A stretch of DNA of 64,000 nucleotides. Source: a virus. The stretch lies in the IMG/VR virus record IMGVR_UViG_3300045988_117710; one strand, 5' to 3'. Shown here piece after piece: positions 1 through 64,000 of this stretch (positions are counted from its first letter, which is position 1; every line of letters starts with the position of its first letter). The notes below the pieces were generated by a model. That model saw nothing but the letters and a program-made list of their open reading frames with translations. It was not told the DNA's origin and searched no databases. The translations under genes were made by a program, and so were the position numbers.

Positions 1-19
1 AAAGAATACAGATATTAAT

Positions 20-421
20 TTGAGTATGTCTTTATTGAAATGGTTTCAGATAGTTCTTTTGGTTAATCTTATATTCTCTCTTAAAGAGGATTATGGGTTT
101 GGTACTTGGATTGTTCTTGCTGTTTTATTAACGGTGGCTGTAGGGCTTAATATATTCCTTACAACTCGAACTTATTTGAAGAATTTAGGTAAGGATAAGA
201 AGCCGAAGGAGAAGAAGGCAGAGAAGAAACCAAGCAAATCTAAAGATGTTAGTTTATCTGTTAAGAAGAATATATCTGCAACTGATTTGAAGTCGAAGTT
301 AGATGATTTGATTTGGGATTGGACAGGTAAAGATGGTGAGGAGAGTTTATGTGTTCCTTATCTAGAAGCTGCTAATACTCAATTAGGTAAGATGTCTGCT
401 GTTAAGACAACATTTCAATAG
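20..421 (+). CDS. hypothetical membrane protein
   Basis: ORF track; two hydrophobic segments then Lys-rich tract KDKKPKEKKAEKKPSKSKD. Confidence 0.4.
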   Translation: MSMSLLKWFQIVLLVNLIFSLKEDYGFGTWIVLAVLLTVAVGLNIFLTTRTYLKNLGKDKKPKEKKAEKKPSKSKDVSLSVKKNISATDLKSKLDDLIWDWTGKDGEESLCVPYLEAANTQLGKMSAVKTTFQ

Positions 422-422
422 T

Positions 423-701
423 TTGTTTCTGAATTCTTATATACCAGAGTCTTTCAAGGATTATTTTGTTGATAGTCCATTAAGTGATGATGAGATTTAT
501 ACTTTATTAGAGTTAATGGATTCTTTATATACTGTTAGACAGTATTCTGATTTAATTTATAATGGTAGTTCTAATATTTCTTTTAATTCTTGTAGTAAGA
601 TAATTAAGAATGAAGAGGAGTATGAGAGAATAAATGAGGTTGTTATTCCTGCTTTGTTGTCAGATATTTATAATTTATTAGGAGGTGGTTCTGATGAGTA
701 A
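423..701 (+). CDS. hypothetical protein
   Basis: ORF track; tightly packed with neighbours on the same strand. Confidence 0.35.
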   Translation: MFLNSYIPESFKDYFVDSPLSDDEIYTLLELMDSLYTVRQYSDLIYNGSSNISFNSCSKIIKNEEEYERINEVVIPALLSDIYNLLGGGSDE

Positions 702-1830
702 AGTTATTGATGTTCAACCAATTACTCAAGATGAAGAGGTTTTGTCTAAAGAGACAAGTGTTGTTAAGGCAACTAATGAATCAACATTTGTTGTTGATCA
801 GCAGTTAGCTAGATTGAATAAGGATGAACTTAAGCAAGTTAAGGAGCTTAAGAAATCTATTAATTTTGATTCTACTGTGGACTTATTACATTATGGTAAT
901 GAGTTAGGTCAAAGGAGAGAAGCATTTTCTGATGCAATTCTTCAGAAGTATAAGAATAAGGATATTACATCTGTTGGAGATACTCTTACTGGGTTGGTTA
1001 CTTCTCTTAAGGAGTATCAAGTTGAAGAGTCTGATGGTTTCTTTTCTAGATTGTTCAGACGTGGTAAGAATAAGATTGAAACCATGAGAATCAAATATGA
1101 TAATGTTAATGAGAATGTTAATAAGGTTGCAGGGAAGTTAGAGAATGAAATTATTACTTTAACTAATGATATTCAGTTATTAGATAAACTTTATAATAAG
1201 AATATTGATGCTTTTAAAGAGCATACTATATTTATTATTGCTGCTAAACAACGTTTAGATGAAGTTAGAAATAATGAGTTAATGGATTTAAGAATTAAGG
1301 CAGAAGAAACTAATTTGCCAGAGGATGCTGAAGAGTATAGAAATTTAGTATCTAAATGTGATACTTTTGAGAAGTATATTTATGATTTAGAGTTATCTAG
1401 GACTTTATGTTTACTTTCTTTACCTAGATTAAAGGCAATTCAAGCTGCAAATGAAGTGTTGGTTCAAAAGATTAGAACCACTATTACTACAACTATTCCT
1501 ATGTGGAAGGATACTATTGCTAATGCTGTTATTGCTGAGAATACTAAGAAGTCTTTATCTATTCAGAATGCTGTTGATGATGCAACTAATCAAATGCTTA
1601 AGAGAATGGCTGATGTTTCTAAAGAAGTTTCAGTTGGAGCTACTAAGGCAAGTCAACGTGGTGTTGTAGATATGGATACTATGAAGTATATGTATGAGAA
1701 AGTTTTAGAAACTGCTAATGAGATGAGACAAATTGAAGAAGAGGGTAGAGCTACTAGAGAGCAAAGTGAACGTGAATTGCTTTCTATGGAGCAAGAATAC
1801 TCTGGTAGTTTGGTGGATTATTCTAAATAG
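685..1830 (+). CDS. TelA-like (toxic anion resistance/KlaA family) protein, putative
   Basis: 381 aa helical protein; segments LLHYGNELGQRREAFS, FFSRLFRRGKNKIE and KLYNKNIDAFKEHTIFIIAAKQRL resemble TelA family conserved blocks as recalled; not verifiable without a search. Confidence 0.4.
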   Translation: MVLMSKVIDVQPITQDEEVLSKETSVVKATNESTFVVDQQLARLNKDELKQVKELKKSINFDSTVDLLHYGNELGQRREAFSDAILQKYKNKDITSVGDTLTGLVTSLKEYQVEESDGFFSRLFRRGKNKIETMRIKYDNVNENVNKVAGKLENEIITLTNDIQLLDKLYNKNIDAFKEHTIFIIAAKQRLDEVRNNELMDLRIKAEETNLPEDAEEYRNLVSKCDTFEKYIYDLELSRTLCLLSLPRLKAIQAANEVLVQKIRTTITTTIPMWKDTIANAVIAENTKKSLSIQNAVDDATNQMLKRMADVSKEVSVGATKASQRGVVDMDTMKYMYEKVLETANEMRQIEEEGRATREQSERELLSMEQEYSGSLVDYSK

Positions 1831-1843
1831 TTCCACCAACTGC

Positions 1844-1852
1844 TCGTATAAT
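1844..1852 (+). promoter_or_regulatory. phage promoter-like motif TCGTATAAT
   Basis: Exact 9-mer about 20 nt upstream of ORF 1871 RBS; preceded by hairpin TTGGTGGA...TCCACCAA. Confidence 0.45.
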
Positions 1853-1870
1853 AATATTGAGGTGATTTAA

Positions 1871-2659
1871 ATGAAACTTATTCGTGATGGTGTATTTGAA
1901 ACTAATTCAAGTAGTACTCATGCTCTTGTTATTCCTCATAAGGTAGATGAAGAGCATTATGAGTTATATGATAGTTTAGACCATGATTATGGTTTTGGTC
2001 GTTGTGAGAGTAAATTAGTTGAATCTTGGGATGAGAAGTTAGCTTATGTCTATTATGTTCTTAAGGATTTCCTAGATTGGAATTCTGCTTCTGAAGATAA
2101 TGATAGAAAGGGTATGGTAACTGCAGAATCTATTATTGAGTTTGAAACTAAGATTAATAATATTTATACTAGTATGGTTGATTCTGGTAAGTTTAATATT
2201 TATCCTGATTCTGAACCAACTCCTCAAGATATTTTTGATTTAATTAATAATAAGAGTACTGAAAGAACTAAGAGTATTTTTCCTAGAGGTGGTTGGAATT
2301 GGGTTGGTGTAGATCATACTGAAGATTTTGCTACTAATGGTTTTGTTATAAGATTATTAGAAGCAGATGAAGAGTTTCTTAAGAGATTTATTTTCAATCG
2401 TGATAGTTATATTACTGTTGGTGGTGATGAGTATCGTGGTTATAATATTAAGACAGTTGGTTTTGAGTCTGATTATGATTGGCATGATACTTATTATGTA
2501 AATGCTAAAGGTGAGAAGATGCCAGAATACGATCCTGATAATATTGATATGGATGAGTGGAGAAGAATTCATGAAGAGTATTGCATTCCACGTGGTGGGT
2601 TCTGGGACAAACTTGCTGAGTATGAGAAGGATAATGATGTTTATCTGAAGGGTAATTAG
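1871..2659 (+). CDS. hypothetical protein, FETNSSSTH-motif family (paralog A)
   Basis: N-terminus MKLIRDGVFETNSSSTH nearly identical to MKLVREAAFETNSSSTH at 52703; Trp/Asp-rich C-terminal half. Confidence 0.5.
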   Translation: MKLIRDGVFETNSSSTHALVIPHKVDEEHYELYDSLDHDYGFGRCESKLVESWDEKLAYVYYVLKDFLDWNSASEDNDRKGMVTAESIIEFETKINNIYTSMVDSGKFNIYPDSEPTPQDIFDLINNKSTERTKSIFPRGGWNWVGVDHTEDFATNGFVIRLLEADEEFLKRFIFNRDSYITVGGDEYRGYNIKTVGFESDYDWHDTYYVNAKGEKMPEYDPDNIDMDEWRRIHEEYCIPRGGFWDKLAEYEKDNDVYLKGN

Positions 2660-2678
2660 AAAGGATTACGGTGATACT

Positions 2679-3875
2679 GTGAAAGAATTTAAAGATATGA
2701 TTATGAAGGAAGCAAAGGAAGAGATGTTAGCTTTACAACATCCTTATGTAGATTCATCTCATTTAATGTTAGCTTTACTTCGTTCTAGTGATTTCGGTGG
2801 TTCAAGAGAGTTTATGATGCGTCATGGTATTTCTTATGAGTTGTTCTATGATACTATAATAGAAGTAATTGGTAAGGGTACGGTAGAGGATAAGAATACT
2901 CCTTATACTCCTGCTCTTAAACAAGTATTGAGTGCTTATACAGGAATGGCAAAGAAGAGACAGAGTGATGATCCTTCGTTAATTATGTTATTATGTTTAC
3001 TTCAGTTCTATGAAGGTGTTGGTATTCGTTTATTGATGAATATCGGTGTTGATATAGATGATTTAATTGAGGACCTTGAAGAGTTATTGGATAATTCTTT
3101 AGATAAGTTACTTAAGAAGTATGGATGTCTTACTGATTTAAATAAAGAAGTTCGTGAGAATAACACAGTGGTTACTGGGTTGGATGAGCAATTACAACAA
3201 TTGTGTAAGTATCTTTTAAAGATTCAGAAACCTAATGTTATTGTTTTAGGTGAACCTGGTGTTGGTAAGACAGCTCTTGTTGAGAAGTTAGCTGTTGCTA
3301 TTAATGAGAAGAAAGTTCCTAAGTTTCTTCAGGATTTAAGAGTTATTCAATTATCTTTAGGTTCTGCAGTTGCTGGTACTAAGTATCGTGGTGAATTTGA
3401 AGAGAAGATTAATGGAATAATTGAAGCGATGACTAAGAAACGTAATGTTATTCTATTTATTGATGAGATTCATATGATGGTAGGTGCTGGTGGAGCCGAA
3501 GGTGCTATTGATGCTTCTAATCTATTTAAACCGGTATTAGCTCGTGGTAAGATTAGAATGATTGGTGCAACTACTAATACAGAGTATAAAGAGTTTGTAT
3601 GTTCTGATAAGGCATTTGCTAGACGTTTCAATACTATTGAGATTCTAGAAACTACTGAAGAAGAGACTATGGCAATTTTATCTAAAGCAAAGGTTAAGCT
3701 TGAGAAACATTATGAGATTAAGCTTACTCATAATGATTTGGTTAAGGTTTATAAGGAAGCTACTCATAGAAGTGGTAGAATGCCAGATGTTGCTTTAGAT
3801 GCTTTAGAGGAATATTGTGTTGACCTTTATTATAATAGAGAGTCAGAGAAGGAAACTGAAGAGGTGAGTGTTTAA
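2679..3875 (+). CDS. Clp-type AAA+ ATPase (Clp_N repeats plus single D1 nucleotide-binding domain)
   Basis: Clp N-domain repeats (HLMLALL, SLIMLLCLL); Walker A GEPGVGKTALVEKLA; Walker B ILFIDEIHMMVGAG; KYRGEFEEK and ARGKIRMIGATT match the ClpA/B/C D1 domain; no second AAA domain. Confidence 0.75.
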   Translation: MKEFKDMIMKEAKEEMLALQHPYVDSSHLMLALLRSSDFGGSREFMMRHGISYELFYDTIIEVIGKGTVEDKNTPYTPALKQVLSAYTGMAKKRQSDDPSLIMLLCLLQFYEGVGIRLLMNIGVDIDDLIEDLEELLDNSLDKLLKKYGCLTDLNKEVRENNTVVTGLDEQLQQLCKYLLKIQKPNVIVLGEPGVGKTALVEKLAVAINEKKVPKFLQDLRVIQLSLGSAVAGTKYRGEFEEKINGIIEAMTKKRNVILFIDEIHMMVGAGGAEGAIDASNLFKPVLARGKIRMIGATTNTEYKEFVCSDKAFARRFNTIEILETTEEETMAILSKAKVKLEKHYEIKLTHNDLVKVYKEATHRSGRMPDVALDALEEYCVDLYYNRESEKETEEVSV

Positions 3876-4525
3876 TGAGTGTTATTATTGCAAAGAAGAT
3901 TAAGAATGGTTTTGTTTTAGCAGGTGATTCTCAAGGTACTGTTGGTACTCATAGAACTACTGTTACTAAGATATTTAAAGCTCCTAAAGAGGAGAATGTA
4001 TTTATTGGTGTGGTTGGTAGATTACGTGATGCTAATATAGTTGCATCTGTAGATAGTATTTTAGATTCCAATGCTATTCGAAGAGGTAACTTGGACGCTA
4101 ATAGTTTAGTTTCTTATACTGTTCCTGAACTTCAGAAGTCTTTAAAGGAACAAGGTGCTTTATCTGTTGATGGTGGATTGCTTTGTTGGAATTCTGAAAT
4201 TATTATTGTTTATAAAGATAAGGCATTCTTAATTGATTCAGACTTTTGTGTTATTGAGATAGATGATTTTGCTGCAATTGGTGCTCCACAGGATTTTGCT
4301 TATGGTGCATATGCAATTCTTAAGAAGTTTAAATCTAAGTTACCTAAGTTGTCTGATTTTGATTTAGTCAAAGAGATTATGAAGATGACTATTGAAGAAA
4401 CTATTCATGTGTTCTATCCTATTTGGATGGTTGATACTAGTACAACTAATGCAGATTTCATAGAATTCAAGGGTTCAATTGTTGAGGAAAAGAAATCTAC
4501 AAAAGATAGTAAGGAAGAGGAATAA
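3875..4525 (+). CDS. hslV: HslV-like Ntn-hydrolase peptidase (proteasome beta-like)
   Basis: N-terminus [24 protein letters not shown] aligns with HslV [41 protein letters not shown] aligns with IAIGSGGPYAQAAARAL; Ser replaces Thr at the nucleophile position; start overlaps the ATPase stop (ATGA). Confidence 0.65.
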   Translation: [216 protein letters not shown]

Positions 4526-4537
4526 CTCTTCCTTTTA

Positions 4538-4549
4538 TCGTATTATAAT
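4538..4549 (+). promoter_or_regulatory. promoter-like motif variant TCGTATTATAAT
   Basis: After terminator hairpin AAGGAAGAG/CTCTTCCTT (4511-4534); upstream of ORF 4564. Confidence 0.4.
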
Positions 4550-4563
4550 GTAGAGGTGATTTT

Positions 4564-5262
4564 ATGAATGAAGTTAAAGACGAATTTCATTTTAGAGATT
4601 TGAAGGCAGATGAGATTACTGTTAAGGCATTTCCAATTGATAATGGCATTTCAGTTATTCTTTATAAAGATGCTAGAGTTGATATGACTATTCTTAATGA
4701 AACTGTAGGTCCTAAGAATTGGACTAGACTTTATCCTCATGGAGCTGCTTATTGTGAAGTATCTATTTGGGATGCTGATAAGAATGCTTGGATAACTAAA
4801 GGTGATTATGGTCAATGTGATTTTGGTACTAATTCAGAGAAAGGAACTGCTTCTGATTCATTCAAGAGAGCATGTTTTAACTGGGGCATAGGAATCGAAT
4901 TATATACTTGCCCTGTCATTTGTATTCCGAAGCATTTTGTGACGACTGTGGCTGCTAAAATGGGCTTAAAAGTGGTTGATGAGCTTTATGTTTCAGAGTT
5001 CAAAGTTAAGGATCATGTTATTACTGATATTTCAGTTGTTAGTAAACTTTCTGGTCAACTTATTTACTGTTTTAAGAATGGAGCAGAGGTTAAAGTAGAA
5101 CCTAAACTTACTTATCAAAATCAATTAAGAGTTTTCATTAGTGGTATTGAGGGATTGACTATTTCAGATGTTGCTCAAGAGTTTAAGCTTAATGGAACTT
5201 CTTCTGAAGATGAATTCAAGTCTGCTTTGGATAAGTTGAAGGAAAGGTATAATGCGAAGTAA
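4564..5262 (+). CDS. Rad52/Sak-like single-strand annealing protein
   Basis: Motif TASDSFKRACFNWGIGIELY matches the Rad52-family signature (SDAxKRA...GIGRYLY). Confidence 0.7.
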   Translation: MNEVKDEFHFRDLKADEITVKAFPIDNGISVILYKDARVDMTILNETVGPKNWTRLYPHGAAYCEVSIWDADKNAWITKGDYGQCDFGTNSEKGTASDSFKRACFNWGIGIELYTCPVICIPKHFVTTVAAKMGLKVVDELYVSEFKVKDHVITDISVVSKLSGQLIYCFKNGAEVKVEPKLTYQNQLRVFISGIEGLTISDVAQEFKLNGTSSEDEFKSALDKLKERYNAK

Positions 5263-5887
5263 TGGTTTAAGAATTGGTGGAAGTGATATTCCTACTTTGT
5301 TAGGTATTAATCCATTCAAGGATTTATATACTTTACTTCTTGAGAAGTGTAAGTTTAAAGAAGTTGTATTTGAAGATAATGATTTTACTTTATATGGGAA
5401 AGCAATTGAACCTTTAATTAGGGATTATCTTAATTCAGAAATGTTTAAGGATAATCCTATTGCTCCTTATGACTTCTGGGAGAATGAATTAGGTTTTGTT
5501 TCTAGGACTGATGGTAAGAATACTAATACTATTGTGGAGATTAAGTCTACATCTGTAACTCATAATACTGCAGATGAATATATGAATTATTTATGTCAAT
5601 TGATATTCTATATTTGGAGGTTGTCATTGAGAGATGGTTTCACTTATCGTGGTGTTCTTGCTATTTATGAGCGACCAAAGGATTTTAGAAATCAGTTACC
5701 TGATAAGGTTGTTTTTGATCCAAGTCGTTTACAAGTGTTTGAAGTAAATTTTGATCGTTATCAAGATAATGTTTTGGTAAGTATTAAGACAGCAATAGAT
5801 AATTTTGATTATTATGCTAATAGACTTAATGAGGATCCATTTCTAACAGAATCAGAGTTATTTGGTACAAATGTTGTCATCGAATAA
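5252..5887 (+). CDS. YqaJ/lambda-Exo-like PD-(D/E)XK recombination exonuclease
   Basis: N-terminal IGGSDIPTLLGINPFK resembles the YqaJ motif IGGSDxxxxxGxSPYK; VEIKST (E-x-K); directly downstream of the annealase. Confidence 0.6.
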   Translation: MRSNGLRIGGSDIPTLLGINPFKDLYTLLLEKCKFKEVVFEDNDFTLYGKAIEPLIRDYLNSEMFKDNPIAPYDFWENELGFVSRTDGKNTNTIVEIKSTSVTHNTADEYMNYLCQLIFYIWRLSLRDGFTYRGVLAIYERPKDFRNQLPDKVVFDPSRLQVFEVNFDRYQDNVLVSIKTAIDNFDYYANRLNEDPFLTESELFGTNVVIE

Positions 5888-5894
5888 CTCTTTT

Positions 5895-5903
5895 TCGTAT
5901 AAT
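5895..5903 (+). promoter_or_regulatory. phage promoter-like motif TCGTATAAT
   Basis: Exact 9-mer after CTCTTTT; possible -35 TTGTCA 18 nt upstream; precedes ORF 5923. Confidence 0.45.
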
Positions 5904-5922
5904 GGATTAGGAGGAGATATTT

Positions 5923-6171
5923 ATGAGTGAAGATGTTAAGTTAACTTATTTAGGGTGTCATTGGTATGAAGGTAATGATAGTTATTGTTATGTGTATATA
6001 GATGAGAATAACAAAGGTTTCTTTATCTATACTAAAGAAGCTGATTCTGATTTAGAAACAGTTTATGTTATGAATGGTGAATCTGTTTCTTATATGTGTG
6101 GTGTTGCAATTGATTCTATTGATTTACAAGCAAGTTTAAATGTAATTGATTATGGTTATTTCAATAATTAG
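5923..6171 (+). CDS. hypothetical protein
   Basis: ORF track; RBS GGAGGAG 7 nt upstream. Confidence 0.4.
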   Translation: MSEDVKLTYLGCHWYEGNDSYCYVYIDENNKGFFIYTKEADSDLETVYVMNGESVSYMCGVAIDSIDLQASLNVIDYGYFNN

Positions 6172-6186
6172 TTGAAAGGATTATTT

Positions 6187-6630
6187 ATGAAGATTATTCT
6201 AGATGAAGATGTTAAGGGTAAAGGTAAGAAAGGTCAGATGATAGAAGTTGCTGATGGTTATGGTTCTTTTCTTATCAGAAGTAAGAAGGCATCTTTAGCT
6301 ACTGAAGGTGTTATCAATAAGTGGAAGAGAATTCATGAAGAAGAAACTTTACAAGATAATTTGATTAGAAAAGAAGCAACTAATCTAAAGAATTTGATTG
6401 AGAAAGAAACATTTACTTTTAAGGTTAAAGCTGAAAATGGTAAGGTGTTTGGTTCTATTACAAGTTCTGATGTTGCAAAGAAACTTAATGAGAAGTATTC
6501 AAATCAAACTATTAAGATTGAGAAGAAGGATATAACTATTCCTAAGACTTCTACTTTAGGTGTTTATCAAGCCAAGGTAGTTCTTTACAAGGATATTGTA
6601 GCTGTGGCTTCTATTAATGTTTCTGAATAA
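6187..6630 (+). CDS. rplI: ribosomal protein bL9 homolog
   Basis: MKIILDEDVKGKGKKGQMIEVADGYGSFLI aligns with E. coli L9 [31 protein letters not shown]; length 147 aa; RBS AAAGGA 6 nt upstream of ATG 6187 (track ORF starts at TTG 6172). Confidence 0.8.
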   Translation: MKIILDEDVKGKGKKGQMIEVADGYGSFLIRSKKASLATEGVINKWKRIHEEETLQDNLIRKEATNLKNLIEKETFTFKVKAENGKVFGSITSSDVAKKLNEKYSNQTIKIEKKDITIPKTSTLGVYQAKVVLYKDIVAVASINVSE

Positions 6631-6639
6631 TATTTAGAG

Positions 6640-6957
6640 GTGATATGTGTGGTATTAGATACTAATGAAAAGGTGTTTTTGGTTACTGTAGGTGATTCTT
6701 TTGTTCAGTTTAGATACAAACCTTTTAAGCAGATGGAGGATATTCTTAATGATTATAATATCCCATTTGTAGAAGGTGACAAGAGATTCAGAAGAAAGAA
6801 TCTTCTTGAGAGTAATGTACAGAAGATGACTAAGTATGTGTTTCCTAGTAATGATGGTAAGAGGTTTAATGTTTTCTTCTTTACCACTGATGCTATTGAC
6901 ACAATATTTAAACATTATGGTGTCCCGTTTGAAAAGGAAGTGAAGATTAATGGATAA
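6640..6957 (+). CDS. hypothetical protein
   Basis: ORF track. Confidence 0.4.
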   Translation: MICVVLDTNEKVFLVTVGDSFVQFRYKPFKQMEDILNDYNIPFVEGDKRFRRKNLLESNVQKMTKYVFPSNDGKRFNVFFFTTDAIDTIFKHYGVPFEKEVKING

Positions 6958-7225
6958 TGAGAAATGTCCTAACCCATTTGGTGTAGAAGGTATTTGTTAT
7001 TCATTTGATCGCTTTGGAGATAGAACTGGTTGTTTGGGGTGTCCTTTAGCAGATACTATTCCTGGTGGTGTATTTGATATGGGAGACCCTTTACCTGGTT
7101 TAACAAGGCAATTGGAAGAACAACATTTAATCAATCTAATTAAACTTGCAGGAAAGTCTGGAGATGAGTTGACTTTATCTTCTCATGACTGTATAATATT
7201 GACTAAACTTATAGGTGGTGATTAG
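6950..7225 (+). CDS. hypothetical protein
   Basis: ORF track; Cys/Gly-containing small protein. Confidence 0.4.
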   Translation: MDNEKCPNPFGVEGICYSFDRFGDRTGCLGCPLADTIPGGVFDMGDPLPGLTRQLEEQHLINLIKLAGKSGDELTLSSHDCIILTKLIGGD

Positions 7226-7517
7226 CTTGGAAGAATTTAAACCAAGAGATTTTTCAACTATTGCTCGTCAGATACAAGATGTTATTGAAAGAGATTGTAC
7301 TTTCAGTAGTTGCAGGAGACGAGAATTAATTAATGAAATTGATAGGTGTATCAAAGATAACTTTTATCGAGCTCCAGAATTAGCTTTCGAGAGTTGGAAT
7401 GATTTAGCAAATGTTCTTAATTCCTATTTAGTCCCAAGTAATTCTAGATGGGAGACAGAGATTATGTGTATCTTTGGTGATTTAGGACCTGTTGATGATT
7501 ATTGGGATGGTGATTAG
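7215..7517 (+). CDS. hypothetical protein
   Basis: ORF track. Confidence 0.4.
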   Translation: MVISLEEFKPRDFSTIARQIQDVIERDCTFSSCRRRELINEIDRCIKDNFYRAPELAFESWNDLANVLNSYLVPSNSRWETEIMCIFGDLGPVDDYWDGD

Positions 7518-7518
7518 T

Positions 7519-8349
7519 ATGGGAAAGGAAAAGAAGAATACTTTAGGAACAAGGATGAAGGAGTATGAAGCTGTTAGTAAGAATCATCTGATGAGAAGAA
7601 CTCCTGTTGTTATAAGATTGGATGGTAAAGCATTTCATACTTTTACTAGAGGTTTAAATAAACCTTTTGATTCTGATTTTGTTACTATGATGCAACAAAC
7701 TATGTTACATTTATGTGAGAATATTCAAGGATGTGTTTTAGGTTATACTCAATCTGATGAGATTACTTTAGTCCTTGTTGATTATCAGAATAGAGATTCT
7801 TGTGCTTGGTTTGATAATCAAGTTCAAAAGATTGCTAGTATTAGTGCTAGTATGGCTACTCTATACTTTAATAGAGAGTTGTCTGAAATGTTGAGAGATT
7901 TAGAAGAGGATTTGGCTGCTGCGGATTATAGTTTACCTCAAGCTCATATGTATGAAACTAATTCAAAGAAGTATGATAAGTGGTATGATAAAGAGTATAG
8001 AGCTGTGTTTGATTCTAGGGTGTTTAATTTACCTCAATATGAAGTTATTAATAATTTGATTTGGAGACAGCAAGATGCAACTAGAAATTCTATTAATAGT
8101 GTTGCTCAAAGTCTTTTCTCACATAAGGAACTTCAAGGTATTAGTAGTAAGGATCTTCAGAATAAGATGTTAACAGAGAGGGATGTCAATTGGAATGATT
8201 ATCCAACACATCTTAAACGTGGTTGTTGTGCGATTAAGGATTCTGAAGGTAAGTGGGTTTTAGATATCAATATTCCTATTTTTACTGAAGATAGAAATTA
8301 TATTGATAGGTTGGTCTTTTTAGAGGATGGTGAAGAGAATGCTATTTAA
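7519..8349 (+). CDS. Thg1-like protein (tRNA-His guanylyltransferase family 3'-5' nucleotidyltransferase)
   Basis: VVIRLDGKAFHTF matches Thg1 VVVRLDGRNFHRF; GYTQSDEITLVL matches AYGQSDEYSFVF; ASISASMATLYF matches ASQFASSYVFYW; start uncertain (7519 or 7555). Confidence 0.75.
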   Translation: MGKEKKNTLGTRMKEYEAVSKNHLMRRTPVVIRLDGKAFHTFTRGLNKPFDSDFVTMMQQTMLHLCENIQGCVLGYTQSDEITLVLVDYQNRDSCAWFDNQVQKIASISASMATLYFNRELSEMLRDLEEDLAAADYSLPQAHMYETNSKKYDKWYDKEYRAVFDSRVFNLPQYEVINNLIWRQQDATRNSINSVAQSLFSHKELQGISSKDLQNKMLTERDVNWNDYPTHLKRGCCAIKDSEGKWVLDINIPIFTEDRNYIDRLVFLEDGEENAI

Positions 8350-8629
8350 GATAGATTATTCTGTATGTGATTATGATTACAAGTTCAAGATTAAGGTTTC
8401 TAGACCATTATTAATGTCTAGAAGAAGATTAGAAAGAAAGTTTCAAAGTCTGTTACAACACTTTCCTAATTTTAGTGTTTACTGGGAAGATGAATGGACT
8501 TATATAATTAATCTTTATTTTGATGGTAAGGGTTGGGATAAGGATAAAGAGGGTAAATCTCATTATTCTAGTGTTTATTGTGATGGTAGTGTTGGTTATA
8601 TAAGTTTTAAGTGGACGGAGGATAGATAG
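8327..8629 (+). CDS. hypothetical protein
   Basis: ORF track; overlaps upstream gene end. Confidence 0.35.
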   Translation: MVKRMLFKIDYSVCDYDYKFKIKVSRPLLMSRRRLERKFQSLLQHFPNFSVYWEDEWTYIINLYFDGKGWDKDKEGKSHYSSVYCDGSVGYISFKWTEDR

Positions 8630-8630
8630 T

Positions 8631-8903
8631 ATGAATGATAGAGATTTAGAATTACTTGCTGAGATGAAATACAATTGTACAAAGCAAGAACATTATGTGG
8701 ATTCTAATGCTATGGATAAGTATATGCTATTGAGAAAGTTAGAGTTTATGGCAAATAGTTATATGCTTTATTTGGCAACTGAAATTGAGATAACTCAATC
8801 AAAGATTAACAGATGTACTGATGAGTCTGCTAAAGTCACTTTAATGAATCATCTAGATACTGTTAAGTCTATTAGAAGAAAATTAGAAGCAGGTGATATT
8901 TAG
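8631..8903 (+). CDS. hypothetical protein
   Basis: ORF track. Confidence 0.35.
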   Translation: MNDRDLELLAEMKYNCTKQEHYVDSNAMDKYMLLRKLEFMANSYMLYLATEIEITQSKINRCTDESAKVTLMNHLDTVKSIRRKLEAGDI

Positions 8904-9388
8904 TGTCTGATTTAACAGAAGTTGCTTTAGTTGATTATCTTAAGAGAAAGATTTCTGATTATGATAATACTATTCAAACACAACAATTAGATTCTTATCA
9001 TGTTTATCATAGAGGAATGTATGTAGCTTATAAGGAAATTCTTTCTATGTTAGATCCTAATGTTGGAGATTCACCTGTTAAGCTTGAGAAGTCTACAAGT
9101 GAACAATTGGTTGAGCAGTTTGATTCTTCTGATGTTCAAGATATTACTATTATGGGCGATATTGTTCATGGATTAGATTTTGAATATAAGAAGTTAGAGG
9201 AAGAGATTAGACTTTTATCTCAAGGCATTAGAAATACTTATGAAGCTGGTCAAGAGATTTTAGCTGAACAACAGGATACTTTACATAAGATTTCTGAAGC
9301 AATTCATGAAGGTAGAAGTATTCATTACATTTATGATATTATTAATAAGAAAGGTGAGATTGTAAGTGAGTTTGAAGAAAGGGATTAA
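8903..9388 (+). CDS. hypothetical protein
   Basis: ORF track. Confidence 0.4.
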   Translation: MSDLTEVALVDYLKRKISDYDNTIQTQQLDSYHVYHRGMYVAYKEILSMLDPNVGDSPVKLEKSTSEQLVEQFDSSDVQDITIMGDIVHGLDFEYKKLEEEIRLLSQGIRNTYEAGQEILAEQQDTLHKISEAIHEGRSIHYIYDIINKKGEIVSEFEERD

Positions 9389-9668
9389 GGGACGTCTTAA
9401 GTTACCATGTAAGGAAGGTACTGTTGATGTTATTAAAGCCAATGCTGATGCTTTTCTAGATGTTGTTGAAACTGAATTTACTTGTTGTGAGTATGATATT
9501 TATGAAGCAGAGTATAATAATGAAGATGTTGTTATAATTGATTATAATATTATGGCTCATACTGTTGCTACTTGTAAGAGTGAGTTATCACATTTCAAGA
9601 AGGAGATTAAGAGATTCTTCAGAGAAAAGCCAGAGAATATTATTAGTATGACTTATGATAAGATTTAA
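9366..9668 (+). CDS. hypothetical protein
   Basis: ORF track; followed by terminator hairpin and promoter motif. Confidence 0.4.
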   Translation: MSLKKGIKGRLKLPCKEGTVDVIKANADAFLDVVETEFTCCEYDIYEAEYNNEDVVIIDYNIMAHTVATCKSELSHFKKEIKRFFREKPENIISMTYDKI

Positions 9669-9704
9669 GAAAGAGAGTTTATAGCTCTCTTTCTTTCGTA
9701 TAAT
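9667..9704 (+). promoter_or_regulatory. terminator hairpin (11-bp stem) immediately followed by TCGTATAAT promoter motif
   Basis: AAGAAAGAGAG loop TTTATAG CTCTCTTTCTT (9667-9695), then TCGTATAAT 9696-9704. Confidence 0.5.
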
Positions 9705-9731
9705 ATTTTAAGGAAATGGTGGTGGATTTGT

Positions 9732-9986
9732 ATGGGAAGAACTTCTTTGTTAGATAAGGAAGCTGGTAGTTTCTTTAATCAGGTTGTTCGGGATGCATAC
9801 AAGGATTTATCTTCTGGTCGTACAGCATATGTATTTAGTTCTGAACAAGTTGACGCTATTTTAGAATTAGTAAAGAAATCTAAATGTTCTTTTACTCGAG
9901 ATGATATTAGTATTAGAGAAGATGATGGGTTTTATTACTTAACGAATACTAAAGGAAAGATGAAGGGTATTAAGAATGAAAAGTAG
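9732..9986 (+). CDS. hypothetical protein
   Basis: ORF track. Confidence 0.4.
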   Translation: MGRTSLLDKEAGSFFNQVVRDAYKDLSSGRTAYVFSSEQVDAILELVKKSKCSFTRDDISIREDDGFYYLTNTKGKMKGIKNEK

Positions 9987-10176
9987 TGAAGAAAGAATTA
10001 AAGATGTGTTGGATTATATCAATGATAAGATTACAAGAAGTTTTAAAGCTGATTATGGTTTGAGTGATGTTCGAAGTGATAGACTCTTTACAGAGACTGT
10101 TATTGAACTTCAAATCATTGCTGATATGTTAGGAGGAAATGAGAATGAGCAAGGAACTGATACAACTAATAAGTGA
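9976..10176 (+). CDS. hypothetical protein
   Basis: ORF track. Confidence 0.35.
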   Translation: MKSSEERIKDVLDYINDKITRSFKADYGLSDVRSDRLFTETVIELQIIADMLGGNENEQGTDTTNK

Positions 10177-10477
10177 TAATCCTGATTTACCTATCTTTGC
10201 ATGGGTTAACGGTGAGGTTTGTGAAGATGATAGCTGTTATTGGTTAGGTAAGTTTAATAGTGCAAGTATTCGTGAGTATGCAGAGCTTGGTTTCTCTTAT
10301 GGTTGGCATGAGACTAATTGGGTTTTCAAAGATGAGACTGAAGATTTAGAAGACTATTTACTTAATACTACAGAGTATTTAGAGCTTTCTGATTCAGAAG
10401 CTGATAAGAAGTTAGAGGATTTCTTAAATGGTTTAGAATATAAGAAAGCAATATTTGTCTTTGTAGATACTGTTTAG
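10139..10477 (+). CDS. hypothetical acidic protein
   Basis: ORF track. Confidence 0.4.
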   Translation: MRMSKELIQLISDNPDLPIFAWVNGEVCEDDSCYWLGKFNSASIREYAELGFSYGWHETNWVFKDETEDLEDYLLNTTEYLELSDSEADKKLEDFLNGLEYKKAIFVFVDTV

Positions 10478-10485
10478 GAGGATTT

Positions 10486-11469
10486 ATGAATGAGATTTAT
10501 GTAGGAGAGTATAGTGCTAAACAAAATTGTTTTAATATTACAACTCTTAAAGAAGCAACTAAGACTAATTTAGATGCTTTGAAGAATGGGAAACATTTAG
10601 ATTATGTTCCTATTTGTTATGGTACTCAGGATGAGGTATTAGATATGTTAAGGGATTTAGATTATCTTAAGAGAGATGAGTCTATTGAGATTGATGGAGA
10701 TGTGGTAGTTCCTAGATCTGTTAGTGTAGACTTTGATGGAGTTATTGCTACTTCAGATAATTATCCTGCAGTAGATGAAGATTCTATTGATATTAACTTT
10801 GTTGAGTATCTTAAGGATTGGCAAAATCAAGGTGGTGTTGTAATTCTTAATACTGCTCGTAGACGTAGTAATGGTACTGTTCAACCTGCTTTGAGAGCTC
10901 TTAAGAGAGTTTGTGATTTTACTCCTGATTATGTTAATCAGAATATTAGAGAGGGTATCAAGAAGTTTGGAGATTGTCGTAAGATAGTTGCTGATTATTT
11001 CATTGATGATAGAAATATTTCTAAAGAAGATTTTATTGAGATGATAGCAAAGGAAACAGGAATACATCATTTAACTATTTCTAATAGTGTTTGTTCTCAA
11101 TGTCCAGATCCTATTTCAAGTTCTTATACTTTTAAGAATTCAGATTCTTTATTAGGATTTTATGCTGATAATGTTTCTTTAGTTGAAGAAAATCAATTTA
11201 AGTATTATACTGATGATATTGCTGCAACACTTAAACAAAAGAATAAAGCATATGGAAATAGTTTCGATAGAGAGATGGATGAGTGGGGTTTACCAGCTCT
11301 ATGTATTAGACTTTCTGATAAGTATTCTCGATTAAAGAACTTAATTAAGAATCCAAATATTGACATGGGCGATGAATCGCTTTATGATACATTAAGGGAT
11401 CTTGCAGGTTATTCTATATTGGGAATGAATTATTTAGATCATCATGTTAAAGGAGATTCAAATGAGTAA
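10486..11469 (+). CDS. HAD-like phosphatase fused to MazG-like nucleoside triphosphate pyrophosphohydrolase
   Basis: N-terminal HAD motifs (VDFDGVIATSD, ILNTAR, YFIDD); C-terminal all-alpha NTP-PPase motif TLKQKNKAYGNSF...DLAGYSIL. Confidence 0.55.
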   Translation: MNEIYVGEYSAKQNCFNITTLKEATKTNLDALKNGKHLDYVPICYGTQDEVLDMLRDLDYLKRDESIEIDGDVVVPRSVSVDFDGVIATSDNYPAVDEDSIDINFVEYLKDWQNQGGVVILNTARRRSNGTVQPALRALKRVCDFTPDYVNQNIREGIKKFGDCRKIVADYFIDDRNISKEDFIEMIAKETGIHHLTISNSVCSQCPDPISSSYTFKNSDSLLGFYADNVSLVEENQFKYYTDDIAATLKQKNKAYGNSFDREMDEWGLPALCIRLSDKYSRLKNLIKNPNIDMGDESLYDTLRDLAGYSILGMNYLDHHVKGDSNE

Positions 11470-11956
11470 GATTAAGATTGAGTATCAATTAGTTGATGAG
11501 GATTCTAAAGCTCCTCAAATGTTTCATAGTGACGATATGTGTTTAGATTTATGTTCTAGAAAAGATATGTTGATTAAGCATAAGGAAGTTTCTTTAGTTC
11601 CATTAGGAATTAAGTTTAATTTTCCTAGAGGTGTTGAAGCAAAGATTTATTCTAGAAGTTCTACACCAATTAAGTTTGGTCTTACAGCATCTAATGGTTC
11701 TGGTTGCATAGATGCTGGTTACAAGGATGAAATTCATTTTGTGTGTAATTCTATCATTGATATGAAACAAGTGTACAAAGGTGATAGAATTGCTCAAATA
11801 GAGTTCTTTAGACATGTTCAGTTGTATGATATAGATAACAACATTGTTAATGCAATTGTTAAGATTCCAAATAATGATATTGAGTTTGTTGAGGTAGAAG
11901 AATTCACTAATTACGGCAATGACCGTGAGGGTGGATTTGGTTCTACAGGAAATTAG
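11462..11956 (+). CDS. dut: dUTP diphosphatase (dUTPase)
   Basis: Motifs GCIDAGYKDE (GxIDxDYRGE) and REGGFGSTGN (RGxxGFGSTG); RBS AAGGAGA 5 nt upstream of ATG 11462 (track ORF starts 11444). Confidence 0.85.
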   Translation: MSKIKIEYQLVDEDSKAPQMFHSDDMCLDLCSRKDMLIKHKEVSLVPLGIKFNFPRGVEAKIYSRSSTPIKFGLTASNGSGCIDAGYKDEIHFVCNSIIDMKQVYKGDRIAQIEFFRHVQLYDIDNNIVNAIVKIPNNDIEFVEVEEFTNYGNDREGGFGSTGN

Positions 11957-11960
11957 ATTT

Positions 11961-11971
11961 TCGTATATAAT
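11961..11971 (+). promoter_or_regulatory. promoter-like motif variant TCGTATATAAT
   Basis: Between dut and ORF 11996. Confidence 0.4.
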
Positions 11972-11995
11972 ATTAGTAAGGAAGAGGTGAGATAG

Positions 11996-12343
11996 ATGAG
12001 TTCAGCAAGAGATAGAAGAGAAGCAGTTTCTGAAGAAAGAAGAGCTCAAAGAAGAGAGTCTTTAGAAAATCTTTTAGATGAATATAAAGATATTTTCAAA
12101 GAGATTTCTGGTGTTATTGTTGCACACATTACTTCTGATGAGGATGAATCTGAAGAGTGTGGATGCAATGATTGTTGTGGTGAATGTTCATGTGGTTCTT
12201 ATAATCCTATTGAAGAAAGAGTTAATGAAAGAGCTTTAGATTCTATTCGTGAGATTGTTAACAGATGGTCAGAGGATCCAGATTATAATTCTGAAGATGC
12301 AATGGATCATGTTTGCAATGTTATCGAGAAGATGGGTAGGTAG
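11996..12343 (+). CDS. hypothetical Cys-rich protein
   Basis: ORF track; ECGCNDCCGECSCGS cluster. Confidence 0.4.
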   Translation: MSSARDRREAVSEERRAQRRESLENLLDEYKDIFKEISGVIVAHITSDEDESEECGCNDCCGECSCGSYNPIEERVNERALDSIREIVNRWSEDPDYNSEDAMDHVCNVIEKMGR

Positions 12344-12345
12344 TT

Positions 12346-12567
12346 ATGCAAGAACCTAGTATTCAAGATTTACTTAAACCTAATTTTACTTTTGGTACTT
12401 TCTTCAAGGTTGATGGTGAGCAAGATATTGTTATTGTTGATTCTGCTAATCGAATGGTTTCATTATCTGTAACTGAAGCTTATAATCTTTTGAAGTATTT
12501 ATCTCAAGTAATTAAGGTAGAAGAGGGTGAGAATAATGAACAAGGAAATACTACAAAACTTGATTAA
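12346..12567 (+). CDS. hypothetical protein
   Basis: ORF track. Confidence 0.35.
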   Translation: MQEPSIQDLLKPNFTFGTFFKVDGEQDIVIVDSANRMVSLSVTEAYNLLKYLSQVIKVEEGENNEQGNTTKLD

Positions 12568-13039
12568 GATTTATAAATTTAAAGGAGTTGACAAGTTCTA
12601 TGATATCGAACCGATATTTAGTTCTGGTCATATTAATACTTTAGCAGAATCTTTTATTGATTCTATTAAAGATTTAGATGTGGATTATATAATTTGTCCA
12701 GAGGCAAGAGGTTTCTTAATTGGATCTGTTGTTTCTAGTAAGTTAGGTATTCCTATGATTATGGTGAGAAAGGTTGGCAAACTTCCTTATGAGAATGAGG
12801 AAGATATAGTAACAGTTTCTTATACAACTGAGTATTCATCTGATACTCTACAGATGAAGAGAGTTGATTTGAATGGCAAGAATGTTTTATTTATTGATGA
12901 TGTTTTTGCTACTGGTGGTACGTTTGATGCTTGTCGTCAATTGGTTGATGACTGTGGTGGAATTTTAGTCGGAGGTATTTGTTTATTATTAGCTGATGGT
13001 TTTAACCGTCCTGATAATATGAGAATAGTTTTAGATTAA
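12527..13039 (+). CDS. apt: adenine phosphoribosyltransferase-like (type I PRTase)
   Basis: PRPP-binding motif VLFIDDVFATGGTFDA; 170 aa as for APRT. Confidence 0.7.
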   Translation: MRIMNKEILQNLIKIYKFKGVDKFYDIEPIFSSGHINTLAESFIDSIKDLDVDYIICPEARGFLIGSVVSSKLGIPMIMVRKVGKLPYENEEDIVTVSYTTEYSSDTLQMKRVDLNGKNVLFIDDVFATGGTFDACRQLVDDCGGILVGGICLLLADGFNRPDNMRIVLD

Positions 13040-13045
13040 AAGGAG

Positions 13046-13252
13046 ATGGTTTCATTGAAGATTATTGTTCAAAACGGTAATGTTGATGCAGCACTTAGAA
13101 AGTTAAAAGCTTCTTTAGGAAACTCTGGTACTATTCAAGCTCTTAAGGAGAAAGAATACTACATTAAACCTGGTGAGAAGAGAAGACTTAAGAAAGAGCA
13201 AGGCATCAAGAACTGGAGAAAACAACAAAGAAAAATGAATAACTATAGATAA
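13046..13252 (+). CDS. rpsU: ribosomal protein bS21 homolog
   Basis: KIIVQNGNVDAALRKLKASL and EKEYYIKPGEKRRLKKEQ align with bS21 ([20 protein letters not shown] and RREFYEKPTTERKRAK); possible true start TTG 13055 with RBS AAAGGAG upstream. Confidence 0.75.
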   Translation: MVSLKIIVQNGNVDAALRKLKASLGNSGTIQALKEKEYYIKPGEKRRLKKEQGIKNWRKQQRKMNNYR

Positions 13253-13379
13253 TTTTAGAGGGTGATAAGTAAGGAAACAGAGAAGTTTAGTATCAATATG
13301 TTTTTATAACTAATGTTATTTGAATGTACCGATCGGCTTTTTGGTTTCCTTCTTTTTCATTATTGGAGGTTGTTATAGA

Positions 13380-13562
13380 ATGAAAAAGTTACGTAGAAGT
13401 ACTAAAGATTATTGTTTTATGGGAGTATGTGGTGGTTTAGCTGAGTATTTCGATATTGATTCTAGTATCGTTCGTCTTATTTGGTTAGCTGCTGTGTTAT
13501 TTTTTGGCTCTGGTATTTTATTATACTTGATTATGTGTTTAGTATTACCGAAGGAGGTGTAA
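13380..13562 (+). CDS. PspC-domain membrane protein
   Basis: [38 protein letters not shown] matches the PspC domain ([20 protein letters not shown]...GGSGILLYI); RBS GGAGG upstream of ATG 13380. Confidence 0.7.
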
Positions 13563-13564
13563 TT

Positions 13565-15796
13565 ATGAAGATACAAAAGAGAAGTGGAAAGATAGTTGAT
13601 TTTGATGAAGTTAAAATTGGTATTGTTTTAGATAAAGCTTTTTCTGACTTTCCAGATATTGAAGCCAAAGATGTGAAGAAAGCCAAGAGTGCTATTATAT
13701 CAGTTATTCGTGAGGAAGCTGCTTTACATCAAGATGATGAACTTTTCTCTGTTGAAGATTGTCAAGATTTAATTCAATCTACCATGCGTAAGTTAGGTTA
13801 TCGTAAGGTTGCTAATAAGTTTAAAGAGGTTCGTGAAGAGAGAGCTTTCAATAGAGAACTTACTGTAGTTTTTGATGCATTGTCTAATAAGGATACTGAA
13901 GAGAAGACAGATAATGCTAATGTTAATGGATATACTCCATCTGGTAGACATCTTCATGTTTCTGAAGAAGTTATTAAGCTTCATTCTATGAGAGAAGTGT
14001 TTAGTAAGGATGTTGTGAAGGCCGTAAAGCGTGGAGATTTCTATATTCATGACAGAGGGTGGACTGGTACTGGTTCTTTAACTTGTTGTCAAATTGACTT
14101 AGAAAAGCTTCTTAAAGGTGGTTTTTCAACTGGTCATGGTTGGTTACGTGAACCATCTAATATTAAGACTGCAATGTTACAAGCTGCAATAGCAATTCAG
14201 TCTAATCAAAATGACCAACATGGTGGTCAATCTGTTTATAATTTTGATTTATATATGGCTCCTTATCTTATGAAGTCTTATAGAAAACATATTTTAGACC
14301 AATTATATTCTTTTGTTAGATATAGTGGTTATGATTTAGAGTTAGATGAAGAATATATTGAACAATATATTAAGGATCCAAATACTATTACTGATTTTAC
14401 TGTAGATGCTGGTGCTAAAGCTCTTTATGAGTGGACTCCAGAAACTAAGAAGAATTTATTTATGAATGTAGATCTTATGGATACTTATGTTAAGATTTGT
14501 ACTGAAGCTCATAGAAAGACTGTTGATGATACAAATCAAGCTGCAGAGTCTATTGTTCACAATTTAAACTCTATGGCATCTCGTGCTGGTAGTCAAGTTC
14601 CATTTAGTTCTATTAACTTTGGTTTAGGTTCTGATGAGGCAAGTAGACAAGTTTCTATTTCTTTACTTAAGGCACAAATGGATGGTTTAGGTAATCATGA
14701 GACACCTATATTCCCAATTCTTATTTATGAGTTAAAGAAAGGTATTAATTTTAATCCTGAAGATCCTAACTATGATATATTCAGATTAGCAATGGAATGT
14801 TCTAGTAAGAGATTATTCCCAACTTATGCTTTTATGGATGCTTCATTTAATTTACCTTTATTCAATCAAGATCCTGTAACATTTAAGAATATTGTTGCTT
14901 ATATGGGTTGTAGAACTCGTTTAGGAACTAATTGTAATGGTAAAGAGGGTTCTGGTTCTAGAGGTAATTTATCATTTAATACTATTAATTTACCTTTATT
15001 AGCATTAGATTCTAAAGGTAATATAGATAAGTTTTATAAGTTGTTACAAAACACTTTAGAGTTATGTGATAAAGCTCTTTTAGAAAGATTTGAATTACAA
15101 TGTCAATTCCAAAAGAGAAATTTCCCAAGTCTTATGGGACAAGGTATTTGGATGGATTCTGATGATTTAGATGATTTTGATGAAGTTCGTTCTGTCCTTA
15201 AGCATGGAAGTTTAGGTATTGGATTTGTTGGTTTAGCTGAATGTCTTAAGGTTCTTACAGGTAAACATCATGGTGAATCTAAAGAAGCTGATAAGTTAGG
15301 TTATGAGATTGTTAAGTATATGAAAGATTATACTGATAGACGTACTAAAGAGATGAAACTTAACTATGCTACTTTAGCAACTCCTGCTGAAACTTTATGT
15401 AAGACAGCATTAGAGCAAACAAGAAGAATCTATGGAGTTATTGAAGGTGTTACTGATAGAGCTTACTTCACTAATTCAATGCATGTTCCTGTTTATTATA
15501 ACATTCATGTAGATGAGAAGATGAAGATTGAAGGAAAGTATCACAAGTTATGTAATGGTGGTCATATTGCATATGTAGAAGTAGATGGAGATATTAGTCA
15601 AAATCTAGATGCTTTCGAAGAGATTCTACATATTATGTCTGATAATGATGTTGGATATGGTGCAATCAATATTCCAATTATAGAGTGTCCTATATGTCAT
15701 CATAGTTTTAGAGGTAGTTCAGATATACACATTTGTCCTAACTGTTCTTACGATGAATTAGTAGGAATAGATATAGATTGTGATTGTGGAAAGTAG
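13565..15796 (+). CDS. nrdD: anaerobic ribonucleoside-triphosphate reductase NrdD (class III), lacking the C-terminal glycyl-radical segment
   Basis: N-terminal ATP cone (MKIQKRSGKIVDFDEV); MGCRTRLG active-site region; C-terminal Zn ribbon CPICHH...CPNCS; no RxxGY motif before the stop at 15796. Confidence 0.85.
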   Translation: MKIQKRSGKIVDFDEVKIGIVLDKAFSDFPDIEAKDVKKAKSAIISVIREEAALHQDDELFSVEDCQDLIQSTMRKLGYRKVANKFKEVREERAFNRELTVVFDALSNKDTEEKTDNANVNGYTPSGRHLHVSEEVIKLHSMREVFSKDVVKAVKRGDFYIHDRGWTGTGSLTCCQIDLEKLLKGGFSTGHGWLREPSNIKTAMLQAAIAIQSNQNDQHGGQSVYNFDLYMAPYLMKSYRKHILDQLYSFVRYSGYDLELDEEYIEQYIKDPNTITDFTVDAGAKALYEWTPETKKNLFMNVDLMDTYVKICTEAHRKTVDDTNQAAESIVHNLNSMASRAGSQVPFSSINFGLGSDEASRQVSISLLKAQMDGLGNHETPIFPILIYELKKGINFNPEDPNYDIFRLAMECSSKRLFPTYAFMDASFNLPLFNQDPVTFKNIVAYMGCRTRLGTNCNGKEGSGSRGNLSFNTINLPLLALDSKGNIDKFYKLLQNTLELCDKALLERFELQCQFQKRNFPSLMGQGIWMDSDDLDDFDEVRSVLKHGSLGIGFVGLAECLKVLTGKHHGESKEADKLGYEIVKYMKDYTDRRTKEMKLNYATLATPAETLCKTALEQTRRIYGVIEGVTDRAYFTNSMHVPVYYNIHVDEKMKIEGKYHKLCNGGHIAYVEVDGDISQNLDAFEEILHIMSDNDVGYGAINIPIIECPICHHSFRGSSDIHICPNCSYDELVGIDIDCDCGK

Positions 15797-15812
15797 TTTA
15801 AGGAGATTTATT

Positions 15813-15968
15813 ATGAGTAACAAAACAGAAAACAAGAAACATATTAATCCTTTATTCAGAAGAATTCAAAGAATTACAGGTTATTTAACTAGTCCTGGTA
15901 GAGAGAATAAGGGTAAGAAAGCAGAGATTGCTGACAGAACTAAGCATACTTCTGTTAAAAATGATTAG
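15813..15968 (+). CDS. stand-alone glycyl-radical peptide (NrdD C-terminal segment as a separate ORF)
   Basis: RIQRITGYLTSPGRENKGKKAEIADRTKH aligns with the NrdD C-terminus RVCGYLGSPDARPFNAGKQEEVKRRVKH; own RBS AAGGAGA 7 nt upstream of ATG 15813; different frame from nrdD. Confidence 0.65.
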   Translation: MSNKTENKKHINPLFRRIQRITGYLTSPGRENKGKKAEIADRTKHTSVKND

Positions 15969-15974
15969 TTTTAG

Positions 15975-16003
15975 TTGACAATTTAGTTCTTTAGTGGTAA
16001 TAT
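15975..16003 (+). promoter_or_regulatory. consensus sigma70-type promoter (TTGACA, 17 nt, TAATAT)
   Basis: TTGACA 15975-15980, 17-nt spacer, TAATAT 15998-16003; lies in a 284-nt ORF-free gap. Confidence 0.55.
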
Positions 16004-16009
16004 AGTGAA

Positions 16010-16150
16010 CACTGTGTGGGATTGGGTTATAGAGTTTCATACAGTTTACAGATATGTATAGAGATATACATATACCACCTATGAGAATGACCAGTAGTAT
16101 TCAGCTGGTATCTATATTTGCAATTTCGAAAGAAATTGCTTTTATTTTGT
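16010..16150 (+). ncRNA. candidate small RNA (about 140 nt) between consensus promoter and intrinsic terminator
   Basis: No ORF; ends at hairpin GCAATTTC-GAAA-GAAATTGC followed by TTTTATTTT (16120-16150). Confidence 0.4.
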
Positions 16151-16178
16151 GAAATATGTTGATTTTTCTTTTGTCTTA

Positions 16179-16187
16179 TCGTATAAT
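16179..16187 (+). promoter_or_regulatory. phage promoter-like motif TCGTATAAT with TTGATT -35-like element
   Basis: TTGATT 16159-16164, 17-nt spacer ending TCG, TATAAT 16182-16187. Confidence 0.5.
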
Positions 16188-16252
16188 ATGTAGCAGAAAG
16201 GGATATACTATGAATATATGTTTAAACATATACTAATAGTTATAGGTGATTT

Positions 16253-16660
16253 ATGAGATGTGTTGATTTTAGTAAAGTACCTGATGGGTGCAAAGAAATT
16301 CTAGAGTCTATTGTTAATGATAGCGAGTCTGTTAGTCTAGGAAACAATATTCAGTTCTTATACTTCTCATTTGATGATTTCAAAATATTATATGAGAATG
16401 GTTTTCTGAATAAGAGTTCTAGACATAATTATTCACCAAGTGTAGAGGAGATTTACAATTATTTCTCTAACAGAGATAAAGATGTACATTTGGAAGGAAG
16501 ACTATATCTTGATGGTTCAGATTTTGGTGTTTCTTTAGATTTCGATACTATTCTAGTTTATGATCCTGATTATAGTGATATAAATTTCATAGTAAAGAAA
16601 CGTCCCGATGAATTTCACATCAATGAAGTAACAAAAATAATGAGAGGATGGTGGGATTAA
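16253..16660 (+). CDS. hypothetical protein
   Basis: ORF track; downstream of promoter motif at 16179. Confidence 0.4.
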   Translation: MRCVDFSKVPDGCKEILESIVNDSESVSLGNNIQFLYFSFDDFKILYENGFLNKSSRHNYSPSVEEIYNYFSNRDKDVHLEGRLYLDGSDFGVSLDFDTILVYDPDYSDINFIVKKRPDEFHINEVTKIMRGWWD

Positions 16661-16944
16661 TGAGTGAGTTTATATTGACTCAAGAGTTGATAGATGAGTA
16701 TCTTCCTAAGAAGGTAGTTTCTAGATATGAGTCTATTAGAAGATCTGGAGTATTTAACATGATTATGGATATGCATCAAGTCATAAGTATTTTATGGCCT
16801 AATGAAGATCCTAGAGATATGTACAAATATTATAGTGCATTACAACAAAGATATTCAGATTTATTATTGATGTATAATATAACTGATGACACTGTTTTAC
16901 CAGAATTTAAATATGAAGGTAAGATAGTTTACAGTTTTGAGTAG
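16648..16944 (+). CDS. hypothetical protein
   Basis: ORF track. Confidence 0.4.
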   Translation: MVGLMSEFILTQELIDEYLPKKVVSRYESIRRSGVFNMIMDMHQVISILWPNEDPRDMYKYYSALQQRYSDLLLMYNITDDTVLPEFKYEGKIVYSFE

Positions 16945-16960
16945 TATTTTATTGTAGCAA

Positions 16961-17176
16961 GTGGGGTGTTTGGTTATGAGTTCTGTAACTGTTTCTAAAG
17001 ATAAAGTTGATACAGTTTTGAGGGATGCTGTAATAAATGATAGAACATATAGAGAGATATTAGTACAACTTTTACAGTTATCAAGTTATCGTGTAGATTC
17101 TATGGAATACATTAAGCTTCTAGCTGTTTATTCTGATAAGCGTTTCTTACGAGAACTTAAGAAAATTATCAAGTAA
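16961..17176 (+). CDS. hypothetical protein
   Basis: ORF track. Confidence 0.35.
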   Translation: MGCLVMSSVTVSKDKVDTVLRDAVINDRTYREILVQLLQLSSYRVDSMEYIKLLAVYSDKRFLRELKKIIK

Positions 17177-17255
17177 TATGTATATTTATTAGGATGTTAT
17201 CAAATTATTATATTTGATGACTTTTTCCATAATGAAGCTACATTTAGGAGGGTTT

Positions 17256-18026
17256 ATGAAGAAGTATATATTCTTTTATCCATATAGGGTTTCTCTAGAG
17301 GATGAGATTTATTTATCTATTAAGTTAGCAAATAAGTTTTATCCTAATTCAGAGTTCTATGTTTATGGTGATAAGATAGATTTGTCAAAGTTTGTTAGTC
17401 AATCTGATGAATTCAATGTTTCTCATAATATTGAACAGGATAGTCAAGATGAGTTAATTAATAGAATTCATAATGTTTATGTTGAACCTTTATACAATAA
17501 GTGGTTAGATGTTAATAATTCTATTCGTCAATTCATTTATGATGTACAAGAACCTTTTATTCTTATGAATGATGATTTCTTTATTTTAGATACTAATACA
17601 GATATTGAGAAACTTTATGTTGGTGATATTGAAACAAGGTTGGATGCAACTATTGTAATTGATAAGGCAACTAATACGATGAGATATTCTAATTATGGAT
17701 TGAATCTTAAAGCTTTTAAGGATTTTGTAGCAGATGTTGATAAGGTTTATTTGAAGCATTCAGAGTTTCATTTACCAATGTACATTCAATATCCATCTAC
17801 TATGCTTACTGCTATTGAGATGTGTAATGATCATTATTTTCCTGCAGTAAGAAGATCTTATTATGTTTATCTAGCTTCTGAACGAGATGGGTTAGAAGTT
17901 ATACCACGTCAGTTTGATGTTAAGTATGCAGAACCTTTTCATAAGATTACTGATAGTTTCTTTTCTACAGATGATGTTTCTTATAATTATTTCAAAGAAG
18001 ATTTATTTAAGATTTTAGAGAAATAA
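17256..18026 (+). CDS. hypothetical protein
   Basis: ORF track (17214) trimmed to ATG 17256 preceded by RBS AGGAGG. Confidence 0.4.
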   Translation: MKKYIFFYPYRVSLEDEIYLSIKLANKFYPNSEFYVYGDKIDLSKFVSQSDEFNVSHNIEQDSQDELINRIHNVYVEPLYNKWLDVNNSIRQFIYDVQEPFILMNDDFFILDTNTDIEKLYVGDIETRLDATIVIDKATNTMRYSNYGLNLKAFKDFVADVDKVYLKHSEFHLPMYIQYPSTMLTAIEMCNDHYFPAVRRSYYVYLASERDGLEVIPRQFDVKYAEPFHKITDSFFSTDDVSYNYFKEDLFKILEK

Positions 18027-18028
18027 TT

Positions 18029-18039
18029 TCGTATATTAT
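18029..18039 (+). promoter_or_regulatory. promoter-like motif variant TCGTATATTAT at head of tRNA/tmRNA island
   Basis: Directly after stop of ORF 17256-18026. Confidence 0.35.
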
Positions 18040-18274
18040 ATTAACAGTTTATTGGTTTTTACTGTTGGATTTACAGCGACGATATTACAACTTAGAAGAC
18101 AAGAGTATAAACTTGATAATTATACAAAGGGGAAGCTGTTGGGAGACCCTGAAACCAATCAAAACAGCGTTTCGAAAGTGTAGTGTCCATATCAGTTATT
18201 GGACGCGATGTGGGCTACACGATTAGATATTGATATTATGGCAAATGGGAGTTCCTTAAAGATTAACATAGGGG

Positions 18275-18357
18275 CCAGATGGTTAGTGGTTCGAGTCCAC
18301 TGTCTCCGACCATTTATTATTTATCGGAGACTAGCTCAATTGGATTAGAGCGTCTGG
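18275..18357 (+). ncRNA. circularly permuted tRNA-like element (3' half, 12-nt linker, 5' half)
   Basis: 18275-18312 reads anticodon-stem 3' strand CCAGA, variable TGGTT, T-arm AGTGG-TTCGAGT-CCACT, acceptor 3' strand GTCTCCG, discriminator A, CCA; after linker TTTATTATTTAT, 18325-18357 reads acceptor 5' strand CGGAGAC (perfect complement), TA, D-arm GCTC-AATTGGATTA-GAGC, G, anticodon-stem 5' strand TCTGG (perfect complement of CCAGA); no contiguous anticodon loop. Confidence 0.5.
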
Positions 18358-18382
18358 GAAATATTACTCCTCGCCTTTATTT

Positions 18383-18768
18383 GGGGATGTTCTGGTTTCG
18401 ACAGTAGGAATGTCATTATGATTGCATGCAGTAGGTTGCTACTTTAAAGGACAAAAACAATAAATGCAAATTTCAAAAACTTTATAGCAAATGTTAAAGC
18501 TTCTTTAGCAAATATGTTTGCTGCTCCAGTTGTAGCTTAGTATAAAACAACTTATCTATAAGAAGATTTACATATGGATGTTCTTATAGATATCGTATAA
18601 ACATATGTAAGACATTGAGGATCCAATAGTCAATGTTTTAATTTATTGGGTAGGTTAAACTTATTGTAGGTGATTAACCTGTAAGATAATAATTACAATC
18701 AAGCATGTGAATGAAATTGTAGGTTGAGTTTTTATTGGACACGAGTTCAATTCTCGTCATCTCCACCA
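18383..18768 (+). ncRNA. ssrA: tmRNA (SsrA), one-piece
   Basis: 5' end GGGGATGTTCTGGTTTCGACAGTAGG matches the tmRNA consensus GGGGCTGATTCTGGATTCGAC; 3' end GGACACGAGTTCAATTCTCGTCATCTCCACCA gives T-arm plus acceptor with a G3-U70 wobble (Ala identity element); internal tag frame GCA AAT GTT AAA GCT TCT TTA GCA AAT ATG TTT GCT GCT CCA GTT GTA GCT TAG. Confidence 0.8.
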
Positions 18769-18769
18769 T

Positions 18770-18843
18770 GCGGGTATCGTTCAGTGGTAGGACCTCTGCC
18801 TTCCAAGCAGACGACGCCGGTTCGAATCCGGCTACCCGCTCCA
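18770..18843 (+). tRNA. tRNA-Gly (anticodon UCC)
   Basis: Manual cloverleaf; anticodon loop CTTCCAA; acceptor GCGGGTA/TACCCGC; encoded CCA. Confidence 0.8.
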
Positions 18844-18847
18844 TTAT

Positions 18848-18921
18848 GGGAGTATAGCCAAGTGGTAAGGCAATGGACTGCAACTCCATGATCGTAGGTT
18901 CAAATCCTACTACTCCCTCCA
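18848..18921 (+). tRNA. tRNA-Cys (anticodon GCA)
   Basis: Manual cloverleaf; loop ACTGCAA; acceptor GGGAGTA/TACTCCC; CCA encoded. Confidence 0.8.
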
Positions 18922-19070
18922 AGGGAAGTACTGTTCTGAAGAACAATTTATATATCTATATAATTCTAAATCCCTGTCATAGAATTATATTAATCGATTA
19001 ACACTGCAGGGTTAATTAGTATGGACAATGCTTTCGAGGTTTTTCATTTTTTACCTCCTTTCTCTTATTT

Positions 19071-19145
19071 GGTCTGTTAGTCTATCGGCTACGACGCTGC
19101 CCTGTCACGGCAGAGGGACGGGGTCAACTCCCGTACAGACCGCCA
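19071..19145 (+). tRNA. tRNA-Asp (anticodon GUC)
   Basis: Manual cloverleaf; loop CTGTCAC; acceptor GGTCTGT/ACAGACC; atypical T-loop GTCAACT. Confidence 0.65.
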
Positions 19146-19150
19146 TTATA

Positions 19151-19223
19151 GGGAAGTAGTTCAATGGTAGAACAGTGGTCTCCAAAACCACGGACGTGGG
19201 TTCGATTCCTACCTTCCCTGCCA
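19151..19223 (+). tRNA. tRNA-Trp (anticodon CCA)
   Basis: Manual cloverleaf; loop CTCCAAA; acceptor GGGAAGT/CTTCCCT. Confidence 0.75.
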
Positions 19224-19234
19224 TTGTGTAATTT

Positions 19235-19287
19235 AAATCAATAAGTTCTCTGAATTTATTGATTTTTTATTTTGGTTGTCGTATAAT
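19235..19287 (+). promoter_or_regulatory. terminator hairpin after tRNA-Trp followed by TTGATT, 17 nt, TATAAT promoter (TCGTATAAT)
   Basis: AAATCAATAA loop TTATTGATTT plus T-run (19235-19270); TTGATT 19259-19264; TCGTATAAT 19279-19287. Confidence 0.5.
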
Positions 19288-19303
19288 GTTTGTAAGGAAG
19301 GTG

Positions 19304-20158
19304 ATGATTGTGGGTAGACCTGCAAAGAAAGAACAACTTATTCAACGTTGTGAAGAACTTAATGTTTTCTATAGTGAGAAGATGACAATTAAGGAATTAG
19401 AAGCACTTATTGCTGATAAGGAAAGAGGAATGGTAGCTCCTGTTGTGATTACTGAAGATATGATGACCCCTTATGAGTATTTTCAAAATGTTAAGGATTC
19501 TATTAAGTCTATGAATGACGATGATCTTACTAAGATGTATACTGCTGCAAGTACTTTAATGGAGAAGTATCAAGTATTTGGTCAAGAGAAGGCAGAGAAG
19601 AGATTAGCATTTCATATCAAGACTATTCTTAAGGAACATGATTTATTACAATTGGGAATTAATAAGTTTGTTTATAAAGATGATATTACTAATTACATAG
19701 ATGTTATTAGTAAGAAGCCAGTTAAAATTATTGAGATGAAGAATTTCCCTAGAGAGATTCCTGATGATATGATTGATGTTGTTACGAAGACTAAAGGTAT
19801 CTTTGATGAGTATTATGTTTTATTTACTGATTACTCTGAAGGTGAATTAGTTAAGGAAGTTGAGAAGGAAAGAGATCCAATTTTATTTGGAGGTTTCTGT
19901 ACTAAGAATAGAGATATTGTTTCTGATAGATTCTATTACTTAGGTGATTGGGTTGATGAGTATTGTGATTTAACTTTAGATAAGCTTATTAAGGAGACTT
20001 CTAAAGATATTGTTAAGACTATTTCTATTCCTACTAATAAGGATAAGTTGATTTCTCAACTTAATGCTTACGAAGAGAAAGGTGATAGGTATATAGTAAA
20101 TACACCTAAGAAAGAACATTTCTTCAGTAAGATTAAGAGAGCTTTTAAGGTTAAGTAG
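19304..20158 (+). CDS. hypothetical protein
   Basis: ORF track (19259) trimmed to ATG 19304 with RBS AAGGAAGG; downstream of promoter motif 19279. Confidence 0.4.
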   Translation: MIVGRPAKKEQLIQRCEELNVFYSEKMTIKELEALIADKERGMVAPVVITEDMMTPYEYFQNVKDSIKSMNDDDLTKMYTAASTLMEKYQVFGQEKAEKRLAFHIKTILKEHDLLQLGINKFVYKDDITNYIDVISKKPVKIIEMKNFPREIPDDMIDVVTKTKGIFDEYYVLFTDYSEGELVKEVEKERDPILFGGFCTKNRDIVSDRFYYLGDWVDEYCDLTLDKLIKETSKDIVKTISIPTNKDKLISQLNAYEEKGDRYIVNTPKKEHFFSKIKRAFKVK

Positions 20159-20159
20159 T

Positions 20160-20723
20160 ATGGCTGTTCCTAGAGATATTGATTTAACTCGTCATCTAGA
20201 TTTTAATAAGGATGAAGTAATAGCCAAGTCTGTTAAGCTTCCAAAGGAAGTTAAGGATACTTCTTATAAGAGATATAATGAGTATGAGAATACTTCCTTT
20301 AGAAGTACTACTAGTTTAACTACTGCACCTGGTTTAGATGATTGGGGTTTAGGTTCTTTTTCAACTAATTTCTCTAGTACAAGTTCTGATTCTTTTAAAC
20401 CTTTTTCTTTAGTTCCTACTATTAAGGTAGAGGAGAGGGTTTGTTGGAGAAAGCTTTATAAGGATCCTAATGTTTTTGAACCTAGGTATACTGCAGATGA
20501 GTGGGTTGAGGTATTTAAGAATAGAAACTTCCCAATGGGTAGTAGGGAAGATAGGATGAAAGTATTTGCAGAAGTTTTGAAGGATAAGTATGATCCTTGG
20601 AAGAATAGATGTGAGAGATGTGGGAAGAAGTTCAATCCTAATAATTGTTTTTCTCATTTCTATGGTTTATGTCAAGATTGTAATATTATTCTAGAAAATC
20701 AAGTTTATTCTGTGAATCTTTAA
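20160..20723 (+). CDS. hypothetical protein with C-terminal Cys cluster
   Basis: ORF track; CERCGKKFNPNNCFSHFYGLCQDCN. Confidence 0.4.
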   Translation: MAVPRDIDLTRHLDFNKDEVIAKSVKLPKEVKDTSYKRYNEYENTSFRSTTSLTTAPGLDDWGLGSFSTNFSSTSSDSFKPFSLVPTIKVEERVCWRKLYKDPNVFEPRYTADEWVEVFKNRNFPMGSREDRMKVFAEVLKDKYDPWKNRCERCGKKFNPNNCFSHFYGLCQDCNIILENQVYSVNL

Positions 20724-20734
20724 GAGGTGATATT

Positions 20735-21025
20735 GTGAAGGATTATCTAGATATAGTTAAGAGATGTAAGGAACAGAATATAGATATTGATGGTTGTCAT
20801 ATTTATATTTATCCTAATAATTTGGATGGGGAGTTTTGTCATAAGGGGACTTTATCACAGGATGGTGAATGGCTTTGTATTCCTTTGAAAAAGTTTGATG
20901 AGTCGTTCGAAATGGATTATTTCGAACCAGTGTGTTACCAAGTTAAAACGTCTTTTAAAACGTATTTAAAGGGTGATTCTCTTTGGTATCTTGTAGAGTG
21001 TTTTGTACTTTATGATAATAATTAA
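20735..21025 (+). CDS. hypothetical protein
   Basis: ORF track; GTG start with RBS AAGAGGTGA. Confidence 0.35.
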   Translation: MKDYLDIVKRCKEQNIDIDGCHIYIYPNNLDGEFCHKGTLSQDGEWLCIPLKKFDESFEMDYFEPVCYQVKTSFKTYLKGDSLWYLVECFVLYDNN

Positions 21026-21030
21026 TTGAG

Positions 21031-21312
21031 GTGATTATAGTGTTGAGTGATACAAATGTTAACTTTATATGTTTTGCAAGTAGGAAGTCTATAAGGAAAT
21101 GGGTAGTTTCTGAAGTTAGATATGATTATGAATGGGATGGATATTGTGTTCATAAGTTAGGTGAGAATGAGTATTGTGAATTTGGAACTCCTTTTGCTGC
21201 TTATAATCATGCAAAGAATATTTCTAATAAGTATAAGAAGAAATACTCTGATGCAGTTGTAATTGTTAAGGAAGTTGGAGTAACAGCGGAGGATCTTGTT
21301 TCGAATGGATAA
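21031..21312 (+). CDS. hypothetical protein
   Basis: ORF track. Confidence 0.35.
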   Translation: MIIVLSDTNVNFICFASRKSIRKWVVSEVRYDYEWDGYCVHKLGENEYCEFGTPFAAYNHAKNISNKYKKKYSDAVVIVKEVGVTAEDLVSNG

Positions 21313-21778
21313 GCCAATTATATTTCTAGATTTTGATGGTGTTGTTGAAACTATTTATTGGGAGAAAGATAAGGACGGTTCTTGGTCTTGGAATGTTCAT
21401 AAGTCTGGGAGAGAAGAACTGAATAATAAACAAGCGATTGGCTGGCTTAATGAGCTTTATAAGAAAGTTCCTTATGACATAGTGGTTTCTAGTACTTGGA
21501 GGATTGGAATGTCTGTTGAAGAGCTTCAAACTCTGATTACTAATTCTGGATTTAATAAAGAAATTAGGGTTTTAGATAAGACTCCTATTCTTTATCAACA
21601 GAGGGGTGTTGAGATTCAGAGATGGATAGATGATAATGATTTTAAAGGGAAGTTCATCATTATAGATGATGATTCTGATATGTGTCATTTACTTCCATTA
21701 CTTGTAAGATGTGATTGTCAGCTTGGTTTTACTATTTATGATTATAATAAAGCATTAAGATTGTTAGATGAATCTTAA
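21296..21778 (+). CDS. HAD-like phosphatase (putative nucleotidase)
   Basis: HAD motifs IIFLDFDGVVET (DxDGV), VVSSTWR, FIIIDDDSD. Confidence 0.5.
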   Translation: MFRMDKPIIFLDFDGVVETIYWEKDKDGSWSWNVHKSGREELNNKQAIGWLNELYKKVPYDIVVSSTWRIGMSVEELQTLITNSGFNKEIRVLDKTPILYQQRGVEIQRWIDDNDFKGKFIIIDDDSDMCHLLPLLVRCDCQLGFTIYDYNKALRLLDES

Positions 21779-21791
21779 GAAAGGATTGTTT

Positions 21792-22019
21792 ATGGATAAG
21801 GTTAATGTTAGAGAGTTGTTTATACTTGCAATGTTTCTTTTGACTACTGTTATTTCTATTGGTCTTTATAATCAGAATATTGGATTAAGAAAGACTATTG
21901 AAGAGAAGGATAAAGAGATTGAAGATTTAACTTTTGATAATTCTCGTTGTAATATGGCTTATGATGAGTTTTATGAATTATTTATGGATTGTGTTTCTTA
22001 TGAGAAGTGTACAGAATAG
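21792..22019 (+). CDS. small membrane protein
   Basis: ORF track (21768) trimmed to ATG 21792 with RBS AAGGA; hydrophobic segment LFILAMFLLTTVISIGLY. Confidence 0.4.
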   Translation: MDKVNVRELFILAMFLLTTVISIGLYNQNIGLRKTIEEKDKEIEDLTFDNSRCNMAYDEFYELFMDCVSYEKCTE

Positions 22020-22020
22020 T

Positions 22021-22029
22021 TCGTATAAT
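22021..22029 (+). promoter_or_regulatory. phage promoter-like motif TCGTATAAT
   Basis: Exact 9-mer 18 nt upstream of ORF 22047. Confidence 0.45.
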
Positions 22030-22046
22030 ATTTATGAGGTGATAAT

Positions 22047-22298
22047 ATGAATGTAAATATTCAATGTGATAAGTGTAAGAATGTATATCCTGGTGATGAT
22101 ATTCTAATGGTTAACAATTTTGGTACTGCAGAACTTGTTGGTGCTATTTGTACTAGTTGTTATAATTCTATTGGTAATTGTGAAGCAGAGTGTTGTGATT
22201 GTTGTGAATCTGATGTTTGTGATGGGCAATTGACTATTGATGATTTCATTGACGATAATGATATTGAGGTTCTAACAGATGTTGACTCTACCTATTAA
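22047..22298 (+). CDS. hypothetical Cys-rich protein
   Basis: ORF track; CDKCKN...CTSCYNSIGNCEAECCDCCESDVCDG; downstream of promoter motif 22021. Confidence 0.4.
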   Translation: MNVNIQCDKCKNVYPGDDILMVNNFGTAELVGAICTSCYNSIGNCEAECCDCCESDVCDGQLTIDDFIDDNDIEVLTDVDSTY

Positions 22299-22617
22299 GA
22301 AGAAATGGTTTGATATGATTCTTTCTGGAGAGAAGAAAGAAGAGTATCGTGAAATTAAACCTTATTATGATTCTAGATTTATAATATTTAAGTCCCAAAG
22401 TGCAAACAATATATTTCAAAGTGCAAATTTATTAACTGGTGAAGTTAATACTTATGAACATTGTCAAGATATTATTTTTAGGAATGGTTATTCTGGTTCT
22501 AGTCCTTGTATTAAGTGTAAGGTTAGTCTATCTCGAGGAGAAGGTAAACCTGAGTGGGGTGCTGAACCTGGTGTTGAGTATTATATCCTTAATATCTTAA
22601 GTGTTGAGAAGTTATAG
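22279..22617 (+). CDS. hypothetical protein, possible ASCH/PUA-like domain
   Basis: KKKWFDMILSGEKKEEYR resembles the ASCH N-terminal motif; weak. Confidence 0.3.
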   Translation: MLTLPIKKKWFDMILSGEKKEEYREIKPYYDSRFIIFKSQSANNIFQSANLLTGEVNTYEHCQDIIFRNGYSGSSPCIKCKVSLSRGEGKPEWGAEPGVEYYILNILSVEKL

Positions 22618-22626
22618 AGGTGTTTT

Positions 22627-22845
22627 ATGAAGTTAGATGAAAATACTTTAATTAGATATACTGTTGAAGATAAGAATGGTGAGATTGTTCAGACGACTTT
22701 TACTTTACAACAAGTTGAAGGTAGTGTTCCTAATTTCTATCAAGCTTTTAAAGATGCTTTAAGAGATTTAGAAGATTTTGATGTTGATAATTCTGAAATT
22801 ATTTCAAGAGAGATTGTGAGTGATTCTGATGAAGAAGATTTATAG
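22627..22845 (+). CDS. hypothetical protein
   Basis: ORF track. Confidence 0.35.
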   Translation: MKLDENTLIRYTVEDKNGEIVQTTFTLQQVEGSVPNFYQAFKDALRDLEDFDVDNSEIISREIVSDSDEEDL

Positions 22846-23281
22846 TAAGTATGACAATATAGGAGATTTAGTAGAAGCTCTTAAGGAAGTTCAAGTTGGT
22901 TCTAAATTCAAGTTCTGGCATGAGAAGAAGAGATATACTTGTATGGGTAGAAGTGAGAACTTTATTATCATTTCTAAACCATTTAATCTGAAAGAAGATT
23001 GTTGTATGTATTCTATTCTTGATCTTACTCAGATGAGATGCAATAGAGATAATCTAGTGTTTGGGATTTATGATTATTCTAATGAAGAAGATTGTAAGGA
23101 TGCATTAGAAGCCCTAGAAAGATCTCTAGTACCATGGGAAGAGAGATTTATTAAGTGTGAACCTGATGAAGATGGAAGAGTAAAACTGATTCCTAAATAT
23201 CCAGAAGCAGACTTTACTTTAGAGATTTCACAACGTGGTGGTGCAAATATTGTTGATGCAATTGAAGAAGTTTATATATAA
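22820..23281 (+). CDS. hypothetical protein
   Basis: ORF track. Confidence 0.4.
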   Translation: MILMKKIYSKYDNIGDLVEALKEVQVGSKFKFWHEKKRYTCMGRSENFIIISKPFNLKEDCCMYSILDLTQMRCNRDNLVFGIYDYSNEEDCKDALEALERSLVPWEERFIKCEPDEDGRVKLIPKYPEADFTLEISQRGGANIVDAIEEVYI

Positions 23282-23287
23282 AATTAG

Positions 23288-23316
23288 TTGACTTTTTATT
23301 TCCTTTGTGTTATATT
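23288..23316 (+). promoter_or_regulatory. sigma70-like promoter (TTGACT, 17 nt, TATATT)
   Basis: TTGACT at 23288-23293, 17-nt spacer, TATATT at 23311-23316. Confidence 0.45.
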
Positions 23317-23349
23317 AAGTTTAGTATATGAGGCATATGAAGTTCCTTG

Positions 23350-23445
23350 GTTAGGTTGTTAACCCGGTAGTCGTAGGTTCGAGTCCTACTCCATACTTCC
23401 GAAAGGTCGGTGGATAGCTCAGTGGATAGAGCACCGTTTACTTCT
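23350..23445 (+). other. two adjacent tRNA-like fragments (3'-type fragment, then 5'-type fragment)
   Basis: 23374-23398 has T-arm GTAGG-TTCGAGT-CCTAC plus acceptor-like TCCATAC but no D-arm upstream; 23407-23436 has acceptor-like CGGTGGA, TA, D-arm GCTC-AGTGGATA-GAGC, then no anticodon or T-arm; acceptor strands only 5/7 complementary. Confidence 0.3.
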
Positions 23446-23519
23446 CGCCTTAATATATTTATAGAACTGAAATATGGACTGTAAAGACTTTTCTTTATAT
23501 ATTATGTTGAGGAGTTTTT

Positions 23520-23972
23520 ATGGAACAGTTTAAAGTTTGTAGTAAGTGCAAAAGAGAATTATCATTAGATTGTTTTAGGTGGAAAAATAAATCTAAGGGT
23601 ATAAGACATTATCGATGCAGAGAGTGTCAAAAGGAATCTGATAAGAAGCTTTATTTGGAAAGTGAGTCAAGACGTCGTACTGTAAGGGGTATAGCAGATT
23701 CACAGAAGCAAAGAAATCTTCAGATTGTAGATGAAGCAAAGAAGTGTGGTTGTTGCAAGTGTGGTGAGATGAGACCATTTGTGTTAGATTTTCATCATGT
23801 TGATCCAACTACAAAGGATAGTGAGATAGCCCATTTGTTAAAGTCTGCTTCAGTTGAGCATTTATTAGATGAGTTATCCAAGTGTGTTGTCTTTTGTGCT
23901 AATTGTCATAGGGAATATCATTATCTTAATAAGACTTTTGGTATTACTATTGATGAGTATCTAAAGAAATAG
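23520..23972 (+). CDS. HNH endonuclease
   Basis: HNH motif region FVLDFHHVDPTTKDS...CVVFCANCHREYH plus N-terminal Zn-ribbon CSKCKRE...CRECQ. Confidence 0.7.
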   Translation: MEQFKVCSKCKRELSLDCFRWKNKSKGIRHYRCRECQKESDKKLYLESESRRRTVRGIADSQKQRNLQIVDEAKKCGCCKCGEMRPFVLDFHHVDPTTKDSEIAHLLKSASVEHLLDELSKCVVFCANCHREYHYLNKTFGITIDEYLKK

Positions 23973-23975
23973 TAT

Positions 23976-24051
23976 GGGCCGATAGCTCAGTTGGTAGAGC
24001 ACGACACTGAAAATGTCGGTGTCGGTGGTTCAATCCCACCTCGGCCCACCA
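23976..24051 (+). tRNA. tRNA-Phe (anticodon GAA)
   Basis: Manual cloverleaf; loop ACTGAAA; acceptor GGGCCGA/TCGGCCC; CCA encoded. Confidence 0.8.
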
Positions 24052-24056
24052 TATAT

Positions 24057-24132
24057 CGCGGAGTGGAGAAGTGGTTATCTCGTCTGGCTCATAACCAGAA
24101 GAGCGTGGGTTCAAATCCCACTTCCGCAACCA
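24057..24132 (+). tRNA. tRNA-Met (anticodon CAU), initiator-like C1-A72 mismatch
   Basis: Manual cloverleaf; loop CTCATAA; acceptor CGCGGAG/TTCCGCA leaves C1 opposite A72, as in bacterial tRNA-fMet; anticodon stem has only two G-C pairs. Confidence 0.65.
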
Positions 24133-24218
24133 TTTTGTTTGTGAAAGCAAACAATCCTGAAACGCCTAACTTAGATCGGAGATCAAGTATTTAGGTAAGT
24201 TGAGAAAGGAGGAAGATT

Positions 24219-24503
24219 ATGGCGAAACCTGTAAATGCGGGTAAACCATGGAGTGTTGAAGATTTAGTTATTCTTGCTAATACAGCACCAACTAAACACA
24301 ATATTTCTTTTCTAGCAAAGTCATTAGGTAGAACTGAGGATGCTGTTTATAGTCAGTATTATTTATTGTTCTGTGCACCTAGTTACTTGAAACAAGCTGA
24401 TGGAAGTATTCTAGAACAACACAAGAGAATTCTTCAAGCAAAGAAGATAGCTGGTTTACACGTTTCTATAACACCTAAAGCAGATTCTTATAAAGTTTCT
24501 TAA
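24219..24503 (+). CDS. Myb/SANT-like HTH DNA-binding protein
   Basis: KPWSVEDLVILANTAPTKHNISFLAKSLGRTEDAVYSQY resembles the Myb/SANT repeat; RBS AAAGGAGG. Confidence 0.4.
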   Translation: MAKPVNAGKPWSVEDLVILANTAPTKHNISFLAKSLGRTEDAVYSQYYLLFCAPSYLKQADGSILEQHKRILQAKKIAGLHVSITPKADSYKVS

Positions 24504-24547
24504 TTTGTTATAGATTATAGGAAAGTCATTAAGACTTTCTGATATGT

Positions 24548-24634
24548 GCCTAGTTGTGATAATTGGTAGTCGGGCGGTCTTGAAAACCGTTGGTCGGAAA
24601 CGGCTTGGGGGTTCGAGTCCCTCACTAGGCGCCA
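24548..24634 (+). tRNA. tRNA-Ser (anticodon UGA), class II
   Basis: Manual fold; loop CTTGAAA; long variable arm; acceptor GCCTAGT/ACTAGGC; CCA encoded. Confidence 0.7.
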
Positions 24635-24660
24635 TTTAATTAGTTCATAGAGGTGAAGAT

Positions 24661-25230
24661 ATGAATAAGACTATAAGTCATTTTAAGACAATTACTAAAC
24701 ATAAGTTTTATGTTATGAAGTTTTGTTTCAAGTGTCATTTATTTAAGAGAGGTTTATTACATGATCTTTCTAAATATAGTCCAATTGAGTTCTGTACTAG
24801 TGTGAAGTATTATACTGGTAATAGAAGTCCTATTGATAATGAGAAAGATGTTAAGGGTTATTCATTAGCTTGGCAACATCATAAAGGTCATAATCCTCAT
24901 CATTGGGAGTATTGGATTGACAATGTTGGTACAAGAACAAACAATGCAGGAAGAATTCCTTATAAGTATGTTGTAGAAATGATTTGTGATTGGCTTGCTG
25001 CTGGTATAGTTTATTCTAAAAAGAATCCTGATTATAATGAACCATATGATGTTCCTGTGAAACATTATAATGCCCATACTCATGAAAGAATATTTCATGA
25101 GGATACACAAGAGTTAATTGAGTTCTTTCTAGATAGAATTGCTAGAGATGGAATTAATGATTTTTGTAGAATTGCAAGAGAAAAGAAACTTTCTATAATT
25201 AAGAATTACCTAAATAAGGAGGTTTCATAA
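24661..25230 (+). CDS. putative HD-domain phosphohydrolase
   Basis: H...HD (KCHLFKRGLLHDLSKY) then His-rich WQHHKGHNPHHWEYW; weak family call. Confidence 0.35.
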   Translation: MNKTISHFKTITKHKFYVMKFCFKCHLFKRGLLHDLSKYSPIEFCTSVKYYTGNRSPIDNEKDVKGYSLAWQHHKGHNPHHWEYWIDNVGTRTNNAGRIPYKYVVEMICDWLAAGIVYSKKNPDYNEPYDVPVKHYNAHTHERIFHEDTQELIEFFLDRIARDGINDFCRIAREKKLSIIKNYLNKEVS

Positions 25231-25232
25231 TT

Positions 25233-25331
25233 ATGGGTTTCTGGTTAATTATATTTGTTTTATTGGATTGGATAAGTTTAGAGTCAGCTGTTGGTCTTTA
25301 TCTTATCTATTTAATTTTTGTAAAGGATTAA
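25233..25331 (+). CDS. small hydrophobic peptide (32 aa)
   Basis: Not in ORF track (short); RBS AAGGAGG 9 nt upstream of ATG 25233; MGFWLIIFVLLDWISLESAVGLYLIYLIFVKD. Confidence 0.35.
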   Translation: MGFWLIIFVLLDWISLESAVGLYLIYLIFVKD

Positions 25332-25347
25332 TATATTGGAGGTATTT

Positions 25348-25521
25348 ATGAGTAAGCACAGTGGATTAGGATATCCATCAAAGAACTTAGTTAAAGAGAT
25401 AAGATATTCTAGAAAAGCTGCTGTTGCTTTCGTAAATAATCATAGGATAAGATATTTTATTTATACTAGATTATCCAAGTATTATGAACACAAACATTAT
25501 AAAGAAATTATGTCTTCGTAG
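25348..25521 (+). CDS. hypothetical small basic protein
   Basis: ORF track (25336) trimmed to ATG 25348 with RBS GGAGG; 3' end overlaps tRNA-Lys by about 10 nt. Confidence 0.3.
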   Translation: MSKHSGLGYPSKNLVKEIRYSRKAAVAFVNNHRIRYFIYTRLSKYYEHKHYKEIMSS

Positions 25522-25587
25522 CTCAGTTGGTAGAGCAACTGACTCTTAATCAGTGGGTCCAGAGTTCGAGTCTCTGCGAGGACACCA
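25512..25587 (+). tRNA. tRNA-Lys (anticodon CUU)
   Basis: Manual cloverleaf; loop CTCTTAA; acceptor GTCTTCG/CGAGGAC (one G-U); CCA encoded. Confidence 0.7.
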
Positions 25588-25590
25588 TAT

Positions 25591-25682
25591 GTCCACTTAC
25601 TCAAGTTGGTGAAGAGGACAGATTGCTAATCTGTTAGATCAGTTTTACTGGTGCGAAGGTTCGAGTCCTTCAGTGGACGCCA
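25591..25682 (+). tRNA. tRNA-Ser (anticodon GCU), class II
   Basis: Manual fold; loop TTGCTAA; long variable arm; acceptor GTCCACT/AGTGGAC. Confidence 0.7.
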
Positions 25683-25700
25683 TTTTGTGTTTATGGCACT

Positions 25701-25776
25701 GCTTCTTTAGCTCAGTCGGTAGAGCGCACGGCTGTTAACCGTTAGGTCGTAGGTTCGAGTCCTACAAGAAGCGCCA
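25701..25776 (+). tRNA. tRNA-Asn (anticodon GUU)
   Basis: Manual cloverleaf; loop CTGTTAA; acceptor GCTTCTT/AAGAAGC. Confidence 0.7.
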
Positions 25777-25786
25777 TTAGTTTTTT

Positions 25787-25870
25787 GGGCAGTTAGCGAA
25801 GCGGTCAAACGCGGCAGACTGTAAATCTGTTCCTTCGGGTTCCGTGGTTCGAATCCACGACTGCCCACCA
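25787..25870 (+). tRNA. tRNA-Tyr (anticodon GUA), class II
   Basis: Manual fold; loop CTGTAAA; long variable arm TCCTTCGGGTTCCG; acceptor GGGCAGT/ACTGCCC. Confidence 0.7.
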
Positions 25871-25873
25871 TTT

Positions 25874-25950
25874 GTCCTTTTAGCTCAGCTGGATAGAGCA
25901 TCGCCCTTCTAAGGCGAGTGTCCTAGGTTCGAATCCTAGAGGGGACGCCA
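25874..25950 (+). tRNA. tRNA-Arg (anticodon UCU)
   Basis: Manual cloverleaf; loop CTTCTAA; acceptor GTCCTTT/AGGGGAC with two G-U pairs. Confidence 0.65.
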
Positions 25951-25956
25951 TAATAT

Positions 25957-26029
25957 CACACTGTATCCAAGTGGTTAAGGAGCCAGATATAGAACTGGTA
26001 ATTCAATGGTTCGAATCCATTCGGTGTGA
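25957..26029 (+). tRNA. atypical tRNA-like gene with noncanonical anticodon arm (identity undetermined; possible pseudogene)
   Basis: Good acceptor (CACACTG/CGGTGTG), D-arm and T-arm AATGG-TTCGAAT-CCATT, but anticodon arm CCAG-ATATAGAA-CTGG is one nt short of 5+7+5 (4-bp stem with 8-nt loop, or 6-nt loop with an A-A mismatch); no encoded CCA. Confidence 0.4.
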
Positions 26030-26076
26030 GTCACTTTCATCTATTTGAAGGCGCAATAGAATAGGTGAAACACTAT

Positions 26077-26151
26077 TGCCCGGTAGCCAAGTGGTAAGGC
26101 ACAAGACTTTGACTCTTGCATGCGCTAGTTCGAATCTAGCCCGGGCAGCCA
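26077..26151 (+). tRNA. tRNA-Gln (anticodon UUG)
   Basis: Manual cloverleaf; loop CTTTGAC; acceptor TGCCCGG/CCGGGCA; CCA encoded. Confidence 0.7.
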
Positions 26152-26182
26152 TTTAATATTTACCGAAAGAAGGTATTGCTAT

Positions 26183-26569
26183 ATGAATAATAGGAAGGTA
26201 ACTAAGTCTACAAAAGTCCATAGAAAGAATCTAATACAAAGTCTGAAGGATGAGGTTAGGATTCTTGATGAACATTATGAGTTTAAGAATGATAAGAAAA
26301 CTACTAAGTATATAATTCATTCTAATATTGGAACTTTTGAAGGTGTTTCTATTTGTCATGATGAAGACAAGTTTGTAGTTTGGAAAGCATTACAGATTTC
26401 AAAGAAGAGAGCACGTAGAGCTTATGATACAGCTGTTAAGGTTTATTTAGATGAACGATATGTTATTCCTATAACAAGATTTATGGATGGTTATATTTCT
26501 GAAGCTGTTGCACTTAAGTATAGTGTAGAGAAGCTTACAGGATACAATAAAGACAATATCGAGAACTAG
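26183..26569 (+). CDS. hypothetical protein
   Basis: ORF track. Confidence 0.4.
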   Translation: MNNRKVTKSTKVHRKNLIQSLKDEVRILDEHYEFKNDKKTTKYIIHSNIGTFEGVSICHDEDKFVVWKALQISKKRARRAYDTAVKVYLDERYVIPITRFMDGYISEAVALKYSVEKLTGYNKDNIEN

Positions 26570-26797
26570 CTATTCTCGTGAAGATACAAACAAGCTTTGA
26601 TGCGTTAGAAAGTTTGGAAGGTTTATCGGAGGGCGAATTGTACCTAGTGCAGTAAACAAGTGAGCCCACATATATGTCCTGATGTCTAGGTAGAGAAAGA
26701 GCGGTTCAATTCCGATAGGGACTTTAGAAAATATACTTATCGACGGATATTTTGTATATTAATATTAAAAGTGTAGGAAGACGTTCTTACATGATTT

Positions 26798-26873
26798 GGG
26801 GGATTAGCTCAGCTGGGAGAGCAACTGCCTTGCACGCAGTAGGTCATCGGTTCGAACCCGATATCCTCCACCA
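26798..26873 (+). tRNA. tRNA-Ala (anticodon UGC)
   Basis: Manual cloverleaf; loop CTTGCAC; acceptor GGGGATT/ATCCTCC with G3-U70 (Ala identity); CCA encoded. Confidence 0.8.
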
Positions 26874-26899
26874 TTTATTATTTAAGGGGTGATAGTATT

Positions 26900-27337
26900 A
26901 TGATTAAATATGTTTTTATTGATATGGATAATACTATTGCTGAGAATTCTACTTGTATGAATATTGAATTCTATAAAGGTTTATATCTTAATAAGCGTCC
27001 TATTAGAATTGTTATTGATGCTTTGTTAAATCTTTATGGTGATTGTTCTTTTATTATTCTTTCTAAAACCGATGGTGGTGAAGATGGTAAGAAAGAGAAG
27101 ATAGAATGGCTTTATAAATATTTTCCTTACACAGATAATATTATTCTAATTGATATTTATGAACGTAAGAGAGATTTTATTGAAGGTTTTCTTTTAGCAA
27201 ATCATGTGGATTCAAGTGAGTGTTTATTAGTAGATGATAAGAAATCGATCTTACAAGATTGTAGTGTTTTGGGTATTAGTGTTAAGTATCCACAACAATT
27301 AATCTGTGATTATGAGAATGCTGACTTGGCGCAATAG
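26900..27337 (+). CDS. HAD-like hydrolase (putative 5'(3')-deoxyribonucleotidase-like)
   Basis: Motif I FIDMDNTIAEN (DxDxT); LLVDDKKS. Confidence 0.45.
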   Translation: MIKYVFIDMDNTIAENSTCMNIEFYKGLYLNKRPIRIVIDALLNLYGDCSFIILSKTDGGEDGKKEKIEWLYKYFPYTDNIILIDIYERKRDFIEGFLLANHVDSSECLLVDDKKSILQDCSVLGISVKYPQQLICDYENADLAQ

Positions 27338-27386
27338 TTTTATATATTATTGGTAGAGTAGATTTTATTTTAAAGGAGCTTTACCA

Positions 27387-27794
27387 ATGAAGAAGAAAAT
27401 ACATTATTGTAGATATTGTAATAAGTTGTTAGAAGAGAGACACAAAGTTTATTGTAATAATAAATGTCAGTCAGATTATCAATATGAACAATATATCAAG
27501 AGATGGAAAGATGGTTTAGAGGATGGATTAAGATGTGAGTATTCTCTATCAAATCATATTCATAGATATATGAGAGAAAAGTATGGGAATAAGTGTAGTA
27601 GATGTGGTTGGTGCGAAGTTAATCCATTTACTGGAAAGGTTCCTTTAGAGATAGATCATATTGATGGTAATTACTTAAATAATAGTGAAGATAATTTGGA
27701 TTTGATTTGTCCTAATTGTCATAGTTTAACTTCTACCTATAGAGCTCTGAATAAGGGAAGAGGTAGGAAAGAGAGAAGGAAGTACGATTTGTAA
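27387..27794 (+). CDS. HNH endonuclease
   Basis: CSRCGWCE...EIDHIDGNYLNNSEDNLDLICPNCHS (HNH with Zn-binding Cys pairs). Confidence 0.7.
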   Translation: MKKKIHYCRYCNKLLEERHKVYCNNKCQSDYQYEQYIKRWKDGLEDGLRCEYSLSNHIHRYMREKYGNKCSRCGWCEVNPFTGKVPLEIDHIDGNYLNNSEDNLDLICPNCHSLTSTYRALNKGRGRKERRKYDL

Positions 27795-27804
27795 TTCTTT
27801 ATTT

Positions 27805-27878
27805 GCCCGGATAGTTAAAAGGTATAACAGATGACTTGTAATCATCTATTGGCCGTTCGATTCGACCTCTGGGCACCA
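27805..27878 (+). tRNA. tRNA-Thr (anticodon UGU)
   Basis: Manual cloverleaf; loop CTTGTAA; acceptor GCCCGGA/TCTGGGC (one G-U); one T-stem mismatch. Confidence 0.6.
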
Positions 27879-27886
27879 TTTGATTT

Positions 27887-27971
27887 GGGAGATTGTCGGA
27901 ACTGGTAGACGAGCGACGCTTAGAACGTCGTGTTGAAAAGCGTATGGGTTCGAGTCCCTTATCTCCCACCA
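27887..27971 (+). tRNA. tRNA-Leu (anticodon UAG), class II
   Basis: Manual fold; loop CTTAGAA; long variable arm; acceptor GGGAGAT/ATCTCCC; CCA encoded. Confidence 0.7.
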
Positions 27972-28163
27972 TTGATTGTGGTTTTTCAAATTTTGGTATT
28001 TACAATGGCTTGTATCGCGGGAAAGTCAATGCCCTAGGGAAGTAAGATGTGGCTGCCAAAAGTTCGTTATACAAGTAAGGTTTGAAATACATCTTAAGTA
28101 TTTTTGCTCTTTGGCTCGGTAAGAGGTTCGAAGGAAGTACTTAATATTAAATCCGAGCAACAT

Positions 28164-28240
28164 GGCCAGTTGGTGAAGCGGTTTAACACGTCGCCCTTTC
28201 ACGGCGATATACATGGGTTCGAATCCCATACTGGTCACCA
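28164..28240 (+). tRNA. tRNA-Glu (anticodon UUC)
   Basis: Manual cloverleaf; loop CTTTCAC; acceptor GGCCAGT/ACTGGTC; CCA encoded. Confidence 0.7.
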
Positions 28241-28774
28241 TAATTAGATTATTAAGCATATCATAGATTTTTGAATAGGTGGTTCTATTCTCATAGGTGG
28301 ATTTATTCCACAACTTATTATGTTGAATCTCAAGATTGTCGTAATTGGGATTCAATACCTAATCTTTTATATGAGAGTGATGACTCATATAAATGTTTAA
28401 TATAGAAATATAGATAACCGCTAATCGTGTCGTAAGCGTTTCCTAGAACGAATAACTAGGTCATTTCAGTTCTTACACAACTGAACTTATCTGTAGGGAG
28501 TTTATATTTTTGTACCTACCTGATACTGGGAGAGAGCCAGAAGTGAAGTGATTGGGCTGCCTGACCGAGCTGAAGGCCCAGATCGTTGTCTATATGGATA
28601 TTGTATGGTAGTTCTATTTATGATGCAGATTATTAGAGAGTGTAAGTTATTTCTAATAGTTATAATAGCAACGACAAGCTGTGAAGTCATACAAGACATA
28701 ATAATGATTATTATTATTATGTTCTTCTGGAATCTATTTAGATTCAGGTATCTTTTAAGATACCACTCCTTTCT

Positions 28775-28863
28775 GGGAGTGTGGCGGAATAGGTAGACGC
28801 AACGGACTTAAAATCCGTTGACCTTCAACGGTCGTGAGAGTTCAAGTCTCTCCACTCCCACCA
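28775..28863 (+). tRNA. tRNA-Leu (anticodon UAA), class II
   Basis: Manual fold; loop CTTAAAA; long variable arm; acceptor GGGAGTG/CACTCCC; CCA encoded. Confidence 0.75.
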
Positions 28864-28882
28864 TTTATTTAGAGGTGCAATT

Positions 28883-29044
28883 ATGGAAGAGAAAGATAAG
28901 AAAGAATTAGTTAGATTATTAGAAGTTTATAAAGAACATCTTTGGGATGATTGTAATTCTGAAAGTAATAATCTTCCTTATGAGTTAGCTCTATTAGAGA
29001 TAGAGGATATTATTAATTATTTAATTAGGGAGATATCTTCATAG
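28883..29044 (+). CDS. hypothetical small protein (53 aa)
   Basis: Not in ORF track (short); RBS AGAGGTG 6 nt upstream of ATG 28883; MEEKDKKELVRLLEVYKEHLWDD... Confidence 0.3.
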   Translation: MEEKDKKELVRLLEVYKEHLWDDCNSESNNLPYELALLEIEDIINYLIREISS

Positions 29045-29049
29045 TATAT

Positions 29050-29126
29050 TGCGATGTAGCTCAAATGGTTAGAGCAGTCGGTTCATACCCGATTGGTTAT
29101 AGGTTCGAGTCCTATCTTCGCGACCA
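29050..29126 (+). tRNA. tRNA with anticodon CAU (elongator Met or lysidine-modified Ile2)
   Basis: Manual cloverleaf; loop TTCATAC; acceptor TGCGATG/CTTCGCG imperfect (one mismatch plus U1-G72). Confidence 0.55.
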
Positions 29127-29202
29127 TTGAATTCTTATGTTATACATAAATTATTAATTCATAACTTACCCAGAGAACTACTTTGTAGCATATCAAAAAC
29201 CG

Positions 29203-29243
29203 GTTAGTATCTTCGGGTGACGGTAAGGGTTATCGATACTAAC
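29203..29243 (+). other. 9-bp perfect inverted repeat with 23-nt loop
   Basis: GTTAGTATC ... GATACTAAC immediately upstream of tRNA-Pro. Confidence 0.4.
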
Positions 29244-29252
29244 AATTTATTT

Positions 29253-29329
29253 CGGGATGTGGCTCAACTTGGTAGAGCACTTGGTTTGGGACCAAGTGGT
29301 TGCAGGTTCAAATCCTGTCATCCCGACCA
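29253..29329 (+). tRNA. tRNA-Pro (anticodon UGG)
   Basis: Manual cloverleaf; loop TTTGGGA; acceptor CGGGATG/CATCCCG; CCA encoded. Confidence 0.75.
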
Positions 29330-29339
29330 TTTTGTAATT

Positions 29340-29545
29340 ATAAGTAGTGGCGGAATACGTAGACGTGGTCAAGAGGTGAACATAGTGGCAGCTCGATTGT
29401 CAGATAACCTTAAACACTTTTCTTAGGCAAACCGTGAATCGAGGAGAGGGAAAGCATAATCTAGACACATAAGGGAAACCTGTGGTACGAAGACCTAAGA
29501 GAAAATATGTTCATGTGAGGTGGAAATCCTCACCTACTTTATTAT
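29340..29545 (+). ncRNA. candidate small RNA beginning with a tRNA-Leu-like 5' fragment and ending at an intrinsic terminator
   Basis: GTGGCGGAATACGTAGACG is homologous to the D-arm region of tRNA-Leu at 28775 (GTGGCGGAATAGGTAGACG) but no anticodon or T-arm follows; about 200 nt without a long ORF; ends at hairpin GTGAGG-TGGAAAT-CCTCAC plus U-tract. Confidence 0.3.
29515..29545 (+). terminator. intrinsic terminator hairpin
   Basis: GTGAGG loop TGGAAAT CCTCAC followed by CTACTTTATT. Confidence 0.5.
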
Positions 29546-29547
29546 AA

Positions 29548-29624
29548 GGACGCTTAGCTCAGTTGGTTAGAGCTCTTGCCTTACAAGCAAGAGGTCATAG
29601 GTTCGAGTCCTATAGCGTCCACCA
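29548..29624 (+). tRNA. tRNA-Val (anticodon UAC)
   Basis: Manual cloverleaf; loop CTTACAA; acceptor GGACGCT/AGCGTCC; CCA encoded. Confidence 0.8.
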
Positions 29625-29628
29625 TTAT

Positions 29629-29692
29629 GTTGGTTAGCCGGTTCGCTAAGCTTTAAAGCATGCTGTTAGTGGTTCAATTCCACTAGCCAACA
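29629..29692 (+). other. truncated tRNA-like element (64 nt; acceptor and T-arm intact, no canonical D or anticodon arm)
   Basis: Acceptor GTTGGTT/AGCCAAC and T-arm AGTGG-TTCAATT-CCACT are clear; the internal 32 nt (palindromic GCTTTAAAGC) cannot form standard D and anticodon arms. Confidence 0.3.
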
Positions 29693-29697
29693 CTTAT

Positions 29698-29774
29698 ACA
29701 GGTATAACTCAGTTGGTTAGAGTACTCGTCTGATACGCGAGATGTCGGTGGTTCGAGTCCACCTACCTGTACCA
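29698..29774 (+). tRNA. tRNA-Ile (anticodon GAU)
   Basis: Manual cloverleaf; loop CTGATAC; acceptor ACAGGTA/TACCTGT; CCA encoded. Confidence 0.75.
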
Positions 29775-29798
29775 TTTGTTTATAACTTCATTCTTATT

Positions 29799-29809
29799 TC
29801 GTATAGTAT
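29799..29809 (+). promoter_or_regulatory. promoter-like motif variant TCGTATAGTAT at start of structural block
   Basis: After tRNA-Ile, preceded by T-rich CATTCTTATT. Confidence 0.35.
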
Positions 29810-29829
29810 ATAAGAAGGGAGATAGTTAT

Positions 29830-30390
29830 ATGGAAAATGAATTAGTTAATTTAAATGAAAGTCCATTTGGAATAGTTACTGATGAAGTTCAAGAAAGTAG
29901 TGTTCCTGTGGTAAACATTGGTTTCTCTGATGAAGTATTAGATGATGCCATTGATTATATGGAAGGGAAAACTCAAAACTTAGAATTTTTAGAGAAGTTC
30001 AAAGCTGATAATAATTCAAAGATTAAAGATTATGCTTTAATTTCTACTGCTACTCAATTAGCAAGAATTCCAAGTTTAATTAAGTATTTAAATAATGTTT
30101 ATTCTTATTTATATGCTACAAGTTCTTTATCTGAAATGGATTCTAAAGATTTAGCTACTTTAGGTAGAAGTTTATCTAGTGAGATTAATTCAATTATGGA
30201 AAGTTCAAGAAAGACTTTAGATACTCTTGAAAGAAGTAGTGGAATCTCTAGTGAGTATAAAGATTTATTAGATAGTTTATTATCACAAACTCCTGAAGAG
30301 TTATCTGCTATGAAAGAATTTCTTGATTCAAGAAAACATACAGATACTGTTGAGGTAACTGATGAGTCAGAAGAAACAACTGAAGATTAA
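29830..30390 (+). CDS. hypothetical acidic protein (first gene of structural block)
   Basis: ORF track (29776) trimmed to ATG 29830 after RBS AGAAGGGAG; downstream of promoter variant TCGTATAGTAT. Confidence 0.4.
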   Translation: MENELVNLNESPFGIVTDEVQESSVPVVNIGFSDEVLDDAIDYMEGKTQNLEFLEKFKADNNSKIKDYALISTATQLARIPSLIKYLNNVYSYLYATSSLSEMDSKDLATLGRSLSSEINSIMESSRKTLDTLERSSGISSEYKDLLDSLLSQTPEELSAMKEFLDSRKHTDTVEVTDESEETTED

Positions 30391-30571
30391 TCAAGATAAG
30401 TTTGATGAAGAGATAGAGAGAATCGAGAGGTATCTGAATATGATTTCTAATCGAAAGATGAGTACTTATGAATGTATTTCTATTTTAGAAGATTTAGGGG
30501 TTATTGAAGATAAGGGTTCTCTAGACAATTTTGAAGTTATTGAAGAATTAAGCAATCATTTTTATAAGTGA
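30362..30571 (+). CDS. hypothetical protein
   Basis: ORF track. Confidence 0.35.
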   Translation: MSQKKQLKINQDKFDEEIERIERYLNMISNRKMSTYECISILEDLGVIEDKGSLDNFEVIEELSNHFYK

Positions 30572-30623
30572 TTGCTTTCTTTTATATATTTAATTAGTAA
30601 TATTATAGTATTTAGGAGTTCTT

Positions 30624-33068
30624 ATGGCTGAAATAGTATTTAGAAGTCTAGTCTCTACTGAATCTGGTGTTGGTGCTACTACCGGTAGGGAGACAGCGAA
30701 ATTTTTCAATGAAAACTTTAGAATAACTAAAGAGAATTTAGAAGCAATCTGGGCTGTTTTACAAGATATGGTTGGCTCAAAGAATATTGAAGGTATTCGA
30801 GTTAAGCCATATTACAATCCAGAAGATACTGAAGAACTTTTAGGTTATTACATGGAGTTTACAGATAATCCTGATTTAACTGTTGAAGAGGATTATCAAA
30901 AGTTATGTATAAGATGGCAAGATATAATTGGATCTCCTTTATTAAATAATGCTTTAGCTCAATTACTTGCAGACAAAGTTGATGTTGATACTTTCCAAGA
31001 GGTATCAAATCAAGTTGATGTTAATACAGCTACTCTAGAAACTTTTGGTGCTAGATTAGATCCTTTAGAAGAATCTCAACTTAAGCAAGACGGTGAGATT
31101 AGAGATTTACAACAATCTACTAAGAGTCTTGAAGAAGATATTCAATTTAAGGTTGACTTATTTAGAGGTGAAGCAAAGATTTATAATGGTAATAATGGTA
31201 CAGATTATATCTTTGGTGATGTTATTGATTCATATCCTGCTGGATCTGGTCAATATATAATGGTTACTGGTGTTGATGAGAATGGTTCTGTAACTGATGC
31301 TTCTTATTTACCAAATGTTGGTGAACCATCTCAAGGTCATATTCTTGTTTCTAATGCAGGTACTGGTTATATAATTGGTGATGTTATTGCTGTTAAGGAA
31401 TATTCAATTGCTGGTCAAGGTACTGGTTATGAAGTTAATGATATTATCAAATCTGGTAATGGAAATTATTATAAGGTTCTTAATGTTGGTGGTGCTGGAG
31501 AAGTTATAAATATTCTTCCAACACAAATTAAAACTGTTAATACGAGTGGTAATGGAGTTGTAATTAATGATTCTGCGGATTCAACTTCTACATATGCTCA
31601 AATTACTGAAGTTAGTCCAGATGGTGGTATAGAAGCTGCAATTGTTGCTGAAGGTCCTAATGTTGATAATCCTACTTTAGGTTCTGATGCTGTTGTATTC
31701 TATACTTATGGTACTGGTGCTCAACTTACTTTCCAAGGTTATAATACTATTATGTTTAGATATAATACTATTGAACCTATTAATGCTGGTGATCCACCTA
31801 AGGGAATTATTTATTCAATTGCTGATGGTGCTCCTGGTACTTGGAAGTCTATGATAGAAAATATACCATTTGCAAATATTATAGGTATTAAGAAGACTAC
31901 AGATTATTCTTATAATACTCTATCAATAACTAATCCAGATGGTGGTGAGTTATTACCTTATGCTTATGGATATAATGCAGGTGATAAAGTAACTCTTAAG
32001 GGTTACAAAGATTTAGAGATTACAATTACTGCAGTAGATGATAATGGTACTCCTACTTCATTTACTCCAGAAACTTTCTATTCTGATAGTGTAATGTCTG
32101 GAATCTATTCTACTGATGTACTTTCTACTAATTGGTTTAACTCAATAATTATTAGTAGTCCTGGTGCTGGTTATGAGGTTGGTGATACTTTCACTTTAGA
32201 AAGTTTTCCTACAACTTCACCAGTGTTTACAGTAACTAGTGTTGATGGTAATGGTGCAATTCAAACTGTTAATCCAACAACATTCTCAACTAGTTCAAAT
32301 ATGGGTGGTTCTTATTATGCTAGTGATATAGCTGGTAGAACTCCTGCAGTTATTTATGTTTCACCAAGTTCTGGTAATGCTGCTTTTGGTTTAAGATTCC
32401 AAGTTGATTCTACTCCTAAGACACAAAATACTGAATTTGATTCATATATAACTGATTTAATCAAAGCTTTAGATGGAAGTTGGAATTCTGATATCGAAGC
32501 ATTTAACTTTGTTCTTAATAAGAGAATTGATGGTAAGGTTGACCAAGTTGACTTTGATCAACATTTAGGTGATTTTGCAAATCCTCATAATGTTACTAAA
32601 GAACAAATTGGTTTAGATGCTGTTGATAATACATCAGATATGGATAAGCCAATTTCTAAAGCAACTTTAGAAAGATTTCAATCTATTGATGCTCAATTAC
32701 AATATTTACCTCGTTCTGTAGCAATATCTAAAGAAGGTTATGATAATTTAGTAACTAATATGTTATACAATTCTGATACTTTCTACTTTGTTACAAGAGG
32801 TAATCCTCCATATAGTGTTTCATTTGCTATTTATAACGGTGGTTATGGATATAAGGTTGATGATACATTTACTATTATTGGTTCTTATAATCCTAACTTT
32901 GAAGGTAAAGTTACAAAGGTAGATGCTAATGGTACTGTAGAAGAGTTTGTTATAACTAATCCATTATCTCAAGTAGACTTTGATATTTCTGGTATGTTCT
33001 CTACAACTTCTAGTGGTACAGGTTATGACTTAGTAATGTTAATAGGTTGTGAATTAATAAGTGGTTAG
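30624..33068 (+). CDS. tail fiber-like structural protein with repeated GxGY-x-VGD-xFT motifs
   Basis: 814 aa; NPHNVTKEQIGLDAVDNTSDMDKPIS motif as in many phage tail fiber proteins; at least four copies of a G(T/A)GY-x-V-x-D-x-(F/I)T repeat. Confidence 0.6.
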   Translation: MAEIVFRSLVSTESGVGATTGRETAKFFNENFRITKENLEAIWAVLQDMVGSKNIEGIRVKPYYNPEDTEELLGYYMEFTDNPDLTVEEDYQKLCIRWQDIIGSPLLNNALAQLLADKVDVDTFQEVSNQVDVNTATLETFGARLDPLEESQLKQDGEIRDLQQSTKSLEEDIQFKVDLFRGEAKIYNGNNGTDYIFGDVIDSYPAGSGQYIMVTGVDENGSVTDASYLPNVGEPSQGHILVSNAGTGYIIGDVIAVKEYSIAGQGTGYEVNDIIKSGNGNYYKVLNVGGAGEVINILPTQIKTVNTSGNGVVINDSADSTSTYAQITEVSPDGGIEAAIVAEGPNVDNPTLGSDAVVFYTYGTGAQLTFQGYNTIMFRYNTIEPINAGDPPKGIIYSIADGAPGTWKSMIENIPFANIIGIKKTTDYSYNTLSITNPDGGELLPYAYGYNAGDKVTLKGYKDLEITITAVDDNGTPTSFTPETFYSDSVMSGIYSTDVLSTNWFNSIIISSPGAGYEVGDTFTLESFPTTSPVFTVTSVDGNGAIQTVNPTTFSTSSNMGGSYYASDIAGRTPAVIYVSPSSGNAAFGLRFQVDSTPKTQNTEFDSYITDLIKALDGSWNSDIEAFNFVLNKRIDGKVDQVDFDQHLGDFANPHNVTKEQIGLDAVDNTSDMDKPISKATLERFQSIDAQLQYLPRSVAISKEGYDNLVTNMLYNSDTFYFVTRGNPPYSVSFAIYNGGYGYKVDDTFTIIGSYNPNFEGKVTKVDANGTVEEFVITNPLSQVDFDISGMFSTTSSGTGYDLVMLIGCELISG

Positions 33069-33077
33069 GAGGTATAA

Positions 33078-35000
33078 ATGAAAGCTTTTCAAACTATTGT
33101 TCCTGAAAATACAATTTCTCAATGGGTTAACGCATTTAACAATAATGCGTTAGCTTCATCTGACCATACTTTCTATCTTGGTGAGATTTTATTTAGTTCT
33201 GTTCTTTATACAGGGAATGAGACTATTGGTAAAAGAAAGATAGATTTTGGTAAGGATATTTCAGTAGATTTTACTAATGTATATCCAGATGATGTTGTTA
33301 TTGATAATTGGTATGTGTATTTCAGAAACACTAATAAGATAGTATTTATTAATGATTTACATTTAGACTTAACAGATCCAACTAAGTATGATAGTTATAC
33401 TACCGATGATTTATACTTTGTATTTCTAAATTCTGATTTAGGATACCGTGTAAGTCATAGTCCTGTTCCTAGAGGAGAGGAAGCAAGACTATTTAGATTT
33501 GTTTGTAATGGTACTACTTTTTCACAAGTAATTGCAACATTTCCTCGTTTTGGTTATTTTGGTTCTAATGGTACTTACGAAGAAGTTCTAGGTTTTGATT
33601 TAAAACCAGTTCCTGCTTTATCTGTAGGTCTTAATGATGGTATTCTTGAGTATGATGGTGTTTCTTTTACTAATCATGTTAGACCAGATAGATTAATTCG
33701 TGAAGCTGAGTATCAAGAAGCATTTAGTGTTGTTAAAGGTGGTAAAGGTTATCGTACTGATGATGTTGTTTATATTGATAGCAATTATGTAGAAGTTACT
33801 GGTGTTAATCTAGATCCTGATGCTTGTAATGCGTGGGTTAGTGGTGAGTCTTATTCTTCTGGTGATGAAGCTTATATCGAAGATTTAGGTTTATATCGTT
33901 CTTTAATTGAAGATAATACAATTAAACCTGGTACAGATGCTAGTGCTTGGACTTTTATTGATTATGTAGGTGTTGTTACTTCTATTATTCGTTCTGAAAG
34001 TTCATCAGTTTCTACTTATGGTACAGGTCTTGAGATTGAATCAATCCAATCATATAAACCATGTAATATAATCTATAATACTAGAGAGAATGGTTTAGAC
34101 TTCGATAGTTCTTCTATTAATATTGATTCTAGTTCATGTTTAGATTACACAAATAATACTTATATTGAAATTCCTTATGGTAAGTTCTCTATTCAAAGAG
34201 TTATGTATGATTATCTTCAAGATACTTTAGTATTTCAATATGGTAATGCTTATTATGATTCTTTAGATGAAGCTGTAGATGCTATCTATTCAGTTGATTA
34301 TCCATTCCCATATGGAACTTATATCTTCCCTGTTCTTGGATTTATGTGTGTTAAGTCTGGATGTACTAATGTTATGGATGAAGAACAATGTAGATTCATT
34401 CAAATTCGTACTAGAACAAGTGATATTCGTGATACTGAATTACTTGCTACAGATGATTATGCAAGAGGTTTAATCGTTGATGCAATGAGATTAATTAAGG
34501 ATTTACAACAACAGATTAATGTACTTAGAGCTGATTTAGATTCTGCTAAGAAAAGATTAAGTGCACATACTTCTGATTATGCAAATCCTCATAGAACAAC
34601 TCCATGGAATTTAGTTAATGGATTCAATAAGGATAGTTGGTTAGATCCTAATACAGGAAATCCATGGAAAGTTGAAGATTTACCTTTACGTGAAGGTTCA
34701 CCTACTAAGGTTTATATTGATAAGGAAGTTGCAAAGATTAATACTACTATAACTAACTTAAAAGATATTTATGTTAAGAAGTCTGGTGATACAATGACTG
34801 GTACTTTAACTATTAATAAGGATTTGGCTTTAGTTGCTAATGGTACTTGTAATTTAGGTAGAGCTGGTATTGTAAGTGCTAACTCAGTTGGTGCAGTTAA
34901 GATTATGCCACAATTTATTGTATGTAATGGTTACTCATTCTTCGTTGGTGCTTTACCTGTAGGTGCTGATGCTAATAAAGCGTATGGTATTATGAAATAA
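33078..35000 (+). CDS. tail fiber protein
   Basis: 640 aa; coiled-coil segment then SAHTSDYANPH and KKSGDTMTGTLTINKDL (tail-fiber hallmark GDTMTGxL). Confidence 0.6.
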   Translation: MKAFQTIVPENTISQWVNAFNNNALASSDHTFYLGEILFSSVLYTGNETIGKRKIDFGKDISVDFTNVYPDDVVIDNWYVYFRNTNKIVFINDLHLDLTDPTKYDSYTTDDLYFVFLNSDLGYRVSHSPVPRGEEARLFRFVCNGTTFSQVIATFPRFGYFGSNGTYEEVLGFDLKPVPALSVGLNDGILEYDGVSFTNHVRPDRLIREAEYQEAFSVVKGGKGYRTDDVVYIDSNYVEVTGVNLDPDACNAWVSGESYSSGDEAYIEDLGLYRSLIEDNTIKPGTDASAWTFIDYVGVVTSIIRSESSSVSTYGTGLEIESIQSYKPCNIIYNTRENGLDFDSSSINIDSSSCLDYTNNTYIEIPYGKFSIQRVMYDYLQDTLVFQYGNAYYDSLDEAVDAIYSVDYPFPYGTYIFPVLGFMCVKSGCTNVMDEEQCRFIQIRTRTSDIRDTELLATDDYARGLIVDAMRLIKDLQQQINVLRADLDSAKKRLSAHTSDYANPHRTTPWNLVNGFNKDSWLDPNTGNPWKVEDLPLREGSPTKVYIDKEVAKINTTITNLKDIYVKKSGDTMTGTLTINKDLALVANGTCNLGRAGIVSANSVGAVKIMPQFIVCNGYSFFVGALPVGADANKAYGIMK

Positions 35001-35009
35001 TAGGGAGGT

Positions 35010-36035
35010 GTGATTATGGCATTATTACCAAATTACTCACCATTTTTTAAGTATAGAGGTTCCCATGATATTTACTCTTTAGGTTATAATACTCACTATT
35101 ATGATTGGACAAAGGGTGAAGGTACTACGGATTATATAGCTCACTTCATATATAATCCGCAGTCCACTAATGGTTCTACTGGTAAGATTATTAAGGGTGA
35201 CTTTTGTTTACATGGTGTTGCTAGTTGGAATACTAAATATGTTGCAGGTTATTCTGCTGAAGGTTCTTGGGGTATTCAAGTTAAGTTATGGTGTCATGAT
35301 AGAAGACTTGGTACAGATCCAACTAAATCAAATCAGTGGGTTGATAGAACTTCTTCATTAAGAATCACTCCTAATAATACTTGTATCAAGATGAATACTT
35401 ATTGGAATACCGAAACATTCCAAAGTGGTAGACCAATATATGGTATTTCTATTCACAAGAATGGAGAACATGTTACTTATGATACTAGTCAGTTAGTTGG
35501 TATGTCTGCTACAGCAATTATTGATAAACTTAAGAGTGAAGGATATCATGGTAATAGAGGTTTTGACCATGATCCATTCTATTTACCTGAACTTGTTGCT
35601 TATCGTTACCAATCTAATAATGGTAGTTGGAGTCCTTCTTCTAGTCACATTACTCCTTTTTATAGAGGTATCGTTAATATTAGTTATAATTCCTATACTC
35701 GTTCTAATACTAAGAAATCAACTGTTGATGGTGGTGGAGGAAATGAGTTAGAGTATAAATTTATCTTTGATAAGAACAATGGAGTTGGGTTAGATTATTT
35801 CAGACTTCAGTTCATTGTTGAAGGTATGAGTTGGTTCTTTCCAGAGAAACCAATATTTGCTGATTATAATAAGATAGACAATCCAATGTTATCAGTTCCT
35901 GATTTTTGTAATAGAAGTGATATTGTTAATTGGCCAGATAGATTCGATGCTATGTCTTATTACTATGATGGTTCTTGGAAGAAGTCTATTCCATTATTTA
36001 AGTTTTATGATGGTAGCAATTGGGTATGTTTTTAA
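35010..36035 (+). CDS. hypothetical structural protein
   Basis: ORF track; sits between tail fiber genes; Trp/Tyr/Asn-rich. Confidence 0.4.
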   Translation: MIMALLPNYSPFFKYRGSHDIYSLGYNTHYYDWTKGEGTTDYIAHFIYNPQSTNGSTGKIIKGDFCLHGVASWNTKYVAGYSAEGSWGIQVKLWCHDRRLGTDPTKSNQWVDRTSSLRITPNNTCIKMNTYWNTETFQSGRPIYGISIHKNGEHVTYDTSQLVGMSATAIIDKLKSEGYHGNRGFDHDPFYLPELVAYRYQSNNGSWSPSSSHITPFYRGIVNISYNSYTRSNTKKSTVDGGGGNELEYKFIFDKNNGVGLDYFRLQFIVEGMSWFFPEKPIFADYNKIDNPMLSVPDFCNRSDIVNWPDRFDAMSYYYDGSWKKSIPLFKFYDGSNWVCF

Positions 36036-36068
36036 TATATTATATAAGAGGCGATAAGGAGAGGTTAT

Positions 36069-39000
36069 ATGGCAATTTATAAGTCAAATATTTTACAAGC
36101 CACTGGTGCTGAAAGAATAACTGTTGCTGATGTAGATAGTGTTTATCTTGAACCTGGTTTACATTTCTTACCTGAAGTCTATACTGTAGTTATAGATGGT
36201 TTGAATAAAGATGTAGCTGTTGAGGGTTCTTCAAAGTTCACTTATGATGCTTGGGCAGTTATTTGTACTAATTCAAACAAAGCCGAACGTGGTGGTTATA
36301 CATCTTCAAGAATTCAGATTTGGATTCCAGTAGGTAATCGTGATAATAGCTCTCCTTACTATTTATCTGATACTAAGAACTATTTCTTTATAAGAATGAG
36401 AAATGGTGATTTACCTGGTGATGGTTGGGGTAGTTTTAGATTATTTGCTAGTGGTGAATCAGTTTCCTATGTAGGTACTGAAGAAGGTTTCTATTTAGTA
36501 GATAATAAAGACTTTAGATATCCTGTTATCCAATCTGATAATAGTAAGGCAGATAAAGTTTCTACTATTGTGGAAACAACTTTTGGTGGTACTAAGTACA
36601 AAGCTGGTGAGATTATACCTACAAGTTCTAAGTTTATTAATGCTCAGATTTTAGGTGTAGATGCTTCTGGTACTCCTACTAGAGTTGCTTTAACTAATAA
36701 GAATGTAACTGCAACTGAAGGTTCTGGTTGTACTATTACTATTGATATGCCAGATTTTAGTTTTATATCTGGTGCTAATTATTCAAAGAATGACATTATT
36801 CCTACAAGTGATGTTAATATAAATGCTAAGGTTTTAGCTGTTGATGAGTTTGGTACTCCTACAGAGTTAGTTCTTACAGAGTCACCAACTACTGCTACTA
36901 ATGGTTCTGGTTGTACAGTAACTATTAATAATTCAATTGTTGAAGTAGATAGATTTGGAAATCTTCGTGAGTCTAAACTTAAAGCATCTTTGATTGATTC
37001 TTACACATTTACTTATCAAGATTCTTATGTGTATGAACTTAATTTCGATGAATCTTATGATGAGTCTGAATTAGCTGCGGCTGGTTCTGATTATGGTTTT
37101 GGTTATACACCATTCTCATTTGAGAATTTTAATTATTCCTTAATTGATAAGTATACTGGTAAGGCAATTGAGAATGCTGAAGTTTCATTTAATACTTCTA
37201 AAGGTCCTTACATTCCTGCAGTTAATCCTGGTTCATTAATTTGGTATGGATTTGTTGATGTTAATGGTAAGGTTACTACAGAAGATGGTACAGGTTATAA
37301 GAATGGAGATAAGTTTACATTTGTTGTAGATGGTAATACTTATAATGGTACTGTTACTGATGCTTCTGCTCATCCTATTAAGATTTCTCATAATATTCCA
37401 TCAGGTCCTAGTGGAGCTCTTTGGAGTTTATCTGAAGGTGCTTATAGTACAACTAATACGAGTGGTACTGGTAAAGGTTTAAGAGTAATTATAACTCATT
37501 CAATTCCTGCACCTAATTATACAATTGATCCTAATCATGAGAATCCTGATATTCCAGATAAATGTTTAGTTTGGTCTGGGGTTAAGGCAATTACTAACGA
37601 GTCTATGACTAAGGTTGGTGTAATATTTATACCATTTACTATTTCATTTGACCAAACAATTAATGGTCAAATAACTCATATAGAAGAACATGGAACTGTT
37701 ACTGTTGTAGGTCTTTATGGTACTAAACCATATTGGATAGCTTCTAACTTTAATACAGTTTCATATAATACAACTTCTGCTGAGGGATGGGAAGTTGGTG
37801 ATGCATTTACAATTAATGTTTTAGGTGTTAAGTATCGTGGTCAAATTCTAGATACAACTACAGATCCTTATAACATTATTACTGATATTCCTCAAAGTTC
37901 TGACAAGAATATGACAGGACAATATATTGCAGTTTCTGATCCTGAAGATGCTGATAAGAAGAACCTAGTAGTTAATATTAACTCTGTTAACTCTCATACT
38001 TATAAGTTAGGTAATTCTTATGTTGATCCTCATGGTGGTTACGATCCTGCATTCTATTCTAACTCTCAAGTTGATATTCTATGTAATCAATTGAAGTTAC
38101 CAAATGGTACTGATTGGAATATTGTTGCTTATTCTGGAATTCATGATAATAGAGAGTTCAAAGAATTAGCAAGAACAACTACTATTAGTAATGATGCTAC
38201 TAAACGTTCTGATTATAAGATTCCAACTGAAGCTGCAATTGGTGATTGGGTAGAATCAAAGCTTGATAGTGATGTTGTTAAGAGTTTAGTTGCTGATTGG
38301 ACAGCAAGTGGTGAACAAATTCATTTAGTATTAAGTTCTGGTAAGGATGCTTCAGTTGTTACTGTTCCTTATGCAAGTTCAACTCAAGATGGTTTAATCA
38401 AGAAAGAGATGTATGACCAAATCAATCTTGACCATACTACTTTAGAGTCATTAAAAGGTTTAGATTCAATTGCTGCTAACTTAGGTAAGAAGAGTGAAAT
38501 TACACAAGCGAAGATGAATCAAGCTTGGGCTGCAGCTGGTAAGGGAAATCCTGTTGAAGGTAATAAGATTATCAATACATCTGAAGGTGATAACCAAGGT
38601 CACAACTGGATGTACTTAAATATGGGTGGAGTTGTTCAATGGTATGACATTGGTTCTGGTAATGTTGCAATTGCTACTAACTCAATGCAAGGTGTTGTAA
38701 TGGGAACTCCTCCAGATACTGAATATGATTACTTATCTGAAGTTGTTAAGCAAACTGGTTCAGCAGTTAACTTTATTAATGAAACTTTAACTACTTCATT
38801 AGCTGGTGCAACTGATTTTGAAGTTGTAGTTGACAATACAGATTCTGAAGGTAATATTACTGCTTATACTCTTAAGTATAAAAATGCAACTCCTCCTAGA
38901 GGTGTTCAAGAATTTATGCTTAGTGGTGTTTCATTTAAGAAGAATCATACAACTCCATTGTATTATACAAATGTTATAGTTTATGATTCGTCTGCTGCAA

Positions 39001-40259
39001 GTGGTTATGTTAATAAGGAATCATTTAAGATTAATGGTATTACTGGTGATTATAATGGTTATGTTATTAACTCATTTGTAAATCCACTTGAATGTATTTC
39101 TAATATTCCTGTTAAGACACCAACTAATATATCTGGTACTTATACAACTACTTCTACAAATGGTACTGGTGCTGGATTAAAGGTTGTTGTAGTATCTACT
39201 CCTTACTATGAAAGTGTAGATTTAAGATTAAATATTACTTCTTGGACTTTACCAAGTAATACAGTACAAATTGCTGATGCTGAAGGTCGTATGACTGTTC
39301 AAGGTGTTGCTACCTTAGCAGACCAAGTTACTTTCTTAAGAGAGAATAAAGCTGATAAAAAAGAGATTACAGTTACAAGTTCAGATTCTTCTATAGTTAT
39401 TACTAAGCCAGAAGGATTTGAAGATGATCCTAAATTTGATTTGAAGTTCAATTTATCTGGTTCAACTCAATGGGTTACATTGACAGGATTAATTGATGGT
39501 TTAACTTCTTCTTGGGATTTAACTAATTACTTCTCTGGTTTATCTACTAATAATACTGAATTCTATTACGGTGATGGTATTTTAATACCTGGTATTGACT
39601 ATACATTTGTAAGTTCAGTTCTAATTAATCAAGGTGGTGCTGGATATAAAGTTGGTGAAGTTGTAATGCTTGATAATGATTCATTACGTTCTGCCAAGGT
39701 TTTAGCTGTAGGTGCTGCTGGTCAAATTACTGATGCTGAAGTTACTACTGCATTACCTACTCCTACTGATGGTACTGGTGCTCAGTTATCTGCTCAATTC
39801 ATATTTACAAGTTTAAAAGAACCTTATATGAATTCTGCTAACAATAGAACATTTATGGCGAAAGCTGTTAAGTTATCATTGATTTCTGAATTATCTGGTG
39901 TGTCTGCTGTAGTAGACCCTACGAATACTATTAACTGTGGTGTTCAAGATAATACAGCAACAATTGGTTTAAATGTTCAAGCTGTGCTTAGAGCAAATAG
40001 TTCTCAACCATGTTATATTAACTTAGCTACTCCAACTCCTTCACCAAATATTGTTACTCAAGGTTCTATTGTTGGATTGTTACAACAGTTAACTAATAAT
40101 GTGGATTATATAATGAAGAATGCTGTATGGAAGTATAATACAAATGCAAATAAGATTGAAATTGCAATCCAAGATGCACCTGTTACTCCTAAAGCAAATA
40201 CTGATATCTTGAAGATTAGACCATCTGATTTAGGTCAAGATGCTAATCCATTAGGATAG
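36069..40259 (+). CDS. very large tail/baseplate-associated protein sharing the GxGY-x-VGD-xFT repeat family
   Basis: 1396 aa; repeats DGTGYKNGDKFTFVV, EGWEVGDAFTINV, GGAGYKVGEVVMLD and paired GSGCT(I/V)TI and TSGTGKGLRVIIT/NGTGAGLKVVVV segments; followed by terminator. Confidence 0.55.
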   Translation: MAIYKSNILQATGAERITVADVDSVYLEPGLHFLPEVYTVVIDGLNKDVAVEGSSKFTYDAWAVICTNSNKAERGGYTSSRIQIWIPVGNRDNSSPYYLSDTKNYFFIRMRNGDLPGDGWGSFRLFASGESVSYVGTEEGFYLVDNKDFRYPVIQSDNSKADKVSTIVETTFGGTKYKAGEIIPTSSKFINAQILGVDASGTPTRVALTNKNVTATEGSGCTITIDMPDFSFISGANYSKNDIIPTSDVNINAKVLAVDEFGTPTELVLTESPTTATNGSGCTVTINNSIVEVDRFGNLRESKLKASLIDSYTFTYQDSYVYELNFDESYDESELAAAGSDYGFGYTPFSFENFNYSLIDKYTGKAIENAEVSFNTSKGPYIPAVNPGSLIWYGFVDVNGKVTTEDGTGYKNGDKFTFVVDGNTYNGTVTDASAHPIKISHNIPSGPSGALWSLSEGAYSTTNTSGTGKGLRVIITHSIPAPNYTIDPNHENPDIPDKCLVWSGVKAITNESMTKVGVIFIPFTISFDQTINGQITHIEEHGTVTVVGLYGTKPYWIASNFNTVSYNTTSAEGWEVGDAFTINVLGVKYRGQILDTTTDPYNIITDIPQSSDKNMTGQYIAVSDPEDADKKNLVVNINSVNSHTYKLGNSYVDPHGGYDPAFYSNSQVDILCNQLKLPNGTDWNIVAYSGIHDNREFKELARTTTISNDATKRSDYKIPTEAAIGDWVESKLDSDVVKSLVADWTASGEQIHLVLSSGKDASVVTVPYASSTQDGLIKKEMYDQINLDHTTLESLKGLDSIAANLGKKSEITQAKMNQAWAAAGKGNPVEGNKIINTSEGDNQGHNWMYLNMGGVVQWYDIGSGNVAIATNSMQGVVMGTPPDTEYDYLSEVVKQTGSAVNFINETLTTSLAGATDFEVVVDNTDSEGNITAYTLKYKNATPPRGVQEFMLSGVSFKKNHTTPLYYTNVIVYDSSAASGYVNKESFKINGITGDYNGYVINSFVNPLECISNIPVKTPTNISGTYTTTSTNGTGAGLKVVVVSTPYYESVDLRLNITSWTLPSNTVQIADAEGRMTVQGVATLADQVTFLRENKADKKEITVTSSDSSIVITKPEGFEDDPKFDLKFNLSGSTQWVTLTGLIDGLTSSWDLTNYFSGLSTNNTEFYYGDGILIPGIDYTFVSSVLINQGGAGYKVGEVVMLDNDSLRSAKVLAVGAAGQITDAEVTTALPTPTDGTGAQLSAQFIFTSLKEPYMNSANNRTFMAKAVKLSLISELSGVSAVVDPTNTINCGVQDNTATIGLNVQAVLRANSSQPCYINLATPTPSPNIVTQGSIVGLLQQLTNNVDYIMKNAVWKYNTNANKIEIAIQDAPVTPKANTDILKIRPSDLGQDANPLG

Positions 40260-40265
40260 GTTATT

Positions 40266-40305
40266 AAGAACAAGTGAAAGCTTGTTCTTTTCTTTTTCGT
40301 ATAAT
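40266..40305 (+). promoter_or_regulatory. terminator hairpin followed by TCGTATAAT promoter motif
   Basis: AAGAACAAG loop TGAAAG CTTGTTCTT plus T-run (40266-40296); TCGTATAAT 40297-40305. Confidence 0.5.
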
Positions 40306-40356
40306 ATTACTAGAGTTATTAATTATCGATGACCACTTCAAAAGGTTTTGGTTGTT

Positions 40357-40365
40357 TCGTATAAT
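40357..40365 (+). promoter_or_regulatory. second tandem TCGTATAAT promoter motif upstream of dam-like gene
   Basis: Exact 9-mer 60 nt after the first copy. Confidence 0.45.
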
Positions 40366-40382
40366 TTAGTGAGGTGTATATT

Positions 40383-41552
40383 ATGTCAGTGACAAAAGCA
40401 AAGTGTATTGGTTATTTAGGTACGAAGACAGGGATTGCGGATCCTATTTTTGCAACATTGGTTCAGAGAGAACAAGATTTAGAGAGTAAGAACTTCTATG
40501 ATTTGTTTGGTGGTGGAGGAAGTATGTCGTCTTTCTTTGCTGAAGCTGGTTGGAATGTTCTTTACAATGAGTTCAATAACAATATTAAGTCTTTATTTGA
40601 GTATGTTGTGTTAGATAAGTTACCTGATTCTTTTTGGACAAAGCCAGAGTGGGTTTCTAGAGAGAAGTTTAAGGATGTTGTAACTAATCAAAGCAAATAT
40701 GATCCTTGGTTTGTAGGTTATTGTCAAGCTTGTTGGTCTTTCTCTGGTACTCAAGATTCTTATATGTATGGTGATTTATATGAAGAGTATAAGAAATTAG
40801 TTCACGATTGTTATGTGTATTGGGAGAATGGTGAACCACAACAGGAAGCTGTAGATGCCTATAATAGACTTAAAGAAGTTATAGCTGGTCTTACTTTCTT
40901 TGGAGAGTCTTTACCATTTGAATCTGATTTACCTTTATTTAGAATGACTAGTTTAACTGAGATTAAGAATTGGGCAAATCAATCTCTTAAGGTTATGGTT
41001 GATATTTGGAATAGACATAATCCAGATAATAAATTTAAGACAGCACAAGAGTTGAATGCTTATCTTAAGAAGAATGCTAAGGGTTCACCAGAAGCACAAG
41101 ATTTCAATGTCCTATATACTTTTGTTCAATCTTTTGGTAGATTGGAGTGGAATTCGAAGTTAGTTTCTTTAGAACCTTTGAGAGGTATGACTAAGAATAC
41201 AACAGGTCAAATTACGTTCAAATGGGGCTCATATGATGAGGTTGATATTCCTGATGGTTCTTTGGTTTATTGTGACCCACCATATGCTAAAACGGCTTCT
41301 TATGCGTCTAATAGTGAGGGTGGATTTGACCATGGTAAGTTCTGGCAATGGGTTCGTGAGAAGTCTAAAACTTGTTCAGTTTATGTTTCTGAAGAGACTG
41401 CTCCAGATGATTTCTATTCTGTATTAGATATTCCTTTAGCAAGAGGTTTAGGTTCTGGTAAAGGTGATGGTACTAAGAAGATTGCCATTGAGAAGTTATT
41501 TGTTCATGAGTCAAAACTCACTGAAAAGGATAGACAAGATTTAGGTTTATAG
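40383..41552 (+). CDS. Dam-family N6-adenine DNA methyltransferase
   Basis: N-terminal GYLGTKTGIADPI (like Dam KWAGGK); motif I LFGGGGS (FxGxG); motif IV DPPY; RBS GTGAGG before ATG 40383 (track ORF starts at GTG 40374). Confidence 0.7.
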   Translation: MSVTKAKCIGYLGTKTGIADPIFATLVQREQDLESKNFYDLFGGGGSMSSFFAEAGWNVLYNEFNNNIKSLFEYVVLDKLPDSFWTKPEWVSREKFKDVVTNQSKYDPWFVGYCQACWSFSGTQDSYMYGDLYEEYKKLVHDCYVYWENGEPQQEAVDAYNRLKEVIAGLTFFGESLPFESDLPLFRMTSLTEIKNWANQSLKVMVDIWNRHNPDNKFKTAQELNAYLKKNAKGSPEAQDFNVLYTFVQSFGRLEWNSKLVSLEPLRGMTKNTTGQITFKWGSYDEVDIPDGSLVYCDPPYAKTASYASNSEGGFDHGKFWQWVREKSKTCSVYVSEETAPDDFYSVLDIPLARGLGSGKGDGTKKIAIEKLFVHESKLTEKDRQDLGL

Positions 41553-41597
41553 TTATATATTACAATAGTATGTTATAATGATATTGGAGGAGATATT

Positions 41598-42347
41598 ATG
41601 AACAAATTGTTTGAAAGTGTTGATAGTTTATTCTCAAGTAATTCTAGTGTTATTTTAGAAGCAGAGTTTATTCCTGCTACTTGGGATGATGCAATTGGTA
41701 CAAGTTATTTAACTGTAATTAATCCAGATATTAATCCTAATGATTTAGAGAAGGTATTAGGTCCTAGTCTTGGTCCTTCTAGTGATGGTAAGAGTGATTA
41801 TAATTGGATTGTTAAGTACAATGATGAAGTGTTTGCTGTATATGATTACAAGGGTGATCGTTGGCATATTGGTGGTGAAACTGATAGTAATGTCAATGGG
41901 TTTATTGAAGCCCTTACTAATGGTTTAAGTTCTTTATCTGAAGATGAAGAATCAAAGAGTGAACGTGGACATAGAGAGTTTTATGATTATATAGTTAATA
42001 CTATTAAGAATGGAGATTCTAAAAATGAGAAGAGACCTTGTACAGTATGTGATTTCTCAAATATAGAAATTGCTCCTTTTAATGAGAGTGATCCTTATTA
42101 TTTCAATATTATTTTCAAGAATATTCCTGATTCTTCAAACAACAAATATGTTGAGTCTTATTTAGTAACTAACTTTATAGAAACTGATGGTTATTACAAA
42201 CCTATCAATTCTATTACTTTGAGTGATGGTTCTTATATTCTTGATGTCGATACAAGAGTAGCTGATGAAACATTTAATACTGTTAAACCTTTTACAGCTA
42301 TTCTAGATGAGATTTATGATATTGTTTATAATAACAATATAGCTTAG
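41598..42347 (+). CDS. hypothetical protein
   Basis: ORF track. Confidence 0.4.
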   Translation: MNKLFESVDSLFSSNSSVILEAEFIPATWDDAIGTSYLTVINPDINPNDLEKVLGPSLGPSSDGKSDYNWIVKYNDEVFAVYDYKGDRWHIGGETDSNVNGFIEALTNGLSSLSEDEESKSERGHREFYDYIVNTIKNGDSKNEKRPCTVCDFSNIEIAPFNESDPYYFNIIFKNIPDSSNNKYVESYLVTNFIETDGYYKPINSITLSDGSYILDVDTRVADETFNTVKPFTAILDEIYDIVYNNNIA

Positions 42348-42364
42348 TAGAATGATAAGGAGGA

Positions 42365-43348
42365 ATGATGAAGTCAGATCAAGAGTTTTTCATTGAGAGA
42401 ATGTATAAATTCTTCAAATCAACTCTAGCTGAAAGTATGACTAAGGATGATCTTGATATCATTATTCATCTTATGTCATATGTTTTAGGTGATATTGATT
42501 TTGAAGCAACTAGAATGAAGTCCTATGTAGCGATTGATTTAACTCCTACTGATAGGATTCAACAATTATCTACGAATGTTGCTTTCCCATGGTCTAATGC
42601 TCTTACACCAGAGCAACAAAGACAATATGTTAAGTTATATCACTTGATTAGAAGAAGACGTGGGACTGTATGGGCAATCGAAAATCTTTGTAAGGTTTTT
42701 GGTCAAGATACAGCTTCTTATTATCAAGCAAGTGATTTACGTTCTGTTAAGCTTTTAGAGTATCCTTACAATTATACTGGAGATGCTCCATGTGATACTT
42801 TAAAGGATGAGAATGGTAAACCAATTCTAGATGAGAATGGTTGTACTATTCCAGATAAATCAAAACCATTAAAGTGGTGTTATTATCAATCAGGAGCACC
42901 TAAGTTTCCTGGTGATATGGTTTTAAGAATTCCACATATGACAACTATTCTTTATAATGAGATAGTTAATACAAAACTTGCTGGTACAAGATTATATTTC
43001 TTATTTTATTTTATGCAAGGTATTTTCCATTGTGCACCTAGTACAACTGGATTAAGTAATAGAAAGTTCTTCTTCGATCCTGCTTATGGTAAGGATTATT
43101 GGAAGATATCAGATTTACAAGCACCGGCTTGGGATAAGACTCCTACATCAATTATTATGTATATGGAGGATTATCAAGTAGGACATTATGTAGATAACTA
43201 TGAGGTTACTGCAAGTCAAATGTTCAAGGTTAAGACAGTTAAGCCATTTGATAAGGGATGGATTTTCCATGAGGTTAATACTCCAAATTATCGTGGTTAT
43301 ATTATTAGTTCTGAACAAATCGTTGATGACGAAGTTTTATATAATTAG
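42365..43348 (+). CDS. hypothetical protein
   Basis: ORF track. Confidence 0.4.
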   Translation: MMKSDQEFFIERMYKFFKSTLAESMTKDDLDIIIHLMSYVLGDIDFEATRMKSYVAIDLTPTDRIQQLSTNVAFPWSNALTPEQQRQYVKLYHLIRRRRGTVWAIENLCKVFGQDTASYYQASDLRSVKLLEYPYNYTGDAPCDTLKDENGKPILDENGCTIPDKSKPLKWCYYQSGAPKFPGDMVLRIPHMTTILYNEIVNTKLAGTRLYFLFYFMQGIFHCAPSTTGLSNRKFFFDPAYGKDYWKISDLQAPAWDKTPTSIIMYMEDYQVGHYVDNYEVTASQMFKVKTVKPFDKGWIFHEVNTPNYRGYIISSEQIVDDEVLYN

Positions 43349-43367
43349 TTTAAGAGGAGAGTAGGTT

Positions 43368-44018
43368 ATGAGTACTTATATCACACCAGAGTTTCCTAAT
43401 GTAATTAAGACACAAGTTATTACATTGAAATCTAGACAAAGAAGAATGGTAGATTTCTATAATTTACCTGGTAGTTTCTATATGGCTTTTGGTAAGCAAA
43501 CTCCATGGAAGTCTGATACTGATCCTAATGTTAGTGATACTAATCCACCAGTACCAGATCCTAATCAACAATATATAAGTGAGTTGATTGGTCTTTGGAG
43601 AATTCAATGGAAGATGTATGCTAAGCCATTAATTAATCCAACTACTGAAGAGAAGAATAATCATATCAAGCCAATTTATAGTGGTGAGCAAATAATTGGT
43701 TATACAGATGGTGTTGAGGAATACAAGGGTGTTTACTATGCTTGTACATTGAATCAAGAGAAGGCACTTAATGAAGGTTATACTTGTGTAATGCTTTATG
43801 CTTATCTTGATAGAGATGATGTGTTCCCTGCAAATGTTACTTTCAGACAAACTGGTTTATATGTTCAATCTACAAAGACAGATTTATATATTCCTGCTAG
43901 TTCTTGGAATAACTATTCTGAAGATGATAAAGGTTATTTAGAGCTTATTTGTAATTGGAGACCTTATACTAGAAGTTCTGAAACAAGCGAAGAGTTCTTT
44001 TCGTTATTCTCATTTTGA
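43368..44018 (+). CDS. hypothetical protein
   Basis: ORF track. Confidence 0.4.
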   Translation: MSTYITPEFPNVIKTQVITLKSRQRRMVDFYNLPGSFYMAFGKQTPWKSDTDPNVSDTNPPVPDPNQQYISELIGLWRIQWKMYAKPLINPTTEEKNNHIKPIYSGEQIIGYTDGVEEYKGVYYACTLNQEKALNEGYTCVMLYAYLDRDDVFPANVTFRQTGLYVQSTKTDLYIPASSWNNYSEDDKGYLELICNWRPYTRSSETSEEFFSLFSF

Positions 44019-44078
44019 TTATACTGGAAAGTATACTCTTTTTACTTTCTAAATTATATATTAATTTAGGAGGTTGTT

Positions 44079-44963
44079 ATGGGAGTGAAAGGAAGAAAGA
44101 TTTTACCAAAGTTAACATTAGAATTACTTAAAGAAGAGAGACCAGATATTGAAATACTAGGAGAATATATTAATAACTATACTAAACTTAAAGTCAGATG
44201 TAGTTGTGGAAACATTTATGAAGCAGCACCATCAACATTAAGGAAAGGCCATAAATGTATGAAGTGCTCTGGTAATAATAAGATAACATTAGATATTGTT
44301 CAAAAAGAACGACCAGATTTATTTATTGTTGAAGTTGTTAATGCCTATAATATTTATTATTTGTGTCCGACTTGTGGTACTAAATGTAAAACTTCATATT
44401 CTTGGTTAACTAATAAAGATGTTTCAAAGAGAACTAAAGGTTGTATTAAATGTCATACTTCAAGACTAGCAAAGTCTAAATTTTCTACTAAAGAGGAGCT
44501 TCAGAAGAAGTGTCCTGATATTGAGATATTAGGAGAGTATGTCGATTCCTATACACCAATTGAGTATAGATGTAGGTGTGGAGAAATTCATAAATCAAAG
44601 CCACAACATTTAACTCAAGGTAAGAGATGTGGACATTGTAAGAGGTATACAGGAGAAGAGGTTATTAAGGATTTTCTTAATAGTAATAGTATTTCTTACA
44701 TTAAACAGTATAGGTTTAAAGATTGTAGAGATAAATTACCTCTACCATTCGATTTCTACTTACCTGACTATAATATGTGTATAGAGTATGATGGACTTCA
44801 GCATTTTGAACAGAGGAAAGGTTGGACAGACTTAAGTGAAGTTCAGTTACATGATTCTATTAAGACAAATTATTGTAAGAGTAACAATATTACTTTATTG
44901 AGGATTTCTTATAGGCAATTAAGTGAAATACAAGATATATTAACAGAAACGTTCAAAAGTTGA
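44079..44963 (+). CDS. putative endonuclease with three N-terminal Zn-ribbon repeats and a C-terminal PD-(D/E)XK-like domain
   Basis: Three repeats of C-x-C-G...L..G..C..C; C-terminal CIEYDGLQHFE...K resembles DUF559/Vsr-like restriction-endonuclease-fold nucleases; terminator overlaps stop. Confidence 0.45.
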   Translation: MGVKGRKILPKLTLELLKEERPDIEILGEYINNYTKLKVRCSCGNIYEAAPSTLRKGHKCMKCSGNNKITLDIVQKERPDLFIVEVVNAYNIYYLCPTCGTKCKTSYSWLTNKDVSKRTKGCIKCHTSRLAKSKFSTKEELQKKCPDIEILGEYVDSYTPIEYRCRCGEIHKSKPQHLTQGKRCGHCKRYTGEEVIKDFLNSNSISYIKQYRFKDCRDKLPLPFDFYLPDYNMCIEYDGLQHFEQRKGWTDLSEVQLHDSIKTNYCKSNNITLLRISYRQLSEIQDILTETFKS

Positions 44964-44986
44964 TTGAAATAATCAACTTTTTTATA
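44956..44986 (+). terminator. intrinsic terminator
   Basis: AAAGTTGATT loop GAAAT AATCAACTTT plus TTTTATAT. Confidence 0.5.
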
Positions 44987-45104
44987 TATTAGATTGAATA
45001 CCGAAGAGACAAGAAATACTTGTTATTCCAAATGGTTGAATTCAAAGTTAAAGAGTTGATTTGATATTCAGTAGATTTATTAATTATAGTATAGGAGAAA
45101 AGAT

Positions 45105-46499
45105 ATGTTAAAAACTAATCTTAACGAAAGTACTTTAATTAAAAAATATTCTCCAATTTTAGAATCAGTTGAAACTGGTTTAAAGAACTTAGGAAGAGAT
45201 GTTGCTGAATTCGATTCTTATAAGAAATATACTTTATCAAGAATCATGGAAAATGCTCAAAACTTAATTGAAACTTATTCAAAAAATAAGGCAATTATGG
45301 AAGCTGGTACTTTCCAAGTAAACAATGTTCCTGCTAAAAACCAATACTTAAAATTAACTGCTGCTGTTTATCCACAATTAGTAGCTGAAAATGTTGCTTC
45401 TGTTCAAGCAATGGAATATAAAGATGCAACTTGCTACTATTTAGGATATACTTATGGAGACAACAGAGGAGAAATCAAAGCTGGTGATTCTATAAGTACA
45501 GTATTCCAAGTTGGCCCAGATTCTGACAAATATGCTGCTTCTACAAGATATGCTTCTGAAGCTATCTCTCAAGAAGAATTAGTTGTTGAAGCTGGTGAAG
45601 CAAAACTTGCTTGGGGACCAGTTATTCCTGGATCAGTTGCTATCGATATTGATGGTACTGGTGCTACAATCGTAACTGATGACGGTTTAGGTGCATTATC
45701 TGACGGTGGTGCTATTGATTATGCTACTGGTACAATTACTGGTGCTACAATCGTTGAAGGTGCTAAAGCTGATTACAAACAAAATCTAGAATATGCCCCT
45801 GCTCAATTACCATCTGTTAGCTTAGATATTAAACCTTTATTCTTACATGCTAAACCTAAAGCATTAAGAACTGCTTATAGCTTAATTGGTGCATTCGATT
45901 TACAACAAACTCAAGGTTTAGATGCACAAAAATTATTAAGCAACTTAGCTACTGACGAATTAAGATGTGAAATCGATGGAGAAATCTTAAATGATATAGC
46001 TTCATTACCTGCTTCTGCTGCAGCTGGTGTAGTTACATGGAATATGGAAGTTCCATTTGGTATCAATAAGAAAGAACATTATGAAAGCTTATACTTCAAA
46101 ATTATTGAAGCTGGTTCAATCATCAAACAAGTTACTCGTAAATACGAAGGTAACAGAGTTATCGCTGGATTCAACGCTAACTATGTATTAAAAACTTTAG
46201 ATGAATTCAAAGCTGCTTCAACAAGAAATAGTGTAGGTCCTGTTGTTTCTGGTACTTTAGCTGGTGACTATACAGTTATCTATAACCCATATATTGGTGA
46301 AGATGATTTCACAGTATTATATCAAGGTCAAACATTTGACACAGCTTATATCTATGGTGTTTATATGCCTATCGTTTCTAGCCAATTCATTATGGATGAT
46401 ACTTTACTAGGACGTCAAGGATATGCTACAGAATACGCTAAATCATTTGTTAACCGTAAATATGTAGTTAAAGGTAAAATTACTCACAACGTTGCTTAA
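45105..46499 (+). CDS. major structural protein, probably major capsid protein
   Basis: 464 aa; codon usage differs from neighbours (prefers AAC, TTC, TAC, GAA, AAA); strong terminator directly downstream; own RBS AGGAGAAAAG. Confidence 0.4.
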   Translation: MLKTNLNESTLIKKYSPILESVETGLKNLGRDVAEFDSYKKYTLSRIMENAQNLIETYSKNKAIMEAGTFQVNNVPAKNQYLKLTAAVYPQLVAENVASVQAMEYKDATCYYLGYTYGDNRGEIKAGDSISTVFQVGPDSDKYAASTRYASEAISQEELVVEAGEAKLAWGPVIPGSVAIDIDGTGATIVTDDGLGALSDGGAIDYATGTITGATIVEGAKADYKQNLEYAPAQLPSVSLDIKPLFLHAKPKALRTAYSLIGAFDLQQTQGLDAQKLLSNLATDELRCEIDGEILNDIASLPASAAAGVVTWNMEVPFGINKKEHYESLYFKIIEAGSIIKQVTRKYEGNRVIAGFNANYVLKTLDEFKAASTRNSVGPVVSGTLAGDYTVIYNPYIGEDDFTVLYQGQTFDTAYIYGVYMPIVSSQFIMDDTLLGRQGYATEYAKSFVNRKYVVKGKITHNVA

Positions 46500-46580
46500 T
46501 TGTTGAGTAAAATATAAGTATCAATAACAAAATTTAATATTTTGGAGAAATATTTTATTAATTATTGCATAAGTAGTATC

Positions 46581-46612
46581 AAGAACACTCTATGAGTGTT
46601 CTTTTTATTTTG
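46581..46612 (+). terminator. strong intrinsic terminator after putative capsid gene
   Basis: AAGAACACTC loop TATG AGTGTTCTT plus TTTTATTTT. Confidence 0.6.
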
Positions 46613-46673
46613 TTATAGTGTTAAGTAGTTATATATTTATATAGTTTAGATAGATTCTAAAGAGGAGGTGTTT

Positions 46674-49600
46674 ATGGCTTCTTATTATAGTAGTGATTCT
46701 TCTGTTAATTTAAAGAATTTTGGAAAGAAGGCCTATTTACAAGCCGATGTATCTTATTCACGTTCTGGTACTACTGGTTATAATGTAACAGTAGCAGTTT
46801 ATCTTAAAACACGTTCTACAAGTACTTCTTGTCCATTCTATTCTTATAGTTGTTATCAATATTGCTCTATTAATGGAGTAGAAAAACGTAATACAAGTAG
46901 TAGTAATCCAAGTTCAAGTTGGAGAGCTCGTGATGGAGTTCATTTGTGGTCTAGTACTCAATTTGTAGATCCGGGTGGACCTGCATATAGTTGTCCTTTT
47001 AGTGTTACTTATCGTGTTCCTTCTGGTACATATACTTTTAGTAGTCAACAAACTTTTTCTATTAGTAATTCAATAACTCTACCAGCTACTTGGGTTGCAC
47101 CAACTCAAACTTTCTTAACTTCAGCTACAAATACTACAACTAATAATACAAGTTCTAGTAGTAGAAGTTTTACTGATAATACCCACGCTTCTGGTAATAC
47201 TAGTTATGTAGGTGATTCTTTTAGTTATACTTGGGATAAGAATGACCAAGCAAATGTAGGTTCAAATGCTAATCCAGGTTCTTATGCTTATTTAGCTAGA
47301 AGTTCTTCTAATACGTCTGGTTCTGTTAATAATCACCCATCTACTGGTACAGATATTCATACTGCATGGGGATGGACTCATGGTGGAGATGATTTATATG
47401 TAGGTGGTTATACTTATACTGCAGTTCCTGCTGATGGTGGTAATTACTTATTAGCTTGTATGTATAAATATTATGCAGATTCTAATGGTAATGCATGTCA
47501 TTTTCATCAAGCAAATGGTCATTATATTCAAGCTATACCAACAATTTCTGCTACATATACTGTTAGGTCTAGAAAGCTTTATAGAAGTTCACCATCAACT
47601 GTAGTAGTTCAGTTATCTGCTATTTCTATTACAACTAATGGTTATAGGATTCATAGACGTAATAGTGATATGGGTATAGTTGAGTTTCATACTTGTACTG
47701 CTAATGGTTTCGCTTCAGCTACTAGAGGTTCTGCCGATAATGGTCAAACTTCAAATTATTCAATGTCAGGTAGAACATATCAACTTGTTTGGAAGAATGC
47801 TGCAGCAAGTAATGTTAGTGCTGGTACTTATACATCTGGAGTTTATTCTAGATATCAAAGTCCTAACTTAACAGCGGCATATACAACTGGACATGATTTA
47901 TATACTGTTTCTAATGCTTTAACTGTTGTTGATGGTTCTTTCTCAAAGATTGCTGCAAAGAACTTTAAGATAACTAATCCATCAAGTCAATATCCAACTT
48001 CTGCTTCAACTATGAATTTCTTATTAGGTTGGGAGTATAATGGTACACATAACAATGTTCGTGGTGATTATAGAATTGAACGTTCAACTGATGGTTCTAC
48101 TTGGGGTGTTGGTGGTATATCTGGTGGTACTGTTTATAAGGATTGGAGAGGATGGACAGTAGATACTGATTTATCTTCTACTGGATGGAGAATTGACCAA
48201 TCTGGCACTACTTATGTTTATGCTGATGTTCCTTTATCAACAACTGGATATTACTATAGGATTTCTTTAATCCCATCTAGTACAGATTCAGCAGGATATC
48301 AAATCTTCGGTGATCCTATTTATTTAGTTTCTGATAAGATTTATCGTGTTATTATTCCTGCAGTACCTAAGGTTAATTATTTAACAAGTATTTTACCTCC
48401 TATTGTTGGTATTGCTAATGATTTCTATTATAAATATCAGAATACATCTAATTGGGGTAACTTCTCACCTAATACTGATTTTGGACATATTAGAAGACAA
48501 TACTATGATGGTTCACATTATGAAGATTTAACAGATACTTCTAATATTACTGCTAGTGGTTATGTAGAAGGTGTATATTCAAAAACTGTTCCGAGTACTT
48601 CTACTGGTTCACTTTCTTTAAGAGTTAAGTCGTCTGTTAAGACAACTAATTGGAGTGATACAGAGTTTACTTCAGCACAATCTAATTATAAGTCTTTAGC
48701 ATTGATTGCTCAGAAGAAGTATTCTATTACAGCTTCTGATGTTGCAATTTCAACTCCATTAGCAACTACTTTATTAAGAAATATTCCATTTACTTTATCT
48801 TTACCTCGTAAAACTATTAATGGTAACTATTTAATTAATTCTGGTAGTATTTATGTAGATGGTACTAAGTCATCTGACTTTAATGATTTATCATATACAC
48901 TTGGTGATGTAGCTGGTTGGGGAACAACTTTTGTAGGTGGTAATACTACTTTAGGTTCTGATGGTGTTTGTACTTCTATATCTGGTGATAGGTCTATTTC
49001 ATTTGCTAATAAGAGTTGGTCTACAGATACTTTAACTAGAGGTGTTCATACTATTAAGGTAGATGTTGAAATTCTTACTTACTTTGATTCTGATGGTGTT
49101 AGAACTATTAATGGTACAAATTACAATTTACCTACTAACCATGTTCTATTTGGTTCTACTGGTGTGTTATCTTCTAATACATTAACTGTTGAGATTGGAG
49201 ATATTCCAGCTGCACCAACTATTAATATTCCAAATCCTCAATTCTTTAATGCAGGTCAAGAAAGAAAGTTAACTTGGACTTTCTCACCTAATGATTGGGG
49301 TGTTAATGATACAACTTATAATAATAGACATTATGATTATGAGTTATATAATCCAGCAGGTACTAAGATTCAATCAGGTACTATTGCTAAAGGAACTACT
49401 TCTCATACATATACATTTACTCCAAGTAATGCTGATTTAGGTTCTTATAAGTTTAGATTACGTCAAGTTAATGTTCTTGGTGTTTCTAATTGGGTTGAGT
49501 CTGAAATAGAAATTCAAAAGGCAATTGAGCCAACTACTTCTACTTTCTCAACTTCTGAAGTAATTGCCTTAGCTGATTGGGATTATTCATTATCAATTAA

Positions 49601-50804
49601 ACCTGGTAATAATGGTTCTTATAAACCAGTAACTACTGCTCCTATTGCTAGATATAAGATTGATGTTGTTCAGTTACCTAAGAACTTATATAATCCATCA
49701 TTTGCAGTATTTGATTCTAATTATATTACTGATGTAGGAAGTGGTTGGTATCATTTAGCTGCTGATAGAACAAGTGCAACTGGTGTAGATTATGCTGATT
49801 TCTGGACAAATTGGAATCAATATTTGAAAGCCAATACAGATTATACTTATGTACTTGAAGTTAGAAATGCTAGTGTTAATAGAAGTTTAATATTTGAATT
49901 AGGAGATACTGCTGCTCCTTCAGCTCAATTCTCTACAAACTTTGAGTTGATTGGTGATTCTGCTGATGAACTTAATGGAACACATTTCTTCTATGTTAAG
50001 ACTAAAGCTGATATGAAATCAACTTTATATAATAAGCATTGTGGTAGAGACTTTGTAACTTTACCTGCAGGATGTAATTATAGTTTAGATTTCAGAATCT
50101 CTATTATTGAAGGACATATTCCTGAAGATGAGTTCACTTATTCTGCTTATAAGAATCCTTATATAACAAATCTTACAGCTTGGACGAATGTAGGTAATGG
50201 TGCAAACATTTCTAGAAACTTAACTCATAACTTAAGTAATTATATTGATGGTTCTTATAGTCTTTATATTCCTTATGAGAGATACTATACAACATTCACT
50301 TCTAAAGAATCTCTTATTACTCAGATTATTCCACCTGAGATTCAAATTACTGATGCTAGTACTATTGAATGGGTTGGTACTGATAAGGCAGAGTTTAACT
50401 TTAAGATGTTTGTAGATATCTTTGGATGGTGTGGAACATGGAATGCTAATGAAAATCCACATACTGGTGGATGTTGGGCTGAGTATTCATTAGATTATGG
50501 TAAGACTTGGACAAGAGCTTATGATAATAAAGCGGATAGAGTTATTGAGATTCCACTTACTTGGTTAGATGAGATTTGGCTTCGTGGTTATGGTGCTAAT
50601 CCTGTTGATACTGATGATAAGTTTACTGTTGGTACAGATTCTAATGGTGATCCTATTAAGGTTGAGATTGTTAAGCATGATATGTATTCTTGTTATAAAG
50701 CATGGTTAGCTGAGAATGGTGGTGCTGAGGATTGGACAAGAAAGATTCATTTATCTCATAACAATACGAAAGAGAAGAAAATTCGCAAGATAACTAAGGA
50801 ATAA
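46674..50804 (+). CDS. very large Ser/Thr/Tyr/Asn-rich fiber or adhesin-like structural protein
   Basis: 1377 aa; low-complexity STYN-rich composition; RBS AAGAGGAGGTG before ATG 46674 (track start GTG 46668). Confidence 0.5.
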   Translation: MASYYSSDSSVNLKNFGKKAYLQADVSYSRSGTTGYNVTVAVYLKTRSTSTSCPFYSYSCYQYCSINGVEKRNTSSSNPSSSWRARDGVHLWSSTQFVDPGGPAYSCPFSVTYRVPSGTYTFSSQQTFSISNSITLPATWVAPTQTFLTSATNTTTNNTSSSSRSFTDNTHASGNTSYVGDSFSYTWDKNDQANVGSNANPGSYAYLARSSSNTSGSVNNHPSTGTDIHTAWGWTHGGDDLYVGGYTYTAVPADGGNYLLACMYKYYADSNGNACHFHQANGHYIQAIPTISATYTVRSRKLYRSSPSTVVVQLSAISITTNGYRIHRRNSDMGIVEFHTCTANGFASATRGSADNGQTSNYSMSGRTYQLVWKNAAASNVSAGTYTSGVYSRYQSPNLTAAYTTGHDLYTVSNALTVVDGSFSKIAAKNFKITNPSSQYPTSASTMNFLLGWEYNGTHNNVRGDYRIERSTDGSTWGVGGISGGTVYKDWRGWTVDTDLSSTGWRIDQSGTTYVYADVPLSTTGYYYRISLIPSSTDSAGYQIFGDPIYLVSDKIYRVIIPAVPKVNYLTSILPPIVGIANDFYYKYQNTSNWGNFSPNTDFGHIRRQYYDGSHYEDLTDTSNITASGYVEGVYSKTVPSTSTGSLSLRVKSSVKTTNWSDTEFTSAQSNYKSLALIAQKKYSITASDVAISTPLATTLLRNIPFTLSLPRKTINGNYLINSGSIYVDGTKSSDFNDLSYTLGDVAGWGTTFVGGNTTLGSDGVCTSISGDRSISFANKSWSTDTLTRGVHTIKVDVEILTYFDSDGVRTINGTNYNLPTNHVLFGSTGVLSSNTLTVEIGDIPAAPTINIPNPQFFNAGQERKLTWTFSPNDWGVNDTTYNNRHYDYELYNPAGTKIQSGTIAKGTTSHTYTFTPSNADLGSYKFRLRQVNVLGVSNWVESEIEIQKAIEPTTSTFSTSEVIALADWDYSLSIKPGNNGSYKPVTTAPIARYKIDVVQLPKNLYNPSFAVFDSNYITDVGSGWYHLAADRTSATGVDYADFWTNWNQYLKANTDYTYVLEVRNASVNRSLIFELGDTAAPSAQFSTNFELIGDSADELNGTHFFYVKTKADMKSTLYNKHCGRDFVTLPAGCNYSLDFRISIIEGHIPEDEFTYSAYKNPYITNLTAWTNVGNGANISRNLTHNLSNYIDGSYSLYIPYERYYTTFTSKESLITQIIPPEIQITDASTIEWVGTDKAEFNFKMFVDIFGWCGTWNANENPHTGGCWAEYSLDYGKTWTRAYDNKADRVIEIPLTWLDEIWLRGYGANPVDTDDKFTVGTDSNGDPIKVEIVKHDMYSCYKAWLAENGGAEDWTRKIHLSHNNTKEKKIRKITKE

Positions 50805-50818
50805 TTATATATTTGATT

Positions 50819-50860
50819 AGAGTACTTTGGGTGTCACCTCCTCAGGGTACTCTTTTATTT
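50819..50860 (+). terminator. intrinsic terminator
   Basis: AGAGTAC ... GTACTCT stem with internal GGTG/CACC hairpin, then TTTTATTTT. Confidence 0.45.
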
Positions 50861-50911
50861 TGACTATTTTTATCTTAATGGTTGATTTTTCTTTTTCTTT
50901 GTCGTATAATA

Positions 50912-50920
50912 CTATCGAGA
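50912..50920 (+). promoter_or_regulatory. phage promoter-like motif TCGTATAAT
   Basis: Exact 9-mer preceded by T-rich tract, upstream of ORF 50922. Confidence 0.45.
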
Positions 50921-50921
50921 G

Positions 50922-51293
50922 GTGATATATGTGAGTAGTTTCGATACAGATAAGATGTATACAGAGTTGAATAGACTTTTAGATACCTATTCATTTTCTG
51001 AATTGATGTGGTTGTTTAGAAATATTACTTATGACCAAATTAAATACTTTTCTGAAGATAGTAAGGGAGTTATTTATGATGGTTCTTATTCTAGGGAAGT
51101 AATAGAACAGGCAACTGATTTTCAACGTAAGATTTCGACTTATGCAGATCTTATGAATCAATCTATTTCAAATCATAGAGAGTTTGATAGGGATTATTTA
51201 AAGCAATATGAGTATGCTGGACCTTATCTTAATATTATCGAGAGTTTGAAAGAGAGAATCAATTTTTTGGAAGGTGTTGAGGAAGATGACTAG
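50922..51293 (+). CDS. hypothetical protein
   Basis: ORF track; GTG start downstream of promoter motif 50912. Confidence 0.4.
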   Translation: MIYVSSFDTDKMYTELNRLLDTYSFSELMWLFRNITYDQIKYFSEDSKGVIYDGSYSREVIEQATDFQRKISTYADLMNQSISNHREFDRDYLKQYEYAGPYLNIIESLKERINFLEGVEEDD

Positions 51294-52488
51294 TGTGGCA
51301 AAGAGTTATCAGTTTACTTTAACTGATAAGTATGTTTCAAGTTGGGGTTATTTAGAAGGTATTCGTGAGTTATTACAGAATGCCTATGATTATGGTAATT
51401 ATGATATTTCTTTTGGTTCTGATTCTATTGTTATTAAGAATTATAATGATAAGATTCAAATTAAAACTTTGTTGATGGGTTATGGGACAAAGACCAATGA
51501 TAAGAATTCTATTGGTGGATTTGGTGAAGGTTTTGTTTTAGCTCTATTGGTTCTATTAAGACAAGGATTTCAAGTTCATATAGAGAATGCTGATGAAGTA
51601 TGGATTCCTTATTTCCAAGAGAGTGAAGAGTTTAATAATGAGAGATTATTCCATATCAATGTTTTAGAGAGTGAAAGTCCAACTGATGATTTGTCTATTA
51701 TTGTAAGTGGTTTTAGTCCTGAACAATTGAATTCTATTCAAGATGAGTTCTTAGGTTTACAAGGAGATTATTCTTCTATTAAGACTTTATATGGTGAAAT
51801 TCTTACTGATCCTAATCAGAAAGGTAAGATGTATGTTGAAGGTTTACCTATTACTACTGATAGAGATTTTGAGTATGGATATAACTTTAAAGCAGAGTAT
51901 GTTATCCTAGATAGAGATAGGAAAGATATTAATCATAAGGAACTTAAGAAGATTACTTCTATGGCAATTGTTCATATGGAGGAAGATAATTTTGATTTTG
52001 TAGATAGTATTGTTGATTCTGGTAAGGAAGATATTTATGCTTTTAATCATAAGGAGATAGAGCTTCCTAAAACTTTTGTTGATAAGTATTCAGACCATTT
52101 AAAGAAGAAGTTTAGTGTTGCTGATACATCAGTTGTTGTTAATAAAACTGATGAGAAGGTTATTAAGGAACTTGAGGATATGGGTGAAGAAGTTGTTACT
52201 GTTGATAGGAAGATTTATGCAGATATTATTAATGAGACTTCTGAATATTCTTATGATAAATATCAACAAGCATCTAAAACTGTTAGTAGTAGAAGTAAGG
52301 TAGATGATGCTTGGATTTATTTTAGAAATAGTACTTATAGTGATTTGTTAGATTGGTTAAAGAAATATGAGTCATTGCTTTCTGAAGAAGCAATTGAAGA
52401 GTATAAGAGTATTATGGAATATAATGAACCTTATTTATTTGAGTTAATTCGTGATGAGGTTTTAGGTGATTCTGATGGGGCGAAATAG
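51274..52488 (+). CDS. GHKL-family ATPase domain protein (Bergerat fold)
   Basis: N-box IRELLQNAYDYG (ELxxNAxD); G-boxes LMGYGTK and IGGFGEGF. Confidence 0.55.
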   Translation: MLRKMTSVAKSYQFTLTDKYVSSWGYLEGIRELLQNAYDYGNYDISFGSDSIVIKNYNDKIQIKTLLMGYGTKTNDKNSIGGFGEGFVLALLVLLRQGFQVHIENADEVWIPYFQESEEFNNERLFHINVLESESPTDDLSIIVSGFSPEQLNSIQDEFLGLQGDYSSIKTLYGEILTDPNQKGKMYVEGLPITTDRDFEYGYNFKAEYVILDRDRKDINHKELKKITSMAIVHMEEDNFDFVDSIVDSGKEDIYAFNHKEIELPKTFVDKYSDHLKKKFSVADTSVVVNKTDEKVIKELEDMGEEVVTVDRKIYADIINETSEYSYDKYQQASKTVSSRSKVDDAWIYFRNSTYSDLLDWLKKYESLLSEEAIEEYKSIMEYNEPYLFELIRDEVLGDSDGAK

Positions 52489-53155
52489 GTTCCCAATTGG
52501 GCTTAAATTTCATCATTTAACGGTTATTGAGTATTTGGGTTCACAGGGTGATAAGAATCGTCACACTCGATATAAATGCCTTTGTGATTGTGGTAAAGAG
52601 GTTATCATTCTTTCTCAACATATTGGTAAGCAGAAGAGTTGTGGGTGTGTTCCTCGAAACAATCATAGATACAAATCGTATAATGTTTCAAAGGAGGATA
52701 GTATGAAATTAGTTCGTGAAGCTGCTTTTGAAACAAATTCAAGTAGTACTCATAGTATTACTATGTGTTCTGGATCTGTTTTCGATGATTGGAAGGATGG
52801 TAAGTTAGTTTTTCTTGAAGATGAGGACAAGTTCTTTGTTAAGGGTAGTCGTGAGTTAAGAGATTGGTATGCTAGGTGTGTTTTACGTTATAAGTGTACT
52901 TATGATTGGGATACTAAATTGTATTCAGATGGATCTGCAACTTATACTGAAGATGAGCTTTTCTGCCAAGAGAGATTAGATTCTGTTTCTGAAGAAGATA
53001 TTTCAGAGTATAGAGAAGATGATTGGTATGCATGTCCACTTTCTTACAGTGAGTGGGTTGACTATCGTGGTGAAGGTTATGAGTTATATGAAGAACGTAA
53101 TACCTTTGATGGTGCAGATGTTGTAGCATTTGGTTACTATGGAAATGATTATTAA
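52466..53155 (+). CDS. FETNSSSTH-motif family protein (paralog B), possibly with N-terminal Zn-ribbon extension
   Basis: Internal ATG 52703 with RBS AAGGAGG gives MKLVREAAFETNSSSTH, matching the N-terminus of ORF 1871; the 79 in-frame residues upstream contain a C-x-C-x-C-G...C-G-C Zn-ribbon like those in ORF 44079. Confidence 0.5.
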   Translation: MILMGRNRFPIGLKFHHLTVIEYLGSQGDKNRHTRYKCLCDCGKEVIILSQHIGKQKSCGCVPRNNHRYKSYNVSKEDSMKLVREAAFETNSSSTHSITMCSGSVFDDWKDGKLVFLEDEDKFFVKGSRELRDWYARCVLRYKCTYDWDTKLYSDGSATYTEDELFCQERLDSVSEEDISEYREDDWYACPLSYSEWVDYRGEGYELYEERNTFDGADVVAFGYYGNDY

Positions 53156-53168
53156 TTTGTTTAATTAA

Positions 53169-53211
53169 AGTCAACAATATTGTTGACTTTTTCTTTTGTT
53201 TATCGTATAAT
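53169..53211 (+). promoter_or_regulatory. palindromic terminator overlapping a full consensus promoter (TTGACT, 17 nt, TATAAT with TCG)
   Basis: GTCAACAAT/ATTGTTGAC palindrome 53169-53188; TTGACT 53183-53188; 17-nt spacer; TCGTATAAT 53203-53211; drives the PARP-like gene. Confidence 0.55.
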
Positions 53212-53236
53212 AGAGACAATGAAAGAGGTAATGTTT

Positions 53237-54496
53237 ATGAAATTTGCAAAGTTAATTATGATTACTGAAGACAATCACAATAAAGAGTATATAATGACTC
53301 AGATTGATTCTTCAACATTTAAAGCTGAATGGGGTAGGGTTGGTTCTAGTTATCAATCAACTACTTATTCTATGTATGAGTGGGATAGTAAGTACAAATC
53401 TAAAGTTAAGAAAGGTTATAAGGATATATCAAATCTAGTTGAGAAGGTTACTGTAGATGGTGATGTTAAGACTTTACCTTATGACTATATTACTAATAAG
53501 TCTGTCAAGGATATTCTTAATAGATTGTATCAATATACTGATTCTTACTTAAAGGAAAACTACTTAGTTAATACTGTAGATGTTTCCAAAGCACAAATTG
53601 ATGAAGCTTATAAGATTATTGATGAGCTTGAAAGATTAGCTTATTCAAGACATTTAGATGTTCGTGAAGTTAATAGAAATTTAATTAAGTTATTTGAAAC
53701 AATTCCAAGACGTATGTCTAGAGTTAAAGATTATTTATGTGATGATTCTATTACTAAAGATAAGGTTGATGAAAAGATTCGTGCTGAGTTAGATATGCTT
53801 AAGACTATGTCAGATGCTGTTGAGTTAAGACTTAAGAAACAAGCTGCAAGTAAGAAGACTACTAAGGTTGAGAAGTTATCTGAATCTGAACAAAAGGATA
53901 AATTACTTGCTGATCTTGGATTAGTTGTAGAGGATGTAACTGATGAGGATATTAAGTTTATTAAGAAACAATTAGGTGAAAGTTCACACTTATTTAAGAA
54001 AGCTTGGAAGATTACTAATCCTGCTACTGAAAAGAGATTTAATGATTTAGTTGCTACTGATGATTTCAAAGGTAAGGAAGTTAAATATTATTGGCATGGT
54101 TCTAGAAATCAAAACTGGTATAATATTATTCAAACAGGATTAACTGCTAATCCTAAGGGTGTTAAGATTACTGGTAAGATGTTTGGTTATGGTATCTATT
54201 TTGCACCTAAAGCAAAGAAGAGTGTTAACTATACTTCTCTTGAAGGTTCTTATTGGGCAAGTGGTAATGATAAGAGTGGGTTCATGGCTTTATTCGAAGT
54301 TGCTATGGGTAATGTGTTAGATGTTTATGATCATCATTACTGGTGTTCAAGAACTAACAAAGAAGAGATGTGGAAACATAACAAGTGTCATACTTTATAT
54401 GCTCACGAAGGTAGAGGTTTCTTATACAATGATGAAGTTATTGCATATGATGATGCACAAGTTAATATTAAATATATAGTGGAGTTGAGTAGATAA
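53237..54496 (+). CDS. PARP-like ADP-ribosyltransferase with N-terminal WGR domain
   Basis: WGR motif FKAEWGRVGS; catalytic signature YYWHGSRNQNWYNIIQTGL (H-G-S), GKMFGYGIYFAPKAKKSVNY, and LYNDEVIAYDDAQVNIKYIV aligning with PARP1 [20 protein letters not shown] (catalytic Glu present); ATG 53237 after RBS AAGAGGT (track ORF 53180). Confidence 0.75.
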   Translation: MKFAKLIMITEDNHNKEYIMTQIDSSTFKAEWGRVGSSYQSTTYSMYEWDSKYKSKVKKGYKDISNLVEKVTVDGDVKTLPYDYITNKSVKDILNRLYQYTDSYLKENYLVNTVDVSKAQIDEAYKIIDELERLAYSRHLDVREVNRNLIKLFETIPRRMSRVKDYLCDDSITKDKVDEKIRAELDMLKTMSDAVELRLKKQAASKKTTKVEKLSESEQKDKLLADLGLVVEDVTDEDIKFIKKQLGESSHLFKKAWKITNPATEKRFNDLVATDDFKGKEVKYYWHGSRNQNWYNIIQTGLTANPKGVKITGKMFGYGIYFAPKAKKSVNYTSLEGSYWASGNDKSGFMALFEVAMGNVLDVYDHHYWCSRTNKEEMWKHNKCHTLYAHEGRGFLYNDEVIAYDDAQVNIKYIVELSR

Positions 54497-54544
54497 TGAA
54501 GAGAGATAAAGCTCTTTAAGTTTGATTAATTTATATATTATTTT

Positions 54545-54630
54545 AGGTGGTTTTAATTCTTTTTCCCACCTGACTTTCTTTTTCTTATTTTTTCCATTGG
54601 GTGGGGTTATCCCACTCTTTTTCGTATAAT
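54545..54630 (+). promoter_or_regulatory. two terminator hairpins followed by TCGTATAAT promoter motif
   Basis: AGGTGG...CCACCT (54545-54571) and GTGGG loop GTTAT CCCAC plus TCTTTTT (54601-54621); TCGTATAAT 54622-54630. Confidence 0.5.
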
Positions 54631-54647
54631 ATAGTAGGAGTGATTTT

Positions 54648-54929
54648 ATGATTTGTTCTAATTGTAAGAAGGACACAGCTCTGATGAATAAGGATTTATG
54701 TTTCGATTGTTTTCTTGCAAGTCAGGGAGAGTTTTCTAATAAGTTGTTTTGTCCTAGTTGTTTGAAAGAGACTACTTGTGTATTTGAGTATTCTGTTCAA
54801 GGGTTTCAGCATCGTAAGATTCATGAAGTATCTGGTGTGGTATATAAGGATTTTGATATCTTTGAAGATTACTATACTTGTCTTGAGTGTGACAAGCAGT
54901 TCACAGTTGTTAGGGAAGAAGAGAGATAG
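54648..54929 (+). CDS. Zn-ribbon protein
   Basis: CSNCKK...CFDC...CPSC...CLECDKQF. Confidence 0.4.
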   Translation: MICSNCKKDTALMNKDLCFDCFLASQGEFSNKLFCPSCLKETTCVFEYSVQGFQHRKIHEVSGVVYKDFDIFEDYYTCLECDKQFTVVREEER

Positions 54930-55609
54930 TGAAATATTGTATTTTGTTTACTTTAGATCATGATTATTTAATCATTGGTTTTGATGGAACAGATTATGTT
55001 GCTTCTATAATTAGGACAGGGTGGAATCCCCATACTCTGTCTGCTATTAACTTTAACTTTTGTAATCCTGTGGATAAGAAGTTAATACCTAGGATTTTTA
55101 AAGACCATTATTGGACAAAGAAGAAGTTTTCAATTACTTTTCCAATTTCTTTTGAAGCGGATAGGAATGTCTACTTAGATAGACGTGGGATTCCTAGGTT
55201 TGATTTATTTGATGGTACTCATAAAGATTTTATAAGGAAGTTAGAACTTACTGGTTTTGATTTCACTTGTTTCAATCGAGAGATTTCCAATAGTGAGTTT
55301 GATGTGAATTTAGATTATTTGTTTTATGGCAAGAGTGTTCAGAGGAAGAGTAATTTGCTTTTGAATCTTTATAGAGAACGAAAGGTGAATTATTGTGTTG
55401 TTACTGATTTCTCTTTGGTTGATACAATTCCTGTTGGGTTTCATTTGGTTGTTTATATTGATTCTATGACTAAAGAGTTTCTAGAGTGGTTTAAGTTGGT
55501 CAAGGAGTCTGGTTCTTTTATTTCAATCATTTATACTTCTGATGATTATTCTATTTTAGATAAGAATCGTGCTATATTAGATAACTACCTAATACTACTG
55601 AAGTGTTAG
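54929..55609 (+). CDS. hypothetical protein
   Basis: ORF track; start overlaps upstream stop. Confidence 0.4.
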   Translation: MKYCILFTLDHDYLIIGFDGTDYVASIIRTGWNPHTLSAINFNFCNPVDKKLIPRIFKDHYWTKKKFSITFPISFEADRNVYLDRRGIPRFDLFDGTHKDFIRKLELTGFDFTCFNREISNSEFDVNLDYLFYGKSVQRKSNLLLNLYRERKVNYCVVTDFSLVDTIPVGFHLVVYIDSMTKEFLEWFKLVKESGSFISIIYTSDDYSILDKNRAILDNYLILLKC

Positions 55610-55769
55610 GTAGTTTTATTTTAATAACTAATACTAAACAATCAATAACATTAATTTTAATAAGGATATTATTAAACAAGAGAAAGACAAAGAGATTATG
55701 AATTCTGAATACAATCTTAAATAGATTATATATTTAATTAGATTATATTAGTGTTATAGGAGTTAGTTT

Positions 55770-56630
55770 ATGGCAAATTATTCAAGAAAAATGTTAGAAC
55801 AAGTTCCTGATCAGTTCGAGTTGAGTACAATCCTAACACCAACTATTAGTAACTTGATTCAAAATTATGCACCACCTAAAACTAGAACTATTAATGGTAA
55901 GTCCTTAGAAAATGATATTTGGTTGACAGCTGCAGACGTTGGAGCGAGAAGCAATGTATGGTTACCAACACCTGAAGAGATAGATACTTATAGATGTGTT
56001 TCACCAGATGGTGTACCTGGAAACTTTGTAGCATTTGGACCAGCAGGAAGCAAGACTTTAGTTGACAGTGGTAGAAACTATGATACTTGGTTACCTGCGA
56101 AGTATCTTCCAGCGAACAATGAAGAAGTACTTCAAGTTAATTCAACTGGTATTGTAAATTCAGTACCTCAAAGTACTTTGAGACAATATGTGTTCGAGTA
56201 TAGTGCAACTAAGAATTATGAGTTGGGTGAGAGCTTCTTTTATGGTAGCGGTACAGAGCTTGGTCTTTATACAACTACAGTTCCTCACTCTGCTGAAACA
56301 TTTAATGCGAGTCATAATAAGTTAATATCTAAAGTTGGTCTTAGTACTAATTTTATGGATTTCACTCTTACGACTCCTGTTAGTAGCAGTGCTTATATTT
56401 TAACTGGTACTCTACAACAACAATTACAAGGTTTATTAAATAATATTAAGAATTTACAAGATAGAGTTGAGTGGTTAGAGAATAATGCAGTCACTACAGA
56501 CAATTTCTCTAGTCCTGGTAAAACTGGATTGGCTTCTGGTAAGGTTAAGTTGAACGTAGGTACAAATCAAATTCAACCACAAACTGGATATTATATTGTA
56601 AGAATAGATCCAAATGAAATCCTATCTTAA
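55770..56630 (+). CDS. hypothetical structural protein
   Basis: ORF track; C-terminal coiled-coil LQQQLQGLLNNIKNLQDRVEWLENN. Confidence 0.4.
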   Translation: MANYSRKMLEQVPDQFELSTILTPTISNLIQNYAPPKTRTINGKSLENDIWLTAADVGARSNVWLPTPEEIDTYRCVSPDGVPGNFVAFGPAGSKTLVDSGRNYDTWLPAKYLPANNEEVLQVNSTGIVNSVPQSTLRQYVFEYSATKNYELGESFFYGSGTELGLYTTTVPHSAETFNASHNKLISKVGLSTNFMDFTLTTPVSSSAYILTGTLQQQLQGLLNNIKNLQDRVEWLENNAVTTDNFSSPGKTGLASGKVKLNVGTNQIQPQTGYYIVRIDPNEILS

Positions 56631-56650
56631 TAGTTAGTGGGAGGTAATTT

Positions 56651-59266
56651 ATGGCTGAGATTGCTTTTAGTGCTACTTATGGTGATGGTTCTCCATCTTA
56701 TAAGGTTTCATACTCTGCCAATGTTTCTATGGCTTCTAATCCTGATGAGGATTATCCTACTGTAGTGTGGGCTGCAGGTAAATTGAAGTTAAAGTGTACC
56801 AAGAAGGATGGTGTGTTGAATGCTGACCCTTATATGATGGTTACTTCTTTTGGTAGAAGTATGTCTATTTCGAATCAAGCAGATGGGTTGGTTAATCCTA
56901 TTGGAAAGACAAAGTGTTGGAAGACATCACATTCTGCTGAAACTACTGTTTCTAAAAAGAACTTTGTTTGTAATGCAAAACCTTTTTATATGAAACAAGG
57001 TTCTTTATTATTTCCTTCTTGTTGGGCTGATACGAAGTTCTGGCGTGAGAAGTTAGGAGTTCAAGTTGGTGGTGCAAGTAAGGCCACTACTAGAACTTCT
57101 GATAGTTTTGAGATTCCTCATTTATGTATGTTTTATAGATATGGTGGAAGTACTTATAGTAGTACTTTCCCTAATACTGATAGAACTTTATATATTTCTA
57201 GTCCTTGGATGTATAAGCTTCAAGGTTCTGGTACTTATGCCGGTTGTCCTGGTACAACCTATGGTACTAGAAAGTTCACATTCAAGATTCCTGTTACAAC
57301 GAATTGTGCTGGGTATTTAATAGTTCATTTCTATGGTATGGATGGTGGATATCAGAGTACAGGTCATTCTGTAAAGATTCAGAAACATATTTCTGCATTG
57401 ACTTCTGGGTTAGTTGAAGTTAGTGGTTCTGCTTATTTTAAGCAAGGTCCTTATAATGTTTATACAGAGTTTTCACCAGATACTAGTACTCGTTTATTCT
57501 CATCTACTCCTGGTACAGTAACTGCATCCAATCCGGGATTTAGTTCATCTAAAGGTAAGGTGTTCTTCTATTATCCCGGTTCACCTTATTCACCTGCAAA
57601 CTCTGCACCTTCATTTAGTGTTACTAACACTACTTCTCAACAAGTTAGTACAGGACAAACAAAGAATGTTTCATTGAGAATTACTCTTAATGATAATGGT
57701 GTTTCTCGTTATTGGCTTAATAAGATGGTTTACAATGTAGACTTATATTGGAATGATGGAACTAAGATTGGTTCTTATACTGTTAATGATTCTGATATGA
57801 ATAATATGAATTCTCACAATACTAATTTTAGTACAACTGTTCAGATTCGTTCAAGTATGAGACAGAAGGATGAATATGTTTATTGGGTTGTATCTGGTTA
57901 TTCAGTAGATACAGCTGGTAAGACAAGATGGGGTACAACAAGAACTTCTGGTAAGGTTAACTTGTTCTGGGCTTACAATGAACCTGCGAAGGTATCATTC
58001 AATAGTGCAAGAATTTCTTCTAGTTCTGGTCCAAACTTTTCTAATAATAAAGCTCAATTATATTATGGTGGAACAACTCTTAACTTTGTTTTACAAGCTA
58101 CAATTAATGCTTGGGGAGATAGACCTGGTACAAGAACTTATGAGTTCTCACTTAATAGAAATGGTTCAGTAGTTAAGTGGTATGGTAGAAATACAACTTC
58201 TGATACTGGTACTAAGTCACATACTTATTCTTATACTGTTCCAGATAACTGGGTTGGTTCATCTGCTAATTTCACTGTTTACAAGCGTTTAGGAGATACT
58301 GAGTATTTAGCTTCTGGTGATCCAAAGAATCCAGCATTGGGTACAAACCGTGCTTCTGGTGGTACTATTAGTTTCTATGAAGTTATTGGTGGTGTATCTG
58401 GTATGATAGATATCAAACCATCTATCTTAATGGTTTCAATTCCATGTTCAGTATCTGGTACAGGATATTATGATAAGCAATCTAGTCAGAAGGTTCGATA
58501 TTATGTTGAAGTTTTTGATATAGATGCTGATAAGGTTGTTAATCAATATGTTCTTGGTAATACATCAGGTGATATTACTAAAGAGATTGCGATAGATTTA
58601 AGTTCATCAGATTTTACGGTTTCTGAACCACATCTATATGAACTTAGACTTAAGGCGGATGTTACAGAGTTACTTGGAAATGTTCATACATATACTTTCT
58701 ATACAACAACTCGTCAATCATTCATGCCACCTCAATATACTTTAACTCAGACAACAGATGAGTTATTACCACCTGTTTCTGATACAAGTTTATTGATTAG
58801 ACAGAAGGCAACGAATACTTATACTTATAAAGTTGATTATGATTTAGCTCTATCTACAAGTATTCTTTATATAGAATATTATTTAGCTTCTAGTCCTAAT
58901 GTTAAGCGTACGAAGACTGTAAATATTCTTCCTGCAGGTTATGCTGGTGGTACTTTCTATGGTCAGTATACTTTCCCTAATCCAAAGGATTTAGATCCTA
59001 GTGATCCTTTGTATGATCCTGAAGGTTTTGCATTAGGTACTAAGGTAACAGCTTGGGTGTCTAGTACATGGAACTTACCTGGTTCTACAAGTGTTTACAG
59101 TAATAGTTCTGGTAAGGTTCAATATAATGTTACTCCTACTAGATACATTTACTTCTTAACTAGAGGTATTGAGAATGAGCAATGGTTAAATACTGTTCAT
59201 AGTGTTACTCCTACTAGAGCAGATAAGAAATCTAAGAAGATATTTGTGGAGACAGATATTAGTTAG
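56651..59266 (+). CDS. large Ser/Thr/Tyr-rich fiber or adhesin-like structural protein
   Basis: 871 aa; low-complexity STY-rich, similar in composition to ORF 46674. Confidence 0.45.
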   Translation: MAEIAFSATYGDGSPSYKVSYSANVSMASNPDEDYPTVVWAAGKLKLKCTKKDGVLNADPYMMVTSFGRSMSISNQADGLVNPIGKTKCWKTSHSAETTVSKKNFVCNAKPFYMKQGSLLFPSCWADTKFWREKLGVQVGGASKATTRTSDSFEIPHLCMFYRYGGSTYSSTFPNTDRTLYISSPWMYKLQGSGTYAGCPGTTYGTRKFTFKIPVTTNCAGYLIVHFYGMDGGYQSTGHSVKIQKHISALTSGLVEVSGSAYFKQGPYNVYTEFSPDTSTRLFSSTPGTVTASNPGFSSSKGKVFFYYPGSPYSPANSAPSFSVTNTTSQQVSTGQTKNVSLRITLNDNGVSRYWLNKMVYNVDLYWNDGTKIGSYTVNDSDMNNMNSHNTNFSTTVQIRSSMRQKDEYVYWVVSGYSVDTAGKTRWGTTRTSGKVNLFWAYNEPAKVSFNSARISSSSGPNFSNNKAQLYYGGTTLNFVLQATINAWGDRPGTRTYEFSLNRNGSVVKWYGRNTTSDTGTKSHTYSYTVPDNWVGSSANFTVYKRLGDTEYLASGDPKNPALGTNRASGGTISFYEVIGGVSGMIDIKPSILMVSIPCSVSGTGYYDKQSSQKVRYYVEVFDIDADKVVNQYVLGNTSGDITKEIAIDLSSSDFTVSEPHLYELRLKADVTELLGNVHTYTFYTTTRQSFMPPQYTLTQTTDELLPPVSDTSLLIRQKATNTYTYKVDYDLALSTSILYIEYYLASSPNVKRTKTVNILPAGYAGGTFYGQYTFPNPKDLDPSDPLYDPEGFALGTKVTAWVSSTWNLPGSTSVYSNSSGKVQYNVTPTRYIYFLTRGIENEQWLNTVHSVTPTRADKKSKKIFVETDIS

Positions 59267-59279
59267 AAAGGAGTACAAA

Positions 59280-59504
59280 ATGTTTGGTTTTGACTTTGAG
59301 GTGATTATCAAAACTTTTTTAACTATTCTTATTGCTTTAGGTATATGTGGGGTATGTTTTATTATATGTGCTTGTAATCTTTCTGCTCAAGAGTCTCGTC
59401 GTGAGGAGAGAAGAGAGATTGAGATGGCAATTAAGAAAGCTGAAGAGGAAGAATTGAGAGAAGAAATCAGAGCTGAGATTTTGAAAGAAATGGAAGACAA
59501 GTAG
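59280..59504 (+). CDS. small membrane protein (possible holin/spanin-like)
   Basis: ORF track (59202) trimmed to ATG 59280 with RBS AAAGGAG; TM segment TFLTILIALGICGVCFIICA then highly charged tail; followed by terminator. Confidence 0.35.
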   Translation: MFGFDFEVIIKTFLTILIALGICGVCFIICACNLSAQESRREERREIEMAIKKAEEEELREEIRAEILKEMEDK

Positions 59505-59586
59505 TTCATTTATCATATATTATTTTAGTGTATGAGTTCTTGGAGGTCTGCTATGATGACATCTCTATTAATTCAATTTATTATTT

Positions 59587-59620
59587 AGGCAAGGATTTTA
59601 GGGAAATCTTTGCCTTTTCT
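59587..59620 (+). terminator. intrinsic terminator
   Basis: 11-bp stem GGCAAGGATTT/AAATCTTTGCC (one G-U) then TTTTCTTTT. Confidence 0.5.
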
Positions 59621-59658
59621 TTTGGTTTATGGTAGTTCTACAGTTTTAGGAGTGCTTT

Positions 59659-60606
59659 ATGGAACAAGAGATATTAAAAGAGTTAGGTGGTAAGTTGAAA
59701 TATCTTATTCGTAAGAAGAAATCATTTCAAGATATTTGTGAAGCTACTGGTCTTAAAGATTATGAGCTTTATGGTGTTGTTCAATTGCTTAAGCAACAAG
59801 GTGAACTTATTGATGTTGTTAATGGTGAGCTAGTTATTCTTAAAACTCCACCTAAGACTTCAGACATTTATACAGTCCCTACTATTTCTGAACATCTTAA
59901 GTTGTTGTTAATTAGTGATACTCATCTATGTAATAAATCTGATAGACTTGATATTCTTCGTTATCTATATGATAAGGCAGAGAAACAAGGTGTTAAGCAT
60001 GTTCTTCATTCTGGAGATTTTACTGATGGTTTATCTAATCGTCCTGAACAGATTTATGAACTTAAAGAACCATCTTATGAAGGTCAAGTTCAATATTGTG
60101 TAGATAAATATCCTAGGTTTAGTGGTAAGACTTATGTTATTCAAGGTAATCATGATGATTGGTGGTTTAAGAGATGTGGTTCAGAGATTGTTAAGGCAAT
60201 TGCTCAACAGAGAGATGATATTGTTTATCTAGGAGCTGATGTTGCTGATCTTCATATTGGTAAGCTTAAGTGTAGATTATTTCATGGTTCTGGCGGCTCT
60301 TCTTATGCAGTGTCTTATAAGATTCAGAAGTATTTAGATTCTATTCCTTTAGAAGAACGTCCTGATATTCTTCAAACAGGACATATTCATCGTGCTTTCT
60401 ATATGCATAATGTATCTACTCATTGTTTTCAAACAGCTTCTTTAGAAGATCCAACTCCATATAGTCGTTCTATGGGATTCCCTAATGATTTATCTTGTTG
60501 GTGGGTTGATGTTGATTTTGATAACAAGGGTAATCCTGTTATGATTCAACCTCAATTAGAAACTTTCCCTACTAAGAGATTAGTTAAATCTCGTTATAAG
60601 GGATAA
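59659..60606 (+). CDS. calcineurin-like metallophosphoesterase
   Basis: LLISDTHL (GDxHG-like), HSGDFTDG (GDxxDRG), IQGNHDDWW (GNHD/E), GHIHR (GH); N-terminal wHTH-like segment. Confidence 0.65.
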   Translation: MEQEILKELGGKLKYLIRKKKSFQDICEATGLKDYELYGVVQLLKQQGELIDVVNGELVILKTPPKTSDIYTVPTISEHLKLLLISDTHLCNKSDRLDILRYLYDKAEKQGVKHVLHSGDFTDGLSNRPEQIYELKEPSYEGQVQYCVDKYPRFSGKTYVIQGNHDDWWFKRCGSEIVKAIAQQRDDIVYLGADVADLHIGKLKCRLFHGSGGSSYAVSYKIQKYLDSIPLEERPDILQTGHIHRAFYMHNVSTHCFQTASLEDPTPYSRSMGFPNDLSCWWVDVDFDNKGNPVMIQPQLETFPTKRLVKSRYKG

Positions 60607-60612
60607 TTATTG

Positions 60613-60641
60613 TTGACTTCTTAATTCTTTTATCGTATAAT
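60613..60641 (+). promoter_or_regulatory. full consensus promoter TTGACT, 17 nt, TATAAT (with TCG)
   Basis: TTGACT 60613-60618; 17-nt spacer; TCGTATAAT 60633-60641. Confidence 0.55.
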
Positions 60642-60666
60642 GTATTTAAGATAGGAGAGGGTAAGA

Positions 60667-61050
60667 ATGGAGAGAGATAAGTCAAATATTCCTTATGATG
60701 CAGATTTGAAGATAACACAATGTACTAGATTATTACATAGTGGGTTGAAGAAGTATAATCCATTATTGTATTCAGAGGTTATGAAGTATGTTAAAAGTAT
60801 GAAGTCAGAGAAGGGAATGCAAGAACACACTTTTAAGCTTTCTGAAGTTGATTCTCATATTCTTGGTGATTTATCTATTCAGCATTTAGGTAGTGTGATT
60901 TATTCTATTAGTTGTAAGGATGTTTTGTATGAGTATACTATAGTAGAACCTGTTGTTTATAAGGGAAGGTTCATTCCTGGTACTAAGTCAGCTCTTACAA
61001 ATAAGATTAAGTTTAAGATTGATTATTTACAAATGTGCGGTAAGCTTTAG
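60667..61050 (+). CDS. hypothetical protein
   Basis: ORF track; downstream of consensus promoter 60613-60641. Confidence 0.4.
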   Translation: MERDKSNIPYDADLKITQCTRLLHSGLKKYNPLLYSEVMKYVKSMKSEKGMQEHTFKLSEVDSHILGDLSIQHLGSVIYSISCKDVLYEYTIVEPVVYKGRFIPGTKSALTNKIKFKIDYLQMCGKL

Positions 61051-61086
61051 GGAGATGTCAAACATCTCTTTTTCTTTTCGTATAAT
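61051..61086 (+). promoter_or_regulatory. terminator hairpin followed by TCGTATAAT promoter motif
   Basis: GGAGATGT loop CAA ACATCTC plus TTTTTCTTT (61051-61077); TCGTATAAT 61078-61086. Confidence 0.5.
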
Positions 61087-61101
61087 ATAGAGGTGATATT
61101 C

Positions 61102-61269
61102 ATGATAGATAAGAGTAAGGTTCTTGATTATATTCAAGAGAGGTTAGATTTTCTAGAGAAGAATGTTGTTACTGATGGTGTTCATTCAGTTCCTATTAAT
61201 GGTCAGGTGATTGCTTTATTGGTTGGCATTAAGGATTATATCAATTCTTTAGAAGATTTATCAAAGTAG
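61102..61269 (+). CDS. hypothetical small protein (55 aa)
   Basis: Not in ORF track (short); RBS AGAGGTGA before ATG 61102; downstream of promoter motif 61078. Confidence 0.3.
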   Translation: MIDKSKVLDYIQERLDFLEKNVVTDGVHSVPINGQVIALLVGIKDYINSLEDLSK

Positions 61270-61302
61270 AATTATTTAGTAGTATTTTTGTAGGAGGTAT
61301 TT

Positions 61303-62979
61303 ATGGAATTTAATTTTGATTTATTAGATTTGTCTGTTCCTGCTTTTACTCTTAAGAAAGAGCAAGTAGATGCAATTAGGTTTTGTTTAGAAAGACCTAA
61401 TGCAGTCATGTCTTTACAGACTGGTTTAGGTAAGACTTGTTCTTCTATTGTTGTTGCAAGAGAGTTGATGAAGCAGTTTAGTAACTTACCATTGCTTAGT
61501 ATATTTATAGTTCCTAATGAAGCTCTTAAAGCTTTCAAGAAGGAGTTTAAGATGATGGGTATTTCTCATTCTACTTGGGAGAGTTCGAAGAAGACCCCAA
61601 GTAAGGGTGCAAGAGTTTTACTTATTACTCATACAGCATTAGTTAAGTATTTTGATGAGGTTCAAACTACTGTTAGAAGATTTAATTGTTTGGCTGTTGT
61701 TGACGAGATTCATAAGTTTAGTAATACAGCAAAGATGACTCAGTCTTTAGCAAAGTTACGCCCTTATTTCAAAAGGTTTTATGGTCTTACTGCTACGACA
61801 GTTAGAAATGATCCTATGTCTTTACATACAATTTGTAATTTGGTTAGACCTGGTTCTTTAGGTACTGAGGTTCAGTTTAAGACAAGATTCTGTACTACAA
61901 AGAAGAAGATGTTTAAGTATACAACCAAGACAGGTTATAAAGGTCAGAAGGAAGTTGTTGAGGTTACAGGATTTAATCCTGATACTCTAGATCAACTTAA
62001 TGCAATTACTGATGATATCATTATCACTCGTAAGCTTGAGTATAATTTAATGCTTCATAGTATTGATATTCCTTTAGAGAATGAAGTTTGGATGAATTAT
62101 AAGAGAGCTGGTGTTGGGGTTCGTCCTGTTAAGACTAAGACTGTTGAGAAGAAGGTTAAGGATTTGACTACTGGTTTGGATAAGATTACTTATGTTGAGG
62201 TTGAGGATAAGGATTCTTTAGCTTCTTGGGCTGTGAAGTTAATTGATTTACAGAAGTGTTTGGATAATTCTTCAGAGTTTTTTCCACAACTCCCATTTAC
62301 TAATAAGGAGCAGTATTTTCTTAATTGGGTGAAGAGGTTGTTTGATGAAGGACATATTCCTATTGTGTATTGTTTCTATTTAGATACGATTGAACGAATC
62401 AAGAGTTTATTATGGAGATATAAGGATCAGCTTCAACTTGAGGATGTATTTGTTATCTCTGGTCAAGTTGAGAAGAAGGAGAGAGCAAAGATTGAGGATA
62501 AGATTGCACCTAGAACGGTTACTATTATTAATCGTGCTGGTACTGTTTCTATTAATCTTCAGAAGGCAGATACTCTTATATTTTATAATATTCCATGGGC
62601 AATTGATGAGTATTTACAAGCAGTTGGTCGTATAACAAGAACTGATACGAAGTTTGATAGTCAACATATTTACTTTCTAGAGTATGAGGGTACTATTGAT
62701 AATTATCGTGTTATTAAGATTAAGAATCATCTTAATGCTGTTGAGCAGATTCAAGGAGATCAGTTAACAAGTTCTGATGGTATTAATTTATCTGCTAATG
62801 GTATGAGGGATGTTAAGAAGTTACTTCTTTGGTGCTTTAAGCAAGATAATCCTGTTACTAAGGATGAGTTACTTGCTAAGATTAGTTCCAAGAAATCAAA
62901 GAAGAGTAAGAAGGTAGAAATTTCTGATGAGAAGAAAGAGATTTTAAATGATATACTAGGAACTGGCAAGGATTCCTAG
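61303..62979 (+). CDS. SNF2/DEAD-like superfamily 2 helicase
   Basis: Walker A LQTGLGKTCS; DExH-like VVDEIHKF; motif VI QAVGRITR. Confidence 0.65.
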   Translation: MEFNFDLLDLSVPAFTLKKEQVDAIRFCLERPNAVMSLQTGLGKTCSSIVVARELMKQFSNLPLLSIFIVPNEALKAFKKEFKMMGISHSTWESSKKTPSKGARVLLITHTALVKYFDEVQTTVRRFNCLAVVDEIHKFSNTAKMTQSLAKLRPYFKRFYGLTATTVRNDPMSLHTICNLVRPGSLGTEVQFKTRFCTTKKKMFKYTTKTGYKGQKEVVEVTGFNPDTLDQLNAITDDIIITRKLEYNLMLHSIDIPLENEVWMNYKRAGVGVRPVKTKTVEKKVKDLTTGLDKITYVEVEDKDSLASWAVKLIDLQKCLDNSSEFFPQLPFTNKEQYFLNWVKRLFDEGHIPIVYCFYLDTIERIKSLLWRYKDQLQLEDVFVISGQVEKKERAKIEDKIAPRTVTIINRAGTVSINLQKADTLIFYNIPWAIDEYLQAVGRITRTDTKFDSQHIYFLEYEGTIDNYRVIKIKNHLNAVEQIQGDQLTSSDGINLSANGMRDVKKLLLWCFKQDNPVTKDELLAKISSKKSKKSKKVEISDEKKEILNDILGTGKDS

Positions 62980-62982
62980 TAT

Positions 62983-62991
62983 TCGTATAAT
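62983..62991 (+). promoter_or_regulatory. phage promoter-like motif TCGTATAAT
   Basis: Exact 9-mer directly after helicase stop, upstream of ORF 63019. Confidence 0.45.
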
Positions 62992-63018
62992 TTAATAGTA
63001 GTATATGAGGAGATTAAT

Positions 63019-63351
63019 ATGATTAGGAGACATGATTTAGATAAGTTAACTAATCTTCTTGAAGGAATTCAGAAGGAAGGAATTAAGATTAATCGTGATG
63101 ATGAGCTCTCTAAAGTATTAACTGATATCAAAGGTTTAAGAACAGCAATTTATTTACAGACTTGTTCTGGTTTAGGGTATTTAGTTGATGGTACTTTTTA
63201 TAAGAGTGAAGAAGATATGATTAATATATTAGAAGGTTTTGATGGTGATATCGATGACTTGGCCACGAAGTTTGGTAGTGTTCAAACCTTTATTAGTACT
63301 GATTACTTATTAGAGTGGTTAGGAAGAATTATAGATGAGAACTTTAAATAG
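63019..63351 (+). CDS. hypothetical protein
   Basis: ORF track; downstream of promoter motif 62983. Confidence 0.4.
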   Translation: MIRRHDLDKLTNLLEGIQKEGIKINRDDELSKVLTDIKGLRTAIYLQTCSGLGYLVDGTFYKSEEDMINILEGFDGDIDDLATKFGSVQTFISTDYLLEWLGRIIDENFK

Positions 63352-64000
63352 TGTTCTTGAAGAGTATCGTGGTAAGAAGGTTTTCTTAATAGATAACCTA
63401 TGGTATATGCATAAATGTTACAGTGTAATGTCTGATTTTCAGAATGCTGATGGTTATAAGACTGGTCATTTATATGGAATGGCGAATTTGATTACTAATA
63501 TTACAACTAATTTTGAAGATGCTTTGATTCTTATTTGTGAGGATTGTGGTTCTTCTGATAGGAAGCAGTTGGATGAGAGTTATAAAGCAAACAGACATCA
63601 AATGTTTAGTTTTCATTCTCTATTTAGTTTCGAACGTAATTTATTTCAAGATGTTCCTAATGTGTTCTTTTGTTATTCTGAAGGGTTTGAAGCTGATGAT
63701 GTATTGTTTTCAGTAAGTAGGATTAAGGATTATGATAATGAGTTTATTATTTTCTCTGGAGATAATGATTTATTACAAGCTTTAGATGATTCTACTAAGA
63801 TTGTTAGGAAGATTGTTGGAGATAGATTTACAATAGAAATTAATCAGGGTGATGATTATTATAACAAGACTTATGAGTCACTTTTACCATCACAGATTCC
63901 TGTGTTTAGAGCAATTGTTGGTGATAAGTCTGATAACTTACAACCTATTATTTATAGGTTTCCTAGAAAGGTTGCTAAGTTGTTTGCAAAGAATTATGAT
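63335..64000 (+). CDS. 5'-3' exonuclease / flap endonuclease (PIN-like), 3'-truncated by window end
   Basis: Open frame from ATG 63335 to window end; motifs FEADDVL and IVGDKSDNL typical of the T4 RNase H / Pol I 5'-nuclease family. Confidence 0.6.
   Translation, partial: MRTLNSVLEEYRGKKVFLIDNLWYMHKCYSVMSDFQNADGYKTGHLYGMANLITNITTNFEDALILICEDCGSSDRKQLDESYKANRHQMFSFHSLFSFERNLFQDVPNVFFCYSEGFEADDVLFSVSRIKDYDNEFIIFSGDNDLLQALDDSTKIVRKIVGDRFTIEINQGDDYYNKTYESLLPSQIPVFRAIVGDKSDNLQPIIYRFPRKVAKLFAKNYD

Follow-up and report, generated by a model that had tools for sequence, protein, structure and literature searches.

A D1-only Hsp100-type ATPase gene adjoining a proteasome-like peptidase gene in gut phages: a pair that looks like a virus-encoded ATP-dependent protease

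The gene pair and its products

The analysed DNA, referred to below as the window, is a 64,000-nt viral stretch from the IMG/VR record IMGVR_UViG_3300045988_117710, and it carries at 2679–4525, on the plus strand, an ATPase gene followed by a peptidase gene, as listed in Table 1. Upstream lie a TelA gene at 685–1830 (E 1.8e-78 in a domain/profile search of the window) and a gene at 1871–2659 for a FETNSSSTH protein, which matches PHROG 28997, a family of unknown function, and has no match in Pfam; both neighbours had been named in a preliminary description made from the letters of the sequence, and both were recovered. The genes around the pair are those of TelA, recombination, ribosomal L9, Thg1, NrdD and tRNA/tmRNA, with the tail sheath as the first recognisable structural gene, beginning about 26 kb from the pair. 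The phage tmRNA was observed at 18383–18768, with ANFKNFIANVKASLANMFAAPVVA as its tag. No D2-like or ClpP-like sequence was detected by tblastn across the 64-kb window, and the close relatives of the window phage are contigs of about 180–190 kb from gut metagenomes.

Table 1. Positions of the features of the gene pair in the window.
Feature	Position	Strand	Remarks
D1-only Hsp100-type ATPase gene	2679..3875	+	398 aa; ClpC-like N-domain, linker, D1 large and small AAA+ subdomains
N-domain, Clp_N double-repeat fold	2679..3098	+	Residues 1–140; Pfam Clp_N at residues 12–54, E 5.6e-9
Walker A GEPGVGKT	3249..3272	+	G-x-P/A-G-V/I-G-K-T core in 9/9 aligned ATPases; several positions invariant in 40 sequences
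Pore-1 loop KYRGEFEEK	3381..3407	+	G233, T234, R237, G238, F240, E241 invariant; K235, Y236 at least 90%
Walker B FIDEIH	3456..3473	+	F260, D262, E263, H265 invariant (40 sequences)
Sensor-1 GATT	3564..3575	+	G296, A297, T298, T299 invariant
Arg-finger pair in ARRF	3618..3629	+	R315, R316, F317 invariant
C-terminal helix and tail CVDLYYNRESEKETEEVSV	3816..3872	+	Aromatic pair YY/YF in most lineages, then variable charged tail
Shine-Dalgarno-like GAGGTGA	3861..3867	+	Inside the last ATPase codons; for the peptidase gene
TAATG junction	3873..3877	+	ATPase stop 3873–3875, peptidase start 3875–3877; one base shared
Proteasome-like Ser-Ntn peptidase gene	3875..4525	+	ATG start, 216 aa
Ser2 codon	3878..3880	+	Predicted to act as N-terminal nucleophile once Met is cleaved off; invariant throughout the close clade
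Asp18 codon	3926..3928	+	Equals proteasome Asp17; 99% of 146 members; aligns with HslV GDGQ
Lys32 codon	3968..3970	+	Equals proteasome Lys33; 99% of 146 members; aligns with HslV Lys33
GVVG with Gly48	4007..4018	+	Equals oxyanion-hole Gly47
Arg69-Arg70	4079..4084	+	Short extra helix between H1 and H2 (AF2 helix 65–70)
G-A-P replacing G-S-G	4280..4288	+	AIGAP in the window; Pro138 is a paired-clade marker
9-bp hairpin AAGGAAGAG-GAATAA-CTCTTCCTT	4511..4534	.	Spans the peptidase stop codon; pattern match only

The overlap between the ATPase stop and the peptidase start claimed in the preliminary description was verified as one shared base, although its sequence had been given incorrectly as ATGA. 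With overlapping stop and start codons, and with the apparent ribosome-binding site for the peptidase gene inside the ATPase gene, both genes appear to be made together from one message. A purine-rich Shine-Dalgarno-like sequence was likewise observed at the same position in the other pair loci, and in one lineage (L007) a non-coding insert of 1.56 kb separates the two genes, tight coupling therefore being not obligatory. The hairpin at the end of the peptidase gene, beyond which a TATAAT box precedes the next gene (also a pattern match only), possibly marks the end of the transcription unit.

The ATPase gene starts with GTG; were translation to begin instead at the ATG of codon 7 or 9, the product would have 392 or 390 aa. 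The protein aligns with residues 12–397 of Bacillus subtilis ClpC (3j3s, E 1e-63) and ends there, and since it stops where the ClpC M-domain starts (about residue 400), it is devoid of the M-domain, D2 and the ClpP loop; the proposal that ORF 2679 lacks D2 and a ClpP-docking loop thus agrees with the end of this alignment at residue 397 and with the empty tblastn of the window for D2. The single D1 module predicted from GEPGVGKT, FIDEIH and KYRGEFEEK was found in its place, a GRMPD motif is also present, and the Tyr of KYRGEFEEK corresponds to the substrate-gripping Tyr of Hsp100 D1. The match to Pfam AAA_lid_9 covers only positions 1–69 of 104, and the equivalog scores are 237 bits for ClpB (cut-off 1232) and 232 bits for ClpA (cut-off 993). 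In the AF2 model (pLDDT 89.6), the predicted D1 superposes on the D1 of ClpC, ClpB and ClpA at about 2 Å over about 240 residues with 37–41% identity, and a helical N-domain occupies residues 2–138. The two Clp_N repeats claimed earlier are supported as a double-repeat fold by this model and by ClpC N-domain structures matching residues 7–138 (E ~1e-8), whereas Pfam detects one repeat only (residues 12–54). The first repeat reads DSSH in the window where ClpC has GTEH, and the second is degenerate, as in most lineages; the TEH motif, which we take to be the ClpC phospho-arginine site, is retained in several homologues. Among the features of Hsp100 class I, the Clp_N double-repeat N-domain and the D1 motifs were observed, and D2, the M-domain and the ClpP-binding loop were absent.

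At the C-terminus, a single long helix is predicted by AF2 at residues 370–397, with a pLDDT of 56 for the last eight residues, and the tail varies in length and charge among lineages, with Glu/Lys-Val recurring near its end. A C-terminal 'EV' docking motif was rejected, its codons lying in or next to the Shine-Dalgarno-like sequence of the peptidase gene; because of this coincidence with the downstream signal, Glu/Lys-Val may not be a protein-level signal, and the C-terminal helix and tail make an unconvincing candidate for a docking element. Neither the ClpC alignment nor the nine-ATPase alignment contained an IGF loop, an HbYX motif or an HslU-type hydrophobic tail, the alignment of D1 with ClpC showing no insertion after about residue 164 that could be an IGF-type loop.

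The short ATPase recurs in a 90% cluster of 48 member sequences, with lengths of 390–398 aa and contigs of up to 189 kb among the members listed; judged from these sequences, the D1-only form is real and not an artefact fragment. The named bacterial relatives among the matches listed are ClpC-type proteins from uncultured gut Bacilli at about 40–42% identity, and a general bacterial D1-only family was considered unlikely, as the one short bacterial match checked (P0053) is a fragment from a frameshift-ridden contig with many split genes.

The peptidase begins MSV, with no in-frame upstream start possible. It matches Pfam Proteasome PF00227 over residues 4–175 (30.5 bits against a cut-off of 22.4) and PHROG 1040, 'peptidase HslV family' (E 6.5e-12). 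A single-sequence search of the PDB gave no meaningful match and a profile search gave only marginal matches to HslV and 20S (E 0.004–0.5), and for this reason a fold search was needed. The AF2 model (pLDDT 88.3) is an alpha-beta-beta-alpha sandwich with flanking helices H1–H4, and Foldseek related it to 20S beta, BPH and Anbu (E about 5e-10 to 1e-9, TM 0.6–0.8), with BPH (5ovs) among the top structural matches at TM 0.69/0.79; phage homologues were found in BFVD. Profile and predicted fold therefore both place ORF 3875 in the proteasome peptidase family, close to 20S beta and BPH, within a large phage family of 1711 clusters. Residues S2, D18, K32 and G48 are invariant in a 13-sequence alignment and 92–99% conserved in 146 phage relatives. 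On this alignment and the model, the protein is a proteasome-family Ntn peptidase with a full predicted catalytic set.

The HslV-like identity suggested beforehand was right as to the proteasome family and too narrow as to HslV. A true HslV orthologue was rejected by the NCBIfam equivalogs (TIGR03692, 18.4 bits against 157.75; NF003964, 17.9 against 137) and by the predicted fold, which is about equally close to 20S beta and BPH; moreover, the adjoining gene encodes a ClpC-type N-domain and D1, not HslU, and the GSGG motif is absent. Similarly, the Ser pointed out in place of the usual Thr is present at the N-terminus and is not unusual, being found in 92% of the 146 phage family members (Thr in 8%), with a precedent in B. 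subtilis CodW, which uses an N-terminal Ser according to Kang 2003 as cited in PMC5506225.

Recurrence of the pair among phage lineages

The D1-only ATPase gene lies directly upstream of the peptidase gene, in the same orientation, in all 11 lineages of the close clade (the window, L001, L003, L005, L007, L009, L011, L012, L013, L036 and L039), and the two genes overlap or are 0–1 nt apart in 10 of them. The peptidases of this clade are about 35–75% identical to each other (about 35–69% pairwise among nine aligned lineages), on contigs of up to 194 kb. The pair is more than chance, and the idea of a functional pair is strongly supported by an adjacency that is conserved, mostly with start and stop overlapping, over 11 divergent lineages. 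The FETNSSSTH, Thg1 and TelA genes come and go among the lineages, unlike the adjacency of ATPase and peptidase. The FETNSSSTH gene was accordingly rejected as an obligatory third component, as it is present in the four closest lineages only, in three of which an inserted gene separates it from the ATPase gene.

On the other hand, no ClpC-like gene was found within up to 5 kb on each side of 21 peptidase loci of the wider family (20 IMG/VR loci and L037), around which a Walker-A motif occurred in two unrelated ORFs only; pairing is hence peculiar to the close clade and does not reflect the neighbourhood in general. In the peptidases, K7, G12-F13, R69-R70, S77, T82, F124, P138 and Y181 are confined to the paired clade. 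R69 is present in 87% and R70 in 100% of the paired clade, the corresponding figures for the unpaired family being 0% and 9%, and their helix is a candidate contact surface. Position 138 is Pro in 100% of the paired clade (G-x-P) and Gly in 94% of the unpaired family (G-x-G); because this change and the Ala137 of the window sit in the motif aligned with HslV GSGG, peptidase activity is not certain.

Differential patterns were also observed along the ATPase, whose N-terminus is modular among lineages, with Clp_N, Clp_N plus a domain X without a Pfam match, or X alone, whereas Walker A and B, the KYRGEFE loop, GATT, ARRF and GRMPD are conserved in all of them. A constant D1 with a swapped N-terminus is the pattern expected of a constant motor with exchangeable substrate receptors. 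The pairwise identities of ATPase and peptidase correlate (r = 0.75, 36 pairs), which is weak evidence because any genes sharing genomes would correlate.

Wider searches gave few further loci. No match to the peptidase was found by tblastn in 50,697 phage records, in which the ATPase matched full-length ClpA/C/B-type genes or host contamination; the IMG/VR scan found nothing with a single protein and only distant, unpaired relatives with the family alignment; no relative was found in the GTDB genomes, which thus offer no prophage or host clue; and the JGI metagenome scan gave two loci only, one of them already known.

Proposed unfoldase-peptidase and its alternatives

It appears somewhat probable that the two genes encode a phage-made unfoldase-peptidase, an ATP-dependent protease whose ring formation, docking, ATP-driven delivery, activity and substrates we infer. 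In this model, subunits of 398 aa would assemble into a single-tier AAA+ ring, each with a ClpC-type D1 motor and the N-terminal receptor domain on top; the N-domain would select proteins, the D1 ring would unfold them, and the unfolded chains would be handed on to the proteasome-like peptidase, itself a self-compartmentalising ring assembly. There they would be cleaved by means of the N-terminal Ser, freed by the loss of Met, together with Asp18, Lys32 and Gly48. Direct docking of the D1-type Hsp100 ring on the proteasome-like Ser-Ntn peptidase, with activation of the latter, is a tentative part of the proposal, held with slightly less than even confidence. As the pair sits in the non-structural part of the phage, the machine would act on host or phage proteins during infection and not on the capsid; clearance of proteins tagged by the phage's own tmRNA is an improbable role for it.

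An unlikely alternative, with some evidence on its side, is that the two genes are only co-transcribed for shared expression timing, the D1-only protein acting by itself as a chaperone of the remodelling or holdase type, or as an assembly factor, and the peptidase working independently of ATP as an 'uncapped' protease similar to BPH. The missing docking elements of the ATPase and the 1.56 kb tolerated between the genes in L007 favour such separate working, the wider peptidase family evidently functions with no ATPase gene linked to it, which counts against the machine, and many proteasome homologues have been argued to act without dedicated unfoldases (Fuchs et al., PMC8665760). The same alternative leaves the 11/11 adjacency at 35–75% identity, mostly overlapping and far tighter than that of other neighbours, without a ready explanation, and it was also counted against this reading that the clade-specific peptidase changes occur where the ATPase is present.

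Interference with the host is a quite improbable reading, in which the fragment of N-domain and D1 would enter host ClpC rings or sequester MecA/McsB-type adaptors, blocking or redirecting ClpCP, with the peptidase as a secondary effector or one with no relation to this. Both the N-domain and D1 clearly derive from ClpC, ClpC-type relatives from gut Bacilli are among the matches listed, ring assembly in ClpA-type proteins is driven by D1, and ClpC without its M-domain loses the repressed resting state, all of which fit this reading; however, some lineages swap Clp_N for the unrelated domain X and keep D1 and the peptidase, the TEH of the first repeat is not conserved and the second repeat is mostly degenerate, mixed rings are doubtful at an identity to host D1 of roughly 40%, and the strict linkage to the peptidase is left unexplained. 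We know of no prohead protease of the proteasome family, and the pair lies among non-structural genes, with the tail sheath some 26 kb off, both counting against virion maturation. Such a role, with the peptidase processing head or scaffold and the ATPase as assembly chaperone, is very unlikely, even though maturation proteases are common in phages and phage ClpA/ClpX-like ATPases could aid virion assembly, as suggested by Iyer et al. 2021.

The pair has the look of a virus-encoded ATP-dependent protease whose parts are combined in a previously undescribed way. No description of a Clp-N/D1 ATPase paired with a proteasome-like peptidase was found in the literature searched in full text, so that the new unfoldase-protease combination claimed at the outset appears undescribed. 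To our knowledge, every characterised Hsp100 protease contacts its peptidase via D2 (HslU/ClpX-like) and not D1, a point against the proposed machine, and the known partners of proteasome-family peptidases are HslU or classic-clade ATPases docking on an alpha ring. If the unfoldase-peptidase reading is true, a D1-only ring working with nothing but a beta-type peptidase would be a new architecture and the third, independently evolved coupling of an AAA+ unfoldase with the proteasome family, after HslU-HslV and PAN/Mpa/Cdc48-20S; it would give an 'orphan' proteasome homologue its first dedicated partner, and the many proteasome homologues of phages and bacteria that await characterisation a first functional lead. 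It would likewise represent a fully virus-encoded ATP-dependent protease with swappable receptor domains, by which some large gut phages would carry their own regulated proteolysis, and a natural minimal system for how proteasome-like peptidases recruited unfoldases. Moreover, the exchangeable N-terminal receptors suggest lineage-specific targets, for example host defence or regulatory proteins, and a compact, orthogonal two-gene degradation system is a possible tool.

Comparison with known systems

Different degrees of likeness were observed between the pair and the known systems. Jumbo phages also encode Hsp100-type ATPases, as in the two checked (Klebsiella phage Muenster and Pseudomonas phage 30-3), but those genes have about 740–770 codons, approximately the full two-module ClpA length, with no neighbour annotated as a peptidase and with neighbours that are mostly 'hypothetical protein'. 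Lone phage HslV-like genes, such as the 'HslV' gene without HslU in Salmonella phage pSal-SNUABM-04 (PMC7823757), differ from the pair in being without an ATPase partner. ClpC-ClpP of Firmicutes, with its MecA/McsB adaptors, shares the ClpC-type N-domain and D1 (E 1e-63) and the KYRGEFE pore loop, whereas the M-domain, D2 and ClpP-binding loop are missing here and the partner is a proteasome-like Ntn peptidase and not the Ser-His-Asp ClpP.

HslUV (ClpYQ; CodWX in Bacillus subtilis) is alike in having two genes, with a single-tier AAA+ ring (here proposed) and a proteasome-family Ntn peptidase that lacks both an alpha ring and any propeptide apart from Met1. HslU, a member of the HslU/ClpX-type clade, carries an I-domain and docks through its C-terminal tail, whereas the ATPase here combines an Hsp100 D1 module and a Clp_N receptor; the peptidase here fails the HslV equivalog (18 against 158 bits) and has GAP for GSG; and the order here is ATPase then peptidase, that of hslVU being the reverse. 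The 20S proteasome with PAN, Mpa (ARC) or Cdc48-type ATPases similarly combines an AAA+ ring (proposed here) with a proteasome-family peptidase, and Hsp100 D1 modules reportedly share with these ATPases the 'classic' AAA clade, to which HslU does not belong. Here, in contrast to the 20S systems, there is no alpha ring for docking, no HbYX C-terminus and no coiled-coil/OB N-terminal ring, and the peptidase is a single homomeric beta type. The orphan proteasome homologues (BPH, AAH, PPH and others; PMC8665760) share the compact beta-type subunit, the Ser/Thr1-Asp17-Lys33-Gly47 set, the absence of a propeptide and a wide phage distribution. Those families were reported to be without a co-occurring AAA+ partner (Fuchs, Alva, Lupas 2021, PMC8665760), whereas the close clade described here has an AAA+ partner in every lineage examined.

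Conservation of the ATPase-peptidase gene pair

The pairing of an ATPase gene (2679-3875; GTG start, 398 aa) with a peptidase gene (3875-4525; ATG start, 216 aa) was confirmed to be real and conserved. A word-indexed search returned 12 close relatives of the peptidase, and an exhaustive profile search returned 1711 clusters at E < 1e-3, eight of them below 1e-30; gene contexts were examined for every close lineage that could be reached, namely the loci L001, L003, L005, L007, L009, L011, L012, L013, L036 and L039, giving 11 lineages together with the window. A gene for a D1-only Hsp100-type ATPase lies directly upstream of the peptidase gene in all 11, with peptidase pairwise identities of ~35–69% (nine aligned lineages), and the genes meet by a one- or four-base overlap or a 0–1 nt gap in 10 of them. 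The exception is L007, the sole non-contiguous lineage, where a 1.56 kb non-coding insert (4160-5718) rich in TATATAA-like and 'attatataa' repeats lies exactly between the pair. At the window junction the ORFs have one base in common and the sequence reads TAATG (stop TAA 3873-3875, start ATG 3875-3877), not the ATGA overlap of the preliminary description. Just before its stop, the ATPase gene has the codons GTG AGT GTT (Val-Ser-Val), which resemble the first three of the peptidase gene (ATG AGT GTT, Met-Ser-Val; 3865-3883) and are separated from them by the shared TAATG alone; this repeat could reflect a small duplication or coincidence. A 9-bp hairpin over the peptidase stop codon, with a perfect TATAAT box after it (4511-4548, next gene from 4564), forms a pattern that may mark the boundary between successive transcription units.

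The linkage is particular to these two genes and to the close clade, since the loci examined in the wider family lack the ATPase neighbour and the other neighbours are unstable. No AAA+ neighbour was found beside P0176, the next-best profile match outside the close clade (E 2e-29), and no ClpC-like gene was found in the flanking DNA (at most 5 kb on each side of the match) in any of 20 IMG/VR loci of distant relatives (tblastn; family HMM plus Walker-A scan). The FETNSSSTH gene, whose product has no Pfam match, occurs in the four closest lineages only, the more distant paired ones lacking it, and Thg1 occurs in some others, recurring near the pair in L005, L009 and L036. A Cys-rich gene (277–352 aa) was also observed between the FETNSSSTH and ATPase genes in three of the four closest lineages. 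Several peptidase substitutions coincide with the ATPase linkage, being fixed in the paired clade only: K7, G12-F13, S77, T82, F124, Y181, Pro138 (G-x-G to G-x-P) and R69-R70, the last within a short additional helix that lies between H1 and H2. In a beta-type subunit the H1/H2 side is said, after Lowe's proteasome structure of 1995, to form the outer face of the ring pair, the expected seat of a cap, and R69/R70 are therefore a candidate cap-contact site.

Features of the window and of related loci
Feature	Position	Strand	Remarks
TelA-family gene	685-1830	+	E 2e-78
FETNSSSTH ... DVYLKGN protein	1871-2659	+	PHROG 28997, function unknown
GAGGTGA ribosome-binding site of peptidase gene	3861-3867	+	inside last codons of ATPase gene
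Erf-like annealing protein and YqaJ-type exonuclease	4564-5887		
Ribosomal protein L9 homologue	6172-6630	+	full-length; both Pfam domains, E 1e-14 to 1e-16
Thg1-type tRNA-His guanylyltransferase	7492-8349	+	E 7e-33
Anaerobic ribonucleotide reductase NrdD	13481-15796	+	E 9e-164
tmRNA	18383-18768	+	Rfam RF00023, 98 bits vs cut-off 47
23 tRNA genes	18770-29774		downstream of tmRNA; most amino acids covered
FETNSSSTH gene, relatives	L001 3373-3990; L003 2883-3863; L007 947-1858		upstream of pair
ATPase genes with domain X	L005 4247-6001; L011 5001-6782; L036 3280-5001; L012 5001-6326; L013 5001-6314		domain between Clp_N and D1 or replacing Clp_N

Family and architecture of the two proteins

The peptidase scores above the Pfam Proteasome cut-off (30.5 vs 22.4 bits), matches PHROG 1040 'peptidase HslV family', and is modelled by AF2 as a proteasome-beta sandwich (pLDDT 88.3). 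Its top PDB fold matches are 20S beta subunits and the proteasome homologue BPH (5ovs), with Anbu also listed (E ~1e-9, TM 0.6–0.8); no HslV chain is among the best 50, and many phage proteasome-like proteins match in BFVD. The protein had been described as HslV-like, and its GenBank entry (DAW53728.1, from a 'Caudoviricetes sp.' MAG) is named HslV / proteasome subunit; the proteasome-family Ntn assignment stands, but it is not an HslV orthologue, scoring 18 bits in the NCBIfam HslV equivalog model, whose cut-off is 158. A further-upstream start is impossible for the ORF and methionine aminopeptidase is specific for small second residues, so that Met removal would expose Ser2. Ser2, Asp18, Lys32, Gly45/Gly48 and Gly136 do not vary among 13 close homologues and are 92–100% conserved in 146 relatives, Asp18 and Lys32 falling on HslV Asp17 and Lys33 in a profile alignment, and these residues agree with the proteasome-homologue catalytic set listed in PMC8665760. 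The replacement of the usual Thr by Ser was correctly noted earlier but is unremarkable, because position 2 is Ser in 92% of the 146 relatives (Thr in 8%) and PMC5506225, citing Kang 2003, gives the N-terminal Ser of B. subtilis CodW as a biochemical precedent. In L039 the peptidase (1187-1840) has Glu at the otherwise near-invariant Asp18 (GAESY for GxDSQ) and retains Ser2 and the upstream ATPase gene.

The ATPase, annotated as ClpA by JGI, aligns with residues 12–397 of B. subtilis ClpC (E 1e-63), gap-free over D1, and no counterpart of the M-domain, D2 or the ClpP-binding loop is present in that alignment. The D1 motifs comprise GEPGVGKT (Walker A), AGTKYRGEFEEK (pore-1 loop), FIDEIH (Walker B), GATT (sensor 1), ARRF (Arg fingers) and GRMPD. 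The AF2 model (pLDDT 89.6) has a helical N-domain (helices over residues 2–138), large and small D1 subdomains, and a long last helix (370–397) that is the counterpart of the ClpC helix running into the M-domain; Foldseek places D1 on the D1 of ClpC, ClpB and ClpA at ~2 A over ~240 residues with 37–41% identity. The Pfam AAA_lid_9 match is partial (positions 1–69 of 104), and scores in the ClpA/ClpB equivalog models are far under the cut-offs. The ClpA/B-type N-domain with a single D1, lacking D2 and the ClpP loop, was thus upheld, and tblastn, run with E. coli ClpP and with a full-length bacterial homologue, found nothing resembling ClpP or D2 in the rest of the 64 kb window. The ATPase is a ClpC derivative but lacks three of the features that define class I Hsp100 proteins. 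The short form is genuine and an assembly artefact is excluded, since the 90% cluster holds 48 member sequences, those listed being 390–398 aa. Many gut metagenome assemblies contain identical or near-identical copies, on contigs of ~180–189 kb. The single short bacterial 'N plus D1' match checked, P0053, comes from a contig on which many genes are split.

Across lineages D1 is the best-conserved part of the ATPase (~52–56% identity to the window protein), and three N-terminal forms were observed: Clp_N alone (388–425 aa), Clp_N plus a ~190-aa insert (573–607 aa), and another ~190-aa domain instead of Clp_N (437–441 aa). By BLASTP (E down to 4e-16) this last domain and the long-form insert are homologues, and the shared domain, here domain X, had no match in a Pfam search. 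The TEH motif in the first repeat of ClpC, which we take to be the phospho-arginine site reportedly described by Trentini in 2016, is retained in several homologues; the window protein has DSSH in its place and a degenerate second repeat, leaving phospho-arginine recognition by this ATPase unsupported.

Genome setting and reading of the pair

The window looks like phage, with all ORFs of at least 200 aa on the + strand, GC of ~32%, strongly positive GC skew, a tail-sheath gene and large tRNA arrays. The NrdD gene suggests an anaerobic host, and among the ATPase's bacterial relatives in the search list, those with a name come from uncultured gut 'Bacilli bacterium' MAGs. ARAGORN reads the tmRNA tag as ANFKNFIANVKASLANMFAAPVVA; the presence of a tagging RNA and a putative protease in one phage raises the possibility of a link between them. 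One tRNA gene (25956-26030, +; tRNA by Rfam too, 44 bits) is given no identity and a four-base anticodon 'atag' by ARAGORN, and might serve in frameshifting or stop suppression, or be a miscall.

On the best-supported reading, the pair would form an ATP-dependent protease of two components, both encoded by the phage: the D1 ring as unfoldase, the proteasome-like peptidase assembly as degrading component, and the ATPase N-terminus as a substrate or adaptor receptor exchangeable between lineages; a constant motor and peptidase with shuffled N-domains is as expected for such a receptor. A physical machine of this kind is given even odds or slightly better. Its weak point is docking: in all characterised Hsp100 proteases known to us the peptidase contact is made by D2, and the alignment to ClpC reveals no inserted loop in D1. 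The C-terminal tail varies in length and charge across lineages, and a recurring Glu/Lys-Val near its end falls on the Shine-Dalgarno-like sequence that precedes the next gene. The peptidase ring may be six-membered, as in HslV, or seven-membered, as in BPH. That the two proteins have separate functions and share their expression only is rather unlikely, and interference with host ClpC or its adaptors is more doubtful still. A role in virion maturation is highly improbable, as the pair is located among non-structural genes. The observation in the preliminary description was confirmed with small corrections and its interpretation partly supported, the conserved pairing standing but not the HslV identity.

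Comparison with known systems

Fuchs, Alva and Lupas (PMC8665760) catalogued many proteasome homologues, phage-borne PPH and AAH included, and reported that these families lack a co-occurring AAA+ partner. Phages with an 'HslV without HslU' have already been noted (PMC7823757), and phage ClpP, ClpS, ClpA and ClpX have been discussed (PMC7824862). The pairing of a D1-only Hsp100 with a proteasome homologue is apparently undescribed so far, as judged from full-text literature covering few subscription journals, where absence is no proof. Two jumbo-phage ClpA-like genes differ in having ~740–770 codons, about the full two-module ClpA length, with no peptidase annotation among their neighbours. 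The present pair is like HslUV in its predicted single-tier ring and bare beta-type Ntn peptidase, and like CodW in the N-terminal Ser of its peptidase, but its ATPase and peptidase belong to neither the HslU nor the HslV family.

Follow-up and report, generated by a model that had tools for sequence, protein, structure and literature searches.

Virus-encoded ribosomal proteins are a known phenomenon, in which one protein predominates. Of the viral ribosomal proteins detected in the survey of Mizuno et al. (2019; PMC6375957), 88% were bS21. The sole bL9 there was an N-domain fragment of 86 aa, from Mycobacterium phage 32HC, and bL9 was not named among the ribosomal proteins re-detected when 424,225 viral contigs were examined. 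Just one ribosomal protein was present on more than 99% of the viral contigs bearing any, and two on only 8 of 1403 (Mizuno 2019, PMC6375957). For huge phages, Al-Shayeb et al. (2020; PMC7162821) list S4, S1, S21, and L7/L12. It has been proposed that viral bS21 replaces host bS21 and favours the initiation of phage mRNAs (PMC6375957, PMC7162821, PMC9723584). Viral bS21 and bL12 have been incorporated into E. coli 70S ribosomes (Mizuno 2019, PMC6375957), and both bS21 and bL9 belong to the ribosomal proteins that are bound loosely and can be exchanged (PMC6375957). Initiation on natural mRNAs requires bS21 (PMC6375957; PMC7162821). The roles of L9 have been reviewed, and comprise frame maintenance, hopping (bypassing) on T4 gene 60, and spacing in polysomes (PMC10931766).

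The DNA analysed here, referred to as the window, is a stretch of 64,000 nucleotides from the virus record IMGVR_UViG_3300045988_117710, and it encodes homologues of both bL9 and bS21 (Table 1). It is a further instance of the known phenomenon rather than a system of a new kind. In the literature searchable for this analysis, a full-length phage bL9 was nowhere described.

Table 1. Positions of the features of the window that are discussed in the text.
Feature	Position	Strand	Remarks
Promoter-like element TTGTCA-18 nt-TATAAT, extended TCGTATAAT at 5895-5903	5874-5903	+	matches 11 of 12 consensus positions
Shine-Dalgarno-like AAAGGA (L9)	6175-6180	+	6 nt 5' of the L9 ATG; read from the sequence
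bL9 homologue, 147 aa	6187-6630	+	Pfam L9_N and L9_C, TIGR00158, AF2 model
Thg1-like tRNA 3'-5' nucleotidyltransferase	7495-8349	+	Pfam Thg1, 6.6e-33
Second TCGTATAAT copy	9696-9704	+	directly after hairpin 9667-9695
Shine-Dalgarno AAGGAG (S21)	13040-13045	+	0 nt from ATG 13046, 9 nt before TTG 13055
bS21 homologue	13046-13252	+	68 aa from ATG; Pfam, TIGR00030, PHROG 21469
tmRNA	18383-18768	+	ARAGORN; Rfam, 98.2 bits
23 tRNAs	18770-29774	+	ARAGORN; 23 tRNA matches above gathering score (Rfam)
gp23-type major head protein	45105-46499		phrog_138, 1.3e-38

The window bL9, which begins MKIILDEDVKGKGKKGQMIEVADGYGSFLI, is confirmed as a genuine full-length bL9 by profile and by fold. Pfam Ribosomal_L9_N (PF01281) matches residues 1-45 (2.3e-14; 53.1 bits against a cut-off of 20.7), and Ribosomal_L9_C (PF03948) matches residues 62-146 (6e-16; 59.1 bits against a cut-off of 23.2). 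Over positions 1-146 of its 148, the NCBIfam equivalog TIGR00158 'L9' aligns with the protein at 107.8 bits, its cut-off being 58.6. None of the PHROG families matches the protein. It consists of an N-terminal domain (1-39), a long connecting helix (40-73), which has zero indels when aligned with bacterial L9, and a C-terminal domain (74-147). The AF2 model (pLDDT 88.7) is the typical L9 dumbbell with a single helix at 40-73, and was matched by Foldseek to PDB L9 chains (1DIV and ribosome-bound L9) with a TM of 0.83-0.85 and an rmsd of 2.5 Å over 147 residues. The closest PDB sequences are those from G. stearothermophilus (1DIV) and B. subtilis (7qgu). The AAGG core of the Shine-Dalgarno sequence is kept in five of the six aligned relatives. 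A longer reading frame from TTG 6172 was also considered, and is a poorer fit than the ATG, given the position of AAAGGA and the length of the homologues (145-147 aa).

The bS21 homologue, which contains KIIVQNGNVDAALRKLKASL...EKEYYIKPGEKRRLKKEQ, is recognised by Pfam Ribosomal_S21 (PF01165; 6e-15, 55.1 bits against a cut-off of 27), by TIGR00030 (58.1 bits against 28.95), and by PHROG 21469 'ribosomal protein S21' (1.5e-12). It is a very basic protein (pI 10.56, with 18 K+R and 5 D+E), and its closest PDB sequences are from S. aureus (5nd8) and L. lactis (5myj). The AAGGAG sequence, which is also found in the relative L093, abuts the ATG and is spaced by 9 nt from the TTG at 13055, and in several relatives the gene callers gave S21 products of 64-66 aa started at the equivalent TTG. 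For these reasons the coding sequence is probably 13055-13252, that is 65 aa with a TTG start.

The initial annotation had described the first of these reading frames as a bL9 along its whole length, and the match to TIGR00158 and to both Pfam domains, all above their cut-offs, upholds this. Its identification of the reading frame at 13046 as bS21 also stands, since the profile scores exceed their cut-offs, but the start is probably to be moved to the TTG. The peptide strings that it quoted are present in the two reading frames. It had named lack of support from profile searches as the outcome that would count against L9 or S21; these searches were run, and clearly favour both assignments. Its remark that bS21 is the ribosomal protein most often found in phages, with bL9 being rarer, agrees with the survey figures given above (Mizuno 2019).

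That the window is phage DNA is confirmed by its gp23-like capsid, tail fibre, phage-type genome organisation, and recurrent synteny. The GC content is 32.5%, and approximately 85 ORFs occupy 90% of the sequence, about 80 of the 85 being on the + strand. In addition to the genes in Table 1, there are genes for a tail-fibre protein, NrdD, dUTPase, a phosphoribosyltransferase (PRTase), and a YqaJ exonuclease. No additional translation factors were found by Pfam in 10 ORFs (nine between S21 and the tail fibre, plus 1871-2659). One of the tRNAs (25956-26030) has an 8-nt anticodon loop; its computed minimum-free-energy fold gave no cloverleaf and is uninformative, and an exact look-up of the window ORF 26183-26569, aimed at finding relatives of this odd tRNA, matched no record.

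The nearest cultured relatives of the capsid, at 29-36% identity, are Listeria phage LIS04, Bacillus phages SP-15 and HSE3, and Streptococcus phage GXN1, which are T4-like myoviruses of Bacillota. All four are absent from the tblastn results for L9 and S21. The 181-kb IMG/VR contig L104 has a capsid 80% identical to that of the window, and a close relative of the window sits on a contig of 121.8 kb (ERZ28614623 scaffold_162). A megablast of 25 kb of the window against GenBank phages gave no match. The phage lineage is one of large T4-like (gp23-capsid) gut phages, whose hosts are probably low-GC Bacillota.

The same synteny recurs in at least 12 metagenome samples, the contigs coming from a variety of human and animal guts, and among them are relatives with an L9 only 51-68% identical to that of the window. 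Samples that carry the phage include ERR4303161, SRR20950986, and the Hadza sample ERZ4561606, in which the relative is 68% identical. The shared order is AAA+/proteasome-like, a 232-aa ORF, YqaJ, orf82, L9, Thg1, dUTPase, PRTase, S21, and NrdD. In the longer relatives L9 and S21 are approximately 5.5-7 kb apart, with Thg1, dUTPase, and PRTase in between, and the Thg1-like gene is kept in all of them. Even the most divergent relatives (L091 and L093) keep both ribosomal protein genes, with L9 51-54% and S21 80-82% identical to those of the window. Cellular L9 genes are found in a different context, either DHH-L9-DnaB, in Bacillota, or rpsF-rpsR-rplI-dnaB, elsewhere and optionally with ssb after rpsF; an example of the former is P0021, an L9 45% identical to the window's, which has the arrangement DHH-L9-DnaB on the MAG of a spore-former. 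There is no DnaB or DHH match in the window. Because the neighbours of the window L9 are YqaJ, orf82, and Thg1, and not those of a cellular rplI, it is a phage paralogue and not the host gene. Contamination and chimeric assembly are ruled out by the identical synteny in many samples and the lack of DnaB and DHH neighbours. The two proteins had been called phage-encoded in the initial annotation, which is borne out by the synteny, by the capsid and tail-fibre genes, and by the absence of rplI neighbours. The setting that it described, with tmRNA, many tRNAs, and Thg1, is also real, as seen from the Rfam, ARAGORN, and Pfam matches, the tRNAs numbering 23.

A search for L9 among 5.8 billion proteins returned a phage set (P0001-P0007) at 55-98% identity to the window protein, followed after a gap by bacterial L9s that are at most 48% identical. 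Every contig fetched for the phage set shows the phage synteny, and identity within the phage L9 clade is 51-98%. A neighbour-joining tree was made of 45 L9 sequences, namely 10 from phages and the 35 best-hit bacterial proteins. The phage L9s were monophyletic in 100/100 bootstraps and branch off on a long stem, with a sister group that this tree does not fix. The closest named L9s (35-46% identity) belong to uncultured gut Bacilli, Erysipelotrichaceae, Haloplasmataceae, Izemoplasmatales, and Acholeplasmatales.

For S21, a word-indexed search retrieves only close relatives, the distant ones being visible by exhaustive search. In the exhaustive search the next cluster after the close relatives is only 51% identical, and no bacterial S21 above approximately 55% identity to the window's was found among the billions searched. 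One of the nearest sequences, P0130, belongs to L095, a sister phage with 76% identity to the window in its capsid. In L095 and in L104, S21 is beside DNA polymerase and capsid genes, unlike the window S21, and either it was acquired twice or it was relocated within the phage family. Others among the near S21s are chromosomal rpsU genes in an S21-YqeY arrangement, one of which (L101) is accompanied on its Bacillota contig by YlbD/YlbE genes of the sporulation type.

The window S21 resembles the viral bS21 already described (in the Pelagibacter phages HTVC008M and Mosig, in the huge phages of Al-Shayeb 2020, and in the Bacteroidetes phages of Chen 2022), in that it is a small basic bS21 encoded in a large genome and under purifying selection. 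The Mosig protein is the only annotated bona fide phage match to it, at 34% identity. There are also differences. The known viral bS21 are mostly aquatic, whereas this is a gut phage protein with Bacillota affinity; it lacks a basic N-terminal extension; and it is in a nucleotide/translation module behind a sigma-A-like motif, whereas the bS21 of lake phages is inside a late structural block (PMC9723584).

The bL9 fragment of 32HC is likewise a phage-encoded bL9 homologue, and has been discussed as a possible modulator of frameshifting (Mizuno 2019, PMC6375957). Its 86 aa comprise only the N domain and a portion of the helix, the C domain having been replaced, and it is from a 51-kb siphovirus, whereas the window protein has both domains and is from a large T4-like phage. 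A tblastn search of GenBank phages for L9 gave 26 records, with identities of at most 36%. Four of the 26 were opened, and all four are bacterial DNA (DHH-L9-DnaB or cyo-rpsF-rpsR-rplI-dnaB). Scans of IMG/VR that used the window L9, the alignment of the L9 clade, or the neighbouring YqaJ yielded no relative; matches came only from a broader L9 alignment and from the capsid.

The broader alignment gave three further IMG/VR contigs with full-length L9 (UViG_3300018475_000108, 3300028591_000126, and 3300028591_000080). All of these candidate viral contigs, which are 92, 110, and 230 kb long, have a 148-aa L9 ORF with both Pfam domains, as in the window. They also lack rplI-type neighbours, the adjoining genes being of kinds often found in phages, such as those for a T4 RnlA-like ligase, NAD salvage, and a phosphoesterase. 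No S21 was found within 6 kb of L9 on any of the three. Their L9s are 30-32% identical to the window L9 and represent at least two further lineages, and for this reason are probably independent acquisitions. Among these, the L9s of L106 and L107 lack the otherwise invariant F88-G89 motif. Given that three more contigs carry one, full-length phage bL9 appears to be rare but recurrent, and under-reported.

Both genes are clearly under purifying selection, which is weaker on L9. Pairwise NG86 dN/dS values are 0.15-0.58 for L9 (leaving out the near-identical pair of the window and L006) and 0.11-0.31 for S21; these ratios are approximate, because for distant pairs dS is near 1 or above and thus close to saturation. 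The window and L006 L9 genes differ by five substitutions, four non-synonymous and one synonymous, giving a ratio of approximately 1 from too few changes to interpret. Compared to the window, neighbouring genes have values of 0.05-0.10 (NrdD), 0.09-0.20 (Thg1), and 0.02-0.32 (YqaJ). L9 is the fastest-evolving of the genes compared: in L091 and L093, where it is 51-54% identical, NrdD is 90% and PRTase 85% identical. All relatives have kept their reading frames intact. The recurrent synteny, the dN/dS values, and the phage L9 clade indicate that the two are old, selected phage genes and not a recent capture, and they look like old acquisitions from Bacillota.

The conservation of L9 differs by domain. 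The N domain anchors L9 to 23S rRNA, and it is in this domain that the phage and bacterial proteins are most alike (57% identity, compared with 19% in the helix and 32% in the C domain). The window L9 and the rplI products of Bacillota (1DIV; B. subtilis 7qgu and 7qv1) agree in length, in domain order, in the extent of the helix, and in fold, and have in common the N-domain motifs MKIIL, GxxG, V-x-DGYG-x-FLI, and A35. The window protein differs in its low identity (35-48%), in the absence of the DHH-rplI-dnaB or rpsF-rpsR-rplI context, and in clade-specific residues. Thus W46, D57, and R61 in the helix, and P119, K120, and Y134, are invariant or nearly so in the phage L9s and absent or rare in bacteria, while the bacterial C-domain consensus K94/Q95/I96, D112, and H134 is substituted in the phage clade. 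Relative to the N domain, the helix is also much better conserved within the phage clade (0.58 for the helix and 0.72 for the N domain) than in bacteria (0.28 and 0.62), in a comparison based on 10 phage sequences, several of them almost identical. This suggests an N-domain anchor that has been kept and a distal part that has been re-tuned, and because the phage sample is small it is treated as a lead only. The conserved N domain, together with the basic pI of the two proteins (9.4 for L9 and 10.6 for S21), makes ribosome binding plausible.

Sequence motifs give some indication of when the genes are expressed. The promoter-like element at 5874-5903 stands 5' of orf82 (5923-6171) and L9, and L9 is predicted to be transcribed in a unit that starts here. 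Six relatives, with flanking proteins only 67-81% identical, all have its TCGTATAAT sequence unchanged. This 9-mer occurs 15 times in the window, always on the + strand, compared to an expected 0.43, and is often preceded by TTGAYT at a distance of 17-18 nt and often by a hairpin. The copy at 9696 is predicted to be the head of a unit extending by way of dUTPase and PRTase as far as S21, which is placed in this unit because the next copy does not occur before 16179. The tail-fibre and capsid genes are preceded instead by ATTATAGTAT. A generic scan of the window for sigma-70 consensus sites and terminators was not above chance (for sigma-70, 41 sites against 47 expected), and for this reason the timing is read from the enriched TCGTATAAT motif only. 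The pattern suggests that L9 and S21 are transcribed from promoters resembling those of host sigma-A, ahead of the late genes. Most genes of the phage have strong Shine-Dalgarno sequences of the GGAGG type.

In our preferred explanation, the two phage proteins are produced in the infected cell and take up, in host ribosomes, the peripheral places that bL9 and bS21 normally occupy; we give this a probability of roughly 65%. A T4-like phage lineage that probably infects Bacillota would have acquired bL9 and bS21 long ago, and kept both under purifying selection. Given their location behind sigma-A-type promoter-like elements, in a non-structural module for nucleotide metabolism and translation, they would probably be produced before the late structural genes. 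They would then exchange into the host 70S ribosome at two peripheral, exchangeable sites: bL9 at the base of the L1 stalk, reached via its conserved N domain, and bS21 on the 30S platform, adjoining the anti-Shine-Dalgarno tail of 16S rRNA. As a result of the S21 exchange, ribosomes would either stay fully equipped or become biased towards initiation on the strongly Shine-Dalgarno-led phage mRNAs, while L9 would hold reading frame and spacing in the dense polysomes of the phage protein burst. Both would act alongside the phage tRNAs, tmRNA, and Thg1. The intact fold, the conserved N domain, the purifying selection, and the retention of the two genes together are compatible with remodelling of the ribosome; we infer the remodelling, as we do the timing of expression, the entry into ribosomes, and the effect on translation.

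An alternative is that the phage L9 has a modified function. It would be anchored to the 50S subunit by its N domain, with a re-tuned helix and C domain, and be a competitor of host L9 rather than its equivalent. It might loosen or retune frame maintenance or bypassing, or alter the ribosome contacts used in collision sensing and rescue. The replaced C-domain residues, the clade-invariant residues, and the conservation of the helix described above all point in this direction, and the replaced C-domain residues, taken with those invariant in the phage helix, may indicate a modified role and not simple substitution. The rapid evolution of L9, and the four non-synonymous changes to one synonymous in its closest pair, also weigh against the preferred explanation. 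L9 is located at the interface of the B. subtilis collided disome 7qv1, which is one of the fold matches; the phage also has a tmRNA and the tRNA with an 8-nt anticodon loop; and L9 has known roles in frame maintenance, gene 60 hopping, and polysome spacing (PMC10931766). The clade-specific residues may however simply be a co-adaptation to the ribosome of an unsampled host, or drift on a long branch, and they are drawn from the small set of 10 sequences, several nearly identical. Overall, we regard a modified function as unlikely.

About as improbable is a use outside the ribosome, in which one or both proteins are RNA-binding regulators or chaperones, repressing mRNAs or binding the phage tmRNA or tRNAs. 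There are precedents, in that bL9 represses translation of exsA mRNA in P. aeruginosa (PMC10931766), and bS21 is reported to form part of the OLE RNP in Bacillota (PMC12054373). The clade-specific helix and C domain of L9 would fit with such a role. It is less easily reconciled with the complete architecture of both proteins and with the fact that the ribosome-binding N domain is the best conserved part of L9; moreover, the entry of viral bS21 into ribosomes has been demonstrated (PMC6375957), and no RNA target is evident near the genes.

A more elaborate proposal is that a specialised bL9 docks by its N domain and uses its helix and altered C domain to reprogramme frame-keeping and ribosome sensing, with bS21 as its partner in a joint 'ribosome conversion kit' for both subunits. 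This is a speculation that we rate slightly lower still. If it were true, it could allow quadruplet or +1 decoding by the tRNA with the 8-nt loop, or could blunt collision-triggered rescue or defence, with the phage tmRNA and a ClpN-AAA+/HslV-like protease pair handling the stalled products.

Finally, the explanation that the genes have no adaptive function, being recent captures from the host, decaying passengers, or an artefact of assembly or binning, is effectively refuted already: most L9 matches in the GenBank phage collection appear, from the four opened, to be bacterial DNA mislabelled as phage, which makes contamination a legitimate worry, but here there is identical synteny in at least 12 independent samples and on the 121.8-kb contig, no bacterial sequence among billions is more than 48% (L9) or approximately 55% (S21) identical, and the genes have intact frames in all relatives, dN/dS well below 1, and a monophyletic phage L9.

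To our knowledge, experiments on virus-encoded ribosomal proteins have been limited to bS21 and bL12. Some virus-discovery pipelines drop contigs with a 'ribosomal protein' as cellular contamination (e.g. PMC13037316). Because of this, and because the GenBank 'phage' L9 records appear to be mostly bacterial, phages like this one are easily lost or mis-scored. A complete phage bL9 that is under selection is a natural handle on the function of bL9, for which frame maintenance, bypassing, and polysome spacing have all been proposed, and its occurrence together with bS21 would mean that a single phage touches both subunits of the ribosome.

Ribosomal protein bS21 is also encoded by two sister phages of the window phage (L095, and L104, a 181-kb IMG/VR contig). 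Their capsids are 76–80% identical to that of the window, whereas bS21 is only 51% identical, and in both the gene adjoins DNA polymerase A and capsid genes, a locus that differs from that in the window. No DNA polymerase A was matched within the 64-kb window. Within this phage family S21 has either been acquired twice or been relocated.

Full-length L9 was found outside rplI contexts in three large uncultivated viral contigs (L105–L107), near genes that include a T4 RnlA-like ligase, NAD synthase, NAPRTase, NUDIX/NrtR and a phosphoesterase. The L9 proteins of L106 and L107 are 67% identical, and both lack the F88-G89 motif, which is invariant elsewhere. Four GenBank records labelled as phage (MT837010.1, MT835600.1, OR846603.1 and CAKLQH020000004.1; labels include 'Bacteriophage sp.', 'Enterococcus phage Efs 1-1-1' and 'Acinetobacter phage MD-2021a') carry L9 in a bacterial chromosomal setting, the gene order being DHH-L9-DnaB or cyoABCDE-rpsF-rpsR-rplI-dnaB. 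These four entries are bacterial DNA inside the phage collection.

The features discussed here are located as follows.

Coordinates of features in the window and in other viral contigs
Feature	Source	Position	Strand	Remark
Clp_N-AAA+ ATPase	window	2679-3875
Proteasome/HslV-like subunit	window	3875-4525		directly 3' of the ATPase gene
Thg1-like enzyme	window	7495-8349		tRNA-His guanylyltransferase / 3'-5' polymerase family
Small membrane ORF	window	13380-13562	+	directly 3' of S21, 5' of NrdD
tmRNA	window	18383-18768
tRNA set	window	18770-29774		n=23
Odd tRNA	window	25956-26030	+	ARAGORN; Rfam
Very large ORF	window	36069-40259	+	1396 aa
Very large ORF	window	46668-50804	+	1378 aa
TCGTATAAT	window	1844, 5895, 9696, 16179, 19279, 22021, 40297, 40357, 50902, 52676, 53203, 54622, 60633, 61078, 62983	+
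bS21	L095	4674-4874
bS21	L104	4154-4354
L9	L105 (IMG/VR UViG_3300018475_000108)	6001-6447
L9	L106 (IMG/VR UViG_3300028591_000126)	6001-6447
L9	L107 (IMG/VR UViG_3300028591_000080)	6001-6447

The motif TCGTATAAT occurs 15 times (0.43 expected), in every case on the same strand, often with TTGAYT 17–18 nt upstream and often preceded by a hairpin. It is probably an early or middle promoter class of the phage; the capsid and tail-fibre genes have ATTATAGTAT upstream in its place. The two very large ORFs, which flank the capsid region, had no PHROG match at 1e-5; in the 1378-aa ORF, some 200 aa of the C-terminal part can be aligned at 36% identity with an ORF of 637 aa in L095. The small membrane ORF is kept in the relatives (gut metagenome contigs sharing the gene order around L9 and S21), where its counterparts match Pfam PspC.

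The tag encoded by the phage tmRNA (ANFKNFIANVKASLANMFAAPVVA) is unusually long. Together with the ATPase and the HslV-like subunit, the tmRNA may form a self-contained tagging-and-degradation pair.

The tRNAs of the window serve all amino acids except His, and yet a Thg1-like gene is present, being kept between L9 and S21 in all the longer relatives. The enzyme may act on the host tRNA-His, or may repair tRNA 5' ends. One tRNA combines an anticodon loop of 8 nt (AUAUAGAA) with a normal 7-bp acceptor stem; ARAGORN reads a 4-base anticodon, 'atag', and gives no amino-acid identity, and the Rfam score (44 bits) is the lowest of the array. This tRNA may serve in quadruplet or frameshift-type decoding, or may be a degenerate copy, and is noteworthy alongside the phage L9.

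Follow-up and report, generated by a model that had tools for sequence, protein, structure and literature searches.

The 64-kb stretch of viral DNA analyzed here (hereafter, the window) contains at positions 7519–8349, on the plus strand, an uninterrupted coding sequence of 276 amino acids that begins with an ATG at 7519, ends with a TAA at 8347–8349, and is predicted to encode a Thg1-like protein (TLP). The gene calls of public assemblies place the start at an in-frame ATG at 7495, which yields a 284-aa form; this form is found on ENA scaffold_33, and no record was found that holds the 276-aa form as an exact product. The TLP gene lies within a tightly packed run of small co-directional ORFs, as there are no terminator-like sites between positions 5800 and 10200. 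Its start is located 1 nt past the stop of the upstream ORF (7215–7517), and its 3′ end overlaps by 23 nt with the downstream ORF (8327–8629). A possible sigma-70-type promoter (TTGACT-17-TATAAT, 11/12 matches; 7169–7197, plus strand) precedes both ORF 7215–7517 and the TLP gene, and is considered a candidate only because the number of promoter-like sites does not exceed that expected from shuffled sequence.

Over the 1 kb that was compared, the window shares 100% identity with scaffold_33 of the ENA assembly ERZ28576703 (HMPC12-1_SAMN00034694, Human Microbiome Project), a contig of 179,133 bp of which it covers roughly positions 52–116 kb. Together with ~9 kb upstream and ~6 kb downstream, ~79 kb of the ~179-kb genome were inspected. 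The GC content of the window is 32%, and nearly all listed long ORFs and every annotated gene are located on the plus strand. A low-GC Firmicute is the probable host. In its structural genes, the human-associated phage resembles T4, with a Gp23-type capsid, a tail sheath and a baseplate, and further encodes NrdD, a dUTPase, and the ribosomal proteins bL9 (6172–6630, plus strand; both Pfam domains) and bS21 (13055–13252, plus strand; PF01165 on the identical ENA gene call). Genes for S-adenosylmethionine synthetase and RecA are found directly upstream of the window (L165). A TelA gene at 1084–1830 precedes two adjacent genes (2679–4525, plus strand) that encode a ClpA-like AAA+ ATPase (Clp_N plus AAA) and a proteasome/HslV-like subunit. 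The stop codons of 81 predicted ORFs are skewed (TAG 40, TAA 36, TGA 4); there is no sign of recoding, as the ORFs of the window read normally with the standard bacterial code.

The original prediction had identified the product of the TLP gene as a Thg1-like 3′-5′ nucleotidyltransferase from three sequence blocks, and this assignment is borne out by profile and structure searches. The Pfam family PF04446 (Thg1) matches the protein with 114 bits, where the cut-off is 29.2 (E = 5.9e-33), in an alignment that spans profile positions 2–130 of 130. The matches to PHROG 4717, 'tRNA-His guanylyltransferase' (E = 4.2e-88), and to the crystallised TLP from Bacillus thuringiensis (BtTLP; PDB code 4kgk; E = 4.5e-64) likewise place the similarity far past chance. 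The three blocks that align with Thg1/TLP are present as VVIRLDGKAFHTF (residues 30–42, nt 7606–7644), GYTQSDEITLVL (residues 75–86, nt 7741–7776) and ASISASMATLYF (residues 105–116, nt 7831–7866). Judged by its sequence and predicted fold, the product is unambiguously a TLP.

By sequence, the protein is of the bacterial/archaeal TLP type and not of the eukaryotic Thg1 type; eukaryotic Thg1 chains match it with E-values of 8.5e-09 to 6e-07. The eukaryotic enzymes (human, 3OTB; C. albicans, 3WBZ) have the palm fold, the three carboxylates and the two-step chemistry in common with the window TLP, but share ~20% identity with it and differ in the HINNLYN sequence that reads the GUG anticodon. HINNLYN is a eukaryote-specific Thg1 motif, the His of which stacks on anticodon base G36 (PMC6471195). 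In the alignment to 3otb and 3wbz, the segment that faces the W-R-Q-x-D-C-HINNLYN motif comprises residues 183–196 (RQQDATRNSINSVA; 8065–8106, plus strand), and the HINNLYN-aligned stretch reads D-A-T-R-N-S-I-N-S-V, with T188 at the position of the His. The motif is thus not conserved in the window TLP, nor is it conserved in other TLPs. Because the protein lacks HINNLYN, non-templated addition of G-1 to a tRNA-His with A73 is not expected. BtTLP (4KGK/4KGM) is 43–47% identical to the window TLP over the full length, contains the same catalytic and nucleotide-binding residues, and is the best structural match to its model. The two proteins differ in a 7-residue insert near the C-terminus that is found in BtTLP only, in a 30-residue helical-hairpin insertion (residues 128–157) that is found in the window TLP only, and at M158 of BtTLP, which corresponds to S194. 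The window TLP is, in addition, virus-encoded and its activity is predicted.

The active site of the window TLP is, as far as alignments tell, intact, with all catalytic residues present. The catalytic carboxylates, on which the original prediction had been made to depend, are D35, D80 and E81; they correspond to D29/D76/E77 of hTHG1 and D30/D75/E76 of BtTLP, and are invariant among 37 homologues. The first metal-binding carboxylate, D35 (codon at 7621–7623, plus strand), is located inside the VVIRLDGKAFHTF block, and the Ser-Asp-Glu catalytic hairpin S79-D80-E81 (codons at 7753–7761, plus strand; S75-D76-E77 in hTHG1, S74-D75-E76 in BtTLP) inside the GYTQSDEITLVL block. The roles of the active-site residues in Thg1/TLP enzymes have been described by Hyde et al. 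2013 (PMC3701042). Residues for 5′-end activation and NTP binding were sought as the Lys of K-P-x-D, the Ser before the Asp-Glu pair, Arg27/28, Lys95/96 and Arg130/131/133, and E17, R33, K48, S79, K104, R167 and R183 of the window TLP align with such residues. In the alignment to BtTLP, residues E12/R28/D30/S74-D75-E76/R131/R147 correspond to E17/R33/D35/S79-D80-E81/R167/R183. Across both a 28-sequence alignment and that of the 37 homologues, E17, S79, K104, R167 and R183 never vary, and R33 is kept in at least 90% of sequences. The three carboxylates and K48 likewise never vary among the 28 sequences; K48 does not appear in the conserved columns listed for the 37-homologue set.

An AlphaFold2 model of the window TLP, built on a 37-sequence alignment, has a mean pLDDT of 85.8 and a pTM of 0.85, and adopts a predicted polymerase-like palm plus fingers fold. 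A Foldseek search with the model retrieves 4KGM/4KGK at the top, followed only by Thg1/TLP chains down to E = 6e-12. All 32 matches at E ≤ 1e-3 are Thg1/TLP chains, with target-normalised TM values of up to 0.89, and the palm domains of Cas10 and GGDEF proteins enter the list only at E > 0.02.

The insertion relative to BtTLP (residues 128–157; 7900–7989, plus strand) is located between palm and fingers. In the model it forms a helical hairpin that prolongs the long helix 102–134 and returns via helices 139–143 and 145–158, with pLDDT values of 94–97 over residues 111–160. The insertion occurs in nearly all close homologues with variable sequence and length, and is absent from BtTLP and from P0119; many distant homologues match the window TLP in two stretches that break at this site. 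On alignment evidence it is a clade-specific feature, and the window TLP belongs to a gut-metagenome clade with a variable insertion. A new specificity provided by this element, with the enzyme acting on another RNA with a paired 5′ end, such as the phage tmRNA (18383–18768), or on a non-tRNA substrate, would be consistent with the high confidence at which the 30 residues are modelled and with their variability among homologues. Within the wider family, DdiTLP4 has non-tRNA roles. A review of Thg1/TLP enzymes lists DdiTLP4 apart from the tRNA-His and 5′-editing paralogues (PMC6471195). Since the sequence of the insertion is poorly conserved, it is more readily viewed as a surface element that is tolerated than as a module for specific recognition, and we consider it unlikely that the window TLP has been redirected to such substrates.

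Homologues of the window TLP are widespread. In total, 5,845 cluster representatives match at E ≤ 1e-3, 1,402 of them at E ≤ 1e-30, and at least 587 IMG/VR loci encode a relative. Homologues are present in 163 GenBank phage records, including Bacillus, Caulobacter, Mycobacterium, Erwinia, Vibrio and Lak phages, and most are annotated as tRNA-His guanylyltransferase; the best identity to any phage record in the GenBank collection searched is at most 51%, and no GenBank phage matched the region by megablast. TLP phages also infect the alpha-proteobacteria Caulobacter, Brevundimonas, Sinorhizobium and Agrobacterium; some alpha-proteobacteria do not use G-1 at all (PMC6471195), and this host range favours end repair as the function. 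An identical protein is deposited in nr as 'MAG TPA: tRNAHis guanylyltransferase [Caudoviricetes sp.]', and copies with 95–100% identity are located on many independent metagenome contigs of 180–189 kb. The closest TLP locus in IMG/VR (L001) encodes a protein of 77% identity and has few genes in common with the window. The DUF5662 gene of the window (24661–25230) is promiscuous, and its copy on the closest contig is ~90 kb away from the TLP gene with no tRNAs nearby; ORF 26900–27337 has only two distant matches in IMG/VR.

The closest cellular homologues belong to Lachnospiraceae, Ruminococcus and Oscillospiraceae genomes, and the cellular relatives are mostly gut Clostridia. This distribution, together with the variable position of the gene among related phages, as seen from the few genes that L001 and the window have in common, would fit a passenger gene that was acquired horizontally from gut Clostridia and has no important role in infection. 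A dispensable passenger is highly improbable in view of the intact active site, the near-identical copies across many samples, and the retention of the gene in hundreds of large phages.

A tmRNA and 23 tRNA genes with interspersed small ORFs form an array (18383–29774, plus strand) that lies 10 kb downstream of the TLP gene and on which ARAGORN and Rfam agree; the estimate of at least 22 tRNAs in the original prediction was thus sound. The tRNAs are potential phage-encoded substrates of the enzyme. They cover 19 amino acids, and His alone is missing. The reported lack of a tRNA-His in the 64-kb window was reproduced with ARAGORN, with Rfam and with a permissive Rfam scan (E ≤ 0.05) that yields no extra tRNA, and no tRNAs were found in the flanks of 9 kb upstream and 6 kb downstream. 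From this lack it had been argued that the enzyme serves general 5′-end repair rather than the addition of G-1 to tRNA-His. The preference for repair is plausible, given the TLP type of the protein, the properties of BtTLP and the gene neighbourhoods described below, but the argument itself is weak because the absence covers ~79 of ~179 kb and the tRNA-His of the host is an equally possible substrate.

Maintenance of tRNA-His identity would consist in adding or restoring G-1 opposite C73, on the host tRNA-His or on a phage tRNA-His encoded outside the window, for charging by HisRS. This is the founding function of the Thg1 family, and BtTLP performs templated -1 addition and rescues a yeast thg1 deletion (PMC3061083, PMC6471195). 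In addition, His is the sole amino acid without a phage tRNA, yet it is as frequent in the phage proteome (1.59% of residues) as Cys (1.67%) and Trp (1.27%), for which phage tRNAs exist. We regard a role in tRNA-His identity as possible but doubtful: the protein is TLP-type and devoid of the anticodon-reading motif, no tRNA-His is encoded in the window and its flanks (~79 of ~179 kb), and most bacteria encode G-1 in the genome and retain it during RNase P processing (PMC6471195).

The 23 phage tRNAs are separated by spacers of 1–5 nt. Such close packing would be compatible with a TLP that matures or edits the 5′ ends of the phage's own tRNAs, in the manner of DdiTLP3 on mitochondrial tRNAs with encoded 5′ mismatches, and so would the TLP genes embedded in the tRNA arrays of some relatives and the two internal acceptor-stem mismatches, at positions 4–5, in the tRNA-His of the related loci L008 and L048. 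However, CCA is encoded in all 22 canonical tRNAs of the window, and their acceptor stems are paired (Watson-Crick or G-U) at positions 1–3, where the only mismatch is the normal C1xA72 of the initiator tRNA. The phage tRNAs therefore need no 5′ editing, and this candidate function was rejected. Known 5′ editing, moreover, concerns positions 1–3 and not 4–5 (PMC6471195). Maturation of the phage tRNAs, one of the roles put forward in the original prediction, is thus very unlikely.

The tmRNA of the array (18383–18768, plus strand; 98 bits) has an unusual tag, ANFKNFIANVKASLANMFAAPVVA, and ends 1 nt before a tRNA-Gly gene. The related loci L008 and L168 likewise have a tmRNA in their tRNA arrays.

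We further analyzed the gene neighbourhoods of related TLPs by clustering the ORFs within 4 kb of the TLP gene in 153 loci, 79 viral and 74 from genome assemblies. Pfam matches within this distance reveal Pnkp (kinase plus HAD_PNKP) in 37 of the 153 loci, a CCA-adding-type nucleotidyltransferase in 18, RlaP in 11, an RNA ligase in 9, and a ligase-like protein, with weak matches, in 10; an RNA ligase or ligase-like gene is thus present in 19 loci. At least one of these genes occurs in 52 of the 153 loci, equivalent to 21 of 71 TLP groups at 70% identity, that is, in about a third of the loci only, many of them related to each other. In L004, L005, L006 and L027, the genes are arranged co-directionally as Rnl-RlaP-Pnkp-TLP, with the end of Pnkp directly before TLP. 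In L008, L012, L017 and L071, the TLP gene starts within ~100 nt of tRNA genes, and that of L008 is located inside a 25-tRNA array that also contains a tmRNA. In the 40-kb contexts of the phages Fnu1 and Bc431v3, the TLP gene lies among hypothetical genes, and Fnu1 has a tRNA-His.

The TLP gene therefore lies in or beside a phage RNA-repair cassette (T4-type Pnkp plus Rnl; RlaP; CCA-adding) in 52 of the 153 loci, whereas the partner genes are absent from the window, where Pfam and tblastn searches over the 64 kb detected no Pnkp, RNA ligase, RlaP or CCA-adding enzyme. The sole match in the window related to RNA repair is a HAD_SAK_2 protein ('Swiss army knife' RNA-repair HAD domain; 21296–21778, plus strand; E = 1.4e-20) that is encoded inside the tRNA array. 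The association with repair genes is new support for a function in repair. It agrees with, and extends, a prediction from 2010 that Thg1 works with a polynucleotide kinase (PMC2904730). That TLP genes lie close to Pnkp, Rnl and CCA-adding genes is indicative of general end repair, and in this respect weighs against an enzyme dedicated to tRNA-His.

The tRNA-His genes recovered from TLP phages carry G-1 and A73 in Fnu1, G-1 and C73 in L008, and T-1 and U73 in L048, the latter two being TLP-encoding IMG/VR phages. The tRNA-His gene of L008 (9517–9591) is found ~400 nt upstream of TLP and has mismatches at 4:69 and 5:68 (T.T and C.T); that of L048 (13713–13786) has mismatches at the same positions (T.T and T.T). 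The proximity of tRNA-His and TLP in L008, and the T at -1 in L048, which implies that G-1 is not encoded there, are in line with a function in tRNA-His identity. Taken together, the three genes are heterogeneous and reveal no consistent need for G-1 addition; no conclusion on G-1 is drawn from them, because just three were recovered and they disagree.

We propose, with moderate confidence, that the window TLP is a template-dependent 3′-5′ polymerase that restores 5′ nucleotides of tRNA acceptor stems as part of a tRNA-maintenance toolkit of the phage. Its activity, its substrates and its role during infection are inferred from the family, the intact active site, the fold, the conservation and the genomic association in relatives. 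The enzyme would activate the 5′-monophosphate of a 5′-shortened tRNA with ATP or GTP, by analogy with BtTLP, and would then add the missing nucleotides singly, with the 3′ strand of the acceptor stem as the template and independently of the anticodon. The basis for template-dependent, anticodon-independent repair of 5′-truncated tRNAs is provided by BtTLP and MaTLP (PMC3061083, PMC4820378). BtTLP prefers 5′-truncated tRNAs 5–160-fold over -1 addition, and non-His tRNAs are also among its substrates (PMC3061083). The proposed function in 5′-end repair is thus strengthened by the TLP-type sequence, by the biochemistry of BtTLP, and by the neighbourhoods with RNA-repair genes; the literature searched contained no activity data for any phage TLP. 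In the phage, the enzyme would most likely serve in tRNA 5′-end repair or quality control, such that phage and/or host tRNAs stay usable during infection, as the 5′-end equivalent of the repair enzymes (Pnkp, RNA ligase, CCA-adding enzyme) found in many large phages.

To our knowledge, no nuclease that shortens tRNA 5′ ends has been described as a phage defence, and the damage that the TLP would repair is therefore hypothetical. In a more specific version of the proposal, the phage would draw on the tRNA-His of the host, serve the other 19 amino acids with tRNAs of its own, and deploy the TLP, with its clade-specific helical-hairpin arm, as a dedicated means of putting back G-1 or further 5′ acceptor nucleotides after their removal by a hypothetical host nuclease that attacks tRNA 5′ ends; this version is very unlikely. 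If true, it would represent a new kind of anti-phage tRNA damage together with its repair.

The TLP family and the identical protein were already known from the PHROGs catalogue and from the nr annotation, and the repair hypothesis has been in print since 2010. Whether a phage Thg1 serves tRNA-His maturation or RNA repair against host defence was asked in that year for Pseudomonas phage 201phi2-1 (PMC2904730), in 2013 for Bc431v3, and again in 2021 for jumbo phages (PMC7824862). The catalogued phage TLPs of PHROG 4717 (among them Bacillus phage Bc431v3 gp143, Fusobacterium phage Fnu1 ORF146, Pseudomonas phage 201phi2-1, and phage CBB gp152) resemble the window TLP in that they belong to the same family, are encoded by large tRNA-rich phages, carry the same annotation and pose the same question. 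The window gene itself adds little to this picture, and the neighbourhood statistics and the variable helical insertion are incremental. Reverse (3′-5′) polymerases are rare enzymes, and phages with a TLP beside Pnkp, RNA ligase and CCA-adding genes constitute a tractable setting for the study of 5′-end tRNA damage in infected cells.

Some further features were observed in the tRNA array and elsewhere in the window. An aberrant tRNA at 25956–26030 (plus strand; 44 bits with Rfam) has an 8-nt anticodon loop, AUAUAGAA, with an anticodon given as 'atag' (Tyr|Leu) by ARAGORN, which also draws its acceptor stem with 8 bp and its D stem with 3 bp; no other tRNA of the array lacks an encoded CCA. Both a frameshift-suppressor-like tRNA and a decaying gene are conceivable. 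A disguised tRNA-His was considered and rejected, as the gene has no GUG anticodon, its discriminator is G73, and its D-arm is like that of the neighbouring tRNA-Gln. Also inside the array, positions 23350–23457 (plus strand) give a sub-threshold match to the Y RNA-like YrlA family, scoring 35 bits where the gathering score is 69 (the E-value, 6.8e-4, refers to the whole window). The segment contains a permuted tRNA-like module composed of a T-arm (GUAGG/UUCGAGU/CCUAC), a stem that resembles an acceptor stem and is capped by a CC-GAAA-GG hairpin, and a D-arm (GCUC/AGUGGAUA/GAGC). The window showed no sign of a Ro/TROVE gene, and none of seven related tRNA-array loci contains a YrlA-like RNA at the Rfam gathering score. 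The array further holds a transposase-like ORF (19259–20158, plus strand; PHROG 10081, E = 7e-67) and an HNH endonuclease ORF (23520–23972, plus strand), which suggests mobile-element traffic in this region. Finally, positions 53180–54496 (plus strand) encode a protein of 438 aa that contains a PARP catalytic domain (E = 1e-21). Its orthologue in the IMG/VR phage L001, otherwise poorly related to the window phage, is 77% identical and is located at 13327–14601 of that locus, 2.5 kb downstream of the TLP orthologue.
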